64,000 bases of DNA, from the IMG/VR virus record IMGVR_UViG_3300041409_000267, positions 3,750 to 67,749 of that record; one strand, written 5' to 3'. How positions within the stretch are numbered: position 1 is the stretch's first letter; the number at the start of each line of letters is the position of its first letter. This DNA comes from a virus. The position numbers were made by a program, and so were the translations under genes. Below the pieces are notes generated by a model. The model had not been told where the DNA came from. It saw nothing but the letters and a program-made list of their open reading frames with translations, and made no database searches. Positions 1 to 64,000 of this stretch are shown here, one piece after another.

Positions 1-90
1 AGTGTCACCAAAAAAGTCACGCGGATGAAGAAGGCAGCGTAAAGCGGTATACTGACGCCAGCCGTAAAGCACAACCCGTAGAGCCAAACG

Positions 91-119
91 AAACCTCGGA
101 CAAGGGAATCCGGGGTTTT
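91..119. terminator. Rho-independent terminator, possibly bidirectional
   Basis: aaacctcgga-caaggga-atccggggtttt hairpin just beyond the stop of the 126..461 ORF. Confidence 0.6.
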
Positions 120-125
120 GTAATT

Positions 126-461
126 TCAGGCCGCGAGTTGGCTTTTGTTCACCGGCGCAAACTTTCCAATCTGCTCCAGCGCACCCCAGCACTTGTCAAT
201 CGGAATGACGTCAGCGAACTTCTTCAGCTTGTCGTCCACCACGGTCCACAGCACCTTGCCGTCATACGTGTAGCAGAAGACGGCCGCTGCGGTGGTAACC
301 GGCTTGAAGTTTTCTGAGAGGTGGGTAATGGTGTTGAGCAGCTTGCCGATCGGTACGTGCGCGACTACCGGATTGCCCTCGGCATTGAATCCCAGGATGT
401 TGATGTCAGAGTTTCCATTCAGCAGGACGCCGCCGCCGTAGAGAGTGCGAGTGTTTTCCAT
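126..461 (-). CDS. Hypothetical protein
   Basis: 111-aa ORF with a GGAGG RBS. Confidence 0.7.
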   Translation of the reverse strand: MENTRTLYGGGVLLNGNSDINILGFNAEGNPVVAHVPIGKLLNTITHLSENFKPVTTAAAVFCYTYDGKVLWTVVDDKLKKFADVIPIDKCWGALEQIGKFAPVNKSQLAA

Positions 462-483
462 TGTTGAAGCCTCCTGAGAGGAA

Positions 484-684
484 TCATACCGAAAGAGGCG
501 CGTCCTTGGTCTTCTCGGTCATCTGGTCGAATCCGCAGCCACCGCACATGACCTGCATGTACTCGACTGTCGTTGGGTCAAGAGGGTTCTGAGATGCCCT
601 CTGGGTGCGGTACTTCCGGAACATCTGCTCACCGCCGCACTTCGGGCAGACCTTCGTGGATCCAAACTCAGGCAACTCGTTCAT
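484..684 (-). CDS. Small zinc-ribbon protein
   Basis: CPKC...CGGC; overlaps the upstream stop (ATGA). Confidence 0.7.
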   Translation of the reverse strand: MNELPEFGSTKVCPKCGGEQMFRKYRTQRASQNPLDPTTVEYMQVMCGGCGFDQMTEKTKDAPLSV

Positions 685-1622
685 AGGCTACCTTCAAACT
701 TCGGCTCATCCCAGACTTCGATATACCGGCGCACCTTGCCGAGAACCGCGATCAGGAATGGATCCGGCACGACGGTCAGTTCCTCAATTTGAAATTGAAC
801 TTCTGGGCATGCCTTCTTGATCTGAAGAGCCTTCTCGATCACGTATTCAGGGATGGGCTTGGAGTAGCCATCAATGTCGGACGTGCGCCAGATCGCCTGC
901 CGCGCCTGCCAAGAGTGGCGAGAGATGCCTTCCTTGGCGTCCATAATGGCCGCTTCGTTCTGGGCGTACTTGAGCATCTCGTCTTTGTAGGCTTTCACGC
1001 TGGCCGCGTCGAACGGCTCAATCTCCAACTTCAGCAGCGCGGTGGTGAGCGGGCTCTGCATACCGAGACGCTTCCGCAACACCGAGTAACCGAGCATGGT
1101 TTCTGCTTCTGTTGCCAACTCGCTGCGCATGTCGGTGACGTTCTGCTCCTCGACCTGGAAGCGCTGCAGGATGTCTTTGGATGGCCGGGGAATCTCTGGC
1201 GGTGGTTCGAGGACCGCGGTGGTGCTACTGAGTGGAGAGATGCCCATGCCACGGCGCGAAATATCTCCTGTGTCATACAGACCACTTCCGTACATCATGG
1301 AGTAGTTCATGTACTCGTTCATGATGTCGACGACGCGGGTAACCGGCTCAGGCCCCGGCTCATACATCGCGCGCAATCCCTCGTTCAAGCGGTCGAAGGT
1401 GAGGCTGTTTCCGCGCGGCATGTCGCCACTGTTGTTGGCGTGGACTACACCATTGAAGCCCAGCGCGTCGAACGGCATGCGGTAGACCGGCGTGGAGCCG
1501 CGGTGAATATAGAATTCCTCTGGCCTCAGGCTATACCGCTTCAGGTCTTCATCTGATGCTCGGTCAACAAATGGAACTGCCCTATCTGCGATAGCTTTCT
1601 TCACTCTCGCTTGCTCGTCCAT
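681..1622 (-). CDS. Conserved phage hypothetical protein (DPFL...WDEP C-terminus)
   Basis: Long ORF; ATG at 1622 preceded by AGGAGAGG. Confidence 0.75.
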   Translation of the reverse strand: MDEQARVKKAIADRAVPFVDRASDEDLKRYSLRPEEFYIHRGSTPVYRMPFDALGFNGVVHANNSGDMPRGNSLTFDRLNEGLRAMYEPGPEPVTRVVDIMNEYMNYSMMYGSGLYDTGDISRRGMGISPLSSTTAVLEPPPEIPRPSKDILQRFQVEEQNVTDMRSELATEAETMLGYSVLRKRLGMQSPLTTALLKLEIEPFDAASVKAYKDEMLKYAQNEAAIMDAKEGISRHSWQARQAIWRTSDIDGYSKPIPEYVIEKALQIKKACPEVQFQIEELTVVPDPFLIAVLGKVRRYIEVWDEPKFEGSL

Positions 1623-2101
1623 GTTTTTCCTCTCCTTTTTGGATGCTACCAACCGCTTCGTGCCGACAGACCGCGAGACACATCATCTCCCGGCCAAATG
1701 AACTAATCTCCTATACCCACAGTAATCTCGACTGATGTCGGATAATGCCTCGCGCTAGCCTTTCATGCTGCTGCGGTCTTCCAGGGTCTGGGGTTCGAAT
1801 GGCGCGCTATTGCGCGCTCAAATCCCCGCGAGCGTTCTTTGCGAGCGGGCTCCGCTGGGTCCTTCAACATCCTGCCGCCATTGCTTTCACGGTCTGCTTC
1901 CTCAGTGACGTTATAACGAATTCGGCAAACTCTTCCTTAGGACAGGATTTGATCCAGTCGAGCGGACACAGCTTTTCAACACGTCTTCCTGTCTCTGATT
2001 TCATGTGGTAGTAAAGTCATAACACAGGTATCTTGTGGATTGAGAGAGAAATTGTAGTCATCCGGTTGGTAAACCGGCCCGGACTAACTTTGGGGAGGCG
2101 A

Positions 2102-2861
2102 ATGACCCAACTTTTAGCACATCTTTTCGGTGATTACATCCTGCAGAGTGACTGGATGGCGCAGAACAAGACGAAGCGTAGCTGGCCCGCGCTCGTTCAT
2201 GCACTAACTTACTCGCTGTGTTTTGTGCCTCTGTGCTTCGGCGAAGCCCCGAACCATTCTCATATGCACCACGTTGTCAGGCTGTGGGGAGTTCGAACTG
2301 TTCCGTTGCTGTTCATTGTCTGGACTCACTTCCTGATCGACCGCTTCAGGCTGGCGCGGTACGTGGTCTGGGCAAAGAACTGGCTGGGACCAAAGAAGTT
2401 CTGGTATCGCGGAATCGCTGGTGGAAGTATTCGCTGGACGGATGAGGTTAGAGAAGTCGGGCCGGTAAAGCCTGACAACTATTACATTTTCTAACGGAGC
2501 CACGCCTCCGCTGTGGGCCTGTCCCACTGGCTACCCACCAGCAGTGCCGATCTGGCTCTCAACCTGGCTGCTGATCATCGCTGACAACACGCTTCACCTG
2601 GGCAAGGTAAAAGTAACGATGATCGCGGAGATCCCGGCGGCCGAATGCGCGCAGGAACGAACTGAGAAGTTCACGAAAGAGCGGCAGTTTGTGGAGAGCA
2701 TTCGCAAGTCTGGAGGCGCGGGGAGGATGGTGTGGTTCGTCAAACCGGTGGAGGTGGTGATCACCGGAGTCGCGTTCTTTGACAAGCTTCATGGGCAGAC
2801 CGGCGTGGCGAAAAATGGGATCGAACTGCATCCGGTGCTGGCGATTGAGAGGGCGCAGTGA
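2102..2861 (+). pseudogene. Frameshifted DUF3307-family membrane protein fused to a foreign C-terminal fragment
   Basis: AHLFGDYILQSDWMA and HFLIDR motifs. Stop at 2492; the family tail (TGYPPAVPIWLSTWLLIIADNTLHL) continues in the +1 frame. Confidence 0.65.
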
Positions 2862-3052
2862 AGGCGGATTGTGGTCACGAAGTTATCCCGACAGTGCGCG
2901 AGATGTCGCTGGAAACAATACCGCCAGGGGAGTGGAAGCGCATGCTTCCCGGCGTCATCCATCCGATAAGGTTTCCGAAGTTAGAGAAGGTGCTTTTCAT
3001 ACCGGCGTGCTGCGAGATGTGCGAGATCATGCGCGAGGCAAACGGTCTGTAA
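2858..3052 (+). CDS. Small Cys-containing hypothetical protein
   Basis: GTGA overlap with the upstream ORF. Confidence 0.55.
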   Translation: MKADCGHEVIPTVREMSLETIPPGEWKRMLPGVIHPIRFPKLEKVLFIPACCEMCEIMREANGL

Positions 3053-3128
3053 CTCATTGAAAGCTGAGCTTACTACACCATCTAGCTTTCGCGCGCGGCG
3101 CTCATATCGAAACCTGGAGAGAGAAAAA

Positions 3129-3380
3129 ATGGCTGAAACTGCGGTAACTGTTACAAAAGAGAAAATGCTCGAATACTTCTCGCTCAACTTTGTCGAGGCC
3201 GAAAAGATGTTCAACCTGCTTCAACAGGCCAAGAAAACCATCGGCGCGGCCGGGCATCGGCAAACCTGCGGATTTCACGGCTGTACATGTGGAGCGGTGG
3301 AAGCATTCAAGTCGGAATCAATCGAGTTTTGGCGGCAAGTGCAAGCTATCGAATCCGGCTGGAAACCGGGCCAAGAATGA
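3129..3380 (+). CDS. Hypothetical protein
   Basis: ATG after GGAGAG; CGFHGCTC motif. Confidence 0.55.
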   Translation: MAETAVTVTKEKMLEYFSLNFVEAEKMFNLLQQAKKTIGAAGHRQTCGFHGCTCGAVEAFKSESIEFWRQVQAIESGWKPGQE

Positions 3381-3452
3381 ACCGCTGAGCGTATGATTGT
3401 CACAGATGTACCTCAGGGCCCCGTGTTCCAGATTCGAGAGCTGTAACAAGCA

Positions 3453-3484
3453 GTTGCTTTTATCCAGCAACTTTGACGTATAAT
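3453..3484 (+). promoter_or_regulatory. Sigma70-like promoter with overlapping palindromic operator
   Basis: Perfect TATAAT at 3479-3484; inverted repeat GTTGCT-N7-AGCAAC at 3453-3471. Confidence 0.5.
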
Positions 3485-3662
3485 CCGGCGCAGGTCACAA
3501 GGACATTAAGGGTGTCCCAATGATTAACCTGCGTAAACAGGAACCCGCGCCGCAAAAAACTCTATCCTCGATTCTCCCTTCTTTCCAGCAAAATAGTCTG
3601 TATGCACTTGATTCTGTGCTAGTTACGGCTATCACACTACCGTGTAAACTATCACGGTCTAG

Positions 3663-3678
3663 TGTTCTACGTGGAACA
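3663..3678. promoter_or_regulatory. parS-like palindrome
   Basis: TGTTCTACGTGGAACA, one mismatch from the chromosomal parS variant TGTTCCACGTGGAACA; intergenic. Confidence 0.5.
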
Positions 3679-3701
3679 CGATGCGCAACAATGGTGGCTG
3701 C

Positions 3702-3983
3702 ATGAGCACCGCGAAGTTAGTGCGCGCCAAAGTCAAGCTACGGGAAAACATGCCGGAATGGGCCAGGTGCTGCGAAGAAGGGCTGCGCATTATCGAAGTG
3801 GCGCAAGGCCGCGAGATGGTCGTCAACCTCGATTGCCGCATGGTGCGTGGATGCTTCTGCCTGAAGTGCCAGGAAGGGAACGAGTCGGCAACAGCCGTTT
3901 ACATCGAATCTGGGCGCATCGGTATGGGCTGCTGGTATCCGCTGGAATGGCTTGACCTCGACGAAGGCCCGGTGGCTGCATGA
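3702..3983 (+). CDS. Cys-rich hypothetical protein
   Basis: ORF coupled to the next gene by ATGA. Confidence 0.55.
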   Translation: MSTAKLVRAKVKLRENMPEWARCCEEGLRIIEVAQGREMVVNLDCRMVRGCFCLKCQEGNESATAVYIESGRIGMGCWYPLEWLDLDEGPVAA

Positions 3984-4237
3984 GGACCCGATCCAAGCCG
4001 CGGATCACGCGCAAGCGCAAGTTCCTACCCGAAGACCGGGCAACGAAGCTACAGAGCTGCATGGTGAAGTTTGCCACGTGGAAGATGATCGAGAACCTGG
4101 CCGGCGGCTGGGGCATGGGCGCCGGTGTAGATGCGCTGGCCGAAATGGCCTGCTTGCTGATTGCGCGTGAGCGGCAAAAGACGGCGGACGTGAATCTGTC
4201 GACCGGAATGAATCAGGTAACGCTGGAGATGTACTGA
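3980..4237 (+). CDS. Hypothetical protein, possible ribbon-helix-helix-like regulator
   Basis: Basic N-terminus; operon coupling. Confidence 0.5.
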   Translation: MRTRSKPRITRKRKFLPEDRATKLQSCMVKFATWKMIENLAGGWGMGAGVDALAEMACLLIARERQKTADVNLSTGMNQVTLEMY

Positions 4238-4570
4238 ATGATTGACGAAGACGATTACGAGATCGAGCCCGATCCGATAGAGCCGGAGCCTTCGCGCTTA
4301 TGGCCTGTTGCCGTAGGCATCCTGTTTATGGTTGGCTGTGCGTTCGCGTGGCGCATGACCGAGCCAGATATTATCGCTGTGACTGTCCGGGCTCCATCTG
4401 TGTTTCAGGAGCGTGAGCCGAATACGGTTGGCATCGGCTGCAAGGACGCAGCAATTTGCATTACTGGAGATCAGCAGCCAGTATTCAACAAAGGTTGGAC
4501 TTTCAAGAATCTTAACGTGGACATGGCAAGCAAAACCATTGAAGGATTTACACCCGATCGCAAGAAATGA
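4238..4570 (+). CDS. Single-pass membrane protein
   Basis: Hydrophobic segment LWPVAVGILFMVGCAFAW. Confidence 0.6.
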   Translation: MIDEDDYEIEPDPIEPEPSRLWPVAVGILFMVGCAFAWRMTEPDIIAVTVRAPSVFQEREPNTVGIGCKDAAICITGDQQPVFNKGWTFKNLNVDMASKTIEGFTPDRKK

Positions 4571-4810
4571 CCTCTCTCGCCCCATCGCCGCTGCTCGAGC
4601 ACACTCTTCCCAAGCACCCCCAGTGAAATCCCTTAGCTAACCCACCCTTTAGCTAAAATCCCTTGCTATCGATTCAGGAACAAAGGTAGTGTGACTTCAG
4701 CCCCCGAAATAGTTGTTGCAGGAAATCACAGCAGGTTTAGTTAGAAGCGCCACTTCGAAGCTCTACCCGCCTCATATCCGTGCCGCTATAGGCGGCCAGG
4801 CCCACGACAG

Positions 4811-5275
4811 ATGGTCTTTTACGGCGCGCCGCCGTGTGTACCAGCCATGCCAAGAAATTCAAGGAACATCAAAGAGGACGTGTGGGATTCTTCTTCCTTG
4901 AGCGTCCTGTTTCCCGCCTCACGCTCGAAAGTGAAGACGATGCTCGCGACAGGCGAGTGCGTCTGTTTCTGTAAGCGTTGCGGCCTTACCGGTTCGACTG
5001 AAGCGCATAAAAGCCTTCTACTTGCCGGTAAGCGCTGCGACGGTGCGCGCCAGGCGCACGATTTGAGTTACAAGGTCACACCGACATTCCGCGACGTGGA
5101 CCAGACGCCGGCAGCAATAACCGCGAACGAGATGCGGGCCTTGGTCGGTTTGAAGTCAGCCCGAGCCCAGAAGGCAGCAAGGATCAAGCTGGATCACTGG
5201 CAGCAATGCGGTATGAATCTGAGAGTTCTTCCGGCGCCGCAACCTTTTGGCGTTATGTCACCGTGTCCCGCATGA
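4811..5275 (+). CDS. Hypothetical zinc-finger protein (start uncertain)
   Basis: CFCKRCG...HK...C motif. Confidence 0.5.
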   Translation: MVFYGAPPCVPAMPRNSRNIKEDVWDSSSLSVLFPASRSKVKTMLATGECVCFCKRCGLTGSTEAHKSLLLAGKRCDGARQAHDLSYKVTPTFRDVDQTPAAITANEMRALVGLKSARAQKAARIKLDHWQQCGMNLRVLPAPQPFGVMSPCPA

Positions 5276-5730
5276 GAAAACTAGCAACCTTGCTCGTTCG
5301 ATGGTTGAGCGGCTTCTTGCCAGGACTCGAACAGCGGGAAATCATCATCTGCGAAGAGTGCCACATGAGCGGGTATGTAAAGTGGCCGTGTTCACGTTGT
5401 AGCCACATTGTAGGCACGCCAATTCAGCGTGACGGAATCTGGACGATGCAGTGAAAATTCCGTGTCCCGCATAAAATCTTCGAAGATGGCTTCAGCAATT
5501 CAAAACGTCCGGTACGAAACGCTGCACCAGGACACACCGCGCGAAGTGGTGAACCAGGCTGAATGCAGTTTATGCGGGCAAGAGTATATGAAGACTCCCG
5601 GCGACATTGGCATCTGCGGCCGCAAGTTCTGCCGGGATGCGTATTCGAAGAACGACGGTCTCCAGCGGAAGAATCTACGCGCACGTTGGCCGCGCCGACC
5701 GTACCAAATTCAGTGGTAGAGGAATCAAAC

Positions 5731-6102
5731 ATGTTGAACGTTTACTCAATCGCTCAAGTCTGCCACGAGGCCAACAAGGCGTATTGCCTCACAATCGGTG
5801 ACTCCTCCCAGCCCGATTGGTACTCTGCGCCGGACTGGCAGCGAGATTCAGCCATCAAAGGAGTTCGCTTCCACCTCGAAACTCTATGCTTAGGCGAGAA
5901 GCCATCGCCGTCGGCAAGTCACGAGTCCTGGCTGGAAGAGAAGCGCGTAGCCGGTTGGAAGTACGGCCCGGTGAAAGACGCCGAGAAGAAAGAGCATCCA
6001 TGCTTCGTTCCTTACGCGGAATTGCCGTTCGATCAGCGAATGAAGGATTACGTTTTCTCCGCGATAGTTGAGAGTTTCTATTCAGCGGAGTGCGCTCGAT
6101 AG
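5731..6102 (+). CDS. Stand-alone RyR-domain protein
   Basis: HESWLEEKRVAGWKYGPVKDAEKKEHPCFVPYAELPFDQRMKD matches the RyR repeat signature; GAGG RBS. Confidence 0.9.
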   Translation: MLNVYSIAQVCHEANKAYCLTIGDSSQPDWYSAPDWQRDSAIKGVRFHLETLCLGEKPSPSASHESWLEEKRVAGWKYGPVKDAEKKEHPCFVPYAELPFDQRMKDYVFSAIVESFYSAECAR

Positions 6103-6241
6103 CCATCCCGTTGACATTCCAGCAGTTGTGTGAGCTCGCGAACCGGATCGCAACAAGATACCAGTTACCCGGTGACGTGGCCCGGCTTACTGGACTTCCG
6201 GAAAAACGAGTTAAAGAGATTCTGCGAGAAGCCCAGCCCAA

Positions 6242-6487
6242 ATGAGGATGAAGCCGGTCGATGACAACTGTGGAGAGTGCGATAAACCGGTTCACGTTGC
6301 GGTGCGTCAGCAGATTTTCTTCTATCCCAGTTCCGGCGAGAAGATCGTCAAGCTGGCCCAAAAGAAGCTGACCGCCGATTCCCCAGGTGTCTGGCGCAGA
6401 GTTTGCGGCCCTTGCCTGCTGAAACTCAGGCCGGAAACGCGGCAAGCAGCATCTCAGAATTTATGGCGATCCGCTCAACGCGCCTGA
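6242..6487 (+). CDS. Zinc-finger hypothetical protein
   Basis: CGEC...CGPC. Confidence 0.55.
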   Translation: MRMKPVDDNCGECDKPVHVAVRQQIFFYPSSGEKIVKLAQKKLTADSPGVWRRVCGPCLLKLRPETRQAASQNLWRSAQRA

Positions 6488-6791
6488 AATGCTCGAAGCA
6501 TAAGGTCTGGCTGGTGCTGAACTTCCGCATTGTCGCCAAGCCGAGCGGCCCGGTACGAATCGAATATTGGAGTTGCCCTTTACTCTGCGGGTATGTGAGA
6601 GCGCGGAAAGATCAGAAGAAGCCGGTGCGCAAAAGGTTGACAAAGAATCGCCTTAAAGTTGCGCCTCGACCGGCAAAAGGTTGCCAATCCGACGACCGGC
6701 AATTAGGTCTCAGTTTTTAAAAGCTCCGGGCCGCTGTCCCCGCGACAGGCAACCGAAATAGGGAGCAATCCCCGGTCGGGTTCCACTTTCC

Positions 6792-6980
6792 ATGAAATTC
6801 CTTCTCGTTGCTCTCTGTCTATCGGCAGCAGGATGTCACCGAGCGCAGCCCAAACTCGACTTACCGCGTGATGTCTTTGTCCACGTGGATCCCCGCGACT
6901 GCAAACTGACCGATCCGGTGCACCGCGTCTGGCACTGCAAAAACGCTGACCTGATGCCCAAAGCCGTGGAAGCGAAATAG
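6792..6980 (+). CDS. Small lipoprotein
   Basis: MKFLLVALCLSAAG|C lipobox. Confidence 0.65.
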   Translation: MKFLLVALCLSAAGCHRAQPKLDLPRDVFVHVDPRDCKLTDPVHRVWHCKNADLMPKAVEAK

Positions 6981-7041
6981 CCGCATAAACATTGGGTGTT
7001 TTATGTAGTAACTGGTTCGGCGTTGAACTTACAATTAGCGC

Positions 7042-7557
7042 ATGAAAGTTACATGCGAACAGTGCGGAAAAGTATTCAACAAGCCACCTTGCCACATCGC
7101 GAGAACAAAGCGAACCTTCTGTTCTTCTGTCTGCCGGAACCTAGCAGACAGGGTAAGGGTAGATAAAAACTGCAAGATATGCGGCGCGCAGTTTGCGGTC
7201 AGGCCGTCGGAGGCAAAGAGATTAAGTACATGCTCTAAGGCGTGCTACCTCAAAGCGAAACATAGAAACAAAAACGGCAACTGGCGTGGTGGCGTAACGG
7301 CCCGGCGCAAAGCCGAAATGAGCACGGCCCGGTATAAACGCTGGCGCGCATCAGTGTTCAAGCGGGACGACTTTACATGCGTTGACTGCGGCAAGCGCGG
7401 TGGTGATCTTGAGGCAGACCACATAAAACAGTGGGCGCACTTCCCCGGGTTGCGCTACGCGGTCAGGAACGGCGCGACACGTTGCAAACCCTGTCACCGA
7501 AAGCGCAAGCATCGGCACAGCCGTAAGTATCAGTACAAATTAGACCTGAAGGGATAA
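7042..7557 (+). CDS. HNH endonuclease with N-terminal Cys repeats
   Basis: RDDFTCVDCG...EADHIK...NGATRCKPCH. Confidence 0.9.
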   Translation: MKVTCEQCGKVFNKPPCHIARTKRTFCSSVCRNLADRVRVDKNCKICGAQFAVRPSEAKRLSTCSKACYLKAKHRNKNGNWRGGVTARRKAEMSTARYKRWRASVFKRDDFTCVDCGKRGGDLEADHIKQWAHFPGLRYAVRNGATRCKPCHRKRKHRHSRKYQYKLDLKG

Positions 7558-7561
7558 GCGA

Positions 7562-7925
7562 ATGAACGGTTGGATCGCAGTGGATCTTTGACGGCACCCT
7601 CGCACACTATGACGGTTGGAAAGGTGCTGATCACATCGGCGCACCGATTCCGGCAATGGTTGAGCGCGTTAAGGGCTGGCTGGCTGAAGGCCGCGAGGTC
7701 AGAATCTTTACCGCAAGAGTCTACTGCCCGCCGCCTGGCGAGGATGGATTCTTGGAGCGGCGCTCCGAAGTTTTTCGCGGTATCTCTTTGATAACCGCAT
7801 GGTGTATGGAGCACGTCGGCCAAGCACTAGTAGTCACCTGCACCAAAGATTACGGCATGATCGAACTCTGGGACGACCGCGCGATCCGCGTTGTCGCCAA
7901 TACCGGAAACCCCTGCTGCAAATGA
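7562..7925 (+). CDS. HAD-family phosphatase (polynucleotide-kinase phosphatase-like), split by a +1 frameshift
   Basis: MNGWIAVDL then TGA at 7589; the +1 frame continues DGTLAHYDGWKG...IFTAR...LWDDRA, restoring DLDGT. Confidence 0.8.
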
Positions 7926-8389
7926 CAACCAAAGTCCTCGTTACCCGCAAGTGGTTCACTCCCAAGTCCACCATAGGCGAGATCACCATCGACGGCCAGC
8001 CATTCGGTTTTACGCTTGAAGACGACCAGCGCGCCGGCGGCGTGAAGGTTCAAAACCAGACGGCCATTCCGCTCGGCACCTACAAACTCACCGTCGACTG
8101 GTCAAATCACTTTCAGCGGTATGCGCTCCACATCCTCGATGTTCCGATGTTTCAGGGGATCAGGATTCACAGCGGCAATACCGACATTGACACCGATGGC
8201 TGCATCCTGGTCGGACGCGAGCGCGGACCGGATTGTTTGCTGAGTTCACGGCTTGCCTTTAATGCCATATGGGAACGGTTGACCGAGCCGGATGGGCTGG
8301 ACCAGCAGCACAACATGCCAGCATTCAAGATGAAAGCGCCGACCACGGTTGAGATTGTTGACGCGCAGACGGACGCTGTGAGCGTATGA
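7922..8389 (+). CDS. DUF5675-family putative endolysin (L,D-transpeptidase-like fold)
   Basis: STIGEITIDG...TLED...TAIPLGTY...IRIHSGNT..DTDGCILVG; lies upstream of membrane-protein genes. Confidence 0.8.
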   Translation: MTTKVLVTRKWFTPKSTIGEITIDGQPFGFTLEDDQRAGGVKVQNQTAIPLGTYKLTVDWSNHFQRYALHILDVPMFQGIRIHSGNTDIDTDGCILVGRERGPDCLLSSRLAFNAIWERLTEPDGLDQQHNMPAFKMKAPTTVEIVDAQTDAVSV

Positions 8390-8739
8390 CAGACCAAGAA
8401 TTCAAGCAGAGTCTGACTGATTACCTGAAGCAATTCAGCGAAGGATTCGAGCCGACGGTTCCGCTGTTCCACAAAGATGACGGATCGATCGATCGCGAGA
8501 AGACGCTCAACCTGCCGTGTTTCTCGGGCTATAGATGAGAACCCTGCTGTTTCTCTTGGCTGCTGCTACCGGATTCGTTCTGGTAGCCAGCCGCAAACCG
8601 GTTCAATCGTACAGATTTTCCAAGTCTCAGTTCCGGCAGTTGTGTTTTGAGGCTGACGAGAACATGACCACCGCAAGGTTCGAGTGGCTGTGGGCCGGTA
8701 TCCAGGTTCAAAAATCGAAGTATCTCAATTAGGAGAAGT

Positions 8740-9030
8740 ATGAACCCTTACGTTGTTGCAGTTCTCTACATCGTCGCCGGAGCAGTCGCCGGGTTGGTTA
8801 TACGCGGCATCATTGCAAAAGCAGCAGCGCGCAAGAAAGAAGCGCGGGAAGCCTTGGATCGGCGTTTGGAGTGGCTGAACACAAGGATCCACGATGTTCG
8901 TATTGACGGCACAAACGGGCTCGCCGAGATACACCAGTCTCTGCACAACAGGCTCAGCGCTGCCGAAAACGCATTACAGCACTGGAAATCCCCAAAGAAT
9001 CCCGCCGAGAATCCCGCCGGGAAAAGGTAA
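8740..9030 (+). CDS. Membrane-anchored coiled-coil protein (lysis cassette)
   Basis: N-terminal TM segment; AGGAG RBS. Confidence 0.65.
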   Translation: MNPYVVAVLYIVAGAVAGLVIRGIIAKAAARKKEAREALDRRLEWLNTRIHDVRIDGTNGLAEIHQSLHNRLSAAENALQHWKSPKNPAENPAGKR

Positions 9031-9041
9031 AAGCATAGCCC

Positions 9042-9791
9042 GTGAACAAGCACTATTTTGGTTACGGCATTGCGCTCCTGATTGTATTGTTCATCGGCGT
9101 AGCCTGGCTGCGCTCTCATGACGCCCGCCTGCGCATGGAAGGCGACATCCGCGTTCACGAGGAACAGGCCAAACACAATGCCGCAACGGTCAAGACCAAT
9201 GATATCGTTGTCGCGGGTGCGCAGAAGACAGTCGTAGCCGCGGAACAGTCGAACGTCGTCATCGACCAAAAGACCAAGTTGCAGCTCGCCGGTCTTCAGG
9301 CCCAGTTGAACAGCAAGCCGGATGCTGACCAGATCCGCAGCATAGTCCAAGCGGCTTTGCCAGGCGTGCAGACCATAGCCGCAAAAGATGCTGCAGGAAA
9401 TGCCGTCCTAGCCGTGGCCGACACCCAGCAGAACCGGGACGCCATCAATTCGAAAGACGTTGAGTTCAAAACCTGCCAGTTCAAACTCTCTGACTGTGAG
9501 CAGAAACAAGCCAACTTCCTGTCGATCATCGCCGCGAAAGACACACAACTCACCGCTCAGGCCGGCAGCGTGGCAGCCCTGAAAGACACGATTGGTGCGC
9601 AGAACTTGACCATCAAAGAGCAATCTCGGTTCGGCAAAGGTGGAAACATCTGGTCACGGACCGGGCGCGTTCTTCTTCCAATCCTGTGTGCCGGCGCCGG
9701 TGCAGGTCTTGGCGCAACTCAGGGCACCAAGGGCGCCGCGATCGGCGCGCTGACAGCCGGCGGAACATGCGCGTTCGCGTTCCACTTCTAA
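9042..9791 (+). CDS. Spanin-like protein (N-terminal TM, coiled coil, C-terminal glycine zipper)
   Basis: TM at the N-terminus, heptad-rich middle, AGAGAGLGA...GAAIGALTAGG tail; lysis context. Confidence 0.55.
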   Translation: MNKHYFGYGIALLIVLFIGVAWLRSHDARLRMEGDIRVHEEQAKHNAATVKTNDIVVAGAQKTVVAAEQSNVVIDQKTKLQLAGLQAQLNSKPDADQIRSIVQAALPGVQTIAAKDAAGNAVLAVADTQQNRDAINSKDVEFKTCQFKLSDCEQKQANFLSIIAAKDTQLTAQAGSVAALKDTIGAQNLTIKEQSRFGKGGNIWSRTGRVLLPILCAGAGAGLGATQGTKGAAIGALTAGGTCAFAFHF

Positions 9792-9794
9792 GCC

Positions 9795-10049
9795 ATGCCT
9801 ACCAAACTGTTTGAAAGTCTCAAGTGGTTCGTGAGAGCGATGTTTAGTGAGAGTGGGGAAGTTTCCTCGGCTCGCTGCTTCACGGCCTTTCTGATTCTTT
9901 ATTTCAGCACCCAGGACGCCTGGTACTTCCATCGCGTAGGCCATCTGATCGACAACGCGACGCTGTTAACGCAGCTCACCGTAATGACCGCGTTCTATGT
10001 AACGAACAAGACCGCAGCTGTCTTCGACAAGCCGGGAGCACAGAAATGA
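9795..10049 (+). CDS. Holin-like protein
   Basis: Two TMs; SE.GEVSSAR motif typical of small phage holins. Confidence 0.6.
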   Translation: MPTKLFESLKWFVRAMFSESGEVSSARCFTAFLILYFSTQDAWYFHRVGHLIDNATLLTQLTVMTAFYVTNKTAAVFDKPGAQK

Positions 10050-10309
10050 TCTCCTTCCTGCGCTCTCTGGTCCACGTTGCCAATCCTTACCGCTCCTTCC
10101 CCTGGTGGACGGTTACAGCATGGCTCTCATGGATTGCTCTCACTCTCGGCCTCTTCGGTGTGTTTGAGACGCTGGGCATGAAGCGCTGGCACGGGGCCGT
10201 ACCGCTTACCTGGGTGATCCGTGACGTGGTGCCACATCTGGTCTTGCTGGCCTTCGGCGTGTTCTGGGTAGTCCACTTCGTGATTCAGCACAACCCGGCT
10301 GCGAAATAA
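10046..10309 (+). CDS. Two-TM membrane protein
   Basis: Hydrophobic; ATGA overlap. Confidence 0.6.
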   Translation: MISFLRSLVHVANPYRSFPWWTVTAWLSWIALTLGLFGVFETLGMKRWHGAVPLTWVIRDVVPHLVLLAFGVFWVVHFVIQHNPAAK

Positions 10310-10312
10310 CTT

Positions 10313-10504
10313 ATGACAAAACTCCAGATTTTTGCCCTGCTCGTCAATCTCGCGCTGATTGTGCAGATGTTCCGCAGCGCTAAAGCCATGAACAATAGTG
10401 GCGGCGAAGATGCCATGGGCTCAATGGTAGAAACGCTTTTCTATCTGAGCGCCTTTGTGGTGTTCGATGTAACTGCAACGATCATCCACTTCGTCGCGAA
10501 ATGA
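10313..10504 (+). CDS. Two-TM membrane protein
   Basis: Two hydrophobic segments. Confidence 0.55.
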   Translation: MTKLQIFALLVNLALIVQMFRSAKAMNNSGGEDAMGSMVETLFYLSAFVVFDVTATIIHFVAK

Positions 10505-10620
10505 AGCCGGTCTGCATCTGCTCCTACGTTACAGGTCGTGACCGATTCGGCAGGCTGTTTGTCGATCGCAAGACCGAACCGAAGTGTCCGGAGCACGGAA
10601 CCAAGGCAACTGAGAATTAA

Positions 10621-10932
10621 ATGCGCAAACTTTTTAAAGCCGTAACCATCGAAGTTCTCTCCACCGACAACAAGCGCGTTCTGACTCGTCACCGGTTCGT
10701 CGCCGACGAGAGCAACAAGAAAGTCCGGTTCACTGAAGCCGGTGTCGATCAGGTCATCAACACCTTCGTGACCAAGTTCGAGATGGAGAATCCCGGTCAC
10801 AACTACCGCCTGGCCGAATTGGCCGGTGCAAAGTTCCGGCTCGTCTGGGGCGACCACGCTCCACTGAAGGCGCAAGAAATTGACCCTGAAGTCCTCGACG
10901 CGCAGAACAATCACGGTCAGCCCGCAGCTTAG
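10621..10932 (+). CDS. Hypothetical protein
   Basis: Clean ORF with phage-typical codon usage. Confidence 0.65.
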   Translation: MRKLFKAVTIEVLSTDNKRVLTRHRFVADESNKKVRFTEAGVDQVINTFVTKFEMENPGHNYRLAELAGAKFRLVWGDHAPLKAQEIDPEVLDAQNNHGQPAA

Positions 10933-10947
10933 CTCCCCTTACCTCCC

Positions 10948-13437
10948 ATGAAAAAACTCCTCGCTCTTCTGCTATTCGTGTCTTCGTTCGCCTTCGGTGG
11001 ATCGGTGACAGGTCAAATTACAACCGCGACCTCCGGACCCATCGTCAACGGCACTTTGACTTTCTCTTTGACCCAATCGGCAGTCCAGGCTGGTACGGCC
11101 TCGATCGCGACCTCAGCGGTAAGCTGCTACACCGACCGCGGCGGCAACATTGTCAGCCAGCCCGATCCGCTCGTCGCTCCGATCGTGACGACCAACACCG
11201 GCTCCGGTACGCTGGCTGCGGGAACCTACTTCACCGAATTTACTTACTACGACGCTTCGGGAACCTCATTGGCTTCGTTTGAGACGACCACGGTCTTGTC
11301 CTCGACCGGAACCCTTATCGTGGCGCCGCCAGTGCGTCAACCCGCGACGGCAACCGGCTGGAAGATATTTATTTCATCGACCTCAGGAACCGAGACGCTT
11401 CAATCTACTCAGACGGGCTTCAGTTCGTCTTATCAGCAGAGTTCGGCGCTTGCCGCTGGCTCTGCCCTGCCTTCGTCCAATACCAGCGTCTGCAAAGTTC
11501 TTTTCAACGACCAGTTAATTCCGAGTGGGACGGGGTACAACGTCGGGTTCGTCAACGCCTCCGGATCGAACATCTCAGGCTTCCCGCAGAAGTGGTTCCT
11601 CTCCGGTGGCGCGGCAGGCACAGTGAACGTGTCGAATGGGACGCCGCTGTATTCAGGAACGGTGCAATATCCGCAGGCGATTGTTTCGAGCCCAGGCTTG
11701 AGCGCGCAGCAGAGCATCAACGGGCCGCTGAACTTGAACGGGTTCGGACTGACGGCTGGAACGCTGGGGGTAACAGGAACAACAACGCTTGCAGGTACAG
11801 CGATTCCGGTTATTGGCATTGACCCAACTTCGAGCACTTACGGATGCTCGACTGCCCTGACGGACAATTCCACTTGTATGCAGGCAGCGATTAATGCAGC
11901 GATCAACACAAATACGTGCCTGATTCTGCCTTTGGGCGTTTTTAAATATGCGACCACGCTCAACGCAAATATTGGCATCAATGGCCTTTGCATGAAGGGC
12001 AAGGGGATGCAGCCGAACGTTAGCGGCAACTCTATTTTGAGGTACATGGGCAGCGGAGACGCCATCCTAATCAGCAATGGTGGAAACGCTTTTACCTTCG
12101 CCTCAAATTGGGAAGATGTGGTTATTCAAGCGGGAGCGAATGCCGCCAATGCTGTTCATGCAATCGACCTCTCGGAGTTCACCTTCAGACGTGTAGGAAT
12201 CTGGAATGATTTTCTCGGCCATCAGTTTACAACTGCATGGAACTGTGCAGGCTGCAACATCGGAGCATGGGATGGCTGGATCGTAGCGAATGCGACCAAC
12301 GCAGTAAGGCTTACCGATACCCCCGAAAGCCCTTCAGCGTCTCTGACTTTTCTCCATGCCGATACTTTTCAGGTTACGAATATCTTCGTGATTGATGGGC
12401 AGGGCAACAACATTGCCGACATTGCTGGATGGCATGAAACACAGAACGTTGTTCTGTTGATTGATGACACATCGAAAACCACAGGACTTCAGGCCATCTA
12501 TTTTGACAACACGCGCTCTCTGTTTAATGGTGCGATCGCTACTTATCCCGACTCTCTTTTCATGAAAGTCAATAATGTGGCCGGGAAAATAATGGCCCTC
12601 CACCAAGTAAATTTTGACCACAGCACATATTTTACAAATCAAACCGTTGCTTATCCGATGACAGTGACAATGGCAAATGCCAGCTCTGCTTTGTGGCTTG
12701 GGATCGGCGGGAACTGCTCGTTTCAGGGAGCGACGACGGGGCTTCTCACTTCATCTTTGGTGGCGCAATCTCAACTGAAGCTCAACACCTATGGGTATGA
12801 ATCCGTAAACGCCTCATTCGCGGCCCTCGGTACATTTGTGGGTGGCTCAGGCGCACAGAATACCCAATACGAATACACGGGCATAACGGGCAATGGAGGC
12901 ATCACGCTTAATTCGGCAACCAGTTTTGTGGCTGTCGGGGTAAATCCTGCCGCTTCTGGAGTTGTTCGAGTTCCAAACAATGTGGCCATTGCTGCCAGAA
13001 ACGCCGCCAATAACGCAGACGTGAACCTGGTATTTCTGGACGGCAGCAATCAGGTAAATTTTGGAGCCACCGCTGTTGATCCCACGGCCTTTGTCGCGCC
13101 TCAGCTATTTTCCACCATAGCAACCGGATCACTGCCGCTCGTAATCACGAGTACGACTCCTGTGCCAAATTTAAATTCCAGCCCAATCACACGTAACGCC
13201 GCCGGGACGCAGCAGGTAGCAACGCATATCGTAAAGGACACCTGCACATTAGGAACTAGCTGCAGTGTGACCCTAGCTGGATCATCGGTATTCACCAGCA
13301 ACGCGACTTACGATTGCTTCCCGCGAGATGCTACCACGCCAGCCAATGCCGTGACCGTGACCAGGACTTCAGGCAGCGCGCTTGCATTCACAGGCACAGG
13401 CACGGATGTAATCAACTATGTCTGCGTCGGCAACTAG
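10948..13437 (+). CDS. Signal-peptide-bearing tailspike/depolymerase-like protein (pectin-lyase-type beta-helix)
   Basis: MKKLLALLLFVSSFAFG leader; TDNSTCMQAAINAA...LILPLGVFKY...LCMKGKG is a beta-helix cap motif. Confidence 0.7.
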   Translation: MKKLLALLLFVSSFAFGGSVTGQITTATSGPIVNGTLTFSLTQSAVQAGTASIATSAVSCYTDRGGNIVSQPDPLVAPIVTTNTGSGTLAAGTYFTEFTYYDASGTSLASFETTTVLSSTGTLIVAPPVRQPATATGWKIFISSTSGTETLQSTQTGFSSSYQQSSALAAGSALPSSNTSVCKVLFNDQLIPSGTGYNVGFVNASGSNISGFPQKWFLSGGAAGTVNVSNGTPLYSGTVQYPQAIVSSPGLSAQQSINGPLNLNGFGLTAGTLGVTGTTTLAGTAIPVIGIDPTSSTYGCSTALTDNSTCMQAAINAAINTNTCLILPLGVFKYATTLNANIGINGLCMKGKGMQPNVSGNSILRYMGSGDAILISNGGNAFTFASNWEDVVIQAGANAANAVHAIDLSEFTFRRVGIWNDFLGHQFTTAWNCAGCNIGAWDGWIVANATNAVRLTDTPESPSASLTFLHADTFQVTNIFVIDGQGNNIADIAGWHETQNVVLLIDDTSKTTGLQAIYFDNTRSLFNGAIATYPDSLFMKVNNVAGKIMALHQVNFDHSTYFTNQTVAYPMTVTMANASSALWLGIGGNCSFQGATTGLLTSSLVAQSQLKLNTYGYESVNASFAALGTFVGGSGAQNTQYEYTGITGNGGITLNSATSFVAVGVNPAASGVVRVPNNVAIAARNAANNADVNLVFLDGSNQVNFGATAVDPTAFVAPQLFSTIATGSLPLVITSTTPVPNLNSSPITRNAAGTQQVATHIVKDTCTLGTSCSVTLAGSSVFTSNATYDCFPRDATTPANAVTVTRTSGSALAFTGTGTDVINYVCVGN

Positions 13438-14117
13438 AGCTTGCAGAAGGCTTGTATCTCATGGACGGGGCGGACGAACCGAGCGGCCGAGCGCAGGAAG
13501 TTGTACAACCTCATGCCGCCATTGAATCGTACGGCCAGTTCAGCGGCGAAACGGTCATAGCCAGAGGGCTTAACTTCGCAACTGAGAACTACCAATTTGC
13601 AGGCAGCAAGGAAATTATGAAATGTCTGGACATTCCACGAATATAGATGATGGTTTGGGTTTTTGGCAGAGTAGGTTTTGAGGGCGCGCTCAAGGGGCAC
13701 CACGAGGATCACCAGTCCGCTTGATTTTGCGACTCGCCTCATTTCGGCAACAGCAGACGCGGGATCGGAAAGATGCTCAAGAACGTGAGAGCAGATAATC
13801 CTGTCGATACTGCGATCAGCAATTCCGGAAAGATCAGACATGAACTCGATGCCGGTGGCCTGCAGACCGGCAGCGTAGGCACTAGAAATGTCAACGCCAA
13901 TGCGCCGTTTCACGTTCAGTCCGAGAATATTCCAGCCGGGCCCAACGCCGTATTCCAAGACGCTTCCGTTGTGTTGCATGTAACTACAAAACTTTGATGC
14001 GCGGTATTTCGTAATCAGTTCGGCGGCTTCTGGGGTAACAGCATGAACGGTTTCATGGTAGCCAGCAGATGAGTAAATCAGGTCGTTCGCTTGCATAGGT
14101 TGCACATTATACCCCAA
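13434..14117 (-). CDS. Class I SAM-dependent methyltransferase (antisense moron; start may be 14096)
   Basis: VLEYGVGPG motif I, GVDIS, ICSHVLEHLSDP, HHLYSW. Confidence 0.9.
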   Translation of the reverse strand: MGYNVQPMQANDLIYSSAGYHETVHAVTPEAAELITKYRASKFCSYMQHNGSVLEYGVGPGWNILGLNVKRRIGVDISSAYAAGLQATGIEFMSDLSGIADRSIDRIICSHVLEHLSDPASAVAEMRRVAKSSGLVILVVPLERALKTYSAKNPNHHLYSWNVQTFHNFLAACKLVVLSCEVKPSGYDRFAAELAVRFNGGMRLYNFLRSAARFVRPVHEIQAFCKL

Positions 14118-14247
14118 CTTTTATCTGGCCTTTTGACGCCCACGCCCGGAACAGGCAGTTTCTCCCTGCCCGCCCGGAACTAGAACCGCAAACCTTAATT
14201 AAATTCTTACCCTCCAGAAAGACTACTCGGCCACTGGCCGCAAACCT

Positions 14248-14583
14248 ATGAACCCACCGTCACCACAGACATTCTTTACCGAGCACATCAAGCCGCACGC
14301 GCCAACCTACATAACCTCGGTCGCAACAAGCTTGCTGTTTCTCTCGACCATGATCTTCAACTATTCCGGCCAGTCTCAGCATGCCAAAGACGTCCAGATA
14401 TCGCAGGGCACAGCGATAGAACAGAACCGCGAGCAGATCAAAAGCCTTCAGGACCAACTCAACAAAGAGGGAAGCGTGGTAGCGGTCATCGGCCAGTTCA
14501 AGGAAGATACCACCAAGCGGCTTGACCGCATCGAGAGCTTGATATTGCGCGACATTCACTTGAACCAGCAACCGGCGCACTAA
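14248..14583 (+). CDS. TM plus coiled-coil protein (holin-like)
   Basis: One TM followed by heptads ending RLDRIESLI. Confidence 0.6.
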   Translation: MNPPSPQTFFTEHIKPHAPTYITSVATSLLFLSTMIFNYSGQSQHAKDVQISQGTAIEQNREQIKSLQDQLNKEGSVVAVIGQFKEDTTKRLDRIESLILRDIHLNQQPAH

Positions 14584-14662
14584 GGCCCCAAACACTCTGC
14601 TTTACTCAATTCGCGTACAATTACACCATCCCCCAGACAAAAGGAACACGGGCCCCATTAAC

Positions 14663-16183
14663 ATGAAAAAGATCCTCCTCTCCATCCTCGCTGTAGTGTG
14701 TTCATTCACAGCAGCTACCGCTCAGGCTCCCTCAGCCGGCGGCCGTATTCTCGTTTCGCGTTACGGCGCGTACCAACTCCGCGGCGGCTCGACAGTAGCT
14801 TCCGGTGCAGCCACCATCTCTTTCCCAAGTTCTCAGTACTGCCAGGTGGCCGTCGGCCAGCAGACGATCATCCCCATCGCGACGACTATTCCCTTGAAGA
14901 TCGTCGACGACACCAGCGCGAACACCGAGACCGTGACGCCTTCGGCAGTCTCAGTCAGTGCCGGTGTGTGCAGCTTCACCGCTACCTTCTCGAACGCTCA
15001 CAACTCTTTCTATGTGACATCAGGAACCGGCGGGTTACAGGAAGCGATGCTTAACAACCCGAACGGTGGCGTATTTCTTCTCGACCAGAACTCGACCACG
15101 ACCGACGCAAATATCAAAGCGGCAACCTCTTTCAATCCGTCTATGGTGGTTGAAGACTTTCGCGGCTCGGTCAACGCAGGCGCAGGACAGCCGATTTATT
15201 GGCGCATGAATCCTAGTGCGGTTACTCCTCTGGCAACTCCGACTCCAGCCCCGCTGCCCACTACCACGACCGGCGCGCTGACCTCAAACGCTTACAAAGT
15301 AACGACCGCTTACGTCGATTGCCTGGGTGGGGTTAGCCTTGACTCGGCTGAATCTCTCGCGACCGCGACGACTACCGGTGTGGTGATTCCGTCACCTGCA
15401 GCCAAGACTGGCGCCTGTGGCTGGTTGCCGCGTATCTCAAGCGCTGGTGGAACCGGTGACGAGACGCTGGCGGCATCGCCTCTGCTCAATTCTGTATGCT
15501 CGCTATCGAGTACTGAGACGGTGATACCGGCATGCGCGATCGGCTCGGCTGCAACGATCATTGCCAATCCGACGACCACGGCAAAGCCAAGCGTTGAAGC
15601 CAATGCTTTTGCAACGTACACGCTACAATCTTTCAACTCCCTGCCGCCTCCGGTAGTGACGAGCTATCCGTTCGGTGTCTTTGTCGCGACCGCAACATTG
15701 AATTCCTCAAACGCTGATGCCGCGCAGCTCGGTCCATTCCCGGCTGGCTACTTCAATAAGCTCGGTGGAACCTGGAAACTTTGCGTCAAGGGTGGAACCG
15801 CCACTCAGGTCGCTAGTTCGTTGCTTACGGTAAACATCAAAATTGCTAACGAGTACGCGCAGTCTCCGGTGACGATCTCTTCTTTGGCATTCCCAACGCA
15901 GACACAGGCCGCGGCTGGAACATTTCAAGGATGTTTGCAGTTCCAGACCTCAACGACAGGTGCAAGCGGCAAGTTCTGGGCTTCGACTCCTGACGGGCCC
16001 TGGGTGGACTTCCTGAATACGGCTCCGGCAACGCAGGTGGTCACGGCTGACGCATCGGCGGCGGCATCGTCCGCGGTCGACCTTACCAAAACCAGTTACC
16101 TGAGCATTAACCTTCAGGCAGCGAACGCCAACAATATTACGGTGCCCATCGTAAACTCAGTGTCTTTGGTTCAAATCCAGTAA
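14663..16183 (+). CDS. Signal-peptide-bearing beta-rich virion-associated protein
   Basis: MKKILLSILAVVCSFTAATA|QA leader; Ser/Thr/Ala-rich with multiple Cys; SGTGGLQEA motif. Confidence 0.7.
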   Translation: MKKILLSILAVVCSFTAATAQAPSAGGRILVSRYGAYQLRGGSTVASGAATISFPSSQYCQVAVGQQTIIPIATTIPLKIVDDTSANTETVTPSAVSVSAGVCSFTATFSNAHNSFYVTSGTGGLQEAMLNNPNGGVFLLDQNSTTTDANIKAATSFNPSMVVEDFRGSVNAGAGQPIYWRMNPSAVTPLATPTPAPLPTTTTGALTSNAYKVTTAYVDCLGGVSLDSAESLATATTTGVVIPSPAAKTGACGWLPRISSAGGTGDETLAASPLLNSVCSLSSTETVIPACAIGSAATIIANPTTTAKPSVEANAFATYTLQSFNSLPPPVVTSYPFGVFVATATLNSSNADAAQLGPFPAGYFNKLGGTWKLCVKGGTATQVASSLLTVNIKIANEYAQSPVTISSLAFPTQTQAAAGTFQGCLQFQTSTTGASGKFWASTPDGPWVDFLNTAPATQVVTADASAAASSAVDLTKTSYLSINLQAANANNITVPIVNSVSLVQIQ

Positions 16184-16210
16184 TCACATTTTCGAGCACG
16201 TCTCCTTACC

Positions 16211-16238
16211 GGGGGCCAGAGATGGCTCCCGTTTTTAT
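16211..16238 (+). terminator. Rho-independent terminator
   Basis: gggggcca-gaga-tggctccc-gtttttatt. Confidence 0.75.
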
Positions 16239-16256
16239 TGCCCCAAGGATCCATCC

Positions 16257-16388
16257 ATGCCACCGATGAACGCCACAACGACCTCAGCTCCTTTGCAGCT
16301 TGAGGCCGTGAACAAACTCCCGAAGAGCGCACCCAAGAAAAAGAAAACCATGGGCCAGCGTTTGATGGGAACGAAGGACAGCTACTAA
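16257..16388 (+). CDS. Small basic protein (43 aa, not in the ORF track)
   Basis: AAGGA RBS; MPPMNATTTSAPLQLEAVNKLPKSAPKKKKTMGQRLMGTKDSY. Confidence 0.6.
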   Translation: MPPMNATTTSAPLQLEAVNKLPKSAPKKKKTMGQRLMGTKDSY

Positions 16389-16392
16389 CCCC

Positions 16393-16758
16393 ATGCCCAA
16401 AACTACGCTTTACACCATGAACGCCGCTGCCGGTGCCTTTACGGCAATCCCGGCCACGATTCCTTGCCGGTACGTTGAGATCCGCGAAGACGAGTCAGTC
16501 GCGGCGCAAGGCTTGATCTACCAGCGTCCCAACCTTGACCGCACATTCTCCGTCACTGAGACAGTTGGAACTCCGGGGAGCCCGGACCAACCGCAGATCA
16601 TCCTCGGCAACAAGCTGGCGTCCGGCAACGCGAAGAGTGCTCTACTCGGCCTGCCAGCCCAGAACTCCGGCGGCTCTGCAATTCCGGCAACCACTATTTT
16701 GCAGATCAAGTCGAAGGGCGCAGGCGCGAACGTGATTCGCGTGATTGAACACGAATAA
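16393..16758 (+). CDS. Putative structural protein
   Basis: Beta-rich ORF in the late operon. Confidence 0.65.
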   Translation: MPKTTLYTMNAAAGAFTAIPATIPCRYVEIREDESVAAQGLIYQRPNLDRTFSVTETVGTPGSPDQPQIILGNKLASGNAKSALLGLPAQNSGGSAIPATTILQIKSKGAGANVIRVIEHE

Positions 16759-16765
16759 AGTCTCA

Positions 16766-17119
16766 ATGCGCTACTTCCCCTTTGTCACTCGCAGCCATCA
16801 CGAAGACATGGTTGCCGAACTACGCAGCCAGCTCGCGGCCAAAGAATCCGAGCGCCAGAAGTTTATCGACATCCTCGCGCAGATGGGCTGGGGCGTAAAA
16901 GTCTTTGGCTCTGACGACCAGCCGGAAATCGAAGAGACACCGGAACAAGCGCAAGCCAGTACGCCGACGGTGCCACTCTCTCGCATGCGGCCCAGCCAGG
17001 CAGCGCGCGTCATCAGCCATCAGAAGCAGCGCGATTACGACGAAAAGTTAAAGACCGTCCGCAGGGACGAAGTACTTCAAGGCGTAGCCGCCATCATCGG
17101 CGACAAATTAGCTCGGTAA
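16766..17119 (+). CDS. Hypothetical protein upstream of portal
   Basis: Coiled-coil ORF. Confidence 0.65.
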   Translation: MRYFPFVTRSHHEDMVAELRSQLAAKESERQKFIDILAQMGWGVKVFGSDDQPEIEETPEQAQASTPTVPLSRMRPSQAARVISHQKQRDYDEKLKTVRRDEVLQGVAAIIGDKLAR

Positions 17120-17140
17120 CAAGAAAAACCCTCATAACTC

Positions 17141-19522
17141 ATGGCCACACAAGCAGTCGGTTTATCCGTCCAGAAAATTCCTGTGCAACAACAGCACGGC
17201 CAGGAAGTAACCGGGGACGATCCAAAAAAAGACAACGCGCAGCCTGACGCGACAGAACTTACTCCAGACGAGCAGAAAGAACTTATCGAACTGGTACGCA
17301 AGTACAAGCAGCAGTGGTATCTTGCCCGCCGCTTGATCCTCAAAAGGGTCCTCAAGGCGCATGATTTCTTTAAGGGCAATCAGTTCATCAGCTTCGATCC
17401 GGAATCATTCCAGTGGTTCGATGCTCTGGAATCGGCCTTCTCCGGTGACCAATCCGGCGCCGATCTGGAGATGTACCAGTTCGCGACCAACTTCTATCAG
17501 ATGTTGGGCTTCGCTTTTGTTGCCGCTCTTTCGTCTCAGGTTCCCAAAACGCGCGCACTGCCGGAGAACGCTGAAAAAGAAGAAGACATTGCCACCGCCA
17601 AAGCCTTCTCGACGGTGCAGGAAATCATTGAACGCAAGAACCAGATTGCCAGCCTGCACAAGCAGGCGCTACTCGAACTATGGCTTTCAGGCTGCTACTT
17701 CCGGCACACCAGGTACGTAGTCGATGCCGACGCGGCGGGAACACACAAAGAACCGTCACTCCAAATCTCGCAACAGGTCATGATGCCGGCGCGGTACTCA
17801 TGTGCGTCATGCGCGGCCACAACACAGGCACAACAGGGTCAGCAGCAGGCATGCGCTAACTGCGGCAATCCTCTGAGCGACCAGGACTACTTTCCTGAAG
17901 AGCAGATGGAGATCCCAGTAGCGCAGGAATTCAAAGATGTGGCCAACGGTATGGTCACCATGGACGTTTACGGGCCGATGCACGTTGACGTTCACCCCCG
18001 CGCTGGCGATCTGACCGAGACACCGATATTGAATCTCGACCAGGAAGTATCGGTCGGTGTGCTGCGCTCGATGTTCCCGGGCAAATGGGACGAGATCAGG
18101 AAAGAAACCGGCGGCTTGTCTCAGGACAGCACGCAGGAAAAGAATAGCCGCAACATCATCTTCGGTGAAGGCAATGGAAGCTCGACGCTGATGCAGGAGC
18201 AGTTGCCGACGTACTCCAGAACGTGGATCCAGCCGTGGGCCTTCAATGACATCGACGACAAAGTAAAAGTCGATAAGTACAAAAAGCTCTTTCCCGATGG
18301 CGTGTTGCTCTGCAATATCGGCGACACCTTCCTCGACGCGCAGCCCGCGAAGCTGACCAAAGAGTGGACGCACTGCGGCACGGTAAAGAAGAAATTCGGT
18401 ATGTTCCCGCCAGCCGTGGGCGATGCGGCAATTCCGGTACAGGAACGCATCAACGACACCGGCAACATCACGCACGAGTACATGGACCGGCTAGCCGGTG
18501 GAATCATCCTGGTCAATCAGGATGGTATCGACACCAATTCCATGGCCGGCAAGCCGCTAATGCCCGGTGTAATGAATCCGGTCAAGCTGCCGAAAGCGCT
18601 TCAAGCCTCACGGCTGGCTGATCAGATTGTGCAGATCAAATGCGAGCTCGACAACAACATCTATGGCTACACCGACAAGCTGGTCTTCTGGATGCAGCTT
18701 CTTGTCGGCACCCCGCCGCAAATCTTCGGTGGCGCGGGCGATCCGAACGTCCAGACCAAAGGCGGTCAGGAACAGCAGCTATCAACCGCTATGGGCAAGC
18801 TGGGCAGCTTCTGGGATGAATGCCGTGATGAGAACGCCAAAGCAGCCGAACTCGCCGTAAACTGCGCTGCGGAGAACATGAACGATGATTGGTTCGACGT
18901 TGTAACCGATTCGTCGGGCCAGTTCCGCAACGAGTACGTATTCCTCGACGACATGCGCGGCAGTATCCATGCCTATCCGGAAACTGATCAGGGCTTCCCG
19001 ATGACACACTCCGAGATATCGGCATGGTGGAACAAACTGATTGAATATGCAGCCGGTGGCAAGAACCCGCTGGCGAACGCGATCCTCGACGAACCGGCGA
19101 ACCAGGAGCAGATTGCTATCTGGACAGGCGTACCTGGGCTGGTAGTTCCCGGCAAGGAAATGCGTAACAAGGTCATGCAGATCATTGACCGGCTGATGAA
19201 GGAACCGCCGGTGCAAACGATGGCCCCGGTGCCGAACCCTGCCGATCCTACTGGTCAATCACAGATCATGCAGCCGATTACCATGCCGTCAATTCAGCCC
19301 GACCCGCTGACTGATGACATGGGAATCATTATCGAGGTCGTCAAGGAATGGTCGTACAAGAATTGGAACACAGCCGACGAGGACCCACAGCACTGGATGA
19401 ACGTTATGGGGTACTTGAAGCTGGCGGTATCGTACCAGCAGAAAAATCAAATGGCGCAAATGCAGATTGAAGCGCAAGCTGGCGGCAAGCCCGGAGCAGC
19501 ATCCAACGGTCAGGAGGAATAA
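17141..19522 (+). CDS. Portal protein (P22-like) with zinc-ribbon insertion
   Basis: 793 aa, first gene of the head module, helical, Gln-rich C-terminus; CASC...CANC insertion. Confidence 0.8.
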   Translation: MATQAVGLSVQKIPVQQQHGQEVTGDDPKKDNAQPDATELTPDEQKELIELVRKYKQQWYLARRLILKRVLKAHDFFKGNQFISFDPESFQWFDALESAFSGDQSGADLEMYQFATNFYQMLGFAFVAALSSQVPKTRALPENAEKEEDIATAKAFSTVQEIIERKNQIASLHKQALLELWLSGCYFRHTRYVVDADAAGTHKEPSLQISQQVMMPARYSCASCAATTQAQQGQQQACANCGNPLSDQDYFPEEQMEIPVAQEFKDVANGMVTMDVYGPMHVDVHPRAGDLTETPILNLDQEVSVGVLRSMFPGKWDEIRKETGGLSQDSTQEKNSRNIIFGEGNGSSTLMQEQLPTYSRTWIQPWAFNDIDDKVKVDKYKKLFPDGVLLCNIGDTFLDAQPAKLTKEWTHCGTVKKKFGMFPPAVGDAAIPVQERINDTGNITHEYMDRLAGGIILVNQDGIDTNSMAGKPLMPGVMNPVKLPKALQASRLADQIVQIKCELDNNIYGYTDKLVFWMQLLVGTPPQIFGGAGDPNVQTKGGQEQQLSTAMGKLGSFWDECRDENAKAAELAVNCAAENMNDDWFDVVTDSSGQFRNEYVFLDDMRGSIHAYPETDQGFPMTHSEISAWWNKLIEYAAGGKNPLANAILDEPANQEQIAIWTGVPGLVVPGKEMRNKVMQIIDRLMKEPPVQTMAPVPNPADPTGQSQIMQPITMPSIQPDPLTDDMGIIIEVVKEWSYKNWNTADEDPQHWMNVMGYLKLAVSYQQKNQMAQMQIEAQAGGKPGAASNGQEE

Positions 19523-19527
19523 CTTTC

Positions 19528-19839
19528 ATGCGACTATATGGCGATCCCGTCAGCTACACCGGAGTAAACGGCAAGACTCTTACCGCGCTGGTCATCGGTG
19601 TGCGCACCGAACCGGCCTCACACATTGGAGCCAACGGCGAACCCTTGCTATCGCTGGCCTACTTCACCCCGGGCTCAACCTTTGGTACAGCCGATCCGGT
19701 CATCGTGCACGATGTTCCACACAGTTCTGTCGAAGGCGTTGTCGGCGTGGGACGGTGGGAAGATTACCAGATGGAAGCTGAGCCGGAACAGGCAGCAGCC
19801 GCAGAAGTTCAACCTGAAGGCTGGAAGCAAAGCACCTAA
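19528..19839 (+). CDS. Hypothetical protein (SH3-like)
   Basis: AGGAGG RBS; lies between portal and scaffold. Confidence 0.7.
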   Translation: MRLYGDPVSYTGVNGKTLTALVIGVRTEPASHIGANGEPLLSLAYFTPGSTFGTADPVIVHDVPHSSVEGVVGVGRWEDYQMEAEPEQAAAAEVQPEGWKQST

Positions 19840-20057
19840 CTTGCCATGTCAGACGAGCGTTACCGTGAGTTGCCCAACATGCTGTATTGCGGCTCAAGGG
19901 TAGGACACGTTGGCGCTCTGGACATCTTCTTTCTGAGAACCGCAAGAATCATCTGGGATGATCTGGAAGCCGCGATAGTAGTCAGAGCAGGAGAGCCAGC
20001 AAGAATAAATCTCGACACCGATCCCGCGTAACACCCGCCTTAAAGCAGTACCCGACA

Positions 20058-20084
20058 GGCCGCCACCGAGCGGCCATTTTTATT
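20058..20084 (+). terminator. Rho-independent terminator
   Basis: ggccgc-caccga-gcggcc-atttttatt. Confidence 0.7.
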
Positions 20085-20112
20085 GCCCAAAACAAATCAG
20101 GAGTTTTAAATC

Positions 20113-21609
20113 ATGCCAGTAGAAACCGCAGCCCCCGCAGCAGCCGCACCAGCAACCACTTCAGCCCCGGCAACCACATCCGCACCGGCGACCACAGCGG
20201 CACCGAGTACCGCAGCGCCTTCAACCGGTGCAGCCGTAGAAACAACCGCGCCCGCGACTACCGTCGAAGCGCCCGCAGCGGAGACCAGCCCCTTTGAAGG
20301 GAAGTCGATTGAAGATGTGATCTTCAAGACGCTCGACGAAAAGCGCCTCGCCCGCGAAAAGGAAGCCGCCGGGCCGACCACGGTCGAACCGACCGAAGAC
20401 GAGAAGCTGGCTGCCGAACTCGGCACGGAGACTCCAGAAGAAGTTAAAGCCGGTGAAGTTAAGACCGGCGATGAAACGAAGGCAGAAGCCGAGACCACCA
20501 GTGAATTCGACCTGGACGAACCGGACTTCTCGACCAAATGGCTGGATGATCTGGCCAAGGAAAACAAGATCACCTTCGCCGACGAACGCGCCAAAGGACA
20601 GCTGTTCAAGGTCGTGCGCGAACACAGCGAGTTCCGGCCCATTGCCGAAATCTTCGGCGGCGATCTTGAAGAAGCGCAGGCCGCGCAGACCGGCTCGGTC
20701 ACCTTCCAGCATTTTGACGGACTCTACGAGAATGCCCACACACCAGAGGGCACGAAGGGATTCCTCGAAGCTCTTGCTGCAAAACAGCAGCAGGAGCCAA
20801 TCATCGGGCAGGATGGCCAGCCCGTTGACGTAGTAAGCGCGCTGTTTAACAACATGCGCGAGATGGACTTGAAGTATTTCGAAACGCAGTTCAAAGCAAA
20901 GGGAGACGACGAAGCCCTTGCCGCGTTAGACATTCTCAGGGAGCGTATATCGCCGAATCGCGCCCCGGCGTCAGAGGAAGTCTCACCGGAATTGGCTAAG
21001 CGTGAAGCTGCTGTCAAAGAGCGTGAAAATGCGCTGGTTCGCACCCAGCAACAGCAGAGCGAGAGCGCCCGTACCCAATACGAGCAGACCGTTGCCACTG
21101 ATCTCGATACACAGATCAGTAAAGTCATTGATCCGATCCTGGGGAAAACAGCATTCTCGCCGGTGATTCAAGCCGACGTAAAAAATAAGATTTTCGACCG
21201 CGTAATGGAAGCTCTGGACAAGAGCCCTCTTTACAAATCGAAGTCTGAAGCGCTGTTGAACAAACCCCCAACCGCCGAGAACAAGGCCGCATTGATGGCC
21301 TTCAAGATGAAGTGGTTCAACCAGGTTGCGCCACGAGTCATGAAGGAAACCATCAGAGAGTACCGCGACCCGGTAGTCAAGGCGCAAGCGGATCGTGACA
21401 CAAAACAAAAGCACCAGGAAACACGCAGCCGGGTAGAACCAAAAGGCCCGAGCGTATCCACTGCTCCAGTAGCGCAACTCACCAAGACACAGCAGATCAC
21501 GAAGATGACCAGCGATCTCGCGACCAAACTCGGACGCCAGCCAACCATGGAAGAAATCATCCAGGGAACACTAGCAGCCGCGGCACAGTCGCGAGCGGCG
21601 AGGTCTTAA
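20113..21609 (+). CDS. Capsid scaffolding protein
   Basis: Ala/Pro/Thr-repeat then acidic N-terminus, coiled coil, directly upstream of the capsid gene. Confidence 0.75.
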   Translation: MPVETAAPAAAAPATTSAPATTSAPATTAAPSTAAPSTGAAVETTAPATTVEAPAAETSPFEGKSIEDVIFKTLDEKRLAREKEAAGPTTVEPTEDEKLAAELGTETPEEVKAGEVKTGDETKAEAETTSEFDLDEPDFSTKWLDDLAKENKITFADERAKGQLFKVVREHSEFRPIAEIFGGDLEEAQAAQTGSVTFQHFDGLYENAHTPEGTKGFLEALAAKQQQEPIIGQDGQPVDVVSALFNNMREMDLKYFETQFKAKGDDEALAALDILRERISPNRAPASEEVSPELAKREAAVKERENALVRTQQQQSESARTQYEQTVATDLDTQISKVIDPILGKTAFSPVIQADVKNKIFDRVMEALDKSPLYKSKSEALLNKPPTAENKAALMAFKMKWFNQVAPRVMKETIREYRDPVVKAQADRDTKQKHQETRSRVEPKGPSVSTAPVAQLTKTQQITKMTSDLATKLGRQPTMEEIIQGTLAAAAQSRAARS

Positions 21610-21673
21610 CTCCCAACCAATTCCGCTACCCGGCTTGAGCGCGCAATGCGCTCGCCACCCATGAGGCTCTACC

Positions 21674-22954
21674 TTGCCACAACTGACAGCTACCACTTCC
21701 GCTGCACTGCAGTTGGAAGACGTCAATGACGTAATCCCTGTACTCGTTGAGCTTTCGAACAAGCTCGACGCTCGTATCAAAGACAACGGTCGTGCGACCC
21801 AAGTCTCCACCAAAAGCTACCGCGTTCGCATCCAGACCGCCGACGTGGGCGACGTTGCGAAGTTCAACCTTGAAGGCGGCACGCTGCCGACCGGCGGATC
21901 CTCGACCTGGGACCAGTTCCTCGTCACTCCTCTGGCGTTCGTGAAGCCGATCGAATACACCCGTTTGGCTGATCTGACCGGTGATCCGAAGTCGGTAGCC
22001 AGCGAGAACCCGGTATCGAAAACGATTGCCGATTGCGTCAAGGGCATCCAGGTCCAGCGCGATATGTTCCTGCAGACCGCGGGAGACGGCAAAATCGGCC
22101 AGGTCCTCTCGACCTACGCCGGTGGCGGCGCCAACCCGATCACCCTGGAACCTTCACCCTGGGGCGCTCGTTTGATGCGGCGCGGCCAGAAAATCCAGGT
22201 CATGACCAACGCTTTCGCCCTGCGTGCGACGGCCGTCATCACCAACGTCGTGAAGACGCTGGGCGCAACCCAGTCGATCACGGTGGACATCGTTCCCGCA
22301 GGCACGGTCGCCGGAGACTTCATTGTCCTGGCCGGCATTGCCGCAGGTGGCGCTGATCCGTTCATCAACGGTCTGCCGGTGTTCCACTCGACCTCGACCG
22401 CTGGAACCTTGCTCGGCATCTCCCGCGCCAACAACTACGTTGTGGCGAACGGCGTGAACGCCAACGGCGCGCAGATCACTCTGCCTGTCCTGCGGCTGGC
22501 CATGAACCAGGTTCTGGTTGAACTGGGCGACGAAGCGCTGAAAGATCAGCTCTTCCACACTCACCCCTCGCAGTTGGCCGCGTATGAGGAACTGGGCTTC
22601 AAAATCCAGACCATGTACTCGGACTCCGGCAAGTTCAACGACAAGGGCTTCGACGGAATGCTCAACACCCGGAAGATGACCATTGACGGGTACGAGATAA
22701 TCTCCAACCTGCATGCCGACAACCAGGCGTGGCACTTCACCAACGTGAAGAGCTGGGGCAAGGTGAAATGGGGCCAGGGAACATTCTGGTTCAAAAACCG
22801 TGGCGGTCAGACTGTGTTCCAGCAGTACGACACCACCACCGGCACCCCGAAGGCAGTCGAGAACAGCTACCTCGTGGATTGCATTCAAACGTACGTTGAC
22901 AATCCGAAACTGTTGTCTTCGGTCACGAACGCGAAACTTCCAACAGGAAATTGA
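21674..22954 (+). CDS. Major capsid protein (TTG start)
   Basis: 426 aa, strongly biased codon usage, follows the scaffold, GAGG RBS; HK97-like organisation inferred. Confidence 0.8.
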   Translation: MPQLTATTSAALQLEDVNDVIPVLVELSNKLDARIKDNGRATQVSTKSYRVRIQTADVGDVAKFNLEGGTLPTGGSSTWDQFLVTPLAFVKPIEYTRLADLTGDPKSVASENPVSKTIADCVKGIQVQRDMFLQTAGDGKIGQVLSTYAGGGANPITLEPSPWGARLMRRGQKIQVMTNAFALRATAVITNVVKTLGATQSITVDIVPAGTVAGDFIVLAGIAAGGADPFINGLPVFHSTSTAGTLLGISRANNYVVANGVNANGAQITLPVLRLAMNQVLVELGDEALKDQLFHTHPSQLAAYEELGFKIQTMYSDSGKFNDKGFDGMLNTRKMTIDGYEIISNLHADNQAWHFTNVKSWGKVKWGQGTFWFKNRGGQTVFQQYDTTTGTPKAVENSYLVDCIQTYVDNPKLLSSVTNAKLPTGN

Positions 22955-23005
22955 TTTATAGTTTGGCGGCATCTTGTTCGTATGCTATAAACGCATATCT
23001 TCAAG

Positions 23006-23533
23006 GTGTCGCCAACTATGATTCGCTTAAATCTACTAGTTAAGACATGTACTCGCCATCCGGCGCGCGAGAAGTCGCTAAGACATTTCACCTTCCGCAC
23101 GACGGGCAAGTACAGCAAACAGTGCAAACGTTGCTGTCAGGTAGCAGCAGAGAGAATGGCCGAATACACCAGTAAGAATGGGGCCGACGTTAGGGTCAAG
23201 GCGCGTGATCGCATTCGTTCACTGCGCAACAACATTCTTAATTACTATGGCGGCAAATGCGCTTGTTGCGGTGAGCCACGCAAGGAGCTACTTGCCCTTG
23301 ACCACATCAACGGTGGTGGAGCAGAGCACAGAAAAGAGATCGGGGATAGTGGAACAGCAATACTGTGGTGGATACGCAGCAACAATTACCCGCCTATCTT
23401 TCAAGTGCTCTGCCATAATTGCAACTATGCCAAAGGGAAGCATGGTCTACCCTGTCCACACATACAAGAGCGCACTTTGCACCCGATAGACAGAATGGTG
23501 CGTAGTTTTACTCTTGCTGGCACCGTGAACTAG
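23006..23533 (+). CDS. HNH homing endonuclease
   Basis: YGGKCACCGE...LALDHINGGG...QVLCHNCN; lower GC than neighbours. Confidence 0.85.
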   Translation: MSPTMIRLNLLVKTCTRHPAREKSLRHFTFRTTGKYSKQCKRCCQVAAERMAEYTSKNGADVRVKARDRIRSLRNNILNYYGGKCACCGEPRKELLALDHINGGGAEHRKEIGDSGTAILWWIRSNNYPPIFQVLCHNCNYAKGKHGLPCPHIQERTLHPIDRMVRSFTLAGTVN

Positions 23534-23560
23534 AAACTAGTTTTACAAATCAACCCGAAT

Positions 23561-23592
23561 GGGCCGCTCTGAAATATGGGCGGCCCTTTTAT
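23561..23592 (+). terminator. Rho-independent terminator
   Basis: gggccgctc-tgaaatat-gggcggccc-tttt. Confidence 0.75.
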
Positions 23593-23610
23593 TTGAAGTG
23601 AGGATTTAAA

Positions 23611-24309
23611 GTGAGAGACGACCTGAAAGGCGCAGTACGCGCACCGGAAGCGATACAGGAATTTCTTGAGAGTTACGGCGGCAGAACGCCTAACGGCGAA
23701 CCGATGTGGCGGCTGGTGCTGTGCTCCAGCGTTTATTGGAAGCTGGCCGGTGACTTCAAGATATGGGATGCCGGCGTACCGCTGAATGAGCGCGGCGGCA
23801 TTGATATGTGGCACGGCGGGAAGCAGTTTGATACCCGACCGATCCGCGTGGAGTCCGGCATGGTGGAGCGGAGAAAGTATCCCCACATTGAAGGCTGGAT
23901 TTTACAGAAGTGGTATCCATCAAGCTTCTACTCAAAGGCATTCTGGGAAGCGCCGGAGAACGCGATGTTCGACGGTACACCGAAGCTCGGTCCATGGCCA
24001 CAGTTTGGCGACTATGAACTTATGTCCGGCCCTTACGAGCGCGTACCAACGACCGACACGTTGCGCACCGAGATTGCCGAGTACCACAACAGAATTGAGA
24101 CCGCACCGGCATCGATCGAGCAGAGAACACTCTTGGCGCTGGCGGCGGCACAGGACGAAGAAGACCAGTACGCAGCGCGGCTGGATTCAAAGCTGGATGC
24201 TTTCATTCGCGACCGGTCAACCTACATCAAGAGTTCATCGCTTGAGGCCGGAAGGATCAGAACTGAGTTGGCCGAGCGCTGCGGTATCACCGAGCACGTC
24301 GGCGCTTAA
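23611..24309 (+). CDS. Conserved phage hypothetical protein
   Basis: GAGG RBS, GTG start, Trp-rich. Confidence 0.75.
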   Translation: MRDDLKGAVRAPEAIQEFLESYGGRTPNGEPMWRLVLCSSVYWKLAGDFKIWDAGVPLNERGGIDMWHGGKQFDTRPIRVESGMVERRKYPHIEGWILQKWYPSSFYSKAFWEAPENAMFDGTPKLGPWPQFGDYELMSGPYERVPTTDTLRTEIAEYHNRIETAPASIEQRTLLALAAAQDEEDQYAARLDSKLDAFIRDRSTYIKSSSLEAGRIRTELAERCGITEHVGA

Positions 24310-24439
24310 AGGGCTGGCTTACTACCGTGCCAGCCCCCGCCACCGTTTTGGCAGCACCAACTACAAGGCGCGCCTCAGGTAGCCCGAGATCAGAGTTTAG
24401 CAGTACCCCGCACCACACCCCACAAGAAAAGAGAGCAGT

Positions 24440-25432
24440 ATGGACCCCAACTATTTAGAAGGATCAGAAGTATCCACCACGGCAGCATCGGCAATCGAGA
24501 AGCTGGCCATCAACCCACCGACCGAACAAGACTTTGACCGCGAACGGACGCGCCAGCGCAAGACCATGGGAGCGGCCTTTGACGAAATTTACACCAAGGC
24601 CAACACCGACGAAGGCACCGCGCGCCTTTTGAAAAGCCAGAACGAAGAGATTCGCAAGATGTCGCGCATCGGCTTCAGTAAGGTCACCATCATCAACCTG
24701 CTGCCGTTCAAGCTCCAGATCAATGGCGTTCTGCACTCACGGTACAACACGGTAGTTCCACCGGCACCGTCAGAGCCGCAGAAAAAGGGCGGCATCCCAT
24801 ACGCTCGGCGCGTGCTCGACAGGATCTATTTTGACCACAAAGACCTTGGCTCAGACATGCAGGGCATCGACCAGTTCATTGCCGTGCCGTGGCTGCCGAT
24901 CGAGTTAGCGCAGGATTTCGATCGCGAGTACAACGAGATTCAAGGAACCGGCGCCGTCTTTTTCTATGAAGGCGACAAGATTCCCGAATCCAGCGAAGTG
25001 CTGATGCACCAGCTCAAGGAAGCGCAAAAGAACCTGTTCAAGTGGTGCGAGAAACGCTGCCAGGAAGCCGATCTGGAATTCGCCAACGACGAATCGCGCA
25101 AAAACATCACCGAGACACACCGCGAAGCGTGGCGCATCCTGAGGCGCGACAACGTGGTCAAAGACGACGACAAGCCAGCGTGGCTGCACTCGCTCACCAC
25201 CAATCGCGTGGCTCCGGAACTCTGCCCTGGTTGCGACAAGCCGAAAGCCGGCGCTGTGTGCGTCAACTGCGGCAACGTCTTCAAGCCGCTGATTGCCTAC
25301 CGCGAAGGCATGATCGAGTTCGGCCATGTTTCTTTCCAGAAGATGACCGACGACGAATTCAAGGAAGCGCAGAAACTCCAACAGACGCGCGCCAAGCGCA
25401 CAGCCCAAATGGGCACGAAGGCCGGTAGCTAA
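24440..25432 (+). CDS. Hypothetical protein with C-terminal zinc ribbon
   Basis: CPGC...CVNC. Confidence 0.75.
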   Translation: MDPNYLEGSEVSTTAASAIEKLAINPPTEQDFDRERTRQRKTMGAAFDEIYTKANTDEGTARLLKSQNEEIRKMSRIGFSKVTIINLLPFKLQINGVLHSRYNTVVPPAPSEPQKKGGIPYARRVLDRIYFDHKDLGSDMQGIDQFIAVPWLPIELAQDFDREYNEIQGTGAVFFYEGDKIPESSEVLMHQLKEAQKNLFKWCEKRCQEADLEFANDESRKNITETHREAWRILRRDNVVKDDDKPAWLHSLTTNRVAPELCPGCDKPKAGAVCVNCGNVFKPLIAYREGMIEFGHVSFQKMTDDEFKEAQKLQQTRAKRTAQMGTKAGS

Positions 25433-25440
25433 ATCACTCC

Positions 25441-26124
25441 ATGCTCTATTCCGATCTGAAAGCAAGAATCCAAGACCTGGTGGACGATCCTGCCGGCGAG
25501 TTCTGCACTGCCGACTACATGCAAGCCAAAGTTGCGCAGACCTACGACGACCTCTACAACAAGCTGCGCATGACCGGTGCGCAGTTTGACGAGTCCGTCA
25601 TAGAACTGACGAACGTCAAAGCCGGAACGTCCGACCTCGGTGACTACTTCGCTTCCGGCAAGGAACTGGAACTTCTGCTCCGTCCAGAGATTTTTGAGTG
25701 GAAGCTGACCGGTCAGGATCCGACCAACTACCGAGAAGTCCGGTTCGTGAGCAAGGTGCCGGATGTTCAGGCAGGCCAGTACATCGTGTCCTACGAGTGG
25801 AGAAAAGGAAATATTTACTTCACTCCGATCACGGCGGCGGTCGATATCCGCATTCGCGGCGAGTTCTTGTTCTCGGCCCTAAAAGAAGATGCGAACCCGA
25901 TTCAGGCCGGGATCAATGTGGGCAACGTGCTGGTGTACTGGACATGCGCGTTGATTGGAATAGTGCGCGGCAATCCGCAGTGGGAAAAGAGTTATCAGTT
26001 CAAAGGCGACGTGGCGTTCGATGATATTGCCATCATGCTGACCAAGGCCGACCAGGCCAAGGTGCAGCGCGTGGGAAGAACGTCGCGGCGCAGGTCGCGC
26101 AATCGGGGTTACACCATCCGGTAG
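25441..26124 (+). CDS. Head-tail adaptor protein
   Basis: MLYSDLKARIQDLVDD N-terminus typical of podoviral adaptors; gene position. Confidence 0.65.
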   Translation: MLYSDLKARIQDLVDDPAGEFCTADYMQAKVAQTYDDLYNKLRMTGAQFDESVIELTNVKAGTSDLGDYFASGKELELLLRPEIFEWKLTGQDPTNYREVRFVSKVPDVQAGQYIVSYEWRKGNIYFTPITAAVDIRIRGEFLFSALKEDANPIQAGINVGNVLVYWTCALIGIVRGNPQWEKSYQFKGDVAFDDIAIMLTKADQAKVQRVGRTSRRRSRNRGYTIR

Positions 26125-26155
26125 TTCCAAATATTTCAAATTCACAAGCACGACA

Positions 26156-26180
26156 CCCGCCCGCGAGCGGGATTTTTTAC
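26156..26180 (+). terminator. Rho-independent terminator
   Basis: cccgc-ccgcga-gcggg-atttttt. Confidence 0.7.
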
Positions 26181-26212
26181 GCCCCTAATGCGGGCAGGAG
26201 AAAACACACACC

Positions 26213-26590
26213 ATGGCAAACACAATGGCTCTGCAGGAAGTGCAGACCGGAAACAACGTTGATGTCTACATCTACAAAGTCACCCTGAGCGGTTCCTATG
26301 TTCAGGCCGTACGTGGCGCGAACACCGGCGAGCAACTGAAACCCTTCGCCGCATCCAACCCCAACTTTCTACCCAAAGCCTTCCCAGGCAACAAGGGCTT
26401 TAAGCGCGGCTATGTGATTCAAGGCGGCGCTGGTAACGGTACCGAGATCATCCCCGGTGCTGACATCTTTACCTGGCTTCTGAAATTCTTCTCGGCCGCC
26501 AACACCGAACTGGCAGCCGCAGGATACAACGCGGCCGTCACCGGCGACGTGGATTTCATGGTTGCTTTCGAGTCCGATCCGACCAATTAA
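26213..26590 (+). CDS. Small structural (decoration-like) protein
   Basis: AGGAG RBS, high-expression codon usage. Confidence 0.65.
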   Translation: MANTMALQEVQTGNNVDVYIYKVTLSGSYVQAVRGANTGEQLKPFAASNPNFLPKAFPGNKGFKRGYVIQGGAGNGTEIIPGADIFTWLLKFFSAANTELAAAGYNAAVTGDVDFMVAFESDPTN

Positions 26591-26596
26591 CTTCCT

Positions 26597-29239
26597 TTGG
26601 CGAACTTCACCGGCTTTACTGCCCACCCAATCGAGCGCTTCACTTCATTGCAGGAGCAAGATTCTGCCGACAACCTGCCTCTTGGAGTTGCCGCTGTAGC
26701 GCGTAATGTCACCTATCACATGACAGGTGTGCGCACGCGCTGGGGGATCGGGCAGACGCTGGGGAATGTGGCCGTGGGATTCAACACGTTGAAGAATTTC
26801 CCGGTCACCGGGCTCTACTCGTTCAAGTACAACGGCAACGGAGTCACCGTCGACAAGCAAGTTCCATTGGTCTACGACCAGCAGGGCAACATGTTCATTG
26901 AAAGTCCTGCTGGTTCGGGAACCCTTGTTCCGGTGGCTCCAGCCAAAAATTCTGACGGTAACAACCTGGTCTCGCTTCCAGCGGGCTACCTGCAAGCCTC
27001 GCAGACGCTTAACCGGGCCTACCTTGCATTCACCGATCTCACAAAGTCTCTCGGCGGGCCAGCAGTTTACGACCTGCTCACCGGCATACTCGATCCGGCC
27101 AGCATGAAGCTGTTCGGTTTCAAGTGGACAGCAGCAACTGCTGTTTCGGTCGGTGAAATAGTTACACCATCACCAGTTGCTGGAAACAGTCATTCATACC
27201 GCTGTACCACGGCAGGAATTACCGGCGCGGTTGAACCGATCTGGCCGCTGACCGATTCGAGCACCATCGCTGACGGTACTGCAGTCTGGACCGAGTACAC
27301 ACCGGTCATGGCGCAAAGCCTGCAAGGTTTGCTTACGGCAGCGCCAGTGGTCACGCGTAATGCCGCTGCGGGAACTTTTGCGGCCGGTCGCGACGTATAT
27401 ATCGTTATCACCTTCATCAACGGCAACGGTGAAACGGTACCTGGCCCAGCATTTATTTTTACCAATACCACTCTTAACGACCAGTTCGTTGTGACCTCCC
27501 CAACGCTTGCCTTATGGGCGCAAGGGCTGACCGGAGCGAATGCGGTTCTGGGGTATCGCGTCTATGAGGCCGATGTCGCTACTGGAGGCGCAGCGCCGCT
27601 TATTTCCGCATACAAGGCTTTTGGCTCGACTAACGCGTTCGGTGTTCCACTTTCTGTCGGCACCACTGCTCTTGGAATTGCACCGCCAGTTGCCGACCTT
27701 TCCCTTATTGTTCCAGCAGGAAACATCTGCGCGGGCCAGCGCTATGCCGTGGTGCTTTTCGTCAACCGCAACGGCTACATCTCCGGCATGACGCAGGCCG
27801 CAGTCATTGGCTTCAACGTCCCGGCCAACGGCTCACAGCTTTACATGGCGAATATCGCCAAGGGGCCAGCGAACACTGCGCAGCGCATTGTCGCTTTCGG
27901 TATTGCCGGTGGAACCTCAGTCGGGCCATTCGCCTACATTCCGACGACCGATTCAGTCAACGGTATTCAGATGACCTCGACCGTCATCAACGACAACACG
28001 ACGACCTCGGCGACCTTCAATTTCACAGACATCTATCTGACGTTGCAGATGGCCACGACCACCAACGTGACCGGCTTCTTTGACAAGATTCAGATTCCCA
28101 ACTGTGTCGGCTGCTACTTCTCTCCGACATTGAACCGGATGATCTGGTTCCCTGATGCGCTGCCATCTGGCTTCTACATCTCGCCGGTACGTGATCCCGA
28201 GACCATCTTCGGCTCAACCGGCACTCTACAAATCTCCGAGAACGACCGCGAGAAACGTATGGGCTGGGTGGACTTTAAGGCCGTCCAGTACGCGCTCAAA
28301 GAAAAGTCCGGGCATGAAGTCACCGTAAGCTCGACCAACCCGTCACAGTGGACATCGCGCCGCCGGTGGACCGGCATGGGCCCGTGTGGACCACGCGCTT
28401 ACGACGTTGGGCCTGATTTCCTTGCCTTCGCGCACCGTTCAGGAGCCTATGTATTTCGCGGTGACACGCCGCAGTGGGTATCAAAAGATATTCCGCTGAC
28501 GTGGAAAAGAATCAACTGGGCCGCTGCTTCTACCGTTTGGGTAACGATTGACGACGAAACCAAAGAAGTAAGATTCGGCGTCCCGCTCGACCAGGCCACG
28601 GTACCAAGCCACATCCTAAAGCTGAATTACGAAGAATCTTTGGAGATGGACCCGCCCGTTCATTCCTCGATCTATAGCCGTGGCAAGTTCGTGTCCTCAG
28701 CCGGAGCGCGCAAATGGTCAATCGACACCATCGCGGCAAATAGCTCGATACGCGCCGAGCGCACGCTTCTGAATATCACATCAGACTTTGACCAGCAGAC
28801 CGGACAGTCACAAGTTCTATTCGCTTCGTCCAATGCCGATGGCGCGGTTAGCGGCGTGATGCCGGGAATTCTAGCCGACATGACGCCGACGGTCAGCGTA
28901 GGAATCGATTCTGTTTATGAAACCGTACCGCTAGGGGAACTGCTGAAAATCATGCAACTCGGTGGCGTGCAGGTGAACTCCGGCGGCTCCGGCGCAATCG
29001 GTGTGACCGTGCTCTCACAGAACAACAAAGCCACTGCCGACGGCGGCGTCAACACGCTATCTACCGAGAAAATATTGAAAGACCTGATCGCGCCGAACAT
29101 CGGTTACGTGGCACAGGCATCAGGACAGGCCGAACGTTATCGTATCCGGTTCTCGAATAGGGCTGTGCCGGGAGCAGGTTTTGATTTGAAGCTTGCCGTG
29201 ATCTGGGCGCGGCCGCTATTCCAGTCGAGAACAAAGTGA
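26597..29239 (+). CDS. Tail nozzle/stabilisation protein with CBM-like and FN3-like insertions
   Basis: 880 aa beta-rich protein; WTAATAVSVGEIV...YRCTTAGITGAVEPIWP...DGTAVW module. Confidence 0.65.
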   Translation: MANFTGFTAHPIERFTSLQEQDSADNLPLGVAAVARNVTYHMTGVRTRWGIGQTLGNVAVGFNTLKNFPVTGLYSFKYNGNGVTVDKQVPLVYDQQGNMFIESPAGSGTLVPVAPAKNSDGNNLVSLPAGYLQASQTLNRAYLAFTDLTKSLGGPAVYDLLTGILDPASMKLFGFKWTAATAVSVGEIVTPSPVAGNSHSYRCTTAGITGAVEPIWPLTDSSTIADGTAVWTEYTPVMAQSLQGLLTAAPVVTRNAAAGTFAAGRDVYIVITFINGNGETVPGPAFIFTNTTLNDQFVVTSPTLALWAQGLTGANAVLGYRVYEADVATGGAAPLISAYKAFGSTNAFGVPLSVGTTALGIAPPVADLSLIVPAGNICAGQRYAVVLFVNRNGYISGMTQAAVIGFNVPANGSQLYMANIAKGPANTAQRIVAFGIAGGTSVGPFAYIPTTDSVNGIQMTSTVINDNTTTSATFNFTDIYLTLQMATTTNVTGFFDKIQIPNCVGCYFSPTLNRMIWFPDALPSGFYISPVRDPETIFGSTGTLQISENDREKRMGWVDFKAVQYALKEKSGHEVTVSSTNPSQWTSRRRWTGMGPCGPRAYDVGPDFLAFAHRSGAYVFRGDTPQWVSKDIPLTWKRINWAAASTVWVTIDDETKEVRFGVPLDQATVPSHILKLNYEESLEMDPPVHSSIYSRGKFVSSAGARKWSIDTIAANSSIRAERTLLNITSDFDQQTGQSQVLFASSNADGAVSGVMPGILADMTPTVSVGIDSVYETVPLGELLKIMQLGGVQVNSGGSGAIGVTVLSQNNKATADGGVNTLSTEKILKDLIAPNIGYVAQASGQAERYRIRFSNRAVPGAGFDLKLAVIWARPLFQSRTK

Positions 29240-30174
29240 GCACCTTTCACGATCTGGTAAACCAGTTACCGCATGATTCGCCTGACGTTTTCAGGCGCCT
29301 GCTGACAGAACTGGGCGGGATCGACGACAAGCTGAGGCGCGGATTGCCATGGCTCGGCGATGGTTTTGTGGACATGCCGCTGACCACGGCACCGACCAAT
29401 CCAGTTACCCCGCCGGCCAGCACGTTCACGGTGCTTGGACTCGACGGCAAGTTTCAGATTACCGTCACGCTGCCGCAGAACACCCAGGCGCCGAGCGTGG
29501 CCATGCGTCGGCAGCTGATTGTTCAAGACCAGAACTCGCTTCTGGCCCCGATGGTTCATCAGTTGCAGTCTGCGACCAGCGTAAAATTTGACGCGACCAG
29601 CGCGACCACGACTTACGACTTAGGCGCAGCTCTCGCAAAAGAGATTCAAGATCCAAACCAGACTAAATTCTGGCGGCTGCGCAGCTCGTTCGATGGACAG
29701 GCGTGGAATCCATGGCAGATTTTTATTTCTGCCGCGGTCTGCGGGCCGGTAGCAGTTCAATCCGGCTTTGAGCGTTCAACCTCGGTCGCTCCGCGGTCAG
29801 TTCTTAATACCAACAATGCGACGGCTGATTCAGTCGATGCCGGCGCGAATGCGACAATCCGCGTTTATGGGTCCGGTGGTGTCGGAAGCTCGTACACGCG
29901 GTTCGACGGCCAGGGAAACCAGATCACAACGGCTGGTGCCTCAATTCTCGGGGCGGCCTACTCCACGCAGTACGCGATCGTTTTGAATCAACTGCTGGTG
30001 CATTTGGCGTTTCCAACCGTCACCCAGTATTTGCAGACCATCGCTGATGCCTTCTTCTATATTGCAACCGTCGGAACGGTGGCAGCGGGCGGTGCTGGTG
30101 GCCTACCGGGAGGCGGCGGAACTGGCGGCGGCGGGACTCCAGGCACAGGCCCAAGAAAGCTACCTCAACTCTAA
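29236..30174 (+). CDS. Tail-associated protein
   Basis: GTGA overlap; Gly-rich C-terminus. Confidence 0.65.
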   Translation: MSTFHDLVNQLPHDSPDVFRRLLTELGGIDDKLRRGLPWLGDGFVDMPLTTAPTNPVTPPASTFTVLGLDGKFQITVTLPQNTQAPSVAMRRQLIVQDQNSLLAPMVHQLQSATSVKFDATSATTTYDLGAALAKEIQDPNQTKFWRLRSSFDGQAWNPWQIFISAAVCGPVAVQSGFERSTSVAPRSVLNTNNATADSVDAGANATIRVYGSGGVGSSYTRFDGQGNQITTAGASILGAAYSTQYAIVLNQLLVHLAFPTVTQYLQTIADAFFYIATVGTVAAGGAGGLPGGGGTGGGGTPGTGPRKLPQL

Positions 30175-30181
30175 AAACATT

Positions 30182-30544
30182 ATGGCAGTCAAACAGACAG
30201 AAACATTGATTCCGGAAGCTCACTCGAAGCTGGTCGTATTCTGCGACCACTTCGGCCATAAGCACAAAGTCGTCGTACCGACGCATATTGCCACCGAAGA
30301 CCCGCTACGTCTTTTTCCCGTTGGGCCGGTGGAGATTCAGTCCTTCGATGCTCAGCTTGAAAACATCGCGCAGATGATGAGTGACCGCGAACAGGCGTTT
30401 CTTGATCACTGCCTTGACCATCCGGAGCACTGCCAGCATCCGCTGGTGCTCTCACATCCCGACCATCCGACCAATAAGAAGACGGAACCGAACTTCGACG
30501 CCTTCGAAAAAGACGTTCAAAAGGACTGCGACAACTGTGGCTGA
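30182..30544 (+). CDS. His/Cys-rich hypothetical protein
   Basis: DHCLDHPEHCQHPLVLSHPDHP...CDNC. Confidence 0.6.
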   Translation: MAVKQTETLIPEAHSKLVVFCDHFGHKHKVVVPTHIATEDPLRLFPVGPVEIQSFDAQLENIAQMMSDREQAFLDHCLDHPEHCQHPLVLSHPDHPTNKKTEPNFDAFEKDVQKDCDNCG

Positions 30545-30938
30545 AGTAACGATCCGGCAAGCGACTCCTGAAGACTGGCCGGGAATCCTGAAGTGTCACG
30601 CCCAGGTTGAGCAAAAGGTCGGCATGAAGATGGACCTGCCGGAGTTGGACGATCCGGCGATTCTGGTCTTTGAAGTTGCCGAGTGCGACGGCGAAATTAC
30701 GAATTTTCAATACCAAGAAAAAGCCATTGAGTACTGCATGGGAGGAACCGACCCGCGCGGTACGGCCGCATTCAAAGCGCGCGTCCCAGAACTCTTTCGC
30801 GGTGCGAAGCATGTCGGCATTCGTTTCATCCACTGTGCCGTTCCGGTGAAGTGCGAAGCAGTAGAAAAGCATTTAGAAGACGTGGGCTTTTATTCCACCG
30901 CCGAATCACTCAGATATTTCAAACTCGATCTCCGTTAG
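30537..30938 (+). CDS. GNAT-fold protein
   Basis: VTIRQATPEDWPGI...LEDVGFY; position before ejection genes, as in many podoviruses. Confidence 0.65.
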   Translation: MAEVTIRQATPEDWPGILKCHAQVEQKVGMKMDLPELDDPAILVFEVAECDGEITNFQYQEKAIEYCMGGTDPRGTAAFKARVPELFRGAKHVGIRFIHCAVPVKCEAVEKHLEDVGFYSTAESLRYFKLDLR

Positions 30939-30950
30939 GAACCCAAACAT

Positions 30951-31529
30951 ATGTCCCGTGGTGATTCTAAAAAAGTGGTCAACGCTGGTCTGGCTAACAG
31001 CGCGACCGACCAAGCAAATGCCAGCAGCGCGTTCGCCGGTACAAACAAGGCCGTCGGCGACTACTCGAACCGCCTCAATACTTTCATCAATGCCAATCCT
31101 TATAAAGCTGGCGGTGAGTTCGCGCAGGATCAGTCCCAGATTGCAGCGTCGGCGGCCGATACCAGTTCAAGCGCGATTAAGGACAAACTGGCACGCGATG
31201 CGCAGACTTCTGGCGAGAATACCGGCGGCTATGCGAACAACGTGGCCGAAGCGCAGCGGCAAGCTACCCGCGACCAAGCCACACACATGGCTGGCGCGGA
31301 CGCTACGCGCATTAGCGCAAAGAGCGCGTACGACAAGGCCGGACTCGATGCCAGCGCACTACCAGCAGACCTGCAAGCGCGGCTCTACGGTACATCGATA
31401 CAGGGTAGAAACGGCGCGCTCGGAACTGCGGGTGACTCGGCAAAACAGCCCAGCTTCCTGGATAGCTTGATGCCAGCTCTCATCGGCGCCGGAGCGCAGG
31501 TCGGAGCGGGATTCACCCCACACGGATAA
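30951..31529 (+). CDS. Internal virion/ejection protein
   Basis: Ala/Gln/Ser-rich helical protein with hydrophobic Gly-rich C-terminus. Confidence 0.7.
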   Translation: MSRGDSKKVVNAGLANSATDQANASSAFAGTNKAVGDYSNRLNTFINANPYKAGGEFAQDQSQIAASAADTSSSAIKDKLARDAQTSGENTGGYANNVAEAQRQATRDQATHMAGADATRISAKSAYDKAGLDASALPADLQARLYGTSIQGRNGALGTAGDSAKQPSFLDSLMPALIGAGAQVGAGFTPHG

Positions 31530-31532
31530 CCC

Positions 31533-33209
31533 ATGCCAGAAACCGAAGATTACACCTCCTCAGATCAACCCATGACTCTCGGCCAGCGTCTGTTGCGCAC
31601 CCGTGGCGCAGCCGCGCTCGAAGACGATCCCACCGGCGAACCATCGGCCGGAGCCACGCCCAACACCAAGGAACCGCACCAGAATACCGGCGCGGCGGCT
31701 CAGGGAGACTCAGTAGCACAGTCACCGTCCGGTAAGCCTTCCATTGGTCGGCGCATGCTCATGGGATCATCCCAGCCGACGGACGGAATCACAGCCCATA
31801 ATTATGATGGTTCGCCGGCAGATATGGCGACCTTTACCGGCACAGATCCCAAGGGGCGCCCAGCGATGAGCATCGCAGCTTCTGCCCCGGCAACTTCCAC
31901 TTCAGTCCCAGCCCCAGCGACTGCCCCGACCATCGGCCAACGTCTGGCCAATTTCAAAGCGCCGCCTGTTGCGCCAAAGATGAATCCGGACCAGGCTGCA
32001 GTGCAGCAGGACCTCCGCGAGCACTCGCAAGTCACACCGAAGACCGACCCGGCCACCGGTAAGACGCTGGATCAGTACAAAATGGGCTTCGGCCAGCGGC
32101 TTCTAGGTTCACTGGTGAATTTCGGCAACGGCTTCGCGCGCACTGGCGCAGATCCTATCCACGTCGGCCCCGGAGCCACCAACCGCCGGTACTCAGTCGA
32201 CGAGACGAACCGCCAACAGAGAGTGGCGGGCGATCAGTCGAAAATCAAGTCCATGGACGACGAATACAATCAGGCCGAAAAGGGCTACGGCCACGAACTG
32301 ACCAGCTATAACGACGAGGCACGGGCGGCAGGAAAGGCCGACTCAGAAGATCGCCTCAGAGACTACGAAAACAAGCTGACTACAGAGCGCACCGCCCACA
32401 ACACAGCGGAGGAAAATCTTCGCGGTGAGAACAACGACCTCAAGGCCCAGCCCAAAACCTATGAGCAATATGTCGGCGCAATGGAAGCCGAGAAGGATCC
32501 AGGCAAAAAGGCCGTCCTGCAGCGGGTAGTCGATCGCCTCGAAAAACAGAAGACCGCCGGTAAGGGACCGAAACTCTCAGCCAAAGACCAGCTGAAACTC
32601 GATGCCTACATGCAGGACAACAAGATCGAGGACGTTGGCGATATGACCAATGCTGACATCAAAAAGGCGCTGGCGGCCAGCGAAGGACCGAATCACACGA
32701 AAGATCGCCAGAGCTTCGAAGACCACTGGAGTAAGCGGTATCAGGATGTGGAGAAGCGGTACGATTCCCAGCGCCAGGCCGTCCTGAAGACCTTCGGAGC
32801 CGACAAAGACCCGAAGGCATTTGAAAATAATAAGGCCGACATCCAGTCCAAGTTCGCTGATATTGAAGCCAAGCGGGAAGCGGACAAGGGCGCGCTGCAG
32901 ACCGAGAAAGACAAAGAAGCCGAGCAGTATCAGGTTTACGGGAAGCCACCCAAGCAACAGACAGCAACTCCATCCGCTCCTGCCGACGGTCCAGAAGCCG
33001 TACCCGCGTCGAACGATTCTGACGGTCAGCCTCTGGCGGCAATTCCAGCCCCGATAGCCTCGGTTCGTACCGGCGCACCGCAGCAGAAGCCATCTCCGGC
33101 GACACCGGCCGACAGCGTGCGGGTACAAAAACCAGACGGCAGTATTGGCACAATCCCGAAAGCCAACGTGCAACGGGCTCAAGCGAAGGGCTGGAAGGTT
33201 CTTCAGTAA
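31533..33209 (+). CDS. Internal virion/ejection protein
   Basis: Low-complexity and coiled-coil; repeated IGQRL-like motif; C-terminal VRVQKPDGSIGTIP...AQAKGWKVL mini-domain. Confidence 0.7.
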   Translation: MPETEDYTSSDQPMTLGQRLLRTRGAAALEDDPTGEPSAGATPNTKEPHQNTGAAAQGDSVAQSPSGKPSIGRRMLMGSSQPTDGITAHNYDGSPADMATFTGTDPKGRPAMSIAASAPATSTSVPAPATAPTIGQRLANFKAPPVAPKMNPDQAAVQQDLREHSQVTPKTDPATGKTLDQYKMGFGQRLLGSLVNFGNGFARTGADPIHVGPGATNRRYSVDETNRQQRVAGDQSKIKSMDDEYNQAEKGYGHELTSYNDEARAAGKADSEDRLRDYENKLTTERTAHNTAEENLRGENNDLKAQPKTYEQYVGAMEAEKDPGKKAVLQRVVDRLEKQKTAGKGPKLSAKDQLKLDAYMQDNKIEDVGDMTNADIKKALAASEGPNHTKDRQSFEDHWSKRYQDVEKRYDSQRQAVLKTFGADKDPKAFENNKADIQSKFADIEAKREADKGALQTEKDKEAEQYQVYGKPPKQQTATPSAPADGPEAVPASNDSDGQPLAAIPAPIASVRTGAPQQKPSPATPADSVRVQKPDGSIGTIPKANVQRAQAKGWKVLQ

Positions 33210-33377
33210 ATGACACCTACAGAAAACGATGATCTTGGATTCGTTCCAGATCAAACCACGGCCGCGTCGAAGTCCATAACAAAAAAGCAAATCCACGCAC
33301 TCGCTGACAAACACGGCGTGAAGCACGCTGAGGCCGAAAAGCAGTTCGCCGACAAGGGTTACACGATCAACCCATAA
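33210..33377 (+). CDS. 55-aa putative adaptor protein (not in the ORF track)
   Basis: MTPTENDDLGFVPDQTTAASKSITKKQIHALADKHGVKHAEAEKQFADKGYTINP; exactly fills the gap, TAA-ATG on both sides. Confidence 0.75.
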   Translation: MTPTENDDLGFVPDQTTAASKSITKKQIHALADKHGVKHAEAEKQFADKGYTINP

Positions 33378-36300
33378 ATGCCTCCAGTCATCGACGACAC
33401 AAAGAAAAACGCCGCAGAAGACGACCTTGGGTTTGTTGCCGAGAGTGACGACTTAGGATTCGTTGCTGACAAGCAAGCGCAGGCACCGGCAGCCGATTCG
33501 CGTCCCGACTTCACCCAGGAAGCGCTTTCCGGAAAGCTGGCGCAACCCGCCGGTAAGCCGACGAAGCTACCAGCCGAGCAGCCAGCCCCAGCCGCAGCGA
33601 TCCCCCGCGGGCGCGGCGACGTGTCCCAAGCAAAAGACGGCTACTTCCCGCCCACCGACATACCGATTCAGGGTGTAAAGGACATCGCCGAAGGGTATCA
33701 GGGGTTCTCTGGTTTGCCGGTTCCTCTCAAGGCCATGCCAGCAGCTCGCGGCCAGATGCCCAGGCCTGTACAGCCTCAGGCCCAGGTATCACCCGAAGAT
33801 CAGGAAGTCCTTACCCAGCAGGAAAACCAGCGCGCAGCATCCGCAGCCAAGATGATTCAGGGCGCCGGGGAGGTCGGTACCGTAGCCCTGCCCGGTTCGA
33901 TAGCAGCCGCCCCACTTTCCACGGTGGCTTCCATTGGCGCCGGAGTTCTGTCCAGTAAAGCCGCCGGGAAAGCAGTTCACGGTAAAGTCTCACCGGAAGC
34001 CGAAGACCTGGTTCGTGCTACCGCATTCTTTATTCCATCGGTGCTCGGTACGGCCGCAGGCGTTAAAGGCGCCAGCATGGAAACGCCGAAGGGTAAGTTC
34101 TCTGCTGTAGAAGCGCTCGGTGGCAAGGTCCGCGCCGGTATCGCGCGCACACCTGACGTCACCTCGGGCCGCGTCAAGATCGGCGACACCCAGTTTGAAG
34201 TAAACATCCCCCGGGGTGGCAAGCCAGCCCCGCCGCCAGCCCTCGACGAAGCCACAGCCGCCATGGTCCAGTACGAGCAGGGCGCCGGGAACATCCCGAA
34301 ACCTCCCACGCCGGTTCCCCCAGGCCAGCAATTCGGCAACAAGCTGTCCGGTGATCAGATTGACCATCTGGCCCAGACCATCGCCAAAGCACCGCCAGAC
34401 CAGCAGAACGCTTTAATTGAAGAGGCACACGGTCGGATGGTTTCGTGGATCAATGACAACAATGGCCGTGTTTTCATTGACGGCAAGGTGGTTTTATCTA
34501 AGTCGCCCGATCAGACAGAAGCCCTGGCAGCCAAGATCATCAATGACGCTTCCTCGGCACACGATAAGAACCAGATCGATTTAGCCAAAGCTAACGACAA
34601 AGCCGTCACCGCAGCCGCAAAGGAAAAAGAGAAACAGAGTACCGCGCAGACCGCCCGGCCAGCTTCGCCCGCGCCTGCCCCTAAGCCTGTCGCAGCCCCG
34701 GCCAAGATTGACTCTACCTCGAAAACTGAAGCGCCACAGAGCCAGCCAGCAGCCGAGAAACCGGTTGTGCAAAAGGTTGAGGAAAAGCCCGCCCACGAGT
34801 TCGCCTCGACTCAGGTAAACATCGATCCCAAGAGTGAACTCGGTCAACAACACGCGCAAGCAGTAGTGGCTATTCCGGATGAGCATATTGGGCCGAACGG
34901 GAAAGAAGATACACCGCACGTCACGGTGCGCTACGGACTCAAGGATGATAGTCCGGAAGCCATCGCCAAGATAAAAGAAGCGGCTTCAAAGATCGCGCCG
35001 TTTGAGGCCACGGTCGGCAAGACCAGTTCGTTCCCGGCGACCAAAGAAGGCGACAGTCCGATCATTGCCCGGGTTGAGAAATCACCCGAACTTAACGCCT
35101 TACGTTCAGCCGTTGAGGGTGCTGGGAACTTTAAGGAAGACACTCACGGCGAGTACAAGCCGCACGTCACCCTGGGCTATGTGAAGCCGGAGCATGTCGC
35201 GAAGTACGAAGGCGGCAACCATCTGGAAGGCGGCAAGGTCCCGGTTGACCACATCGTCGTTTCAAAACGAGACGGCACCAGTGAAACTATAAAACTCGGC
35301 GGCAAGCCGGTTCCTGACCTTGTAGCGCAGCACGAAGCCACCCCGGACTTAGTAGCCGAACACGAAGCGCAGCCGGAGCGCCGCCGCGACGCGGAGACTC
35401 GCAAGCGCCTCGAACAGATGTCCCCAGAAGAGAAGGATGCCGAGATTGCGTCCCTACGCGCAGAGCGCACCACGGCCAAACTCGATAACAGCGACGGTAC
35501 TTTTACGAAGCTGCCAATTCCCAGCGCGGTAGCTTTCCACGAAGCCCCTCCATCTAAAGCCGTGGGCATGTCCGACGCCGATGGCCTGAAAGCGGTCAAC
35601 GACAAATACGGGTATAAGGCCGGAAATGCTCTTCTACTTGCCAAAGCCGAAGCGCTCAAGGAAGCCGGGCTCGATGCCTACCACCAAAAAGGCGATGAGT
35701 TCCTTGGGCGCGGCGACTCAACCGAAGACGTAAAAGCCAAGTTCGAGAAGGCCCGCGATATACTTCGCAACCGAGAATTCACCGTAACCGATGCCGATGG
35801 CAAACAGGTTACGATGAGGGGAGTAGATTTTAGTTATGGAACAGGAAAAGACCTCGCAGAAGCCCAAGCCGGACTCCATGTCCACAAAGCCGAACGCAAA
35901 GCAGCCGGAGCCGGAGCCCGCGGTGAGTTTGGAAGAATTAGTGAAACTGGATCTCAAACAGCCGATCACGGTGGAACCGAAGAAGTAACTCACGCGCTGC
36001 CTGAAGGTATCCCGGCCAAAGGACAGGCTGGCCGCGTCCCGGTAAAAAGCCTTACCCTGGCGCCGAAAGAATTCCAGTACAAACTCAACACCAACGAGCA
36101 CGGTGTCACCAACCTGCTCTCAGGCCAGAAGTGGAACGACAGTCTGGCCGGCGTAGTCTCGGTCTGGCACAACCCAGCCAACGGCAAAACCTACGTGGTA
36201 AACGGTCACCACCGGGTTCAACTGGCAAAACAGAATGGCCAGAAAGACCTGCTGGCCCAACATCTGAATGTAAATTCCGCCAGCGAAGCGCGCGCAATGG

Positions 36301-39300
36301 GCGCATTGCAGAATATTGCCGAAGGCCGCGGTACGGCCGTCGACGCCGCCAAGTTCTTCCGTGAACGCGGCATCACACCGGCAGACCTCGAAAAACACGG
36401 TGTCTCAATGGGCGAAGCTACCGCCGAGAACGGACTCGCCCTTTCGAAACTAGATCCCTACCTCTTTGACAAAGTAGTCAGCGGAGAACTGTCCCATGGC
36501 CGCGGTATCGCCATCGGAAAATCAACCGATAACCCTGCCACCCAGGAAGCCATCTTGAAGTTGATCGAGAAAGCCGAGAAGCGTGGGCGCCGGATCACCG
36601 ACGGCCAGGTGGCAGAACTGGCCCGGTTCGCCGGTCGCGCCAAGGAAACCACCATCGCCGAAGGTGGATTGTTCGGCAACAGCTTCCGCACAGAAAACAA
36701 CGCTCTCGATAAGGCCGAAGTCTCGGACTACATCAAACAAAAACTGTCGCAGGAGAAGCGCGTCTTCGGCGCGGTATCTTCTGACAGCAAAGCTGAAGTT
36801 TTAGGCCAGGTCAAAGGTCAGAACATCAAGGCCGGAGCGAACCAGAAGATTGCCTTAGAAGCTGCCCAGGCCGGAGAACTCTATGATAAGCTGAGTTCCA
36901 GCAGGGGGCCGATTGACGACATCCTCGAAAACGCCGCCCAGCGGATCGCCAAACGCGAAAACCCTGCCACAGTCAAAGCCGATGCCTACAAGCAAGCCAG
37001 AACCGAACTCAGAAAAACTCTCCCCGGAGTCGAAGGACAGGGTACTGAGCGAGTTCAAGAAGATTCAGACCGAAGAAGCGGTAATGAAGAAGCCAACCGG
37101 CAAGCCTCAGTAAAGCCTTCCAGCCTCGAAGAGTTTCGCAACCCAGAAAAAGAAACCAGCGAAGCCTCGCTTCCTGAATGGGTTGATCGCTCGGAGCTAA
37201 GACGCCTCAATAATAGAATTACCGTCCTCAATGCTCGCGCTGCTAAGTACAAACCTGTCTGGGAGAAACCAAATGAGATTCCAGGCGCATACGTAGCAGG
37301 CCCGTCGAACTATACGATGGGCAATAAACTGGACGCTGAAAATAATCGCAAGGCCGAAGCCTTCAGAATCTGGCAGGACGCCACCAAGGAATCTAAGCAC
37401 CTTGAGATGGTGCGTGACGGCTACGTTGCTGGCAAGAATTACGCTAACGGCCAGAAGCGCGTAGCTGGAGCGGTGGAGGCCCGCGAAGCCGCAGCAGGCC
37501 GCAACGCCGAGAAGGTTTCCGCGCAGGGATTTGATACCCGCAAAATCCATAGTGATCTTTCGATGAATGGAAGCTCGAAGCTCCCAGGCGGTCGGGTGGT
37601 ATCAACAGACATAGACTTCGACCGCAAGGATGGCGGCTATCGCTACAAAATAGAATCGCCTCAGGCGGCCACCAAGTACAGCCAGTTTTATTCGTCGATC
37701 TCCAGAATGCAGGGCAGCGGAGAATTGCGAAAACTTCTGACAGCGCAAAGTGAACCGGTTGTATCTGCCGACGAACCGGCACTTCCTGGCATGGCTCCGC
37801 ACATTGAAGCCAACAAGGAATCTGCTGCTGCCACTCAGGGCGAAGACCTCAGCAAGAAACTGACCGAGAGAAAATCCATCAGCTCCAAAACCGGCGAGAT
37901 GGAACGCAACTCTCCACTGTTCCGCGATTCAGAAGCCAGCGGGCAGACAGGATTGTTTGGCGAGAAGCTGCCCACTGACATCAATGAACTTCACAAGCGC
38001 GGCATCATTCCACCCGACACCACGGCAGAAGCGAACCGCAAGGGATACCGGCCCGGACAGACAGTTCCAGATATAACGAAGCAGAGATTGTTTAAAGCGT
38101 GGTTCGGTGCTTCGAAGGTGGTCAAGGCTGACGGTTCCCCGATGCCGGTCTATCGCGGCGACTATCGTGGTGACAAAGTTGGGAACAAATTCAAAGTCAA
38201 CAAAGCGACCAGCGGACGCTTTTACTTTACGGATGATCCAGAGATCGCTTCCAAGTACGCCACTGGCAAGCCCGATCTGTCTAACGTCGAAGAGCACTAC
38301 GGCCAGAACTTCACATTCCCCGGTCTGAAATATCCGCGCGAACGCAACGCCCCGAATCTCGATCAGGCTTGGTATCGCCTGAGTGAAGCACAAAAAGCGA
38401 GCGTCAAGAACGTGGTTGAGAACACCACCATGGACGACGATGGAAAGATCAAATTTGACGCCGGTCAATCCATCTATCCGAATGATCATCTGCCGTGGAT
38501 GGAGCGGCAGCATCGCGGCAACTGGCTCAAGATAGCGCAGGATATCTGGCTCGATTCCGGCAACCTGTTCAACCGGGAACCAGACTTCGAGAAGATAATG
38601 GAGAAGGCCGGACTGGAGACCACCTACGACAGCGCGCATCTTCCGCGCTCCGTGGTCACGCCGGTTTATCTCTCGATCAAGAAACCGCTGGACACTTCCG
38701 CTATCCCGCAAGAAGTAATCTCCAGGCTGGACGAAATCGCAAAGTCCGACCGCAGCCGTCAGGCGAAGTACGGCGTAGACCAGTGGGACAAGAGCATGAT
38801 CACCACGAAGGAATGGGTGAACTTTCTCCACGACGACATAGAAAAAGGAACCTCTCACGCGTGGACTCGCGTTCCGGAAAAAGTCACCAAGGCCCTTCAG
38901 TCGATGGGCTACGACGGCATCAAGGATACCGGCGGGAAGATGGGCGGCAGTAAACACAACGTCTGGATTGCCTTTGAGCCGAATCAGATCAAATCCTCAG
39001 TCGGCAATCGCGGCACATTCAGCCCCGACAGCGACAACATTCTTCACTCCGGTGTTGATCCGATTGCAGCATCCCGCGCCGTGGTTCAAACCGCGAGAGA
39101 CATCAACTATGGCGCTGGCAAAGTTGCGGACTACGTAAAAGACACCGCCATAAAGACAGCCGAAGCTCGGTCAGTAGACGACAAACTCTTTGGCCTGGGC
39201 AAGCAGTACGAAGCCGATGTCCTGCGCGCCATCGAATTAATGAAGCAAGTCGGGCCGCTCTCCACACCGGCAGATCAGGCGGCAATCTATCACCATCTGG

Positions 39301-41162
39301 AAGACTCCAGCGTACCGCTCGATCCGAAGCAGCAAGCCGTTCTCGACAAGATCGTAAAGCCTTTGATGTCTCAGTCCTCGGCCATCCGGTCAGAACTAAA
39401 TTCTGCCGGTGTACCGATGGGAGAAGAAGGCTACGTTCACCGTGTTGTGCAAGGCAGATCGTCACAGCTGGAACGTGCGATGCGTGGCAAGCAGGGAACC
39501 GGCAAAGGGAATGTACTCTCGAAATCGGCAGCGTCACTGAAACAGCGCAAGATGTTTGCGCTTGAAGATGAAGACGGCAACCGGCAAGTAGTCGCAATGG
39601 AAGGCGGCAGAATCACCGGATTCTCGAATGGCTCACCGACCGACCTCGGCGCCAGCCCACGGCTGCATGTTGGCGACAACTTCAACGACAAGAACCGCAA
39701 ACCGTGGACGTTGCAGCAGGCCACCACAAAAGAAATCGAATCGGCCACAAGCCTCAAGTATTACAAGAACGCTCTGGCCTCAGCGGTGACCGATTACCTG
39801 CAACTGCTCCGGGCCAAGCGCGCGAATGATGCGCTGGAATCCATGAAGTCAGACCCCGGCTTCAACCAGATGGCCTTCAAGAGTGAAAAGGGTTCCATGC
39901 CGCCGGATGGCTGGCAACCGGTCAACCTGCCGCAGTTCCGCGATTACTACTTTGAGCCGCACATGGCCGAGGTGCTGAACCGCTTCGCCAAAGAACTCCA
40001 TCCGGACCCAGTGACCTTTTTAGAGAAAATCGGTAATTTCATGACCGCCTCTCTGCTGTTGAACCCGGTACGCCACATCTACAACATCGGCAATCACTGG
40101 CTGGTGGAGCGCGGTGTCTCTGGAGTATTCAACCCGCTTACCTGGCCGACTGGCGCCAAAGCCGGAATGAAAGCCATCAAGGCCGTGGTCAACCAGAACG
40201 ATGATTTTCTCTCGGCGCTTGATCGCGGCGCACCGATGATGTCGCACCGGACCGACATGCAAGCCCTGCACCATGAACTATTCCAGACCATCGTCGGCCA
40301 TCTGGAAAAGAACCCGTCGATCGCAAATAAGATTGCCGAGTTTGTAGGTTATGAAAAGACCGGCCCGGACGATACCGGAGTGGTAAACACGGTGGCTCGC
40401 GGCACCGGACTGCGCATGTTGAACAACCTCCGCAAGATGGGCCAGAAGGCGATGTGGATGTCGAACGACATGATGATGCTTCAATCCACTTACGAGAAGA
40501 TGGCCGGCGGAACCAGCTTCGATGACGCGATGGCGCAGACCGAGAAGCACATCCCGAACTACCGCATCCCTACCAGGATCATGAACTCAAGAGCCATAGG
40601 CGACTTCATGGGCTCACGTCTGGCTTCAATGTTCGGACGCTACCACTACGGTGTCTGGAAGTCTTACGGCGAGATGGCCAAAGAAGCCCTGAGACCTGGC
40701 GCCACAGTAAAAGAGCGCATGCGCGGCCTTGACCACTTAGTCATGCTCGGCCTGATCACGTTCATCATGTACCCGTTGTGGAAGAAGTTGCTGGAGAAAC
40801 TTACCGGCAACAAGGATGCGCGCATGGTGATCTCCGGTGCATCGGCGGCACCGCACTCAATTTCTGAAATTATCAAGGGCAACGAAGATCCCAGCCAGCT
40901 TCTGCGCAACACATTCACACCGGCAATCCTGCCGCAAGCCGCAGCCGAGGCCATGTTTAACCGCGACTTCTTCAGTGGAGCGCCGGTACGCAACCCGAAG
41001 CACAGTGCCGGGAAGCAAGTCATCGACGTGAGCAAGCATTTCATGAACGCGCTCGGCCCGGTACAGCAGTACAACCAGGCCACTCGTAACAGCCAGCCGA
41101 CAAGATCATTCCTGTTATCACAGGTCGGCGTGAGCACCAGCCATCCCAAGAAACACCGATAG
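33378..41162 (+). CDS. Large polyvalent ejection protein (2H phosphoesterase, GGDEF-like, ParB-like and ADP-ribosyltransferase-like domains)
   Basis: PHVTVRYG/PHVTLGY; DADGLKAVNDKYGYKAGNALL...KGDEF; YVVNGHHRV; VYRG...FYFTDDPEIASKYA...PVYLSIKKP...GYDGI...IAFEPNQIKS. Confidence 0.85.
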   Translation: MPPVIDDTKKNAAEDDLGFVAESDDLGFVADKQAQAPAADSRPDFTQEALSGKLAQPAGKPTKLPAEQPAPAAAIPRGRGDVSQAKDGYFPPTDIPIQGVKDIAEGYQGFSGLPVPLKAMPAARGQMPRPVQPQAQVSPEDQEVLTQQENQRAASAAKMIQGAGEVGTVALPGSIAAAPLSTVASIGAGVLSSKAAGKAVHGKVSPEAEDLVRATAFFIPSVLGTAAGVKGASMETPKGKFSAVEALGGKVRAGIARTPDVTSGRVKIGDTQFEVNIPRGGKPAPPPALDEATAAMVQYEQGAGNIPKPPTPVPPGQQFGNKLSGDQIDHLAQTIAKAPPDQQNALIEEAHGRMVSWINDNNGRVFIDGKVVLSKSPDQTEALAAKIINDASSAHDKNQIDLAKANDKAVTAAAKEKEKQSTAQTARPASPAPAPKPVAAPAKIDSTSKTEAPQSQPAAEKPVVQKVEEKPAHEFASTQVNIDPKSELGQQHAQAVVAIPDEHIGPNGKEDTPHVTVRYGLKDDSPEAIAKIKEAASKIAPFEATVGKTSSFPATKEGDSPIIARVEKSPELNALRSAVEGAGNFKEDTHGEYKPHVTLGYVKPEHVAKYEGGNHLEGGKVPVDHIVVSKRDGTSETIKLGGKPVPDLVAQHEATPDLVAEHEAQPERRRDAETRKRLEQMSPEEKDAEIASLRAERTTAKLDNSDGTFTKLPIPSAVAFHEAPPSKAVGMSDADGLKAVNDKYGYKAGNALLLAKAEALKEAGLDAYHQKGDEFLGRGDSTEDVKAKFEKARDILRNREFTVTDADGKQVTMRGVDFSYGTGKDLAEAQAGLHVHKAERKAAGAGARGEFGRISETGSQTADHGGTEEVTHALPEGIPAKGQAGRVPVKSLTLAPKEFQYKLNTNEHGVTNLLSGQKWNDSLAGVVSVWHNPANGKTYVVNGHHRVQLAKQNGQKDLLAQHLNVNSASEARAMGALQNIAEGRGTAVDAAKFFRERGITPADLEKHGVSMGEATAENGLALSKLDPYLFDKVVSGELSHGRGIAIGKSTDNPATQEAILKLIEKAEKRGRRITDGQVAELARFAGRAKETTIAEGGLFGNSFRTENNALDKAEVSDYIKQKLSQEKRVFGAVSSDSKAEVLGQVKGQNIKAGANQKIALEAAQAGELYDKLSSSRGPIDDILENAAQRIAKRENPATVKADAYKQARTELRKTLPGVEGQGTERVQEDSDRRSGNEEANRQASVKPSSLEEFRNPEKETSEASLPEWVDRSELRRLNNRITVLNARAAKYKPVWEKPNEIPGAYVAGPSNYTMGNKLDAENNRKAEAFRIWQDATKESKHLEMVRDGYVAGKNYANGQKRVAGAVEAREAAAGRNAEKVSAQGFDTRKIHSDLSMNGSSKLPGGRVVSTDIDFDRKDGGYRYKIESPQAATKYSQFYSSISRMQGSGELRKLLTAQSEPVVSADEPALPGMAPHIEANKESAAATQGEDLSKKLTERKSISSKTGEMERNSPLFRDSEASGQTGLFGEKLPTDINELHKRGIIPPDTTAEANRKGYRPGQTVPDITKQRLFKAWFGASKVVKADGSPMPVYRGDYRGDKVGNKFKVNKATSGRFYFTDDPEIASKYATGKPDLSNVEEHYGQNFTFPGLKYPRERNAPNLDQAWYRLSEAQKASVKNVVENTTMDDDGKIKFDAGQSIYPNDHLPWMERQHRGNWLKIAQDIWLDSGNLFNREPDFEKIMEKAGLETTYDSAHLPRSVVTPVYLSIKKPLDTSAIPQEVISRLDEIAKSDRSRQAKYGVDQWDKSMITTKEWVNFLHDDIEKGTSHAWTRVPEKVTKALQSMGYDGIKDTGGKMGGSKHNVWIAFEPNQIKSSVGNRGTFSPDSDNILHSGVDPIAASRAVVQTARDINYGAGKVADYVKDTAIKTAEARSVDDKLFGLGKQYEADVLRAIELMKQVGPLSTPADQAAIYHHLEDSSVPLDPKQQAVLDKIVKPLMSQSSAIRSELNSAGVPMGEEGYVHRVVQGRSSQLERAMRGKQGTGKGNVLSKSAASLKQRKMFALEDEDGNRQVVAMEGGRITGFSNGSPTDLGASPRLHVGDNFNDKNRKPWTLQQATTKEIESATSLKYYKNALASAVTDYLQLLRAKRANDALESMKSDPGFNQMAFKSEKGSMPPDGWQPVNLPQFRDYYFEPHMAEVLNRFAKELHPDPVTFLEKIGNFMTASLLLNPVRHIYNIGNHWLVERGVSGVFNPLTWPTGAKAGMKAIKAVVNQNDDFLSALDRGAPMMSHRTDMQALHHELFQTIVGHLEKNPSIANKIAEFVGYEKTGPDDTGVVNTVARGTGLRMLNNLRKMGQKAMWMSNDMMMLQSTYEKMAGGTSFDDAMAQTEKHIPNYRIPTRIMNSRAIGDFMGSRLASMFGRYHYGVWKSYGEMAKEALRPGATVKERMRGLDHLVMLGLITFIMYPLWKKLLEKLTGNKDARMVISGASAAPHSISEIIKGNEDPSQLLRNTFTPAILPQAAAEAMFNRDFFSGAPVRNPKHSAGKQVIDVSKHFMNALGPVQQYNQATRNSQPTRSFLLSQVGVSTSHPKKHR

Positions 41163-41173
41163 GAAGTACCCGC

Positions 41174-41665
41174 ATGTCAGAAGAAGTGAAACTGAAACCG
41201 CTTACCAAGAAGCAACTCAAGTTTGTCGAGTGTTTTGCCGGTAATCTAACCGATGCAGCACGCAAGGCCGGCCTGCCATTTCCAAATGTTACCGGCGCAA
41301 AGATGATGAAGTTGCCAGCAGTAAAGGCGGCGATTGAAGAGAAGAAATCCGCCATCGCCGCCGCGACAAAGGCCGTTGTGGTCGCATCCGGTACGGAACT
41401 CGGTACGGCCATCGGTGTCGCCATCACTCGCGACTCGATCGCGCAAAGAGCTTGGGCAATCGCGCAGTCCGGACCGGACAACATGGGCATGTTTACGAGC
41501 CAGGTCAACGCGCTCAAATTTCTCGGCGAGTTGATGAAGTTCACCGGAGATGCGCAAGAAGGCGAAATCAAGAGCGGCATGATCAAGCGGGCAGACGGAG
41601 AAGTTGAAGTCTATCAGTCGAAGTGGATAAAGCAGCAACCCAGTGAGTACAGTCCAGATAATTGA
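41174..41665 (+). CDS. terS: Terminase small subunit
   Basis: LTKKQLKFVECFAGNLTDAARKAG HTH directly upstream of the large subunit. Confidence 0.85.
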   Translation: MSEEVKLKPLTKKQLKFVECFAGNLTDAARKAGLPFPNVTGAKMMKLPAVKAAIEEKKSAIAAATKAVVVASGTELGTAIGVAITRDSIAQRAWAIAQSGPDNMGMFTSQVNALKFLGELMKFTGDAQEGEIKSGMIKRADGEVEVYQSKWIKQQPSEYSPDN

Positions 41666-43163
41666 TCCTCTAACAAATCATCCATGGTGGCCGAAAACTC
41701 CCGCGCAGCAAGCAGCTCTTGATTGTGAAGCCGAACTCCTCATGTTCGGCGGTGCAGCAGGATCACTTAAGAGTCACACCCTCTGCCTTGACGCCATCCA
41801 GGAACGCGATAACCCGAACCTTCGCGCAATATTTTTTCGTCAAACGTTCCCGCAGCTCAGCGACTTGCTGGAGAAACAGCAGCGTCTTTATCGGCCCATG
41901 CTCGCTACATACAACGAGCAAAAGAAAGTCTGGACTTTCCCTTCAAAGGGAACGGTTTCCCTCGGCTATCTGGATAAAGACACTGACGTCTGGAATTATT
42001 GGGGCAAGGAATTCAGCGCGGAATACTTTGATGAATCCACGCTCCTGCCCGAGTTCCGCGTCCGTACGCTCCTAAGCCGCTTGCGCACCACTGACACGTC
42101 TCTGCGCCCGCGCGCCCGTCTCGGAACCAACCCCGGCGGCATCGGCGCGGCATGGCACATCCACACCTTCTTGCGCGGCCACTGCCCGGTACATGAGCCC
42201 ACGCGCTCCGCGATCCCCGGCACCATCTACAAGAACGCGACATGGAAAAGTGACAACGCTCACATTCCACTGACCACCGCGTTCATTCCCGGAAAACTTA
42301 GCGACCACAATCTGCTTGGCGACAGGTACGCCCAGTTACTGAGAATGCAGTCCGGCTCACTGGCGAAATCCCTTGAGATGGGCTGCTGGTGCGAACTGGA
42401 TGGCGCCTACTTCTCCAACTGGAACAAGGACACCATGCGCGTACCGTACGCCACGGTAGGCGAACGCTGGTGGGACTCGCACTTCATTTCCATGGACTAC
42501 GGCTTTGGCAAATCCTCAGCCTCGGCTCATCTCCACGTCCGAACACAGGACGGCAAGATCAGAACCATTGGTGAGTTCGTTGTGGCGCATATGCCGGCGT
42601 ATGAGTTTGCCAACGAAGTAATCGAGCGGCTGGTGAAGCCGGTTTATCAGGGCAATGCTCGGCGCATTGTCGCGGTATACCTTGATCCGGCCAACTTCAA
42701 AGACATTGGCGACGGTCACACGATCGCGGACCAGATCAACGAGAAGCTAGATCCTTACAACCTGGTCTGCACCAAAGCCTCAAATGACCGGATCGGCGGC
42801 TGGCAGTTGATGTACCAGATGCTTTCAAGCGGCGAGTGGGCCGTAGCCGATACCTGCCCGAAATTAGTAGAAGCGATCCCAACCAGAATGCACGATGAGA
42901 AAAAGCCCGGCGATTTAATCAAGGTACCGGGCGATGACCTCGACGATGTGATGGACGATACGCGGTACGGCATCTATTCGTTTATCACTACGGCCGTAAA
43001 GCCGGACTCAGTTCGAATCGAAGAAGCCCTGGCAGGAATACCGATCGAGGACGCCACTTCCAGAATGATCAGGCATGCCCAGATCACGGCAGAACTGGCA
43101 GTGAGTAAGGCCCCAGTAGCCTTAGGCCGGCGCGGCCTGATGAACGCAAGAAGGAATAGATAG
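41643..43163 (+). CDS. terL: Terminase large subunit
   Basis: GGAAGSLKS Walker A variant, YFDE Walker B, GTNPGG, SMDYG and DDVMDDTRY nuclease motifs. Confidence 0.95.
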   Translation: MSTVQIIDPLTNHPWWPKTPAQQAALDCEAELLMFGGAAGSLKSHTLCLDAIQERDNPNLRAIFFRQTFPQLSDLLEKQQRLYRPMLATYNEQKKVWTFPSKGTVSLGYLDKDTDVWNYWGKEFSAEYFDESTLLPEFRVRTLLSRLRTTDTSLRPRARLGTNPGGIGAAWHIHTFLRGHCPVHEPTRSAIPGTIYKNATWKSDNAHIPLTTAFIPGKLSDHNLLGDRYAQLLRMQSGSLAKSLEMGCWCELDGAYFSNWNKDTMRVPYATVGERWWDSHFISMDYGFGKSSASAHLHVRTQDGKIRTIGEFVVAHMPAYEFANEVIERLVKPVYQGNARRIVAVYLDPANFKDIGDGHTIADQINEKLDPYNLVCTKASNDRIGGWQLMYQMLSSGEWAVADTCPKLVEAIPTRMHDEKKPGDLIKVPGDDLDDVMDDTRYGIYSFITTAVKPDSVRIEEALAGIPIEDATSRMIRHAQITAELAVSKAPVALGRRGLMNARRNR

Positions 43164-43167
43164 CCCC

Positions 43168-43458
43168 TTACAGAAGACCGTCGGCGTTTTGCTCATTCAG
43201 TTCCCCCTTGTCGCCCAAAAGTGCGGCCAATACACAGAAACGACAGCCTTCAACGTGGTCTCCTAGCTTGTGCAGCCTCTCCTCTAGGCGAATTGCATAT
43301 TGGCCCAGCTTTACTTCTTGCTGGCGCGGGCTCATACCTGCAAGCTTTTGCTTCGCCAATACCAGGTCAGAGGCAAGCATTCGCTCGATCTCGTTCCCCT
43401 TTTCTTGAATCGCCATGATCGCCAAATCGCTGACTACAAACTCAAAAGTATTTGCCAT
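43168..43458 (-). CDS. Hypothetical protein
   Basis: Last ORF of the leftward operon. Confidence 0.55.
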   Translation of the reverse strand: MANTFEFVVSDLAIMAIQEKGNEIERMLASDLVLAKQKLAGMSPRQQEVKLGQYAIRLEERLHKLGDHVEGCRFCVLAALLGDKGELNEQNADGLL

Positions 43459-43501
43459 TTACTATTCAATTCCCCCTTGGGGTCGCTTTTTGGGCGTTAA
43501 G

Positions 43502-43693
43502 TTACCTAAAGCGTGCTTGACGTTCAATGCTTTCTATTTCGTCTTCTGCCGCGTGCCACTTTTTCGCTGCGGCCATAGCCTTCTGGAATAATGGGCTTTC
43601 CGTGAGAATGTCGATGTCGTCCATTTTCATCTCGGCAGCCTTCATTTCATCGAAAGCCGATCTCGCTTCTTTGTGTAATTCAGCTAAATTCAT
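43502..43693 (-). CDS. Hypothetical protein
   Basis: AAGGGGG RBS; ATGA overlap. Confidence 0.6.
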   Translation of the reverse strand: MNLAELHKEARSAFDEMKAAEMKMDDIDILTESPLFQKAMAAAKKWHAAEDEIESIERQARFR

Positions 43694-44025
43694 ATTCCCC
43701 CTTGGGGTGAGGTGCGCCGGGGTAATAAATCTGCGACGAATTCAATCGGGTAGCAGTAATATTTTTGCTCATGCGTTTCTCCCGCACTGCAATCCGGATC
43801 GAACTCGTTGAGCACCTTCTTGGATGGCTTGGGTTTCTTGCACATGTTCCAGATCTTCTCCCAATCATCCACCTTTCGCTTGAAGGCGGCTATCTCTTCG
43901 GCCCGCGCCTGTGCCTTATCGACTAACTCTTTCGCGGCTTCATGTGAAGCAAACGCTTTGACAGGGGCTTCGCGGTAATCTTCGTATTCGCCAGAACTGC
44001 GTTCAACAATCCAAATTGTGTTCAT
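43690..44025 (-). CDS. Hypothetical protein (IWIVERSSGEYEDY family)
   Basis: GGAGGGG RBS; ATGA overlap. Confidence 0.65.
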   Translation of the reverse strand: MNTIWIVERSSGEYEDYREAPVKAFASHEAAKELVDKAQARAEEIAAFKRKVDDWEKIWNMCKKPKPSKKVLNEFDPDCSAGETHEQKYYCYPIEFVADLLPRRTSPQGGI

Positions 44026-44576
44026 ACGGTCCCCTCCGGGGCTGAGGTGCTGGCCAAAGCTGCTGCAACGATTGTTTTCAGTTTGCTTCCAACCCATACG
44101 ACGTTATATTCGCTGCTGCCTGGTTTGTCAGTTGGCCGTAGGGTTTCTACTATCTCCCTGGCCAACACGTCTAGCGGGCGCTTGCCATCACGGAGAAAAG
44201 CGTCACGCTGCTCCAATGCATCGTCTCTTTCAGTCCGCGCTTGCAGCAATGATGATTCTGCGGCCTCAGCGCGTGCGGTTGTATCGTGCAACTTTCGTAA
44301 CTGCGCTGGTCTGGTCAGTAGCAATTCGACTATTTCGCCATTCTTGTATTTATCGAAAAGAGCTTGCTTGGCAATATCCCGCTCCGTTAGAAGCTCAGCA
44401 GAGTAGGCCAGCGCAAAATCAACAACATCGTCGTAGTTGATGCCGATCTTGGCGCGTGACTGCTGAAACTCTCTGAATTGCTTGGCGACGGCCTCTCGCG
44501 CTGCCGGCTCTCGTGGCTCGGATTTTTCAGCCCCTTCGCTGATTGCTCTCGATAGATTGCCTATGTCTTCAACCAT
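44022..44576 (-). CDS. Ead/Ea22-like coiled-coil accessory protein
   Basis: ARAEAAE...ERDDALEQRD. Confidence 0.55.
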   Translation of the reverse strand: MVEDIGNLSRAISEGAEKSEPREPAAREAVAKQFREFQQSRAKIGINYDDVVDFALAYSAELLTERDIAKQALFDKYKNGEIVELLLTRPAQLRKLHDTTARAEAAESSLLQARTERDDALEQRDAFLRDGKRPLDVLAREIVETLRPTDKPGSSEYNVVWVGSKLKTIVAAALASTSAPEGTV

Positions 44577-44662
44577 TTTTGCCCCTTTCGATGGCGCGGC
44601 AAATAGCCCGCATGACAGCCTGCTTGGCGGCGAGTCCAGTCAGCACTTTGGATTTTTTCTTT

Positions 44663-44830
44663 TTAGCTTTTGGCATTGCTATCCTCCACAGCCTTTGCGC
44701 CTGCCATGAATGCACGCCAGAGACGGTTTTGTAACCACTCTCCGCTAGGCGAATCGGACTGGCATCGTTCTCCGTCAGGTGATTCCTGCCACTTGTTCCA
44801 CGCTTGCGCTAATTCTCTACCGTCCATCAT
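44663..44830 (-). CDS. Small hypothetical protein
   Basis: AAGGAGG RBS; WLQNRLWRAFMAG. Confidence 0.55.
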   Translation of the reverse strand: MMDGRELAQAWNKWQESPDGERCQSDSPSGEWLQNRLWRAFMAGAKAVEDSNAKS

Positions 44831-45053
44831 CTCCTCCTTCGTCCGTAGCTCTACAGGGGTGGCCAGCAAGTCGATCATTTGTTTGCGCCCTTGTGAAAAT
44901 CACGTCACCGTTTTCGACCGTGAATAGTGGGTCTTCCACGGTAGCAGCGCAGAGAATGCCTTGCTCGATTTCATCAACCAAACGGCTTCCACGCTTGCGA
45001 GTCATGTATTCGATTGCCGCATTAAGACCGGCGTTTTCTGGTAATTCCTTCAT
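44817..45053 (-). CDS. Hypothetical protein
   Basis: Coupled ORF in the operon. Confidence 0.5.
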   Translation of the reverse strand: MKELPENAGLNAAIEYMTRKRGSRLVDEIEQGILCAATVEDPLFTVENGDVIFTRAQTNDRLAGHPCRATDEGGDDGR

Positions 45054-45228
45054 TTCGTCGTATCTCCCTTCGGCTCCGCTTGGGCCGCTATTCCGCATTG
45101 TTTAAGAAATTGCGCATCTTGGTCTGCCAATATCGGCATGGGTTTTTGCGGGACAGGCCACCAAAAAGTAACGTGCTTTCCATCGCGGCGATTTGGCGTT
45201 AGATCATGCAAATACAATGGCCTACGTT

Positions 45229-45447
45229 TCATTGTTCTCCCTTCGGCCTCGCCCGCCGATCAAAATAGACATCCACGTACCACCATGCCCCAGAGGGAAA
45301 GTAGAATATGAAACGGTATCCGGTTGACGGGGCATGTACTCCCAACTTCACACGTCTTAGTTTTGGGCCAAGCACAGCAACTCCCTTACCTGTCCGCCAA
45401 TCGTGATAATTCTGGTCAGACCTTCCGCGGCTAAACTTAACTTTCAC
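45229..45447 (-). CDS. Hypothetical protein
   Basis: Coupled ORF. Confidence 0.5.
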   Translation of the reverse strand: MKVKFSRGRSDQNYHDWRTGKGVAVLGPKLRRVKLGVHAPSTGYRFIFYFPSGAWWYVDVYFDRRARPKGEQ

Positions 45448-45712
45448 ATATACTCCCTCGCGCCAATCGCCACATTGGGTTGTAGAATGGCCCCTTTACC
45501 GCGTATGTTCCGGGCATCTCTTCTATTAGTCCCAATCTTTTCATCTGCCGCAGTGTCGGCCCCAACGGGTAAATTCTTGCCGCGCGCTCAATGTCATGCT
45601 CTCTCATTGGGGAAAATGAAATAGCGGCTTCTATGCGTTCATAGCAGCGAATCCAGAGGTCATGAGAAGCCATGCCTCCACGTTTACAGGCTTGCACAAA
45701 TTTAGTTTCCAT
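45437..45712 (-). CDS. Hypothetical protein
   Basis: GGAGG RBS. Confidence 0.5.
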   Translation of the reverse strand: METKFVQACKRGGMASHDLWIRCYERIEAAISFSPMREHDIERAARIYPLGPTLRQMKRLGLIEEMPGTYAVKGPFYNPMWRLARGSICES

Positions 45713-46619
45713 TAAACTTGCCTCCATTCAGCGCACATGGGCATCCTTCGGCGGTACACGGCGCGCCGGGGGCTTTATGGTGAATTACTTGAATTCCATT
45801 GCACGCACATTTCGGCGGCTCCGCTTGGGGTACGCTGGTGGGGGCGGGTGGAAGTGGTTGCCAGTGCGTCACGTCTGAGCAGCTATAATCGGGGTTCGGA
45901 TAGTACAGTGTCGGCCAGCGCCCAGAACCTTTACTGAATATGCCAACACCCTGTCTTCCGTTGGCCGTGATTATCCAATACTGCCCAGACTTCTTCGGCA
46001 GGCCATCTTCCACGCTCACCCAGCCGTTCGCCTCCCCTGTGCTGGCTGGGGTCGCCAACTTCAAGGCTTTTCTCAGTTTTGCATGGAGCACGTATATCGG
46101 CGTGCATTCTGACCCTTCGTGGTTTTCGCAATCGCCTGAGCAGTCTTCACAATGAACGGGATGTTCCTGCAGAACGAGTACACCCTTGCAAACGTGGCAT
46201 GTCTCCATCGCGTCTAATAGCTCCGTGGCAGCATCAATCACGCTCTGAGGCGGCGAGCAGGCTGGGGTGATGAAGGGGCGGAGCGATTGCACAAGATATT
46301 CTTTGCTGCTTGCCCGTATCCACTGGCCTGTTACTGGATTTTCAGTTAATAGTTTCCGCGCGATCTCTTCCAGCTTCGGCGTTCCCTCGGGGGTAATTCT
46401 TTGAAACGATGCCCTGGTGCGATCCATGTAATATTGCGCGTCATCTTTGCAGAATGGGCCGAACTTCTGTCTTTCGCCGTTGCGTGGATCAGTGGCCCAA
46501 TAATGCCAAAATCCTTCGCGCTCCTCGAATAACTCCCAATCCTCCGGCCCCTCTCCGGCTACTGGGTTCGGCTCTGCGGGTTCGTGAAGCAACTCTTCTT
46601 GTTTTTTCAGATCACTCAT
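45702..46619 (-). CDS. Mosaic DUF551 (Eaa-like) protein
   Basis: WVSVEDGLP...VTHWQPLPPAP. Confidence 0.8.
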   Translation of the reverse strand: MSDLKKQEELLHEPAEPNPVAGEGPEDWELFEEREGFWHYWATDPRNGERQKFGPFCKDDAQYYMDRTRASFQRITPEGTPKLEEIARKLLTENPVTGQWIRASSKEYLVQSLRPFITPACSPPQSVIDAATELLDAMETCHVCKGVLVLQEHPVHCEDCSGDCENHEGSECTPIYVLHAKLRKALKLATPASTGEANGWVSVEDGLPKKSGQYWIITANGRQGVGIFSKGSGRWPTLYYPNPDYSCSDVTHWQPLPPAPTSVPQAEPPKCACNGIQVIHHKAPGAPCTAEGCPCALNGGKFNGN

Positions 46620-47727
46620 GGAATTGGATCTCCTTAGTTACGGTCTGACAGGCTCTTCCAGCCTGGAGTATGACCATTGCCGACACAATATCCCGCGACG
46701 CTACAAGGCCACATTCGGGACAACTATGCAGACGGTCACTTAGTTTCTTCGGAACGGAAGCACCACAGGTACAGGTTTGCGAAGTGCCTCTTGGATTCAC
46801 TTTCACGAAGACGCGCCCGGCACTCTCAGCCTTGTACGCTAGTTGCGAAAGAAAGGAACTCCATCCTGCATCGTGGATTGATTTGGCGAAACGGCCCTTT
46901 GCCATCCGCGATATTTTCAGGTCTTCGACGGCAATGAGCTGATTGGCGTTTACGACCTGGCGTGACAGTTTATGGTGAAAGTCGCTGCGCTGATTGCGAA
47001 CCGCAACGTGATGCCGCGCCACACGGGCTACGGCCTTACCCCGGCGCTCGCTGCCACGCTTGCAGCGTGATAGGTGACGCTGTGCTCTGCGGAGCTTCGC
47101 CTGTGCCTTACGGAAGAACTGCGGGGCTGCTACGGTTCTGCCATCGGAGAGGGCGACGAATGATGCCAGGCCAACGTCAATGCCACATTCGCCCGAAACA
47201 GCCGGCAGGGTATTAACTGCCACGTCGCAAACCAGAACCACAAACCAGTGCGAACCTTCCCGCTTAATCGTCGCTGTCTTTATTTTGCCCTCGATTGGCC
47301 GGTGCAGGTTGATGCGGATGAGAGGACAGCCCTGAAGGCGCAGCTTATCGCCGCTGACATCAAAGCCATTGCCATATTTGGGGTAGCTAATGCTGCTGAA
47401 TCTGCGTAGCGAGCGAAAACGCGGGGAACCATTCCCACGGCGGAAAAGGGATCGATAAGCGCGATCTAGTCGCTTCAGTACTTCTTCGGCGCACTGAAAA
47501 TTTGCGATTGCCAGAAGCCCTTGCGCCCGAAGTTCCTTGAGTTGCCGGGACTGCTCATAGAAGCTGACCGATTTACGGCAGGTCTTCCACGCCCCGCGGC
47601 GTTCCTCAAGAGCGCAGTTGTATAGGTCGCACGCTTCGCGGAGTTGTCCGGTGAGCCATTCCGCCTGGGCTTGATTGGGATAGAGGCGGTACTTTAGACT
47701 GCGCGGCTTGCTGCTATCGCTACTCAT
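46612..47727 (-). CDS. tnpB: TnpB-family RNA-guided endonuclease (IS200/IS605 OrfB)
   Basis: KYRLYPN, LYNCAL, RuvC-I GIDVG, RuvC-II VEDL, TSQTC..C / CPEC zinc finger, RuvC-III RDIVSA. Confidence 0.95.
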   Translation of the reverse strand: MSSDSSKPRSLKYRLYPNQAQAEWLTGQLREACDLYNCALEERRGAWKTCRKSVSFYEQSRQLKELRAQGLLAIANFQCAEEVLKRLDRAYRSLFRRGNGSPRFRSLRRFSSISYPKYGNGFDVSGDKLRLQGCPLIRINLHRPIEGKIKTATIKREGSHWFVVLVCDVAVNTLPAVSGECGIDVGLASFVALSDGRTVAAPQFFRKAQAKLRRAQRHLSRCKRGSERRGKAVARVARHHVAVRNQRSDFHHKLSRQVVNANQLIAVEDLKISRMAKGRFAKSIHDAGWSSFLSQLAYKAESAGRVFVKVNPRGTSQTCTCGASVPKKLSDRLHSCPECGLVASRDIVSAMVILQAGRACQTVTKEIQFHE

Positions 47728-47899
47728 GGGCGTCAACCTTTCTGCATCCACATGTTGGCTCCAGTGTGTCGCCAGCATGATCTTCCAGCACATTACCGTG
47801 TGGGCATCTCGGCAATGGATAATAAGTTTCTGCGAACTCAATCGCATCCTTCAACCGTTGAATTGCGGCCCGCTCTCTCCGCTCTTGTGTCGCGCTCAT
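47720..47899 (-). CDS. 59-aa hypothetical protein (not in the ORF track)
   Basis: MSATQERRERAAIQRLKDAIEFAETYYPLPRCPHG...CGCRKVDAHE; AGGGGG RBS; stop overlaps the tnpB start. Confidence 0.6.
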   Translation of the reverse strand: MSATQERRERAAIQRLKDAIEFAETYYPLPRCPHGNVLEDHAGDTLEPTCGCRKVDAHE

Positions 47900-48054
47900 G
47901 GGGTCCCCCTAGCGGGGGCTAAATACTGGCAGCCATTGGCATTGCACTTGCTCCGCTCAACACACATCACATCCGTCATCCTGGTTGAACGGGAGCGGAC
48001 AGACGGCGGAGAAGTTCCTGCCGATAGTCAAACCAAATGTCCCCGCGTTCTGTT

Positions 48055-48354
48055 CTAAACTTGCTCAGCAATTTGTTCATTATCCATAGCGGAAGCGGTT
48101 GCGGGTTCGTAAGTTTCGGCAAATATGTCTGGTTTGCATGGGTAGCGTTCGCCTTGAACGCCAGTGATGATCCAATCGCCAGCCGTTACATCTTGGCAGG
48201 CTTCAATCGTCCGGATTACTGGTTTGCGTCCAATCTCCCCCGGCGGCCAGTACACTACCCCGCCAACCTCTCCCATGTGTGGGAACCATTGGAACGCCTT
48301 AACAACCACTGGCTTCTTTCTGAATTGCTTCTCCATAGCGGACACGTCTTTCAT
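48055..48354 (-). CDS. Conserved phage protein (RKKPVV...GDWII.GV.GE.YPCKPDIF family)
   Basis: Signature motifs of a widespread uncharacterised phage family. Confidence 0.8.
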   Translation of the reverse strand: MKDVSAMEKQFRKKPVVVKAFQWFPHMGEVGGVVYWPPGEIGRKPVIRTIEACQDVTAGDWIITGVQGERYPCKPDIFAETYEPATASAMDNEQIAEQV

Positions 48355-48471
48355 CTCGTCACCCCCAAAATCTAAAAATCTTTTTCATCTACAGTGCATG
48401 GCCCGTGGTTCGCCTGGCTCGGGGTCCCTGCCCGCAATCAGCCGTGCTCCGTGGCTACTTCGCTGGTGCGC

Positions 48472-49527
48472 TCAAAACAACTTCAACCCAGCCAGCGCAA
48501 GGAACTGCGATTCCATCTGTGTACGCTCGTCGCGGTCATTCCATGTGCAAATCTGTACCGCTGGGAAAACCTTTCCAGTTGCGGCAGCCTTGTTGATTTC
48601 GTCAATGCACATCTGCCACTGGCCGTAAGGGATCTTCCGTGCTGGCGCAGTCTTGTCCCATATCGAATGCGCTGGATCGTTCGGGTTGTGGTCATCAAAG
48701 CCGTCAAAGATGCACGGAATCTGGATAGCGTCTTTTTTGGCGAGATAAGATTCCATGTACTGCCGCGGTGCGTCCGGCGAGCCGAAACCGTTCACCCAGG
48801 CATAGCTGCCGGAGCAATTTGCGGGAACCGAGTATTGCGACAGTACCGTCAGGTCAGGATTAGCTTTTGCAAAAGCCGACACGTCCATCTTCGCGTTGGA
48901 CCAGCCAAATTCCCAGATGACCGGCTTGCCGGCAATATTCGTGTAGTTCGGCATCGGAAGATACTTCTGCCGGATGTAGGCCAGCGCGGAGTTGAGAACC
49001 GAGATGTGGTCGCCGGTAGCCCATTTAAACGTGCCTGAGTCGATCATGATGGAAAACTCCATCCCAAGGGCAGCGCAGGCAGGAGCAAGCAGTTTTGTGA
49101 ATCTGTCGGTAGGCCTGGCGAAGTCATTAGCATCAGGGCCGTACCAGTCAACCACGAAGCCGTCTATTCCTACCGCATGGGCCGCAAGAACTTGATTGCG
49201 CACCGTTCGCGGATCGTCAGACTGGCAGACGTTCGCCATGTGCTTTGTACCGTCGGCGCCGTTAAACCATCCCTGGCAGTTGGCCAGCAGTTTTGTTCCT
49301 GCCGGTAGCTTCGATTTGAGATTAAAGAACGTGCCCTGCGCTGCAAGCTGCTGCTGCGCTTTCAAGAGTTGCGCGGCAAGCGATTGATCGTCGGCAGTGA
49401 CCACGGCGAGTTGACCGGTCAGCGCTTGTACCCGACTGTTAAGTGAGTCGATGGTGGCTTTGTCTTGGACTTGCGTGTTATCGAGTGCCGTTGCGTTGTC
49501 GATGATCGTCTGGGATTGCTGGTTCAT
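48472..49527 (-). CDS. Glycoside hydrolase, GH71/GH99-like TIM barrel with N-terminal coiled coil
   Basis: QGWF...SDDP..VRNQV..A...GIDGFVVDWYG...GKPVIWEFG...GFDD...QICTWND. Confidence 0.75.
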   Translation of the reverse strand: MNQQSQTIIDNATALDNTQVQDKATIDSLNSRVQALTGQLAVVTADDQSLAAQLLKAQQQLAAQGTFFNLKSKLPAGTKLLANCQGWFNGADGTKHMANVCQSDDPRTVRNQVLAAHAVGIDGFVVDWYGPDANDFARPTDRFTKLLAPACAALGMEFSIMIDSGTFKWATGDHISVLNSALAYIRQKYLPMPNYTNIAGKPVIWEFGWSNAKMDVSAFAKANPDLTVLSQYSVPANCSGSYAWVNGFGSPDAPRQYMESYLAKKDAIQIPCIFDGFDDHNPNDPAHSIWDKTAPARKIPYGQWQMCIDEINKAAATGKVFPAVQICTWNDRDERTQMESQFLALAGLKLF

Positions 49528-50129
49528 GCTGCTCCTTTTTCTGTGGGACTGACGTGTTCCGCAAGTACTGGGTTCTGGGTACCTACCCTGTCGTCACCGT
49601 TTCTTGTGGCTGCTCTACGGGTGTTGAGTTGGAATGGTTCTACGATCGCGCCTGCGATTCCTGACCGTTGGAGAATCGTCGCATCGCTATTGCTGTAGGC
49701 AATCAGAACCGAAGGACCGCCAGCGTTGTATGCCGATCGGCTTCCGTCTGGTAGATAGAAATTCAATCTTCCTTTGAGAAACAGCAGCGCCTTGGCGAAC
49801 GGCCAAATCCAGGTCTGCCAGAAATCGGTTTCCGTCCTCGCGAATGTGAGTGCAATGCCGCTACCGTGTTGAGCCATGTGCTCCATCCACGGCCCGATCT
49901 TGTCGCCATAGGGTGGATTCAGCCATACTCGGCCAACCCAATCCGCGGTAAGTCCGTTTTGTGGAAGTGCGATGTGGTGTCTGGCCGTAGGGAATGGACG
50001 GGGCTCAGGGCATGCGCACGGATCCAGGTCAAATTCACCGAGCGGGTGCAGCAGTTGCGGAGGTGTCAGCCACAACTCGTGACGGCCATTGTTGGCCATC
50101 GTGTGACCGCCGATCCCTTTGCGGTTCAT
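49524..50129 (-). CDS. Phage DNA N6-adenine methyltransferase (Dam family)
   Basis: WLTPP...FDLDPC...VWLNPPYG...ARTET...GRLNF. Confidence 0.9.
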   Translation of the reverse strand: MNRKGIGGHTMANNGRHELWLTPPQLLHPLGEFDLDPCACPEPRPFPTARHHIALPQNGLTADWVGRVWLNPPYGDKIGPWMEHMAQHGSGIALTFARTETDFWQTWIWPFAKALLFLKGRLNFYLPDGSRSAYNAGGPSVLIAYSNSDATILQRSGIAGAIVEPFQLNTRRAATRNGDDRVGTQNPVLAEHVSPTEKGAA

Positions 50130-50332
50130 GCTGCTTTCTCCTTCGCCTGTAACTGTTTTGCTCTGGCCTTCAAACACAATCTGCTTCCGGTGTGAATCTT
50201 CAAACTTCCTCGCAGTAAGCCGCAAAGAGGACACGGTAAAATCTGCGGGCGAGGGCCGCGTCCATTGGTCATTGCCTCTGGCGCTTGCGCGTAATACCTC
50301 GCCCCGATTTTGCCGAACCCCTGTGACGTCAC
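50126..50332 (-). CDS. Small zinc-finger protein
   Basis: CPLC...H....C; coupled at both ends. Confidence 0.55.
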   Translation of the reverse strand: MTSQGFGKIGARYYAQAPEAMTNGRGPRPQILPCPLCGLLRGSLKIHTGSRLCLKARAKQLQAKEKAA

Positions 50333-50784
50333 GCTGCTGTTGCCTGTGTCCCTTCTGCTGCCGGTGGTTCGATCACGTCTGCCGGTACGTCCGTTGCTGC
50401 CGCCTCGACTGCTGGCTGCTCATCCTTGAACGGCAGAATCTCCTGCAGTTCACCGTGACTCATGGCCGCGACTTTAACGATCTCGCCGGTGTCCAGCCGC
50501 ACGATGGTTTTCTGTGCCGGTGATGGGTCGTGGTAAAGAACCCTGCATTCGATGTTTCGGTACTCGTATCCGCTGTTGAACCTTCTGGCGAGTGAACTGG
50601 TTTCAGCCCGAAGGCTGGCTATGCGTTCGCCGAACTGAGCGACGACCGCCTTTTTTGATTCCTCGGCTTCTGACATTTCCGAAGTCTTGCGCGCCAGGTC
50701 GGTTGCGAATTCCTTCATCTCTGGTTCGCTGAACACGTACTTCAGAAACTCTTTTACGATTGCACTGCGATTGGTATCTGCCAT
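50329..50784 (-). CDS. Conserved coiled-coil hypothetical protein
   Basis: GAGG RBS; VRLDTGEIV motif. Confidence 0.7.
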   Translation of the reverse strand: MADTNRSAIVKEFLKYVFSEPEMKEFATDLARKTSEMSEAEESKKAVVAQFGERIASLRAETSSLARRFNSGYEYRNIECRVLYHDPSPAQKTIVRLDTGEIVKVAAMSHGELQEILPFKDEQPAVEAAATDVPADVIEPPAAEGTQATAA

Positions 50785-50801
50785 TTCGTTTCCTCTCTCG
50801 G

Positions 50802-51317
50802 TTAAAAGTTGTTGTCTGCTTCTGGAATTCTTGCCGCTGCTCGTACCGGTGATGCACCGATTGCGCGCGCCAGTAACTCAGGCACGCTGGCCGCGTACTC
50901 TCTGACCTCCAATTCCACGCGCTCCGGAAGGCCGTAATCTTTCCTCGCGTTTATGTTGATTACCTGGGCATCGTCGTTGAAGATGATTCCCGTGAGCGAA
51001 TCTTCGGCAGCGCGAACCAACTTGCTCAGGTCGGGCTTGACCACGTGGCATGTGCGCTTCTTCGGGACTGACGGCGGGCGCGCGAAGTAAAAAGTGAATG
51101 ACACTTCTACCGGCTCGTGCTTCATAAAAACCAGATCACCGAACCCAGCAGCGGTCCGCGCGTTCATTGCAGCTTTTGACACTTCCTGCCGAAAAGACTT
51201 CAGGTCTTTGTTGTCGCTGGTAAGTACCGGACGCTTCCAGCCCTTCGGTGTGAAGGCGCGCACCGAACCTTGTGGCTCGGGAGTGCAGTAAACGCAGAGG
51301 GAGATGCGGCGGGTCAC
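50802..51317 (-). CDS. rusA: RusA-family Holliday junction resolvase
   Basis: PEPQGS...KPDLSKLVRAAEDSLTGIIFNDDAQV. Confidence 0.9.
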   Translation of the reverse strand: MTRRISLCVYCTPEPQGSVRAFTPKGWKRPVLTSDNKDLKSFRQEVSKAAMNARTAAGFGDLVFMKHEPVEVSFTFYFARPPSVPKKRTCHVVKPDLSKLVRAAEDSLTGIIFNDDAQVININARKDYGLPERVELEVREYAASVPELLARAIGASPVRAAARIPEADNNF

Positions 51318-52339
51318 GCTGCGGCCTCCGCTCTCTGCTGCGGATACTCGCTGTGCTCGAATCCGTCCAGCTTGCGGCCGGCCGCTTTCTTGCCGATCCT
51401 TCCCATCCATGCCCCGCCGTTCTTTTTCCACCCAGTTTCGACCATGCCGTTTGATTCGCGCCCGGAGCGATAGCCAGCGCCGAACGTTTTTCCATCAGCG
51501 CTGAAGATGAGATCGTGAGTTGATTTCTCGTGAAGCTCGGAACCGTCAGGCTCGTTTGTGAGGTCTGCAAATTCTCCCCACTGCTTAAAGAAAAACGCCA
51601 CGCCAGCGGCTTTGCATTGATCTCTCAGGCTGCGCGCCCAATCCGGATGCATCGGTCTTGCCCCTGGCCCTGATTCGCCTCCAGCAACTACCCAGTTGAG
51701 CCCAGGCCACGGCTGGCCGCTCGGGGACTTGACTGGCTCAAGCAGAGTAAAACCGCCGCGATGAAGATCAATCGGCCCCAGCAGCGGCTCTGCGCTGATC
51801 CACCGCGTCGCTGCCGGTGTCTGCAAGAGCAAGGGGATGCGCTCGTCGGCGGTAGCTTGGTTCTCGCAGGAAACACCGAGCCAGATATGCTTCTGCGGCC
51901 ACGTGTTCGGATAGAGAGGGCCAAAATCCCGCGTCATTGAATTCCACCGCGAAAGAAATTCCAGCATCCGCTTCGGTCGCTTCGTCAGTACCTGGAACAC
52001 GTGCTGCTTGGCTTGGCACATCACTTTGAAAATCTTCTGAACGCACTCGTCGCTTAGTTGCTCATGAAACAAATCGCTCATCGAGTTCACGAAGATTCGC
52101 CGCGGCTCTTTCCATTTGAGTGGATCGTTCAGATGTTTTTCGACAAAGGCCACCTTGCCGGTCCATTGCGGGTGCCCGTTGGTGATCTTCGCCAGCCCGT
52201 CATAGGCCTGCCCTTTGCCGCTAAACCGAATCGCCACCCGTTCGGCGTAACAGTTGCGACAGCCATCGCTTACGCGCGTACAGCCACGTATCGGATTCCA
52301 GGTTGCATCCGTCCATTCGATACTTGAGTTCTGCGCCAT
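51314..52339 (-). CDS. Phage Gp37/Gp68 (DUF5131) radical-SAM-like protein
   Basis: IEWTDATWNPIRGCTRVSDGCRNCYAE, FVNSMSDLFHE, GGESGPGARP, FFFKQWG. Confidence 0.92.
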   Translation of the reverse strand: MAQNSSIEWTDATWNPIRGCTRVSDGCRNCYAERVAIRFSGKGQAYDGLAKITNGHPQWTGKVAFVEKHLNDPLKWKEPRRIFVNSMSDLFHEQLSDECVQKIFKVMCQAKQHVFQVLTKRPKRMLEFLSRWNSMTRDFGPLYPNTWPQKHIWLGVSCENQATADERIPLLLQTPAATRWISAEPLLGPIDLHRGGFTLLEPVKSPSGQPWPGLNWVVAGGESGPGARPMHPDWARSLRDQCKAAGVAFFFKQWGEFADLTNEPDGSELHEKSTHDLIFSADGKTFGAGYRSGRESNGMVETGWKKNGGAWMGRIGKKAAGRKLDGFEHSEYPQQRAEAAA

Positions 52340-52680
52340 CACGCTACCGCCCTTCTTCCTGCTCCGCTCGTTCGCACCGGGAACCTGCCCGATAGTTGCC
52401 GCCGTGGATCCCACTCGGCTGGGCTGAGTCTCAACTCGGCAATAGTCCGGCTGAGAGTATTTCTGTGAATATTCAACTCCCTTGCTGCTCGGCACTGATT
52501 ACCGTTACAGGCCCGCAGAACGTGGACGATGAATCTCTTTTTTGCTTCGCGGACAAATTCTGAATAGAAAATCCCGTTTGAATACGTTTCGGCAATCAGC
52601 ACCGCTAACTGGTCTTGGGTTTGAAACGGGCGCTGGGTTGACATTTCATTTTCGTTGGCTGGTCTGGTAGATTGGTTCAT
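52339..52680 (-). CDS. Fis-family HTH protein
   Basis: GIFYSEFVREAKKRFI..VL...NGNQCRAARELNIHRNTLSRTI. Confidence 0.85.
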   Translation of the reverse strand: MNQSTRPANENEMSTQRPFQTQDQLAVLIAETYSNGIFYSEFVREAKKRFIVHVLRACNGNQCRAARELNIHRNTLSRTIAELRLSPAEWDPRRQLSGRFPVRTSGAGRRAVA

Positions 52681-52743
52681 GTAACGTCCTTTCTCGGATT
52701 CGCAAATGAGCGCGGCTGCTGAACACAGTTCGCGCTCGGTTTT

Positions 52744-52959
52744 TTACTCTGGGAAATTGCTTTGGTTCGGATCGTCCAACTGTTTCCGCAAGGTAGCTAC
52801 AACCCACTCCGCATCGCTTCGTGAAAGCTGAAGTTCGGAATTGAAGTTAAATGGGCTTCCCTGGTGGACAGTGAAGCGAATGCCTTCGTCGGGATATCCA
52901 ATCCGGCCGATAATCAGGCCCATCCCTTTCGCAAGCGTTAAATCCTTGTAGTCACTCAT
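52744..52959 (-). CDS. Hypothetical protein
   Basis: ATGA-coupled ORF (MSDYKDL...). Confidence 0.55.
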   Translation of the reverse strand: MSDYKDLTLAKGMGLIIGRIGYPDEGIRFTVHQGSPFNFNSELQLSRSDAEWVVATLRKQLDDPNQSNFPE

Positions 52960-53174
52960 TTCGGTTGCACCTGATTTACCAGTGCGGCCCATTCCTGTTC
53001 GCTGCACATCTCCACATTGCGAACACGAAGACCTCGGTATCCCGTTTCGCAATTCGGGCTATTGGTCCTGTGGTCGCCTTCGAGTTTGTAGAGCACATCG
53101 AAAACTCCATCATGGTCACCGTGCTCTACCGCGCCGGAGTACCGGCAATCAGGGCAAAAATATTGCTGCGTCAT
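52956..53174 (-). CDS. Zinc-finger hypothetical protein
   Basis: CPDC...H...C. Confidence 0.6.
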   Translation of the reverse strand: MTQQYFCPDCRYSGAVEHGDHDGVFDVLYKLEGDHRTNSPNCETGYRGLRVRNVEMCSEQEWAALVNQVQPK

Positions 53175-53611
53175 TTCGTTTTCTCTCCAGTCGGTAACAG
53201 GAACCGCGGATTCGAAACCACGGCCTCATGTAGTTTTGGCAAGATGTGTTCCGCGATCGTTCGTCCGTCATGCGTCACTACGTACGGCATGATGATTTCT
53301 TCTATCGCCAGCACACCGGAATCGGCCGCTTCAAACATCGCCTTTAGGTGCCAGTGGAGAACGCGCCAGACTCGTCGCTGCTCCTGCTCGATGCCTTTGT
53401 TTTGGATTTTGTAACCGCGCGAATCTTTCTCCCGGCAGTGAGCCAGAACACGGATGTGGTACGGCTTCGACTGAAGCGTTACCAGGGCTTCAAAGCCTTC
53501 CATGGGTGGTTGGCTGATGGTCATAACGCCGGTGCCTTTGTGCTCGTAGATCATCTTGCGAATCTGCTCTTGCGACCGCGAGATGGGTACTTCCGTGCCT
53601 TCGTATGCCAT
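53171..53611 (-). CDS. Conserved phage hypothetical protein
   Basis: YEGTEVPISRSQEQI...VWRVLHWHLKA...DGRTIAE. Confidence 0.75.
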   Translation of the reverse strand: MAYEGTEVPISRSQEQIRKMIYEHKGTGVMTISQPPMEGFEALVTLQSKPYHIRVLAHCREKDSRGYKIQNKGIEQEQRRVWRVLHWHLKAMFEAADSGVLAIEEIIMPYVVTHDGRTIAEHILPKLHEAVVSNPRFLLPTGEKTK

Positions 53612-53804
53612 CAGGCTTTTTCCTCCGGTGCTTTCTGCAATCGGTCAAGGCACTCACGGCAAATTCTCTTGCGGCTCTCGCTCAATTTGTCCCAGAAATC
53701 CATTGAGCCACCGCCCTGCTGCGAATACTCATGGCCCCAAAGCCACATCGCAATTACCGCTGGCTTGTGAGGATTTAGATTTCGTTGGACACGTTCTTTT
53801 TCCG

Positions 53805-54476
53805 TCACGGTCTCTCCTCGCGTGGTGTGAACTTCTCGGCTAGTGCAACCGCTTCGGCTTTCTTGGCTGCCAGTTCTGAATCTGACGGGCTGTAGGCTGA
53901 AGGAAACGGCTTCCCGGCACTGTCGATACCAGGCAGCTTCTTTTCTAATCTCTCGAAAAGCTCTTTGTCTGGAATCTCCGGCGCCGCGGCCAACTGTTTC
54001 ATCGGCGGTGTATATACATTGCCGTCGTACTCGATTCGAACGCAGTAGCAATCAGTCATGGCGCGAAACTTTCTGCCTGGGCGATTCGGGTTCTCCTGTT
54101 CAACCGGACGAAAGCCGGTCCCATTGCAGTCAGCACACTTGGGATTTTTAGTCTTCCGTGGTTTGTCGTTGGCCTCCGGTGCGCTGCCGATGATGTCTGC
54201 CGGAGCCGGTTTAAAATTTCCTCGCTCCGACGCCATGTACCGGACCACCCCTTCGCGCATCTGTGCCGGCGAAAGGTCTTTCAGGGTTTCCTTCCACACG
54301 CGAGCCAGGGGGGTCGGAGCCATTTGTCCGTTCGACTTCTGCGACAACTCCATTCCGTACTGCTCCGCGATCGTGTCCATGATTTCCATGAATGCGATCT
54401 CCCAATGTGAGAGATACAAGCGCTTCACGATTTCTAGTTCGCTTTTCGAGTTGCCGACTTGTATATCCGTTGCCAT
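53805..54476 (-). CDS. Replication protein (helicase-loader/inhibitor-like)
   Basis: W...LKDLS...FKPAPADII motif plus CADCNGTGF; follows the initiator gene. Confidence 0.6.
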   Translation of the reverse strand: MATDIQVGNSKSELEIVKRLYLSHWEIAFMEIMDTIAEQYGMELSQKSNGQMAPTPLARVWKETLKDLSPAQMREGVVRYMASERGNFKPAPADIIGSAPEANDKPRKTKNPKCADCNGTGFRPVEQENPNRPGRKFRAMTDCYCVRIEYDGNVYTPPMKQLAAAPEIPDKELFERLEKKLPGIDSAGKPFPSAYSPSDSELAAKKAEAVALAEKFTPREERP

Positions 54477-55230
54477 TTCCGTTTCTCCATTTGCGATCTG
54501 TAAACCAGAACCGGGTAGGTGAGCCGCCGTGATCAATCTCGTCTCGGGCCCGTGCAATCAAATATTCCGTGGCCGACGATTTAGTCTTGCCTTCAAACTT
54601 CACGCAGAAATCTATGGCGCTGGCAATCGCTTCCAATAGCCCCGGCTCGCGTGGTAAGCAGAGTTCTTCGGTGACCCGATGTGCGAAGGAAATTGAGGGG
54701 AGATCTTCGGGTAAATTTTCAGTACCAGAACAGGGAAGATTTCCGGCGGGCTCCCCCGGTAAAGGTTCTATGTTCTTACTGGTAATACTGGTACTCCTTA
54801 TAGGCGATGTCGTTTTACCGCCCTTTATGGAGCTTTTTACCGCCCTTTGTGGGTCACCATGGGGTGCCGTTTTACCGCCCTTTTCATCCTTATATATAGT
54901 GGTATTCGTACCGCCCATATCGAGGGGTATTTGCCGCCCTTTTCCGGCTTGAATTTTGAGCAAATAGCCCTTGGTTTTTCCCCGCCCTTTTTCGTTCACC
55001 ACGCAGGCTATGTAGCCGTCTTTTTCTAGCCCACGCAGATCCCGCTGTACCGCCCTGCGATCCGTGCCAACATCCGACATGAGGGTATCGACCGACGGAA
55101 AGCAATTCATGCCATCGCCGTCGGCGTAGGTGGCTAAAATGACCATAAGAAACTTTCGCCGCGTTGGTTTAATCCGTAGTTTTCTGGCGCACGAGATCAA
55201 CTCCAGTCGCTCGCTTGGCTTACTACTCAT
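54211..55230 (-). CDS. Replication initiator with N-terminal winged HTH
   Basis: LVILATYADGDGMNCFPSVDTL...RRAVQRDLRGLEKDGYI; contains internal iterons. Confidence 0.8.
   Translation of the reverse strand: MSSKPSERLELISCARKLRIKPTRRKFLMVILATYADGDGMNCFPSVDTLMSDVGTDRRAVQRDLRGLEKDGYIACVVNEKGRGKTKGYLLKIQAGKGRQIPLDMGGTNTTIYKDEKGGKTAPHGDPQRAVKSSIKGGKTTSPIRSTSITSKNIEPLPGEPAGNLPCSGTENLPEDLPSISFAHRVTEELCLPREPGLLEAIASAIDFCVKFEGKTKSSATEYLIARARDEIDHGGSPTRFWFTDRKWRNGNGNGYTSRQLEKRTRNREALVSLTLGDRIHGNHGHDRGAVRNGVVAEVERTNGSDPPGSRVEGNPERPFAGTDARRGGPVHGVGARKF
54813..54992. repeat. Iterons; probable replication origin
   Basis: TTTTACCGCCCTTT at 54813, 54835 and 54870, plus degenerate copies to ~54990 and an AT-rich patch; lambda-O-like arrangement. 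Confidence 0.75.
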
Positions 55231-55557
55231 TCACTTCACTCCCTGGGGTTTATTGCTTGCATGCTGCATGATCTGGTGACAATGGGAAGATCGAAATTCG
55301 GTCCCTTCCATCGTGTCTGTTTTGCGCGGTCCATGTTGTTTGTGGGCGAGTTCGCCAAAGTTCCAACCTACATACCGTGGGCATGCCGGATGGTGCTTCT
55401 TTGCTTCACACTGGCCTTTGGCGCGCAAGAAAACATCCATCCGAAGGCCGAGTATGTCCTCACCAAACAGCCGCACCCTGCCGCCCTTGGTGATGTAGCT
55501 GCGTTCATCCAGACGACCTGGGAATGGTGTCCTCGGGATCGGCTTCGAGTGCTTCAC
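55231..55557 (-). CDS. Degenerate HNH/NinG-like protein
   Basis: VFLRAKGQCE...C...ELAHKQH...HCH. Confidence 0.55.
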   Translation of the reverse strand: MKHSKPIPRTPFPGRLDERSYITKGGRVRLFGEDILGLRMDVFLRAKGQCEAKKHHPACPRYVGWNFGELAHKQHGPRKTDTMEGTEFRSSHCHQIMQHASNKPQGVK

Positions 55558-55693
55558 GCCGCGCTTCTTCCGCTTTGCGCCTGCAGAATGGCGAGCAGTA
55601 CTTGTTGCCGTTCGCGTCAACGAATGCGAACTTAGTGACGACCTCCGCGCAGTGAGGGTAAGCGCACGTGAATTGCTCTTCGTCCGGTTCCAT
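55505..55693 (-). CDS. Small zinc-finger protein
   Basis: CAYPHC...YCSPFC. Confidence 0.55.
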   Translation of the reverse strand: MEPDEEQFTCAYPHCAEVVTKFAFVDANGNKYCSPFCRRKAEEARREALEADPEDTIPRSSG

Positions 55694-55709
55694 CGCATTC
55701 CTTTCTGGA

Positions 55710-55958
55710 TCACTCGGCGACCTCGCCTATGTCCGGCAGTTCGTAGAACTCACCAATACCGCCTGGAAGTGTTATTTCAGCGCCTTCAGGAAACTTCTTC
55801 TTGGTGGACTGGCTCTGCAAAAAACCGCCGACGATCTTGAACTTTGTGCCTCCGATAAATTGCAGGTTCGCTCGTCCTAGAGCCCGACTGTTGAAGTGGT
55901 AAACCTGGCCTTCCTTCAACATACTGGCCGCGATCTTGGTTGCTTCGTTTCGGTTCAC
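55710..55958 (-). CDS. Hypothetical protein
   Basis: GTGA-coupled ORF. Confidence 0.55.
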   Translation of the reverse strand: MNRNEATKIAASMLKEGQVYHFNSRALGRANLQFIGGTKFKIVGGFLQSQSTKKKFPEGAEITLPGGIGEFYELPDIGEVAE

Positions 55959-56359
55959 GCTGCTTTCCTCGTCTTCTTCCGTGCGGCCTGTACTATCTCA
56001 ACCACACGCGCACACTGCTGTTCGTCAAAGGCGCCGATATGACACCGGTCTTCCGGTAGTTGCATCTTGCGGGAGAGCCAGACATATGCGCCGGTCCGGC
56101 CCCATCCTCGTTCTTTGATCATTGCGTCGAACTCATCGTGCGCGGCGATCCGCGCCTTCTTGCCGGCGTCGTTTGTCGGTGTACCGAGAGGTCTGCCGTC
56201 CGGATGGGCTCCGTGGACCACTCGGCAATCGGGATAGCGCGAGCAGCCCCAGAACTTCCGTGGCTGTCCGTTCGCGTAACTGAAACGCCTGGTCTCCCTG
56301 AGCACCATGTTCGATTGGCACTCAGGACAGACTGGCGCGATGATGGTTGCTGTACTCAT
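55955..56359 (-). CDS. Topoisomerase-type zinc ribbon / DUF3268-like protein
   Basis: CPEC...FWGCSRYPDC...GAHPDGRPLGTP...AHDEFD...CHIGAFD. Confidence 0.8.
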   Translation of the reverse strand: MSTATIIAPVCPECQSNMVLRETRRFSYANGQPRKFWGCSRYPDCRVVHGAHPDGRPLGTPTNDAGKKARIAAHDEFDAMIKERGWGRTGAYVWLSRKMQLPEDRCHIGAFDEQQCARVVEIVQAARKKTRKAA

Positions 56360-56363
56360 GGGT

Positions 56364-57353
56364 TTACTTTTTGAATAGATCGCCGAGAGGTACGCCCTGT
56401 ACTTCAGGCTTTGCCGATGTCTTTTCTGCATCCTTCGCGGCTTGCAGATTGGTGGCTACTGACTGCATTTCGGCCAGCATCTTGTTGACTTCTGCCGGGC
56501 TGCCGCCCATCACATAGGCGCTGGCTACTTCCGGATCGAGGACGTAAATCTTTTCGTGCAGTTCCTTGAACCGGGAGAAAGTGGAATTCTTTTCGCGCGC
56601 CTCTTCGAGGTTGGCAGCTTCGTTGTATTGGGCTCGTGGCGGCTCGGGGCTCGTGTCTGAGGCGCGACGGATGTCAGTGGGTAGCTCCGATGCTACCGTG
56701 GCTACAGCGGCCTCGTGGCGGGAAGTATCAGGCGGTATGTCCATAGCTTCTTCAGCGATAGAAAGACCGCGCAGAGCATCAGGGAACTTGTCGCGTAGCG
56801 CGAAACCCCTGGGGCGCATCTGTAGCATGCGGTCGGGGTAGTTCGTCCATGGACCGGCTTTCTTCCAGAGTCCGGCGGTCTTGGCGTCGGACACGCTGAA
56901 TTTGACGGTGTGTAGCGCATGTCCTCGCCTCTTGATCTCACAGACTCCAGTCTTGTTATCGCCGGTGCCTTCAAAGTATTCATTGATGGATTCAAAGGCT
57001 GGATGAACCATGACGATTGCCAGCGCAGAATCGCCCCAGATCGACGGACGCCCGTTAATCACCGCGATATTCTGCAAAGCGGCCATCGGCGGCAGACCGA
57101 CTTCGGCACCCATCTGCATTGCGATGAAGCAATTTTCCGGCTTGTCCTTGTAGTCTTTCGGCGCCAGATCGCTTCGGGCAATCGCGGTCGCCATCCTCCA
57201 AGCTTCATCGAAGCCGCTGAGGATAACGCCGAACCCGACCGGAACCTGAGGCCGAAGTATCTGCGGCTGCGGTTGCTCGGCGGCGACAAGGGCTGTGGTA
57301 GTTTTTTGGGTTGGGGCCGCTTCGGCGCGGTTGGTAGCTGGTGCTGTGGCCAT
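56364..57353 (-). CDS. recT: RecT-family ssDNA annealing protein
   Basis: MGAEVGLPPMAALQNIAVINGRPSIWGD...WTNYPDRML..R...FALRDKFPDALRG. Confidence 0.85.
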   Translation of the reverse strand: MATAPATNRAEAAPTQKTTTALVAAEQPQPQILRPQVPVGFGVILSGFDEAWRMATAIARSDLAPKDYKDKPENCFIAMQMGAEVGLPPMAALQNIAVINGRPSIWGDSALAIVMVHPAFESINEYFEGTGDNKTGVCEIKRRGHALHTVKFSVSDAKTAGLWKKAGPWTNYPDRMLQMRPRGFALRDKFPDALRGLSIAEEAMDIPPDTSRHEAAVATVASELPTDIRRASDTSPEPPRAQYNEAANLEEAREKNSTFSRFKELHEKIYVLDPEVASAYVMGGSPAEVNKMLAEMQSVATNLQAAKDAEKTSAKPEVQGVPLGDLFKK

Positions 57354-57403
57354 GGCTGAGTCCTCTTTCGGTTTGTCGTTGTGTGAATTCATAAACTTCT
57401 CTA

Positions 57404-57556
57404 TCTGCCGGTGGGGCTCGACACCCACTGTGTAACTCCTGCGCCTCTAGGTCTTCCCAAGCTTGCACGTTGCAGGGTCTTTGATTGTGAGAGTTACCGG
57501 AACTTCATGTGCGCTTGTTCCCGCACTTCCCGCGTGTCCTTCCACGCCGCGGCAGA
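57404..57556 (-). ncRNA. tRNA-like structured RNA with expanded central domain
   Basis: 7-bp TCTGCCG/CGGCAGA acceptor-like stem, GCGT-GGAAGGAC-ACGC D-like arm, GTGGG-TGTCGAGC-CCCAC T-like arm. Confidence 0.6.
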
Positions 57557-57568
57557 AAACTAAAATCT

Positions 57569-57793
57569 TTAGACCGCGGTGGCAAGGTGAACCTTGCGGC
57601 CGTCGATCTTGTTCCTGATGTGCTGGTGAAACCATTTGCCCGCGCTCGGTGCTGCCTTGAATTCGGCATACTGCGCCGGGGTGATTGGATAAGCGTGCGT
57701 TTGCCCGCCGTTCCGGAATACCAAATGCAACTCGCCATCGTGGTACCCCTGATGGGTAAACATGCTGCTGTCCTTGATTTCGTGCATTTCCAT
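57569..57793 (-). CDS. KTSC-domain protein
   Basis: SSMFTHQGYHDGELHLVFRNGG...Y.EFKAAPSAGKWFHQHIR. Confidence 0.85.
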   Translation of the reverse strand: MEMHEIKDSSMFTHQGYHDGELHLVFRNGGQTHAYPITPAQYAEFKAAPSAGKWFHQHIRNKIDGRKVHLATAV

Positions 57794-58068
57794 TTCATTT
57801 CTCCTTCGTTACGTTCTTGCCCGTGGGATTTAAGGGCGACAATTTACAAAAAGCGTTGATACAACTTCCGTCGGTCAGCGGTGCGCCACACTCTGGACAT
57901 ACCGGCTTGGGCTCAGTCACTGGTGGCCTTTTTGCCGTGGTGGTGCTCCACGTACTGTTTGGCCATCGAGTACAGCTTTCGCTTGCTGAAGCCGCGATGG
58001 TCGATCAGTAGCTTCTCAATCCGTAACTTAATCGCCAGTTCGCGTTGCGCCTTTTTTAGCTTGTTCAC

Positions 58069-58911
58069 TTAACCTCTCCGTGGTGTAGTGACCGGATCCG
58101 CTTTGCAGCCAGACGCATTAAAACGGCGCTTCATGGCTACCGCATAGGTGTTGAGCCCTGCCTGGTTTACCTTGAGGACCGTCAATGGCACCTTGCCCGA
58201 TGCCACATCCTTCACCAGCAGCAGGAAGTTCGCGTCATACTCGGCTGAACCTTCTTCGCCGATGACCCAGCCCTTCCAACGATTGCTCTCTGTCAGACCT
58301 TCTGTTTGTGGGAGACTTGACTCGACGATCACCGGCGCACTCCAGACTTGCTGAACCGGTTCGGCGGGCGCGGAGATGATTTCTTCGGCCAGGGCTACAT
58401 TGCCCATCTGTTCGGCTTCGATTGCAGCGTTGAGGCGGTATTCTTCCTGCCGCTTGCGCTCTTCTTCTTGGGCCTGGGCATCCGCAATAGCCTGAAGGCG
58501 TCTCTGTTCGGCTAGACGCGCGCGCTCGGCTTCCTGTGCGAACTGGGTTCGGGCATTACCCAGTAGCTTCTGAACTTGCTCGGCTGGAGTGTCGCCAGAA
58601 TTGAACTTGGCTGAGAGTTCGCGATGGAAGTTGAACCGGCGGGTCAACTCTGGCCGGAATGTGGCTTCCAGATCGTCACGGTAATCCTTCACCCTGATCA
58701 GTAAGTCGCCGGCCTGAGCGTATCTTTCCGGTGTGTTGACCGCGATCTTCAACCCGATTACACGGCCGTCTTTTATCTCGGCAACCGTGGCGAGAAACTG
58801 CTGCGTGCGCGCCAGGGCCATGCTGCGTTTTTGCTCTCCGGCGTCCGGTGACTGGATTTCCGGCGGTGCCGGTACGGTGGTCAGATTGGTTTCGGCTGGA
58901 ACGGTGGACAT
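58069..58911 (-). CDS. Coiled-coil recombination-associated protein
   Basis: Long coiled coil between the exonuclease and RecT. Confidence 0.65.
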   Translation of the reverse strand: MSTVPAETNLTTVPAPPEIQSPDAGEQKRSMALARTQQFLATVAEIKDGRVIGLKIAVNTPERYAQAGDLLIRVKDYRDDLEATFRPELTRRFNFHRELSAKFNSGDTPAEQVQKLLGNARTQFAQEAERARLAEQRRLQAIADAQAQEEERKRQEEYRLNAAIEAEQMGNVALAEEIISAPAEPVQQVWSAPVIVESSLPQTEGLTESNRWKGWVIGEEGSAEYDANFLLLVKDVASGKVPLTVLKVNQAGLNTYAVAMKRRFNASGCKADPVTTPRRG

Positions 58912-59636
58912 TACTTCACCTCGTGATTTCGTTTGTCTAATGAAATGCAGAGCGCACTCTGCCAAACTCTTAAATCTTCGGGATAGAAAACTTTGCTCTT
59001 CGGGTCGTCGCTGGTATGCAGCACAGCGTCTCGGTCTTCAAATAACTGCGGGATGATGCGCAGCATTGGTGCTGACAGAATCCCGCGCACCTGTTCCGGT
59101 GTGAGCGTGAATGGAAAGTGACCGGCGCGAATCGCTGCCTTAATTCCTTCCTCGTACGCGCATGTCTGTAACCCCCAGGAACGCTGGCCAGGACCGGAAG
59201 CATTCTTGATGTCCACGATGGCCCAGCGCTTGCCAATCTGCCCGATGGAATCAAACTGGCCACCAAACGGCATGCCGTACAACTCGAAAACGTAGCGGCC
59301 TTCGTTGATTACCGGGATGTAGCCGGTGTCTCGCCTGAATTTCTTGTAGCCTTGCAGCCGCAGCCGCACTACTTCCGGCAGACCGGCTTCCCAAACTTCC
59401 ATCACTTCAGGCGATAGCGTCTTTTGGTCTTCATCCCAGAAGTGGGCCGCTTGGTGTACCAGTTTCCCGATCTGGCGTTTGCGCTCAAGAGCCAGCGGGT
59501 TCGTTTGTTCGACGATCGCGTAGTTAGAAAACCCAAGCTCGGACAATACCTGTGTGACGCTCGGTACCACGCGACCGCTCGCCGTGTAAGCGTGATTCTT
59601 CTCGTCGAAATCGAAGGCTATCAAGGGGCTAACCAC
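58911..59636 (-). CDS. PD-(D/E)XK exonuclease (RecE/Cas4-like)
   Basis: HAY....VPSVTQVL...GKLVH...FGGQFD...IVDIKN...LQTCAY. Confidence 0.85.
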   Translation of the reverse strand: MVSPLIAFDFDEKNHAYTASGRVVPSVTQVLSELGFSNYAIVEQTNPLALERKRQIGKLVHQAAHFWDEDQKTLSPEVMEVWEAGLPEVVRLRLQGYKKFRRDTGYIPVINEGRYVFELYGMPFGGQFDSIGQIGKRWAIVDIKNASGPGQRSWGLQTCAYEEGIKAAIRAGHFPFTLTPEQVRGILSAPMLRIIPQLFEDRDAVLHTSDDPKSKVFYPEDLRVWQSALCISLDKRNHEVK

Positions 59637-60141
59637 GGACTCGACTCCTTCGATTTCTAGCTTGCTGGCTCACAGTCGCCCAGCGAACATTGCCGGGTTC
59701 GTAATGACCATCGTTGTTGATGCGATCTAACTGCAAACCTTTTGGGCAATCGCCAAGTTCGGCGTAAAACTGTTCAAAACTGGTAAAAAGAAAACGTATG
59801 CCGCGGCCACCGTAGTCTTTCCAGCAGATGCGGCGCGGGTCGGTGCACCGGCTCTTAGCTTCTTTGTATCTGCCATATTCAGAGGTGTAACTCATGCGAT
59901 GTGTGCCGCAATCACACCCGCAACTCGTGGTACTTCTGGAGCGGCGAAGGAGGCTTGCAGCAGCAACGTAGCTCATATTGCCGCAAGCACAGACACACAG
60001 CCAGACAACCACACAGCCTTCATGGCGGCCCCTGCGACCGGCTGGCCATACCGCCGTCAACTTCCCAAACTGTTGTCCGGCTATATCGGCAAAGCGCATA
60101 GCTCTGTGGTGCTTCACGCGAATGGCTTGAGCGGTTGACAT
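59629..60141 (-). CDS. HNH homing endonuclease
   Basis: GQQFGKLTAV...CVCACG...YGGRGI...LDRINNDGHYEPGNVRWAT..QARN. Confidence 0.9.
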   Translation of the reverse strand: MSTAQAIRVKHHRAMRFADIAGQQFGKLTAVWPAGRRGRHEGCVVVWLCVCACGNMSYVAAASLLRRSRSTTSCGCDCGTHRMSYTSEYGRYKEAKSRCTDPRRICWKDYGGRGIRFLFTSFEQFYAELGDCPKGLQLDRINNDGHYEPGNVRWATVSQQARNRRSRVRG

Positions 60142-60143
60142 GG

Positions 60144-60533
60144 CTACGCGGTGACCAGCTCTCTTGTTTCGGTGAGCCACAGGGCTGCGCGACGTGATTG
60201 CTCGGCGTAGAGAATCGGCAGAAGGCGCTCGCGGCGCCGCCAATCGTTTTCGCCCAAGTCGCGGAATTCAGTTTCGGCCAAGTAGGACGGATGGTTTCCG
60301 TAGTCTGGTGAAGGTAAATTCCACCAGGAGGCATGAACGACCAGGAGGTGATGAGCGGCGTTTGCAGTCTCGGCTGCCATCTCGCCGCGGTACGAGTGAT
60401 CTGCTGTGGGGAAACCCACGAAGCAACAGCAGGAATTGAATGACAGTTTGCCGTCTTCGGTGTGGGCGATCAGCGCGGCCAGTGTTTCGTCGTTGTATGC
60501 TGTCTCTAGATACTTCTGAATGTTTGCGGTCAT
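60144..60533 (-). CDS. Hypothetical protein
   Basis: AGGGG RBS. Confidence 0.65.
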   Translation of the reverse strand: MTANIQKYLETAYNDETLAALIAHTEDGKLSFNSCCCFVGFPTADHSYRGEMAAETANAAHHLLVVHASWWNLPSPDYGNHPSYLAETEFRDLGENDWRRRERLLPILYAEQSRRAALWLTETRELVTA

Positions 60534-60617
60534 AATCCCCTTTCAGGTTTGGTTGAAAGCCCGTAACCGGTTTCGGTCGGCCACGGGCCTTGTCGAAAAA
60601 CCAAAGTTGCTATGGCG

Positions 60618-60875
60618 TTATGTTCGAGGGCCGCTTTTCACTTCTTCGGCCCGCATGGTGGCCTCCTCTCTTTGTTTCGACCTGCGTGGATAAACAATCG
60701 ACATCGACTGCAAAGAAAACGGAAATTCTTTTCCGCAGTCGATACAAACTCTGTACGTCCCGGTGATGAGCGCTGCCGGTGTAAGCGCGGCTGACGTTGG
60801 GCGGTTTCTTACCGGAGTAATCGGCACGGTGAGGTTCCGGTGGTGACAACCGAAGATGCGCGACCACAGGCTCAT
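60618..60875 (-). CDS. Small zinc-binding protein
   Basis: IFGCHHRNLTVPITP...TYRVCIDCGKEFP. Confidence 0.7.
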   Translation of the reverse strand: MSLWSRIFGCHHRNLTVPITPVRNRPTSAALTPAALITGTYRVCIDCGKEFPFSLQSMSIVYPRRSKQREEATMRAEEVKSGPRT

Positions 60876-61192
60876 GCGACGGTTACCTCTTGGGCTTGTG
60901 CGGCCTTTTTGAGCCCTTCCAATTCCTTGAGTGCGGCATCACGCTGTTTTTCGGCAAACTCTAACTTCTGCGTGACAAAACACATGGTCGTGCAAAGGGC
61001 CTCGTGGGTGTCTTTGTACGCTGCTGCAAACTTGATAAGCCCCTCGCGGACGTGGGCGATCCGCCTCTCGTGGCAACCCGAGCGCCCGCCACTCGGCAGG
61101 GTCGATACAATCTCACGTGCTGCGTAGGCCGGGTCTGGTGGCAGAACGCTTTTCACCTGGAAGCCTCCATCATCAGTTCCCAAAAGAACCAA
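60872..61192 (-). CDS. Hypothetical coiled-coil protein (start uncertain)
   Basis: ATGA coupling to the next gene. Confidence 0.5.
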   Translation of the reverse strand: MVLLGTDDGGFQVKSVLPPDPAYAAREIVSTLPSGGRSGCHERRIAHVREGLIKFAAAYKDTHEALCTTMCFVTQKLEFAEKQRDAALKELEGLKKAAQAQEVTVA

Positions 61193-61259
61193 ATTCCCAT
61201 AGCCATTAGCGCGGCCACATAAGCAGCGTTGGCCAATTTCTCCGACAAGGTGAAGGGGT

Positions 61260-61505
61260 TCATGAGGCTTTCTCCGACGTGAGCGCTATCACGCGGTTAA
61301 CTGAATGCAGACAGCGCCGGTATGCCGCTAGGCTTTCTTTCAGGGCGCGCATGCTTTTGAGGTACGCGGCATCATGGAACGCGTGATTTGGCCGCGTCTC
61401 GCTGTCGATGTAGCCCTCTGTACATTCAATCGCAACCACAAAACCTTGAGCGATTACCTTCAGTTCGTCAGTGCGGACGATTGCTCCAACCGGGCAAGAT
61501 TTCAT
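61260..61505 (-). CDS. Hypothetical protein
   Basis: MKSCPVG... with GTGGGG RBS. Confidence 0.5.
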   Translation of the reverse strand: MKSCPVGAIVRTDELKVIAQGFVVAIECTEGYIDSETRPNHAFHDAAYLKSMRALKESLAAYRRCLHSVNRVIALTSEKAS

Positions 61506-61605
61506 AGCCCCACCACGATTTGAAAGAAGACAGCGCCGATAGCGGCAAGAGCCACAGAACAACCGAAGCCAAGAGCAAAGACGAACCAGAGAGAGGCGCG
61601 GGGGG

Positions 61606-61785
61606 TCATTGGGCCTCCAATTCTTTGAAGGCATTGCGCTGCTGAGTTTCAAGGTAGGTGGTGATGCGACGGAGTTTTTCCCATACCACGGTCGATGTCC
61701 GGTAGGTCGCGAACCGGGCTTTCTCGATGATGCTCAAAGCATCAGAAAGATTTTCGACTTCTTGAACGGCGCTGGTGGTTGTCAT
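61606..61785 (-). CDS. Small hypothetical protein
   Basis: GGAG RBS; helical. Confidence 0.5.
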   Translation of the reverse strand: MTTTSAVQEVENLSDALSIIEKARFATYRTSTVVWEKLRRITTYLETQQRNAFKELEAQ

Positions 61786-61891
61786 CGGCAGGAACTCCAA
61801 TCGTTCGGTTGGCTGCTGGTTGTTGCTGGGGAGAGATCGACGGGTGACTCAGAACCTCAGACTGCGCGACCTATCCCCAACTTTTTAAAAA

Positions 61892-62113
61892 TCATGCAAA
61901 TACCAATGTCTCTTTGAAATAACCCTTCAACTCAATCGCCTTCAGCAGATTGCTGACGCGCCCAGGATCAAGGCTCATCTCTGCGGCTATCTCGTTGTTT
62001 GCCGGTCTCCGGCCTCCGCGCTTGCGGGTCATGTGTTTAAAAACCTCAAGGAACTCGCGCTCTTTTTCGGTGAGCTCGTGCTGCGGTGTAGGTAGTTTTG
62101 CTACTTTTTTCAT
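61892..62113 (-). CDS. LexA-type winged-HTH regulator (DNA-binding domain only)
   Basis: LTEKEREFLE...RPANNEIAAEMSL...VSNLLKAIELKGY; no S24 peptidase domain. Confidence 0.8.
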   Translation of the reverse strand: MKKVAKLPTPQHELTEKEREFLEVFKHMTRKRGGRRPANNEIAAEMSLDPGRVSNLLKAIELKGYFKETLVFA

Positions 62114-62151
62114 GGGTGCTTGATGTCCTACAAGATACCTTGAACGTGCTA

Positions 62152-62180
62152 ACAATATCCCCTCAATTTTACAGTGTCAA
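62152..62180 (-). promoter_or_regulatory. Leftward early promoter
   Basis: TTGACA-N17-TATTGT. Confidence 0.75.
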
Positions 62181-62211
62181 GGGAAATTTCAATCTTTTTT
62201 ACAATTTATTG

Positions 62212-62240
62212 TTGCAATCACCGGTACAGTGTATTACATT
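62212..62240 (+). promoter_or_regulatory. Rightward promoter (xis-int operon)
   Basis: TTGCAA-N17-TACATT. Confidence 0.6.
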
Positions 62241-62321
62241 GCATTTACAACACGGTACCTTGCTGCACCGTGAACAGTGCAGTAATTCAGGTAAGTGAAT
62301 GAAGAGATTGAGAATAAATAG

Positions 62322-62558
62322 ATGAGAACCGTTTTTCTGGATTACGACACTCGGACGCGCAACAAGACGCTGCGTTTTTGCGTGAGGTGCCAGAAAGACA
62401 TCAAGCTAGAAGCCAAGGCGAGAATTGTTCGTGTGACGCCGGAGGCCATGGTGATTCACCCGGAAGACGTGCAGGCTGGCATTGGCGAAGACTTCCTGAT
62501 TGGCGTAGACTGCGCGCGAAAAATCGGTATGGAGTTCTCAAGGCCAGAATTGCCATGA
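62322..62558 (+). CDS. Zinc-finger hypothetical protein
   Basis: FCVRCQK...IGVDCARKIG. Confidence 0.7.
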   Translation: MRTVFLDYDTRTRNKTLRFCVRCQKDIKLEAKARIVRVTPEAMVIHPEDVQAGIGEDFLIGVDCARKIGMEFSRPELP

Positions 62559-62782
62559 TCGAGAAGATGCCCCAACTCGTAGACCAGAAGGTAGCCGCCG
62601 AGATGCTGGCGGTAACCCCTCACACCATGGAGCGCTGGCGCTATGAGGGTGTAGGACCGGAATACATAAAAATTGGCTCTGGCCGCCGGGGGATCGTGCG
62701 CTATGATGTGCGAGTTCTCTTGGCGTTTATCCGGGCGAACACCCATGTGCCTTCCGTGCGGGCCGCACAGGACAGCGCATGA
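62555..62782 (+). CDS. xis: Excisionase (MerR/AlpA-like HTH)
   Basis: AAEMLAVTPHTMERWRYEGVGPEYIKIG...VRYD; ATGA-coupled to the integrase. Confidence 0.85.
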   Translation: MIEKMPQLVDQKVAAEMLAVTPHTMERWRYEGVGPEYIKIGSGRRGIVRYDVRVLLAFIRANTHVPSVRAAQDSA

Positions 62783-63855
62783 AACTCTACAAGAAGAAGA
62801 AATCGCAGTTCTGGTATTACGACTTCGCGGTGGCAGGGAAGCGCTACCGTGGTTCAACTGAGGAAACGAACCGCAACCGGGCCACCACCATCGCCTCAAT
62901 CAAGATGTCGAAACTGATTGATGCCGGTGATGATCCGATACCAAAAAAATCACCGACTCTCGACGAACTGGCCGTAAAGTTCCTTGGCTTTGTTGACCAG
63001 AGTGGCCGGGAGTCAAAGACAAAAACTTACTACAAAACGGGATGGCGCTTGCTGGAATCAGCTTCGCTTCGCAATATGCAATCAACTCCACTTCGCAATA
63101 TGCGAATCGACGGTATCACGGCAGAAGTGCTCGACATCATTGATCTGCCGGGCTCACCGTCGAACGCAAACTGCGCTCTGCGTACGCTTAGAAGAATGCT
63201 TAGGCTGGCTGAAGGCTCTTGGGGGTTAATACGTAAAACCCCGAAGTTTGTTCTGCGGGCCGAGCAGGGACGTGAACTGTTGTTGGACGAAGTTTGCGAA
63301 CAAAAGCTTCTGGCGGCCGCTAAAAAACTGAAATGGAGAAAGAAGACGTTCGAGTTATTCCGTGATGTGGTGGCCTTGATGCGCGAGACCGGGATGCGGA
63401 ACGAAAGGGAACTGTTCCAGGTCCTGATTGAAAATGTCGATCGCAACAAGAAGGTGATCTTCGTACCGGAGAGCAAAACAGCGGCTGGCCGGCGCGAAGT
63501 GCCAATCACCAACCGGGCGCTGGATGTTCTAGTTTCCCGGATCGGCGAGCGGCGTGCAGGCTGGCTATTCCCATCGAAGCGCAATAAGACTGGCCACCTT
63601 AAAACGATGAACAAGTATTTCCGGATTGCCAGAAGAGCGGCGAAACTCCCTGAGGATCTGGTGCTCTATTGTGGGCGCCACGACTTTGGGACAACGGCGA
63701 TGAACTTAACCGGCAACCTGGCAATGGTGATGAAAGCGATGGGCCAGAAGGACGTTAAAACGGCCATGCGCTATCAGCACCCAGACACCAACACGCTGCG
63801 GGAAGCGATGAACAATCGTGGATCCAGGCAGCAACAGCCCGCAAGGTACCAGTGA
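62779..63855 (+). CDS. int: Tyrosine recombinase/integrase
   Basis: N-terminal arm-binding WYYDFAVAGKRYRGST; catalytic R (TGMR), K (SKT), YCGRH, MGQ, RYQH. Confidence 0.95.
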   Translation: MKLYKKKKSQFWYYDFAVAGKRYRGSTEETNRNRATTIASIKMSKLIDAGDDPIPKKSPTLDELAVKFLGFVDQSGRESKTKTYYKTGWRLLESASLRNMQSTPLRNMRIDGITAEVLDIIDLPGSPSNANCALRTLRRMLRLAEGSWGLIRKTPKFVLRAEQGRELLLDEVCEQKLLAAAKKLKWRKKTFELFRDVVALMRETGMRNERELFQVLIENVDRNKKVIFVPESKTAAGRREVPITNRALDVLVSRIGERRAGWLFPSKRNKTGHLKTMNKYFRIARRAAKLPEDLVLYCGRHDFGTTAMNLTGNLAMVMKAMGQKDVKTAMRYQHPDTNTLREAMNNRGSRQQQPARYQ

Positions 63856-63860
63856 AATTC

Positions 63861-63881
63861 ACGGCACACTTTACGGCACAC
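63861..63881 (+). repeat. Integrase arm-type sites
   Basis: Direct repeat ACGGCACAC at 63861 and 63873, between int and the att core. Confidence 0.6.
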
Positions 63882-63951
63882 CTTGTTTTTAGTGGTTGAA
63901 GTAAATGCTTGAGGGTCAGCGCGATAGAAAGAATTTCAGGCTTTAGATTCA

Positions 63952-64000
63952 CTGACTACGAATCAGAAGGCCGGGAGTTCGAATCTCTCAGGGCGCGCCA
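63952..64000 (+). other. att core: 3' half of tRNA-Arg(ACG)
   Basis: CTGA-CTACGAA-TCAG anticodon arm, GTTCGAATC T-loop, ends GCGCGCCA; no D arm or 5' acceptor strand upstream. Confidence 0.9.

Follow-up and report, generated by a model that had tools for sequence, protein, structure and literature searches.

The selection, head retention and release of very large proteins in podovirus-like phages are poorly understood, and the locus described here raises the problem in a particular form: what is the role of a 55-aa ORF placed directly upstream of the gene for a giant protein? The locus belongs to a 67.7-kb soil phage, a complete record with terminal repeats present, of which we analyzed a 64,000-nt part (the window; positions below are those of the window, and all features named lie on its plus strand). 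Distant relatives of this phage are found in Acidobacteriota MAG contigs. As the initial annotation had pointed out, three genes share a single frame and are separated by TAA-ATG: ORFs occupy 31533-33209 (P0001, 558 aa), 33210-33377 (P0002, 55 aa) and 33378-41162 (P0003, 2594 aa), with TAAATG at both the P0001/P0002 and P0002/P0003 junctions. In an independent soil run from another study (X2), one contig over 33098-33248 has 1 difference from the window and a second over 33297-33446 has 11; in another such run (X3), a contig over 33092-33242 has 4. Since both junctions are seen in independent runs, the arrangement is not an assembly chimera.

The surrounding genes, which share 66-98% identity with those of L001, L002 or both (relatives in the A lineage), are arranged in a T7-like manner as regards gene order only, with three consecutive genes on the way from tail genes to terminase, the last of them a giant with hydrophobic segments. 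The candidate first internal virion protein (192 aa; 30951-31529) has a Gly/Ala-rich hydrophobic end, is gp14-like by position only, and matched no Pfam or PHROG family. It always lies directly 5' of a P0001-family gene and is 87-89% identical in L001 and L002, and 42-45% identical in L018, L020 and L021. The terminase small and large subunits (41174-43163; phrog_51 at 2.3e-9, phrog_979 at 4.9e-36) close the late operon directly downstream of P0003, and synteny with structural genes is conserved.

P0001 would be the upstream internal virion protein, a position in the virion that we infer from gene order only. Homology to gp14, gp15, gp16 or any characterized ejection or scaffolding protein was undetected by sequence and fold searches: the protein had no match in Pfam, PHROG, PDB (none below E 0.05) or Foldseek (best E 1.0), and the Inj_translocase lead from an atlas scored only 0.78. 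A phage scaffolding protein was considered for this family and rejected, as PF06810 matches just 2 of 54 members (best E 1.7e-4) and leaves P0001 itself unmatched, and the gene sits between tail-side genes and the giant instead of adjoining the capsid gene. The predicted structure (mean pLDDT 75.4) begins with an acidic, disordered N-terminus, followed by a helical body at about residues 130-470 in which one helix runs for 87 residues; a disordered linker (475-524) then leads to a mini-domain at the C-terminus. Across 104 family representatives we found at least eight interchangeable types of such C-terminal mini-domains, here called tails, on disordered linkers; they are net basic in 62 of 68 full-length members. 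The type-B tail of P0001, our proposed socket (residues 527-558; 33111-33206), is modeled as strand-strand-helix-strand with pLDDT above 90. Fourteen of its residues are invariant over four proteins whose bodies are 21-27% identical, and between loci the tail retains 55-62% identity versus 33-36% for the bodies.

Judged from its sequence, P0003 is a polyvalent protein: a single, very large polypeptide, encoded among phage late genes, that combines effector domains of several unrelated kinds. Pfam searches returned ART-PolyVal (1.7e-15) and the 2H phosphoesterase match 2_5_RNA_ligase2 (3.5e-15), both above cut-offs, and LigT_PEase (4.5e-7); a GGDEF-like stretch is weak (0.0091, below cut-off), and a ParB-like region, assigned by eye, matches a portal-fusion PHROG. 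A C-terminal region of about 680 aa is conserved and carries the hydrophobic segments, and a match to phrog_21 (C-terminal part) reaches 4.4e-70. The N-terminus bears two tandem acidic repeats, DDLGFVAE and DDLGFVAD (residues 15-22 and 24-31; 33420-33470), which we term B-type plugs; in the L017 giant, the third repeat is collinear with them. Just past the 2H domain come two internal plugs of type A, PDLVAQHEA and PDLVAEHEA (residues 646-664; 35313-35369), which are conserved in all A-lineage giants. N-terminal plugs are general: giants start with at least two tandem acidic repeats in all 12 loci with DNA (the window, L001, L002, L017-L022 and L024-L026), and the first 40 residues of all 15 giants compared have a net charge of -3 to -9. 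Internal repeats of the N-terminal class, 1-3 kb from the junction, occur in the A-lineage giants, L021, L022 and L024.

P0002 is a real gene, and belongs to a small family of predicted stand-alone mini-proteins in soil phages, whose genes immediately precede those of giant polyvalent cargo proteins. Its N-terminus, which is acidic (net charge -4 for residues 1-18) and disordered, contains a B-type plug, DDLGFVPD (residues 7-14; 33228-33251), whose motif and flanks match the second N-terminal repeat of the L017 giant. The DDLGF motif that was originally reported at the start of P0002 and twice at the N-terminus of the giant is there as described; in six frames of all 64 kb it occurs in three places, all of them in these N-termini, and P0002 residues 1-20 align with P0003 residues 1-40 at a score of 46, which none of 1000 shuffles reached. 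The remainder of P0002 (residues 21-55; 33270-33374) is a type-A tail, the domain found at the C-terminus of the upstream protein in the closest relatives. It matches the tail-A HMM at E 1.3e-20 and retains 13 of the 16 positions whose conservation reaches 70% or more across 14 other A tails; residues 19-55 score 103 against the upstream tail of L001, again reached by 0 of 1000 shuffles. The tail is modeled as strand-helix-helix-strand. Both mini-domains, those of P0001 and P0002, are predicted at pLDDT of about 90 behind disordered segments. Fold searches of tail A gave no match in Pfam, a best Foldseek E of 0.61 and a best VIA Z of 3.3 (candidates LysM, ribbon-helix-helix and SAP/HeH).

The further claim that the C-terminal end of P0002 resembles that of P0001 did not hold. 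The last 40 residues of P0001 score 19 against P0002 residues 19-55, a value attained by 318 of 1000 shuffles, and the predicted folds given above differ; the only common feature is a final Lys-Gly-aromatic-x-aliphatic strand. What does recur is the mini-protein itself. L025 and L026, with upstream proteins that are only remote relatives of P0001, have ORFs of 53 and 59 aa directly 5' of the giants, each made up of that genome's own plug and a tail A (tail-A HMM E 4e-8 and 2e-7; hhalign 94%, E 1.3e-7; BLASTP of P0002 against the L026 ORF, E 3e-10). Their plugs follow the variant of the genome, all three copies in L025 reading GF[ET]LEG and all three in L026 GF[SE]PD.

A survey for co-varying C-terminal and N-terminal pairs, which the initial annotation had suggested, was positive. 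In all nine loci of the four multi-member classes, the plug class follows the class of the upstream tail: tail A with PDLV[SA][EQ][FY]E (L001 and L002), tail B with D[LF]GF[VI]PD (the window, L017 and L020), tail B' with [IV]DF[EQ]P (L019 and L022), and tail F with PPGF (L025 and L026). In single loci, PLDDLD accompanies tail C, VEEAP tail G and VVSxDDL an SH3-like tail, and we infer four further A-tail/PDLV pairs from longest contigs of equal length. The window phage offers a natural exchange, having an A-lineage backbone and yet a tail and plugs that are both B-type. A B-type cassette (tail B, stop-start, P0002, stop-start, two DDLGFV repeats) replaces the A-type junction between sharp breakpoints, after ...PSPATP and before RPDFTQEAL..., which exactly flank tail and plugs. 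Among the 15 genes compared, from 20113 to 43163, tail B is the only candidate receptor for a B-type plug.

The pairing has limits of its own. Tails B and F are unrelated in sequence and accompany similar (GF-type) plugs, and tail A precedes PDLV plugs when carried by the upstream protein, whereas in all three stand-alone cases it precedes plugs of the GF type, so that no strict one-tail-one-plug code is shown. The notion that every tail binds DDLGF likewise finds no support in the comparison, as in the closest relatives tail A precedes the other plug, PDLVSEFE. The sample comprises few classes with related members within each and is confounded by linkage and shared descent; tail-coding and plug-coding DNA lie 0-599 nt apart, and linkage alone would therefore yield the same association by co-inheritance or co-transfer.

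Based on these observations, we suggest docking between tails and plugs as the best reading of the locus, with a probability of about 0.5, the tails being candidate sockets for the acidic repeats. This keeps the core of the docking idea first put forward for these genes, for which the nine co-varying loci and the recurrence of the mini-protein in two phages speak, and gives up the supposed likeness of the two tails. Several copies of a P0001-family protein, their tails docked on the peptides, would hold giant and mini-protein with avidity, the cargo would be co-packaged on an internal core, and exit from the capsid would be ordered. P0002 may dock by its own plug onto tail B of P0001. Its tail A could then have either of two partners: the N-terminal DDLGFV repeats of the giant, as initially proposed, or the internal PDLV repeats at P0003 residues 646-664, which would make P0002 a B-to-A adaptor. 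The full giants of L025 (5564 aa) and L026 (3018 aa) contain no internal PPGF or PDLV copy, and the idea of an adaptor to internal plugs is thus without support outside the window. It is possible, though we hold it only tentatively and consider it doubtful, that Acidobacteriota phages use a combinatorial plug-socket code of at least seven cognate classes to link internal virion proteins head to tail for ordered loading or ejection of giant cargo, in which free-standing proteins of 50-60 residues are adaptors or extenders that keep the chain after a cassette swap, P0002 bridging tail B of P0001 to the PDLV repeats of P0003.

Docking of this kind has functional parallels. In polyketide and nonribosomal peptide synthetases (PKS/NRPS), a C-terminal docking element pairs with an N-terminal element of the next protein, cognate classes fix the order, and modules can be swapped; the present case differs in setting and folds, one partner being a short linear motif in repeated copies, and docking is putative. 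Encapsulins load cargo into an HK97-fold shell by short terminal peptides whose receptor is the shell protein, whereas the co-varying candidate receptor here is the tail of another internal protein.

The association may also have arisen without any contact between tail and plug. The acidic repeats could be capsid-targeting signals read by another receptor (portal, scaffold or core), the tails independent payload modules such as basic DNA- or envelope-binding domains, P0002 a small cargo delivering tail A in trans, and the co-variation a product of linkage. Such a shared signal would account for the occurrence of an identical plug type on two different proteins in each of three genomes, and is consistent with the net-basic tails, with the similar plugs beside the unrelated tails B and F, and with the adjoining position of tail and plug in DNA; capsid-targeting signals are shared or portable in T4 and P1, according to the available part of PMC9024508. 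The cassette swap is harder to reconcile with it, because a receptor encoded elsewhere on the A-lineage backbone would be mismatched to B-type plugs and tail B is the sole B-type receptor candidate among the genes compared; the fold searches also yielded no DNA-binding or wall-binding assignment. We regard this explanation as unlikely.

P0002 could alternatively be a functionless scar of neutral recombination, left by fission or fusion of the first repeat of the giant with the upstream tail at a hypervariable junction. The junction is indeed a hotspot, where relatives have a reverse-strand gene, and the N-termini of P0002 and P0003 together correspond collinearly to one N-terminus in the L017 giant (...VPDKTT... 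then ...VADAQKA...), with the tail-A segment interrupting. A word-based search found no other stand-alone homologue of P0002, and all 3 changes in the 27 covered tail codons of the X2 variant are non-synonymous (at depth 2, some of them possibly errors). That same variant, however, differs at 11 of 150 bases and retains the ORF, TAAATG at each junction and the residues conserved in the tail. The two-part design found again in L025 and L026, beside upstream proteins remote from that of the window, the conserved tail-A positions and the confidently modeled fold also argue against a scar, which we consider distinctly improbable.

Less probable still, and in our view very unlikely, is that the acidic motifs are cleavage sites at which a maturation protease trims and cuts the giant. 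Their placement, at the N-terminus and at an inter-domain linker past the 2H domain, would suit such a role and recalls the processing of packaged proteins in T4 and P1 described in the available text of PMC5512222, but no prohead protease was recognized in the window by Pfam or PHROGs, and the tandem copies, the match to the class of the upstream tail and the plug on a 55-aa protein are all left unexplained. Stop-codon readthrough into a P0001-P0002-P0003 polyprotein, originally offered as the alternative to docking, is so improbable that we reject it: the three ORFs share a frame and are separated by single TAA stops, but TAA followed by A is not, to our knowledge, a leaky stop context, and the relatives have no conserved in-frame design, with gene gaps of about 98-130 nt in L017 and L018 and of 417 and 599 nt in L001 and L002, where many in-frame stops and a reverse-strand gene intervene.

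Tail-plug docking may also be viewed against other phage systems. N-terminal packaging signals are known for the T4 internal proteins and for P1 DarB, whose N-terminal 30 residues target cargo to the capsid; as would be the case here, a short N-terminal peptide on giant anti-host cargo and on smaller proteins directs them to the head, and in P1 proteins enter the head stepwise and small helper proteins are required (PMC9024508, available part, in which no receptor for the signals is named). In contrast, and with no sequence similarity claimed, the putative targeting peptide described here lies at the N-terminus in 2-4 tandem copies, sometimes with internal ones; its classes, specific to lineages, number at least seven and change together with an exchangeable mini-domain at the C-terminus of the neighboring protein. 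The gene order and the proposed contact both resemble the T7 ejectosome, where the N-terminal part of the third, giant protein binds the C-terminal part of the second, the gp16-N 'molecular tape' stabilizing the C-terminal region of gp15, and domain swapping is common among ejection proteins (PMC8954989, as far as available). In T7, however, 70 residues in extended form lie on a large helical domain, whereas here a short repeated motif would meet a 30-residue mini-domain; homology to gp15 or gp16 is undetected, and T7 lacks an adaptor protein. P0003 itself, with ART-PolyVal and a 2H phosphoesterase in one giant late-operon protein, resembles the polyvalent proteins that Iyer et al. (2017, PMC5512222) predicted to be packaged and injected. 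In the accessible portion of that work, packaging is tied to MuF or portal fusions and 'header' domains, and tandem N-terminal peptide repeats with partner tails do not appear.

The P0001 family thus offers a candidate receptor, the tail of about 30 residues, together with a candidate peptide ligand, several natural cognate classes, a natural swap and putative natural adaptors, and with all of these at hand the question can be addressed using no more than peptides and small domains. Should binding occur, the pairs would serve as compact, orthogonal tags that bring selected proteins into phage capsids, and would also explain the recombination hotspots at junctions between ejection-protein genes.

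Three open reading frames (ORFs) lie in a single forward frame with TAAATG at both junctions, as the initial annotation had described: the upstream protein P0001 (31533-33209, plus strand, 558 aa), the mini-protein P0002 (33210-33377, plus strand, 55 aa) and the giant protein P0003 (33378-41162, plus strand, 2594 aa). The acidic motif that was said to link the last two is also present, as DDLGFVPD at residues 7-14 of P0002 and as DDLGFVAE and DDLGFVAD at residues 15-22 and 24-31 of P0003. These N-terminal copies, which we call plugs, are the only three occurrences of DDLGF in a six-frame translation of the entire 64-kb window, and the likeness between the two N-termini is significant (score 46, matched by 0 of 1000 shuffles). 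The likeness proposed for the C-terminal ends, or tails, of P0001 and P0002 did not survive: its score was equalled in 318 of 1000 shuffles, and the modeled mini-folds differ, with strand-helix-helix-strand predicted for P0002 21-55 and strand-strand-helix-strand for P0001 527-558. Recent tandem duplication within the window left no DNA-level signal, the two tails scoring 14 against each other with a shuffle mean of 15.2.

Both junctions are also present in contigs from other soil studies, which span 33098-33248 (one difference) and 33297-33446 (11 differences) in run X2 and 33092-33242 (four differences) in run X3, and the three-ORF arrangement is therefore real and persistent in a diverged population. 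In the covered part of the tail the X2 variant has three non-synonymous and no synonymous changes, at a depth of 2. There were no RNA runs among those listed as holding the stretch.

The strongest argument that tails are the partners of plugs comes from a natural replacement at this site. The 55-aa gene is absent from the closest relatives, L001 and L002; the upstream protein there terminates in a homologue of P0002 residues 19-55 (score 103, 0 of 1000 shuffles), and their giants open with two copies of PDLVSE[FY]E in place of DDLGFV. At the DNA level, the window's identity to these relatives breaks off exactly after ...PSPATP and resumes exactly at RPDFTQEAL..., so the replaced block extends from the tail through the last N-terminal repeat. 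The window reads as a hybrid, with an A-lineage backbone but a P0001 tail of type B and three N-terminal plugs that are all B-type, while P0003 retains an A-type internal pair at residues 646-664. Tail B is the only B-type receptor candidate among the genes compared (20113-43163), and a B-plug receptor from any other locus of an A-type genome would not match; B-plugs in such a genome therefore argue that the tails are what the plugs meet. The L017 giant has a single N-terminus, whose repeats 2 and 3 are collinear with the plug and flank of P0002 (DDLGFVPDQTT) and the second plug and flank of P0003 (DDLGFVADKQAQAP), and the whole block of tail B, P0002 and DDLGFV repeats may have been acquired by one exchange.

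The junction gap of 417-599 nt in L001 and L002 holds a reverse-strand ORF (L001:11626-12036, minus strand, 136 aa; L002:11635-12108, minus strand, 157 aa) that is absent from the window. Identity between the two ORFs is 41% (E 7e-14), and a twin-arginine-like N-terminus is conserved in both, with a Pfam TAT signal match under the cut-off (E 0.04-0.1). In run X4, a 14-kb soil contig agrees with the window as far as 33108 and then has an A-type tail like that of L001, so that A-type and hybrid forms of the junction both circulate in soils.

A profile search of 1.84 billion proteins with P0001 defined a family of 104 representatives, in which the bodies can be aligned and the C-terminal 30-45 residues are of at least eight unrelated types: A (the P0002 tail), B (the P0001 tail), B', C (SH3-like by eye), D, E, F, G and H. 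In the P0001 model the N-terminus is disordered and the body helical; a linker of 50 residues with pLDDT <50 leads to a tail with pLDDT >90. Tail B keeps 14 invariant residues in four proteins with bodies 21-27% identical, and is 55-62% identical where bodies are 33-36% identical. Among the 68 full-length members of the family, 62 have a tail that is net basic. Fold searches gave no convincing relative for tail A (best Foldseek E 0.61, best VIA Z 3.3) or P0001 (best Foldseek E 1.0; best E 0.058 in a PDB profile search), and P0042 had no match in the PDB. No tool supported a resemblance between some tails and the coat-binding end of a scaffolding protein, and this idea was dropped. Two family members bear plug-like sequences at their own N-termini, EDLGFV in P0098, which has a G-type tail, and PIDFE in P0010, which has an A tail; to judge by sequence, these hint at longer chains in other phages.

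The initial annotation had proposed a survey for co-varying tails and N-terminal motifs, and such pairs were found. Across 12 loci with DNA, tail A occurs with PDLV[SA][EQ][FY]E (L001, L002), tail B with D[LF]GF[VI]PD (window, L017, L020), tail B' with [IV]DF[EQ]P (L019, L022), tail F with PPGF[ET].. (L025, L026), tail C with PLDDLD (L024), tail G with [EQ]VEEAP (L021) and an SH3-like tail with VVSxDDL (L018); all nine loci in the four multi-member classes are concordant. Four more A/PDLV pairs (P0004-P0109, P0122-P0110, P0005-P0111 and P0024-P0113) are suggested indirectly, through equal size of the longest contig. The unrelated tails B and F are both paired with similar GF-type plugs. Linkage alone could yield the association, since tail and plug lie only 0-599 nt apart in the DNA; the classes are also few, and the members of each are related to one another. 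Readthrough of the shared frame into a polyprotein was rejected, because relatives have long, stop-rich gaps between the upstream gene and the giant.

Acidic starts are general among the 15 giants that share their first 500 residues with P0003: all 15 are net negative over 40 residues (charge -3 to -9), and most carry a lineage-specific motif in one to four tandem copies. In the A lineage, L021 (residues ~513 and ~980), L022 (~398) and L024 (~921 and ~1160), further copies that match the class of the N-terminal repeats occur 1-3 kb inside the giant. In the window, this internal PDLV-type pair (35313-35369) falls just after the 2H phosphoesterase domain, and it is kept in all A-lineage giants. 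In L029 (G405:C1:17500-35200) the L025 giant forms an uninterrupted frame of 5564 aa, in which an EPPAYSL-like acidic motif recurs at three scattered sites (residues ~2848, ~4411 and ~4711) and is of a class unlike the giant's N-terminal plugs. In a prophage (L019:9384-16779) the giant is apparently split into a 718-aa plug-bearing ORF and, overlapping it, a second ORF of 1781 aa or more, which could reflect a frameshift or a broken gene.

P0002 is, by sequence comparison, a member of a recurrent design and no one-off accident, since homologous ORFs combining plug and tail A occur in L025, a complete record of 101.9 kb, and in L026. The upstream proteins of both loci bear tail F, and directly 5' of each giant lies a small ORF (53 aa in L025, 59 aa in L026) whose N-terminus is its own genome's plug and whose C-terminus is tail A. 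Profile comparison of the L025 ORF with the tail-A alignment gave 94% probability (E 1.3e-7), and BLASTP aligned P0002 with the L026 ORF over 51 residues, GFxPD core included (E 3e-10). Even the genome-specific plug variant is matched by the mini-protein, GF[ET]LEG in three of three copies in L025 and GF[SE]PD in three of three in L026. Of the 16 positions conserved at 70% or more in 14 other A tails, P0002 has retained 13. At E <1e-6, a tail-A HMM run on six-frame translations of the loci had no hits other than the upstream proteins of L001 and L002, P0002 and the L025 and L026 ORFs. The design may have arisen by fission of the giant's N-terminus, or the reverse.

Other searches added little. 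A word-based search with P0002 returned itself as the one candidate of near length and none of eight at longer lengths, missing the L025 and L026 homologues. Scanning IMG/VR and metagenomes with P0001 and alignments A1 and A5 brought up no relatives beyond L001 and L002, a back-translated tail-B pattern had 0 matches, and a tail-A pattern matched eight stretches, two being known relatives and six chance. A search with P0052 found no locus, and GenBank phages held nothing matching P0001 or the last 694 aa of P0003.

The record enclosing the window is a complete virus of 67,749 bp with direct terminal repeats. P0003 is a polyvalent protein, with Pfam matches to ART-PolyVal (1.7e-15) and 2H phosphoesterase families (3.5e-15 and 4.5e-7), a weak GGDEF match under the cut-off, and a ParB-like stretch matching the C-terminal part of a portal-fusion PHROG. 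Terminase small and large subunit genes lie directly 3' of it. Genes for 880-aa, 312-aa, 185-aa and 192-aa proteins precede P0001 and the giant, an order shared with L001 and L002 (66-98% identity per gene, from whichever of the two is closer) and with Acidobacteriota MAG contigs (27-49%). The remaining operon genes had no match in Pfam or PHROGs except part of a decoration-like domain and an HNH endonuclease (23006-23533; phrog_2255, 1.7e-12), the latter set amid otherwise unrecognizable structural genes. Proteins of 829 aa (10948-13437) and 506 aa (14663-16183) have signal-peptide-like N-termini, unusual for virion proteins, and no family match. Homology of the 192-aa protein, P0001 and P0003 to T7-like ejection proteins was not detected, so it is by gene order only that we infer them to be positional counterparts of the three T7-like internal/ejection proteins.

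Operon relatives L017-L022 are located in Terriglobales MAG contigs of 32-684 kb, titled Candidatus Angelobacter, Acidobacteriaceae and Candidatus Sulfotelmatobacter. The hosts are thus probably Terriglobales, and the phage group probably infects Acidobacteriota and includes prophages. Of 401 genomes taken from the class to which G001 belongs, one had the family: G001 itself, the centre of the sample.

The best reading agrees in outline with the initial docking idea, shorn of the likeness between the two C-terminal ends, and we put its probability at about 0.5. On this reading, the basic tails, carried on flexible linkers, would serve as putative sockets for acidic repeats, tethering the giant and the mini-protein to a presumably oligomeric upstream protein, and such tethering would favor co-packaging and ordered exit. 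P0002 would act as an extender if its tail bound the giant's N-terminal plugs, and as a B-to-A adaptor if it bound the internal A-type plugs that P0003 retains; the adaptor role is unsupported in L025 and L026, as their full giants contain no internal PPGF or PDLV copy. Complex prediction of P0002 (alignment A6) with P0003 1-60 (A3) gave scores of 0.07 and 0.05, where the mark was 0.32; run without controls, it speaks neither for nor against docking.

The proposed docking resembles the contact of the T7 gp16-N tape with the C-terminal region of gp15 (PMC8954989), and the plugs resemble the N-terminal capsid-targeting signals known for packaged proteins (PMC9024508). The papers that a literature search returned for the motifs DDLGF, DLGFV and PDLVSEF were unrelated, none of them mentioning these motifs in phages, and no plug-and-tail system was described among the papers listed. 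Packaging and ejection contacts of internal virion proteins are already known as a kind; there is a worthwhile chance that the tail/plug pairs of this phage group constitute a new modular docking code.
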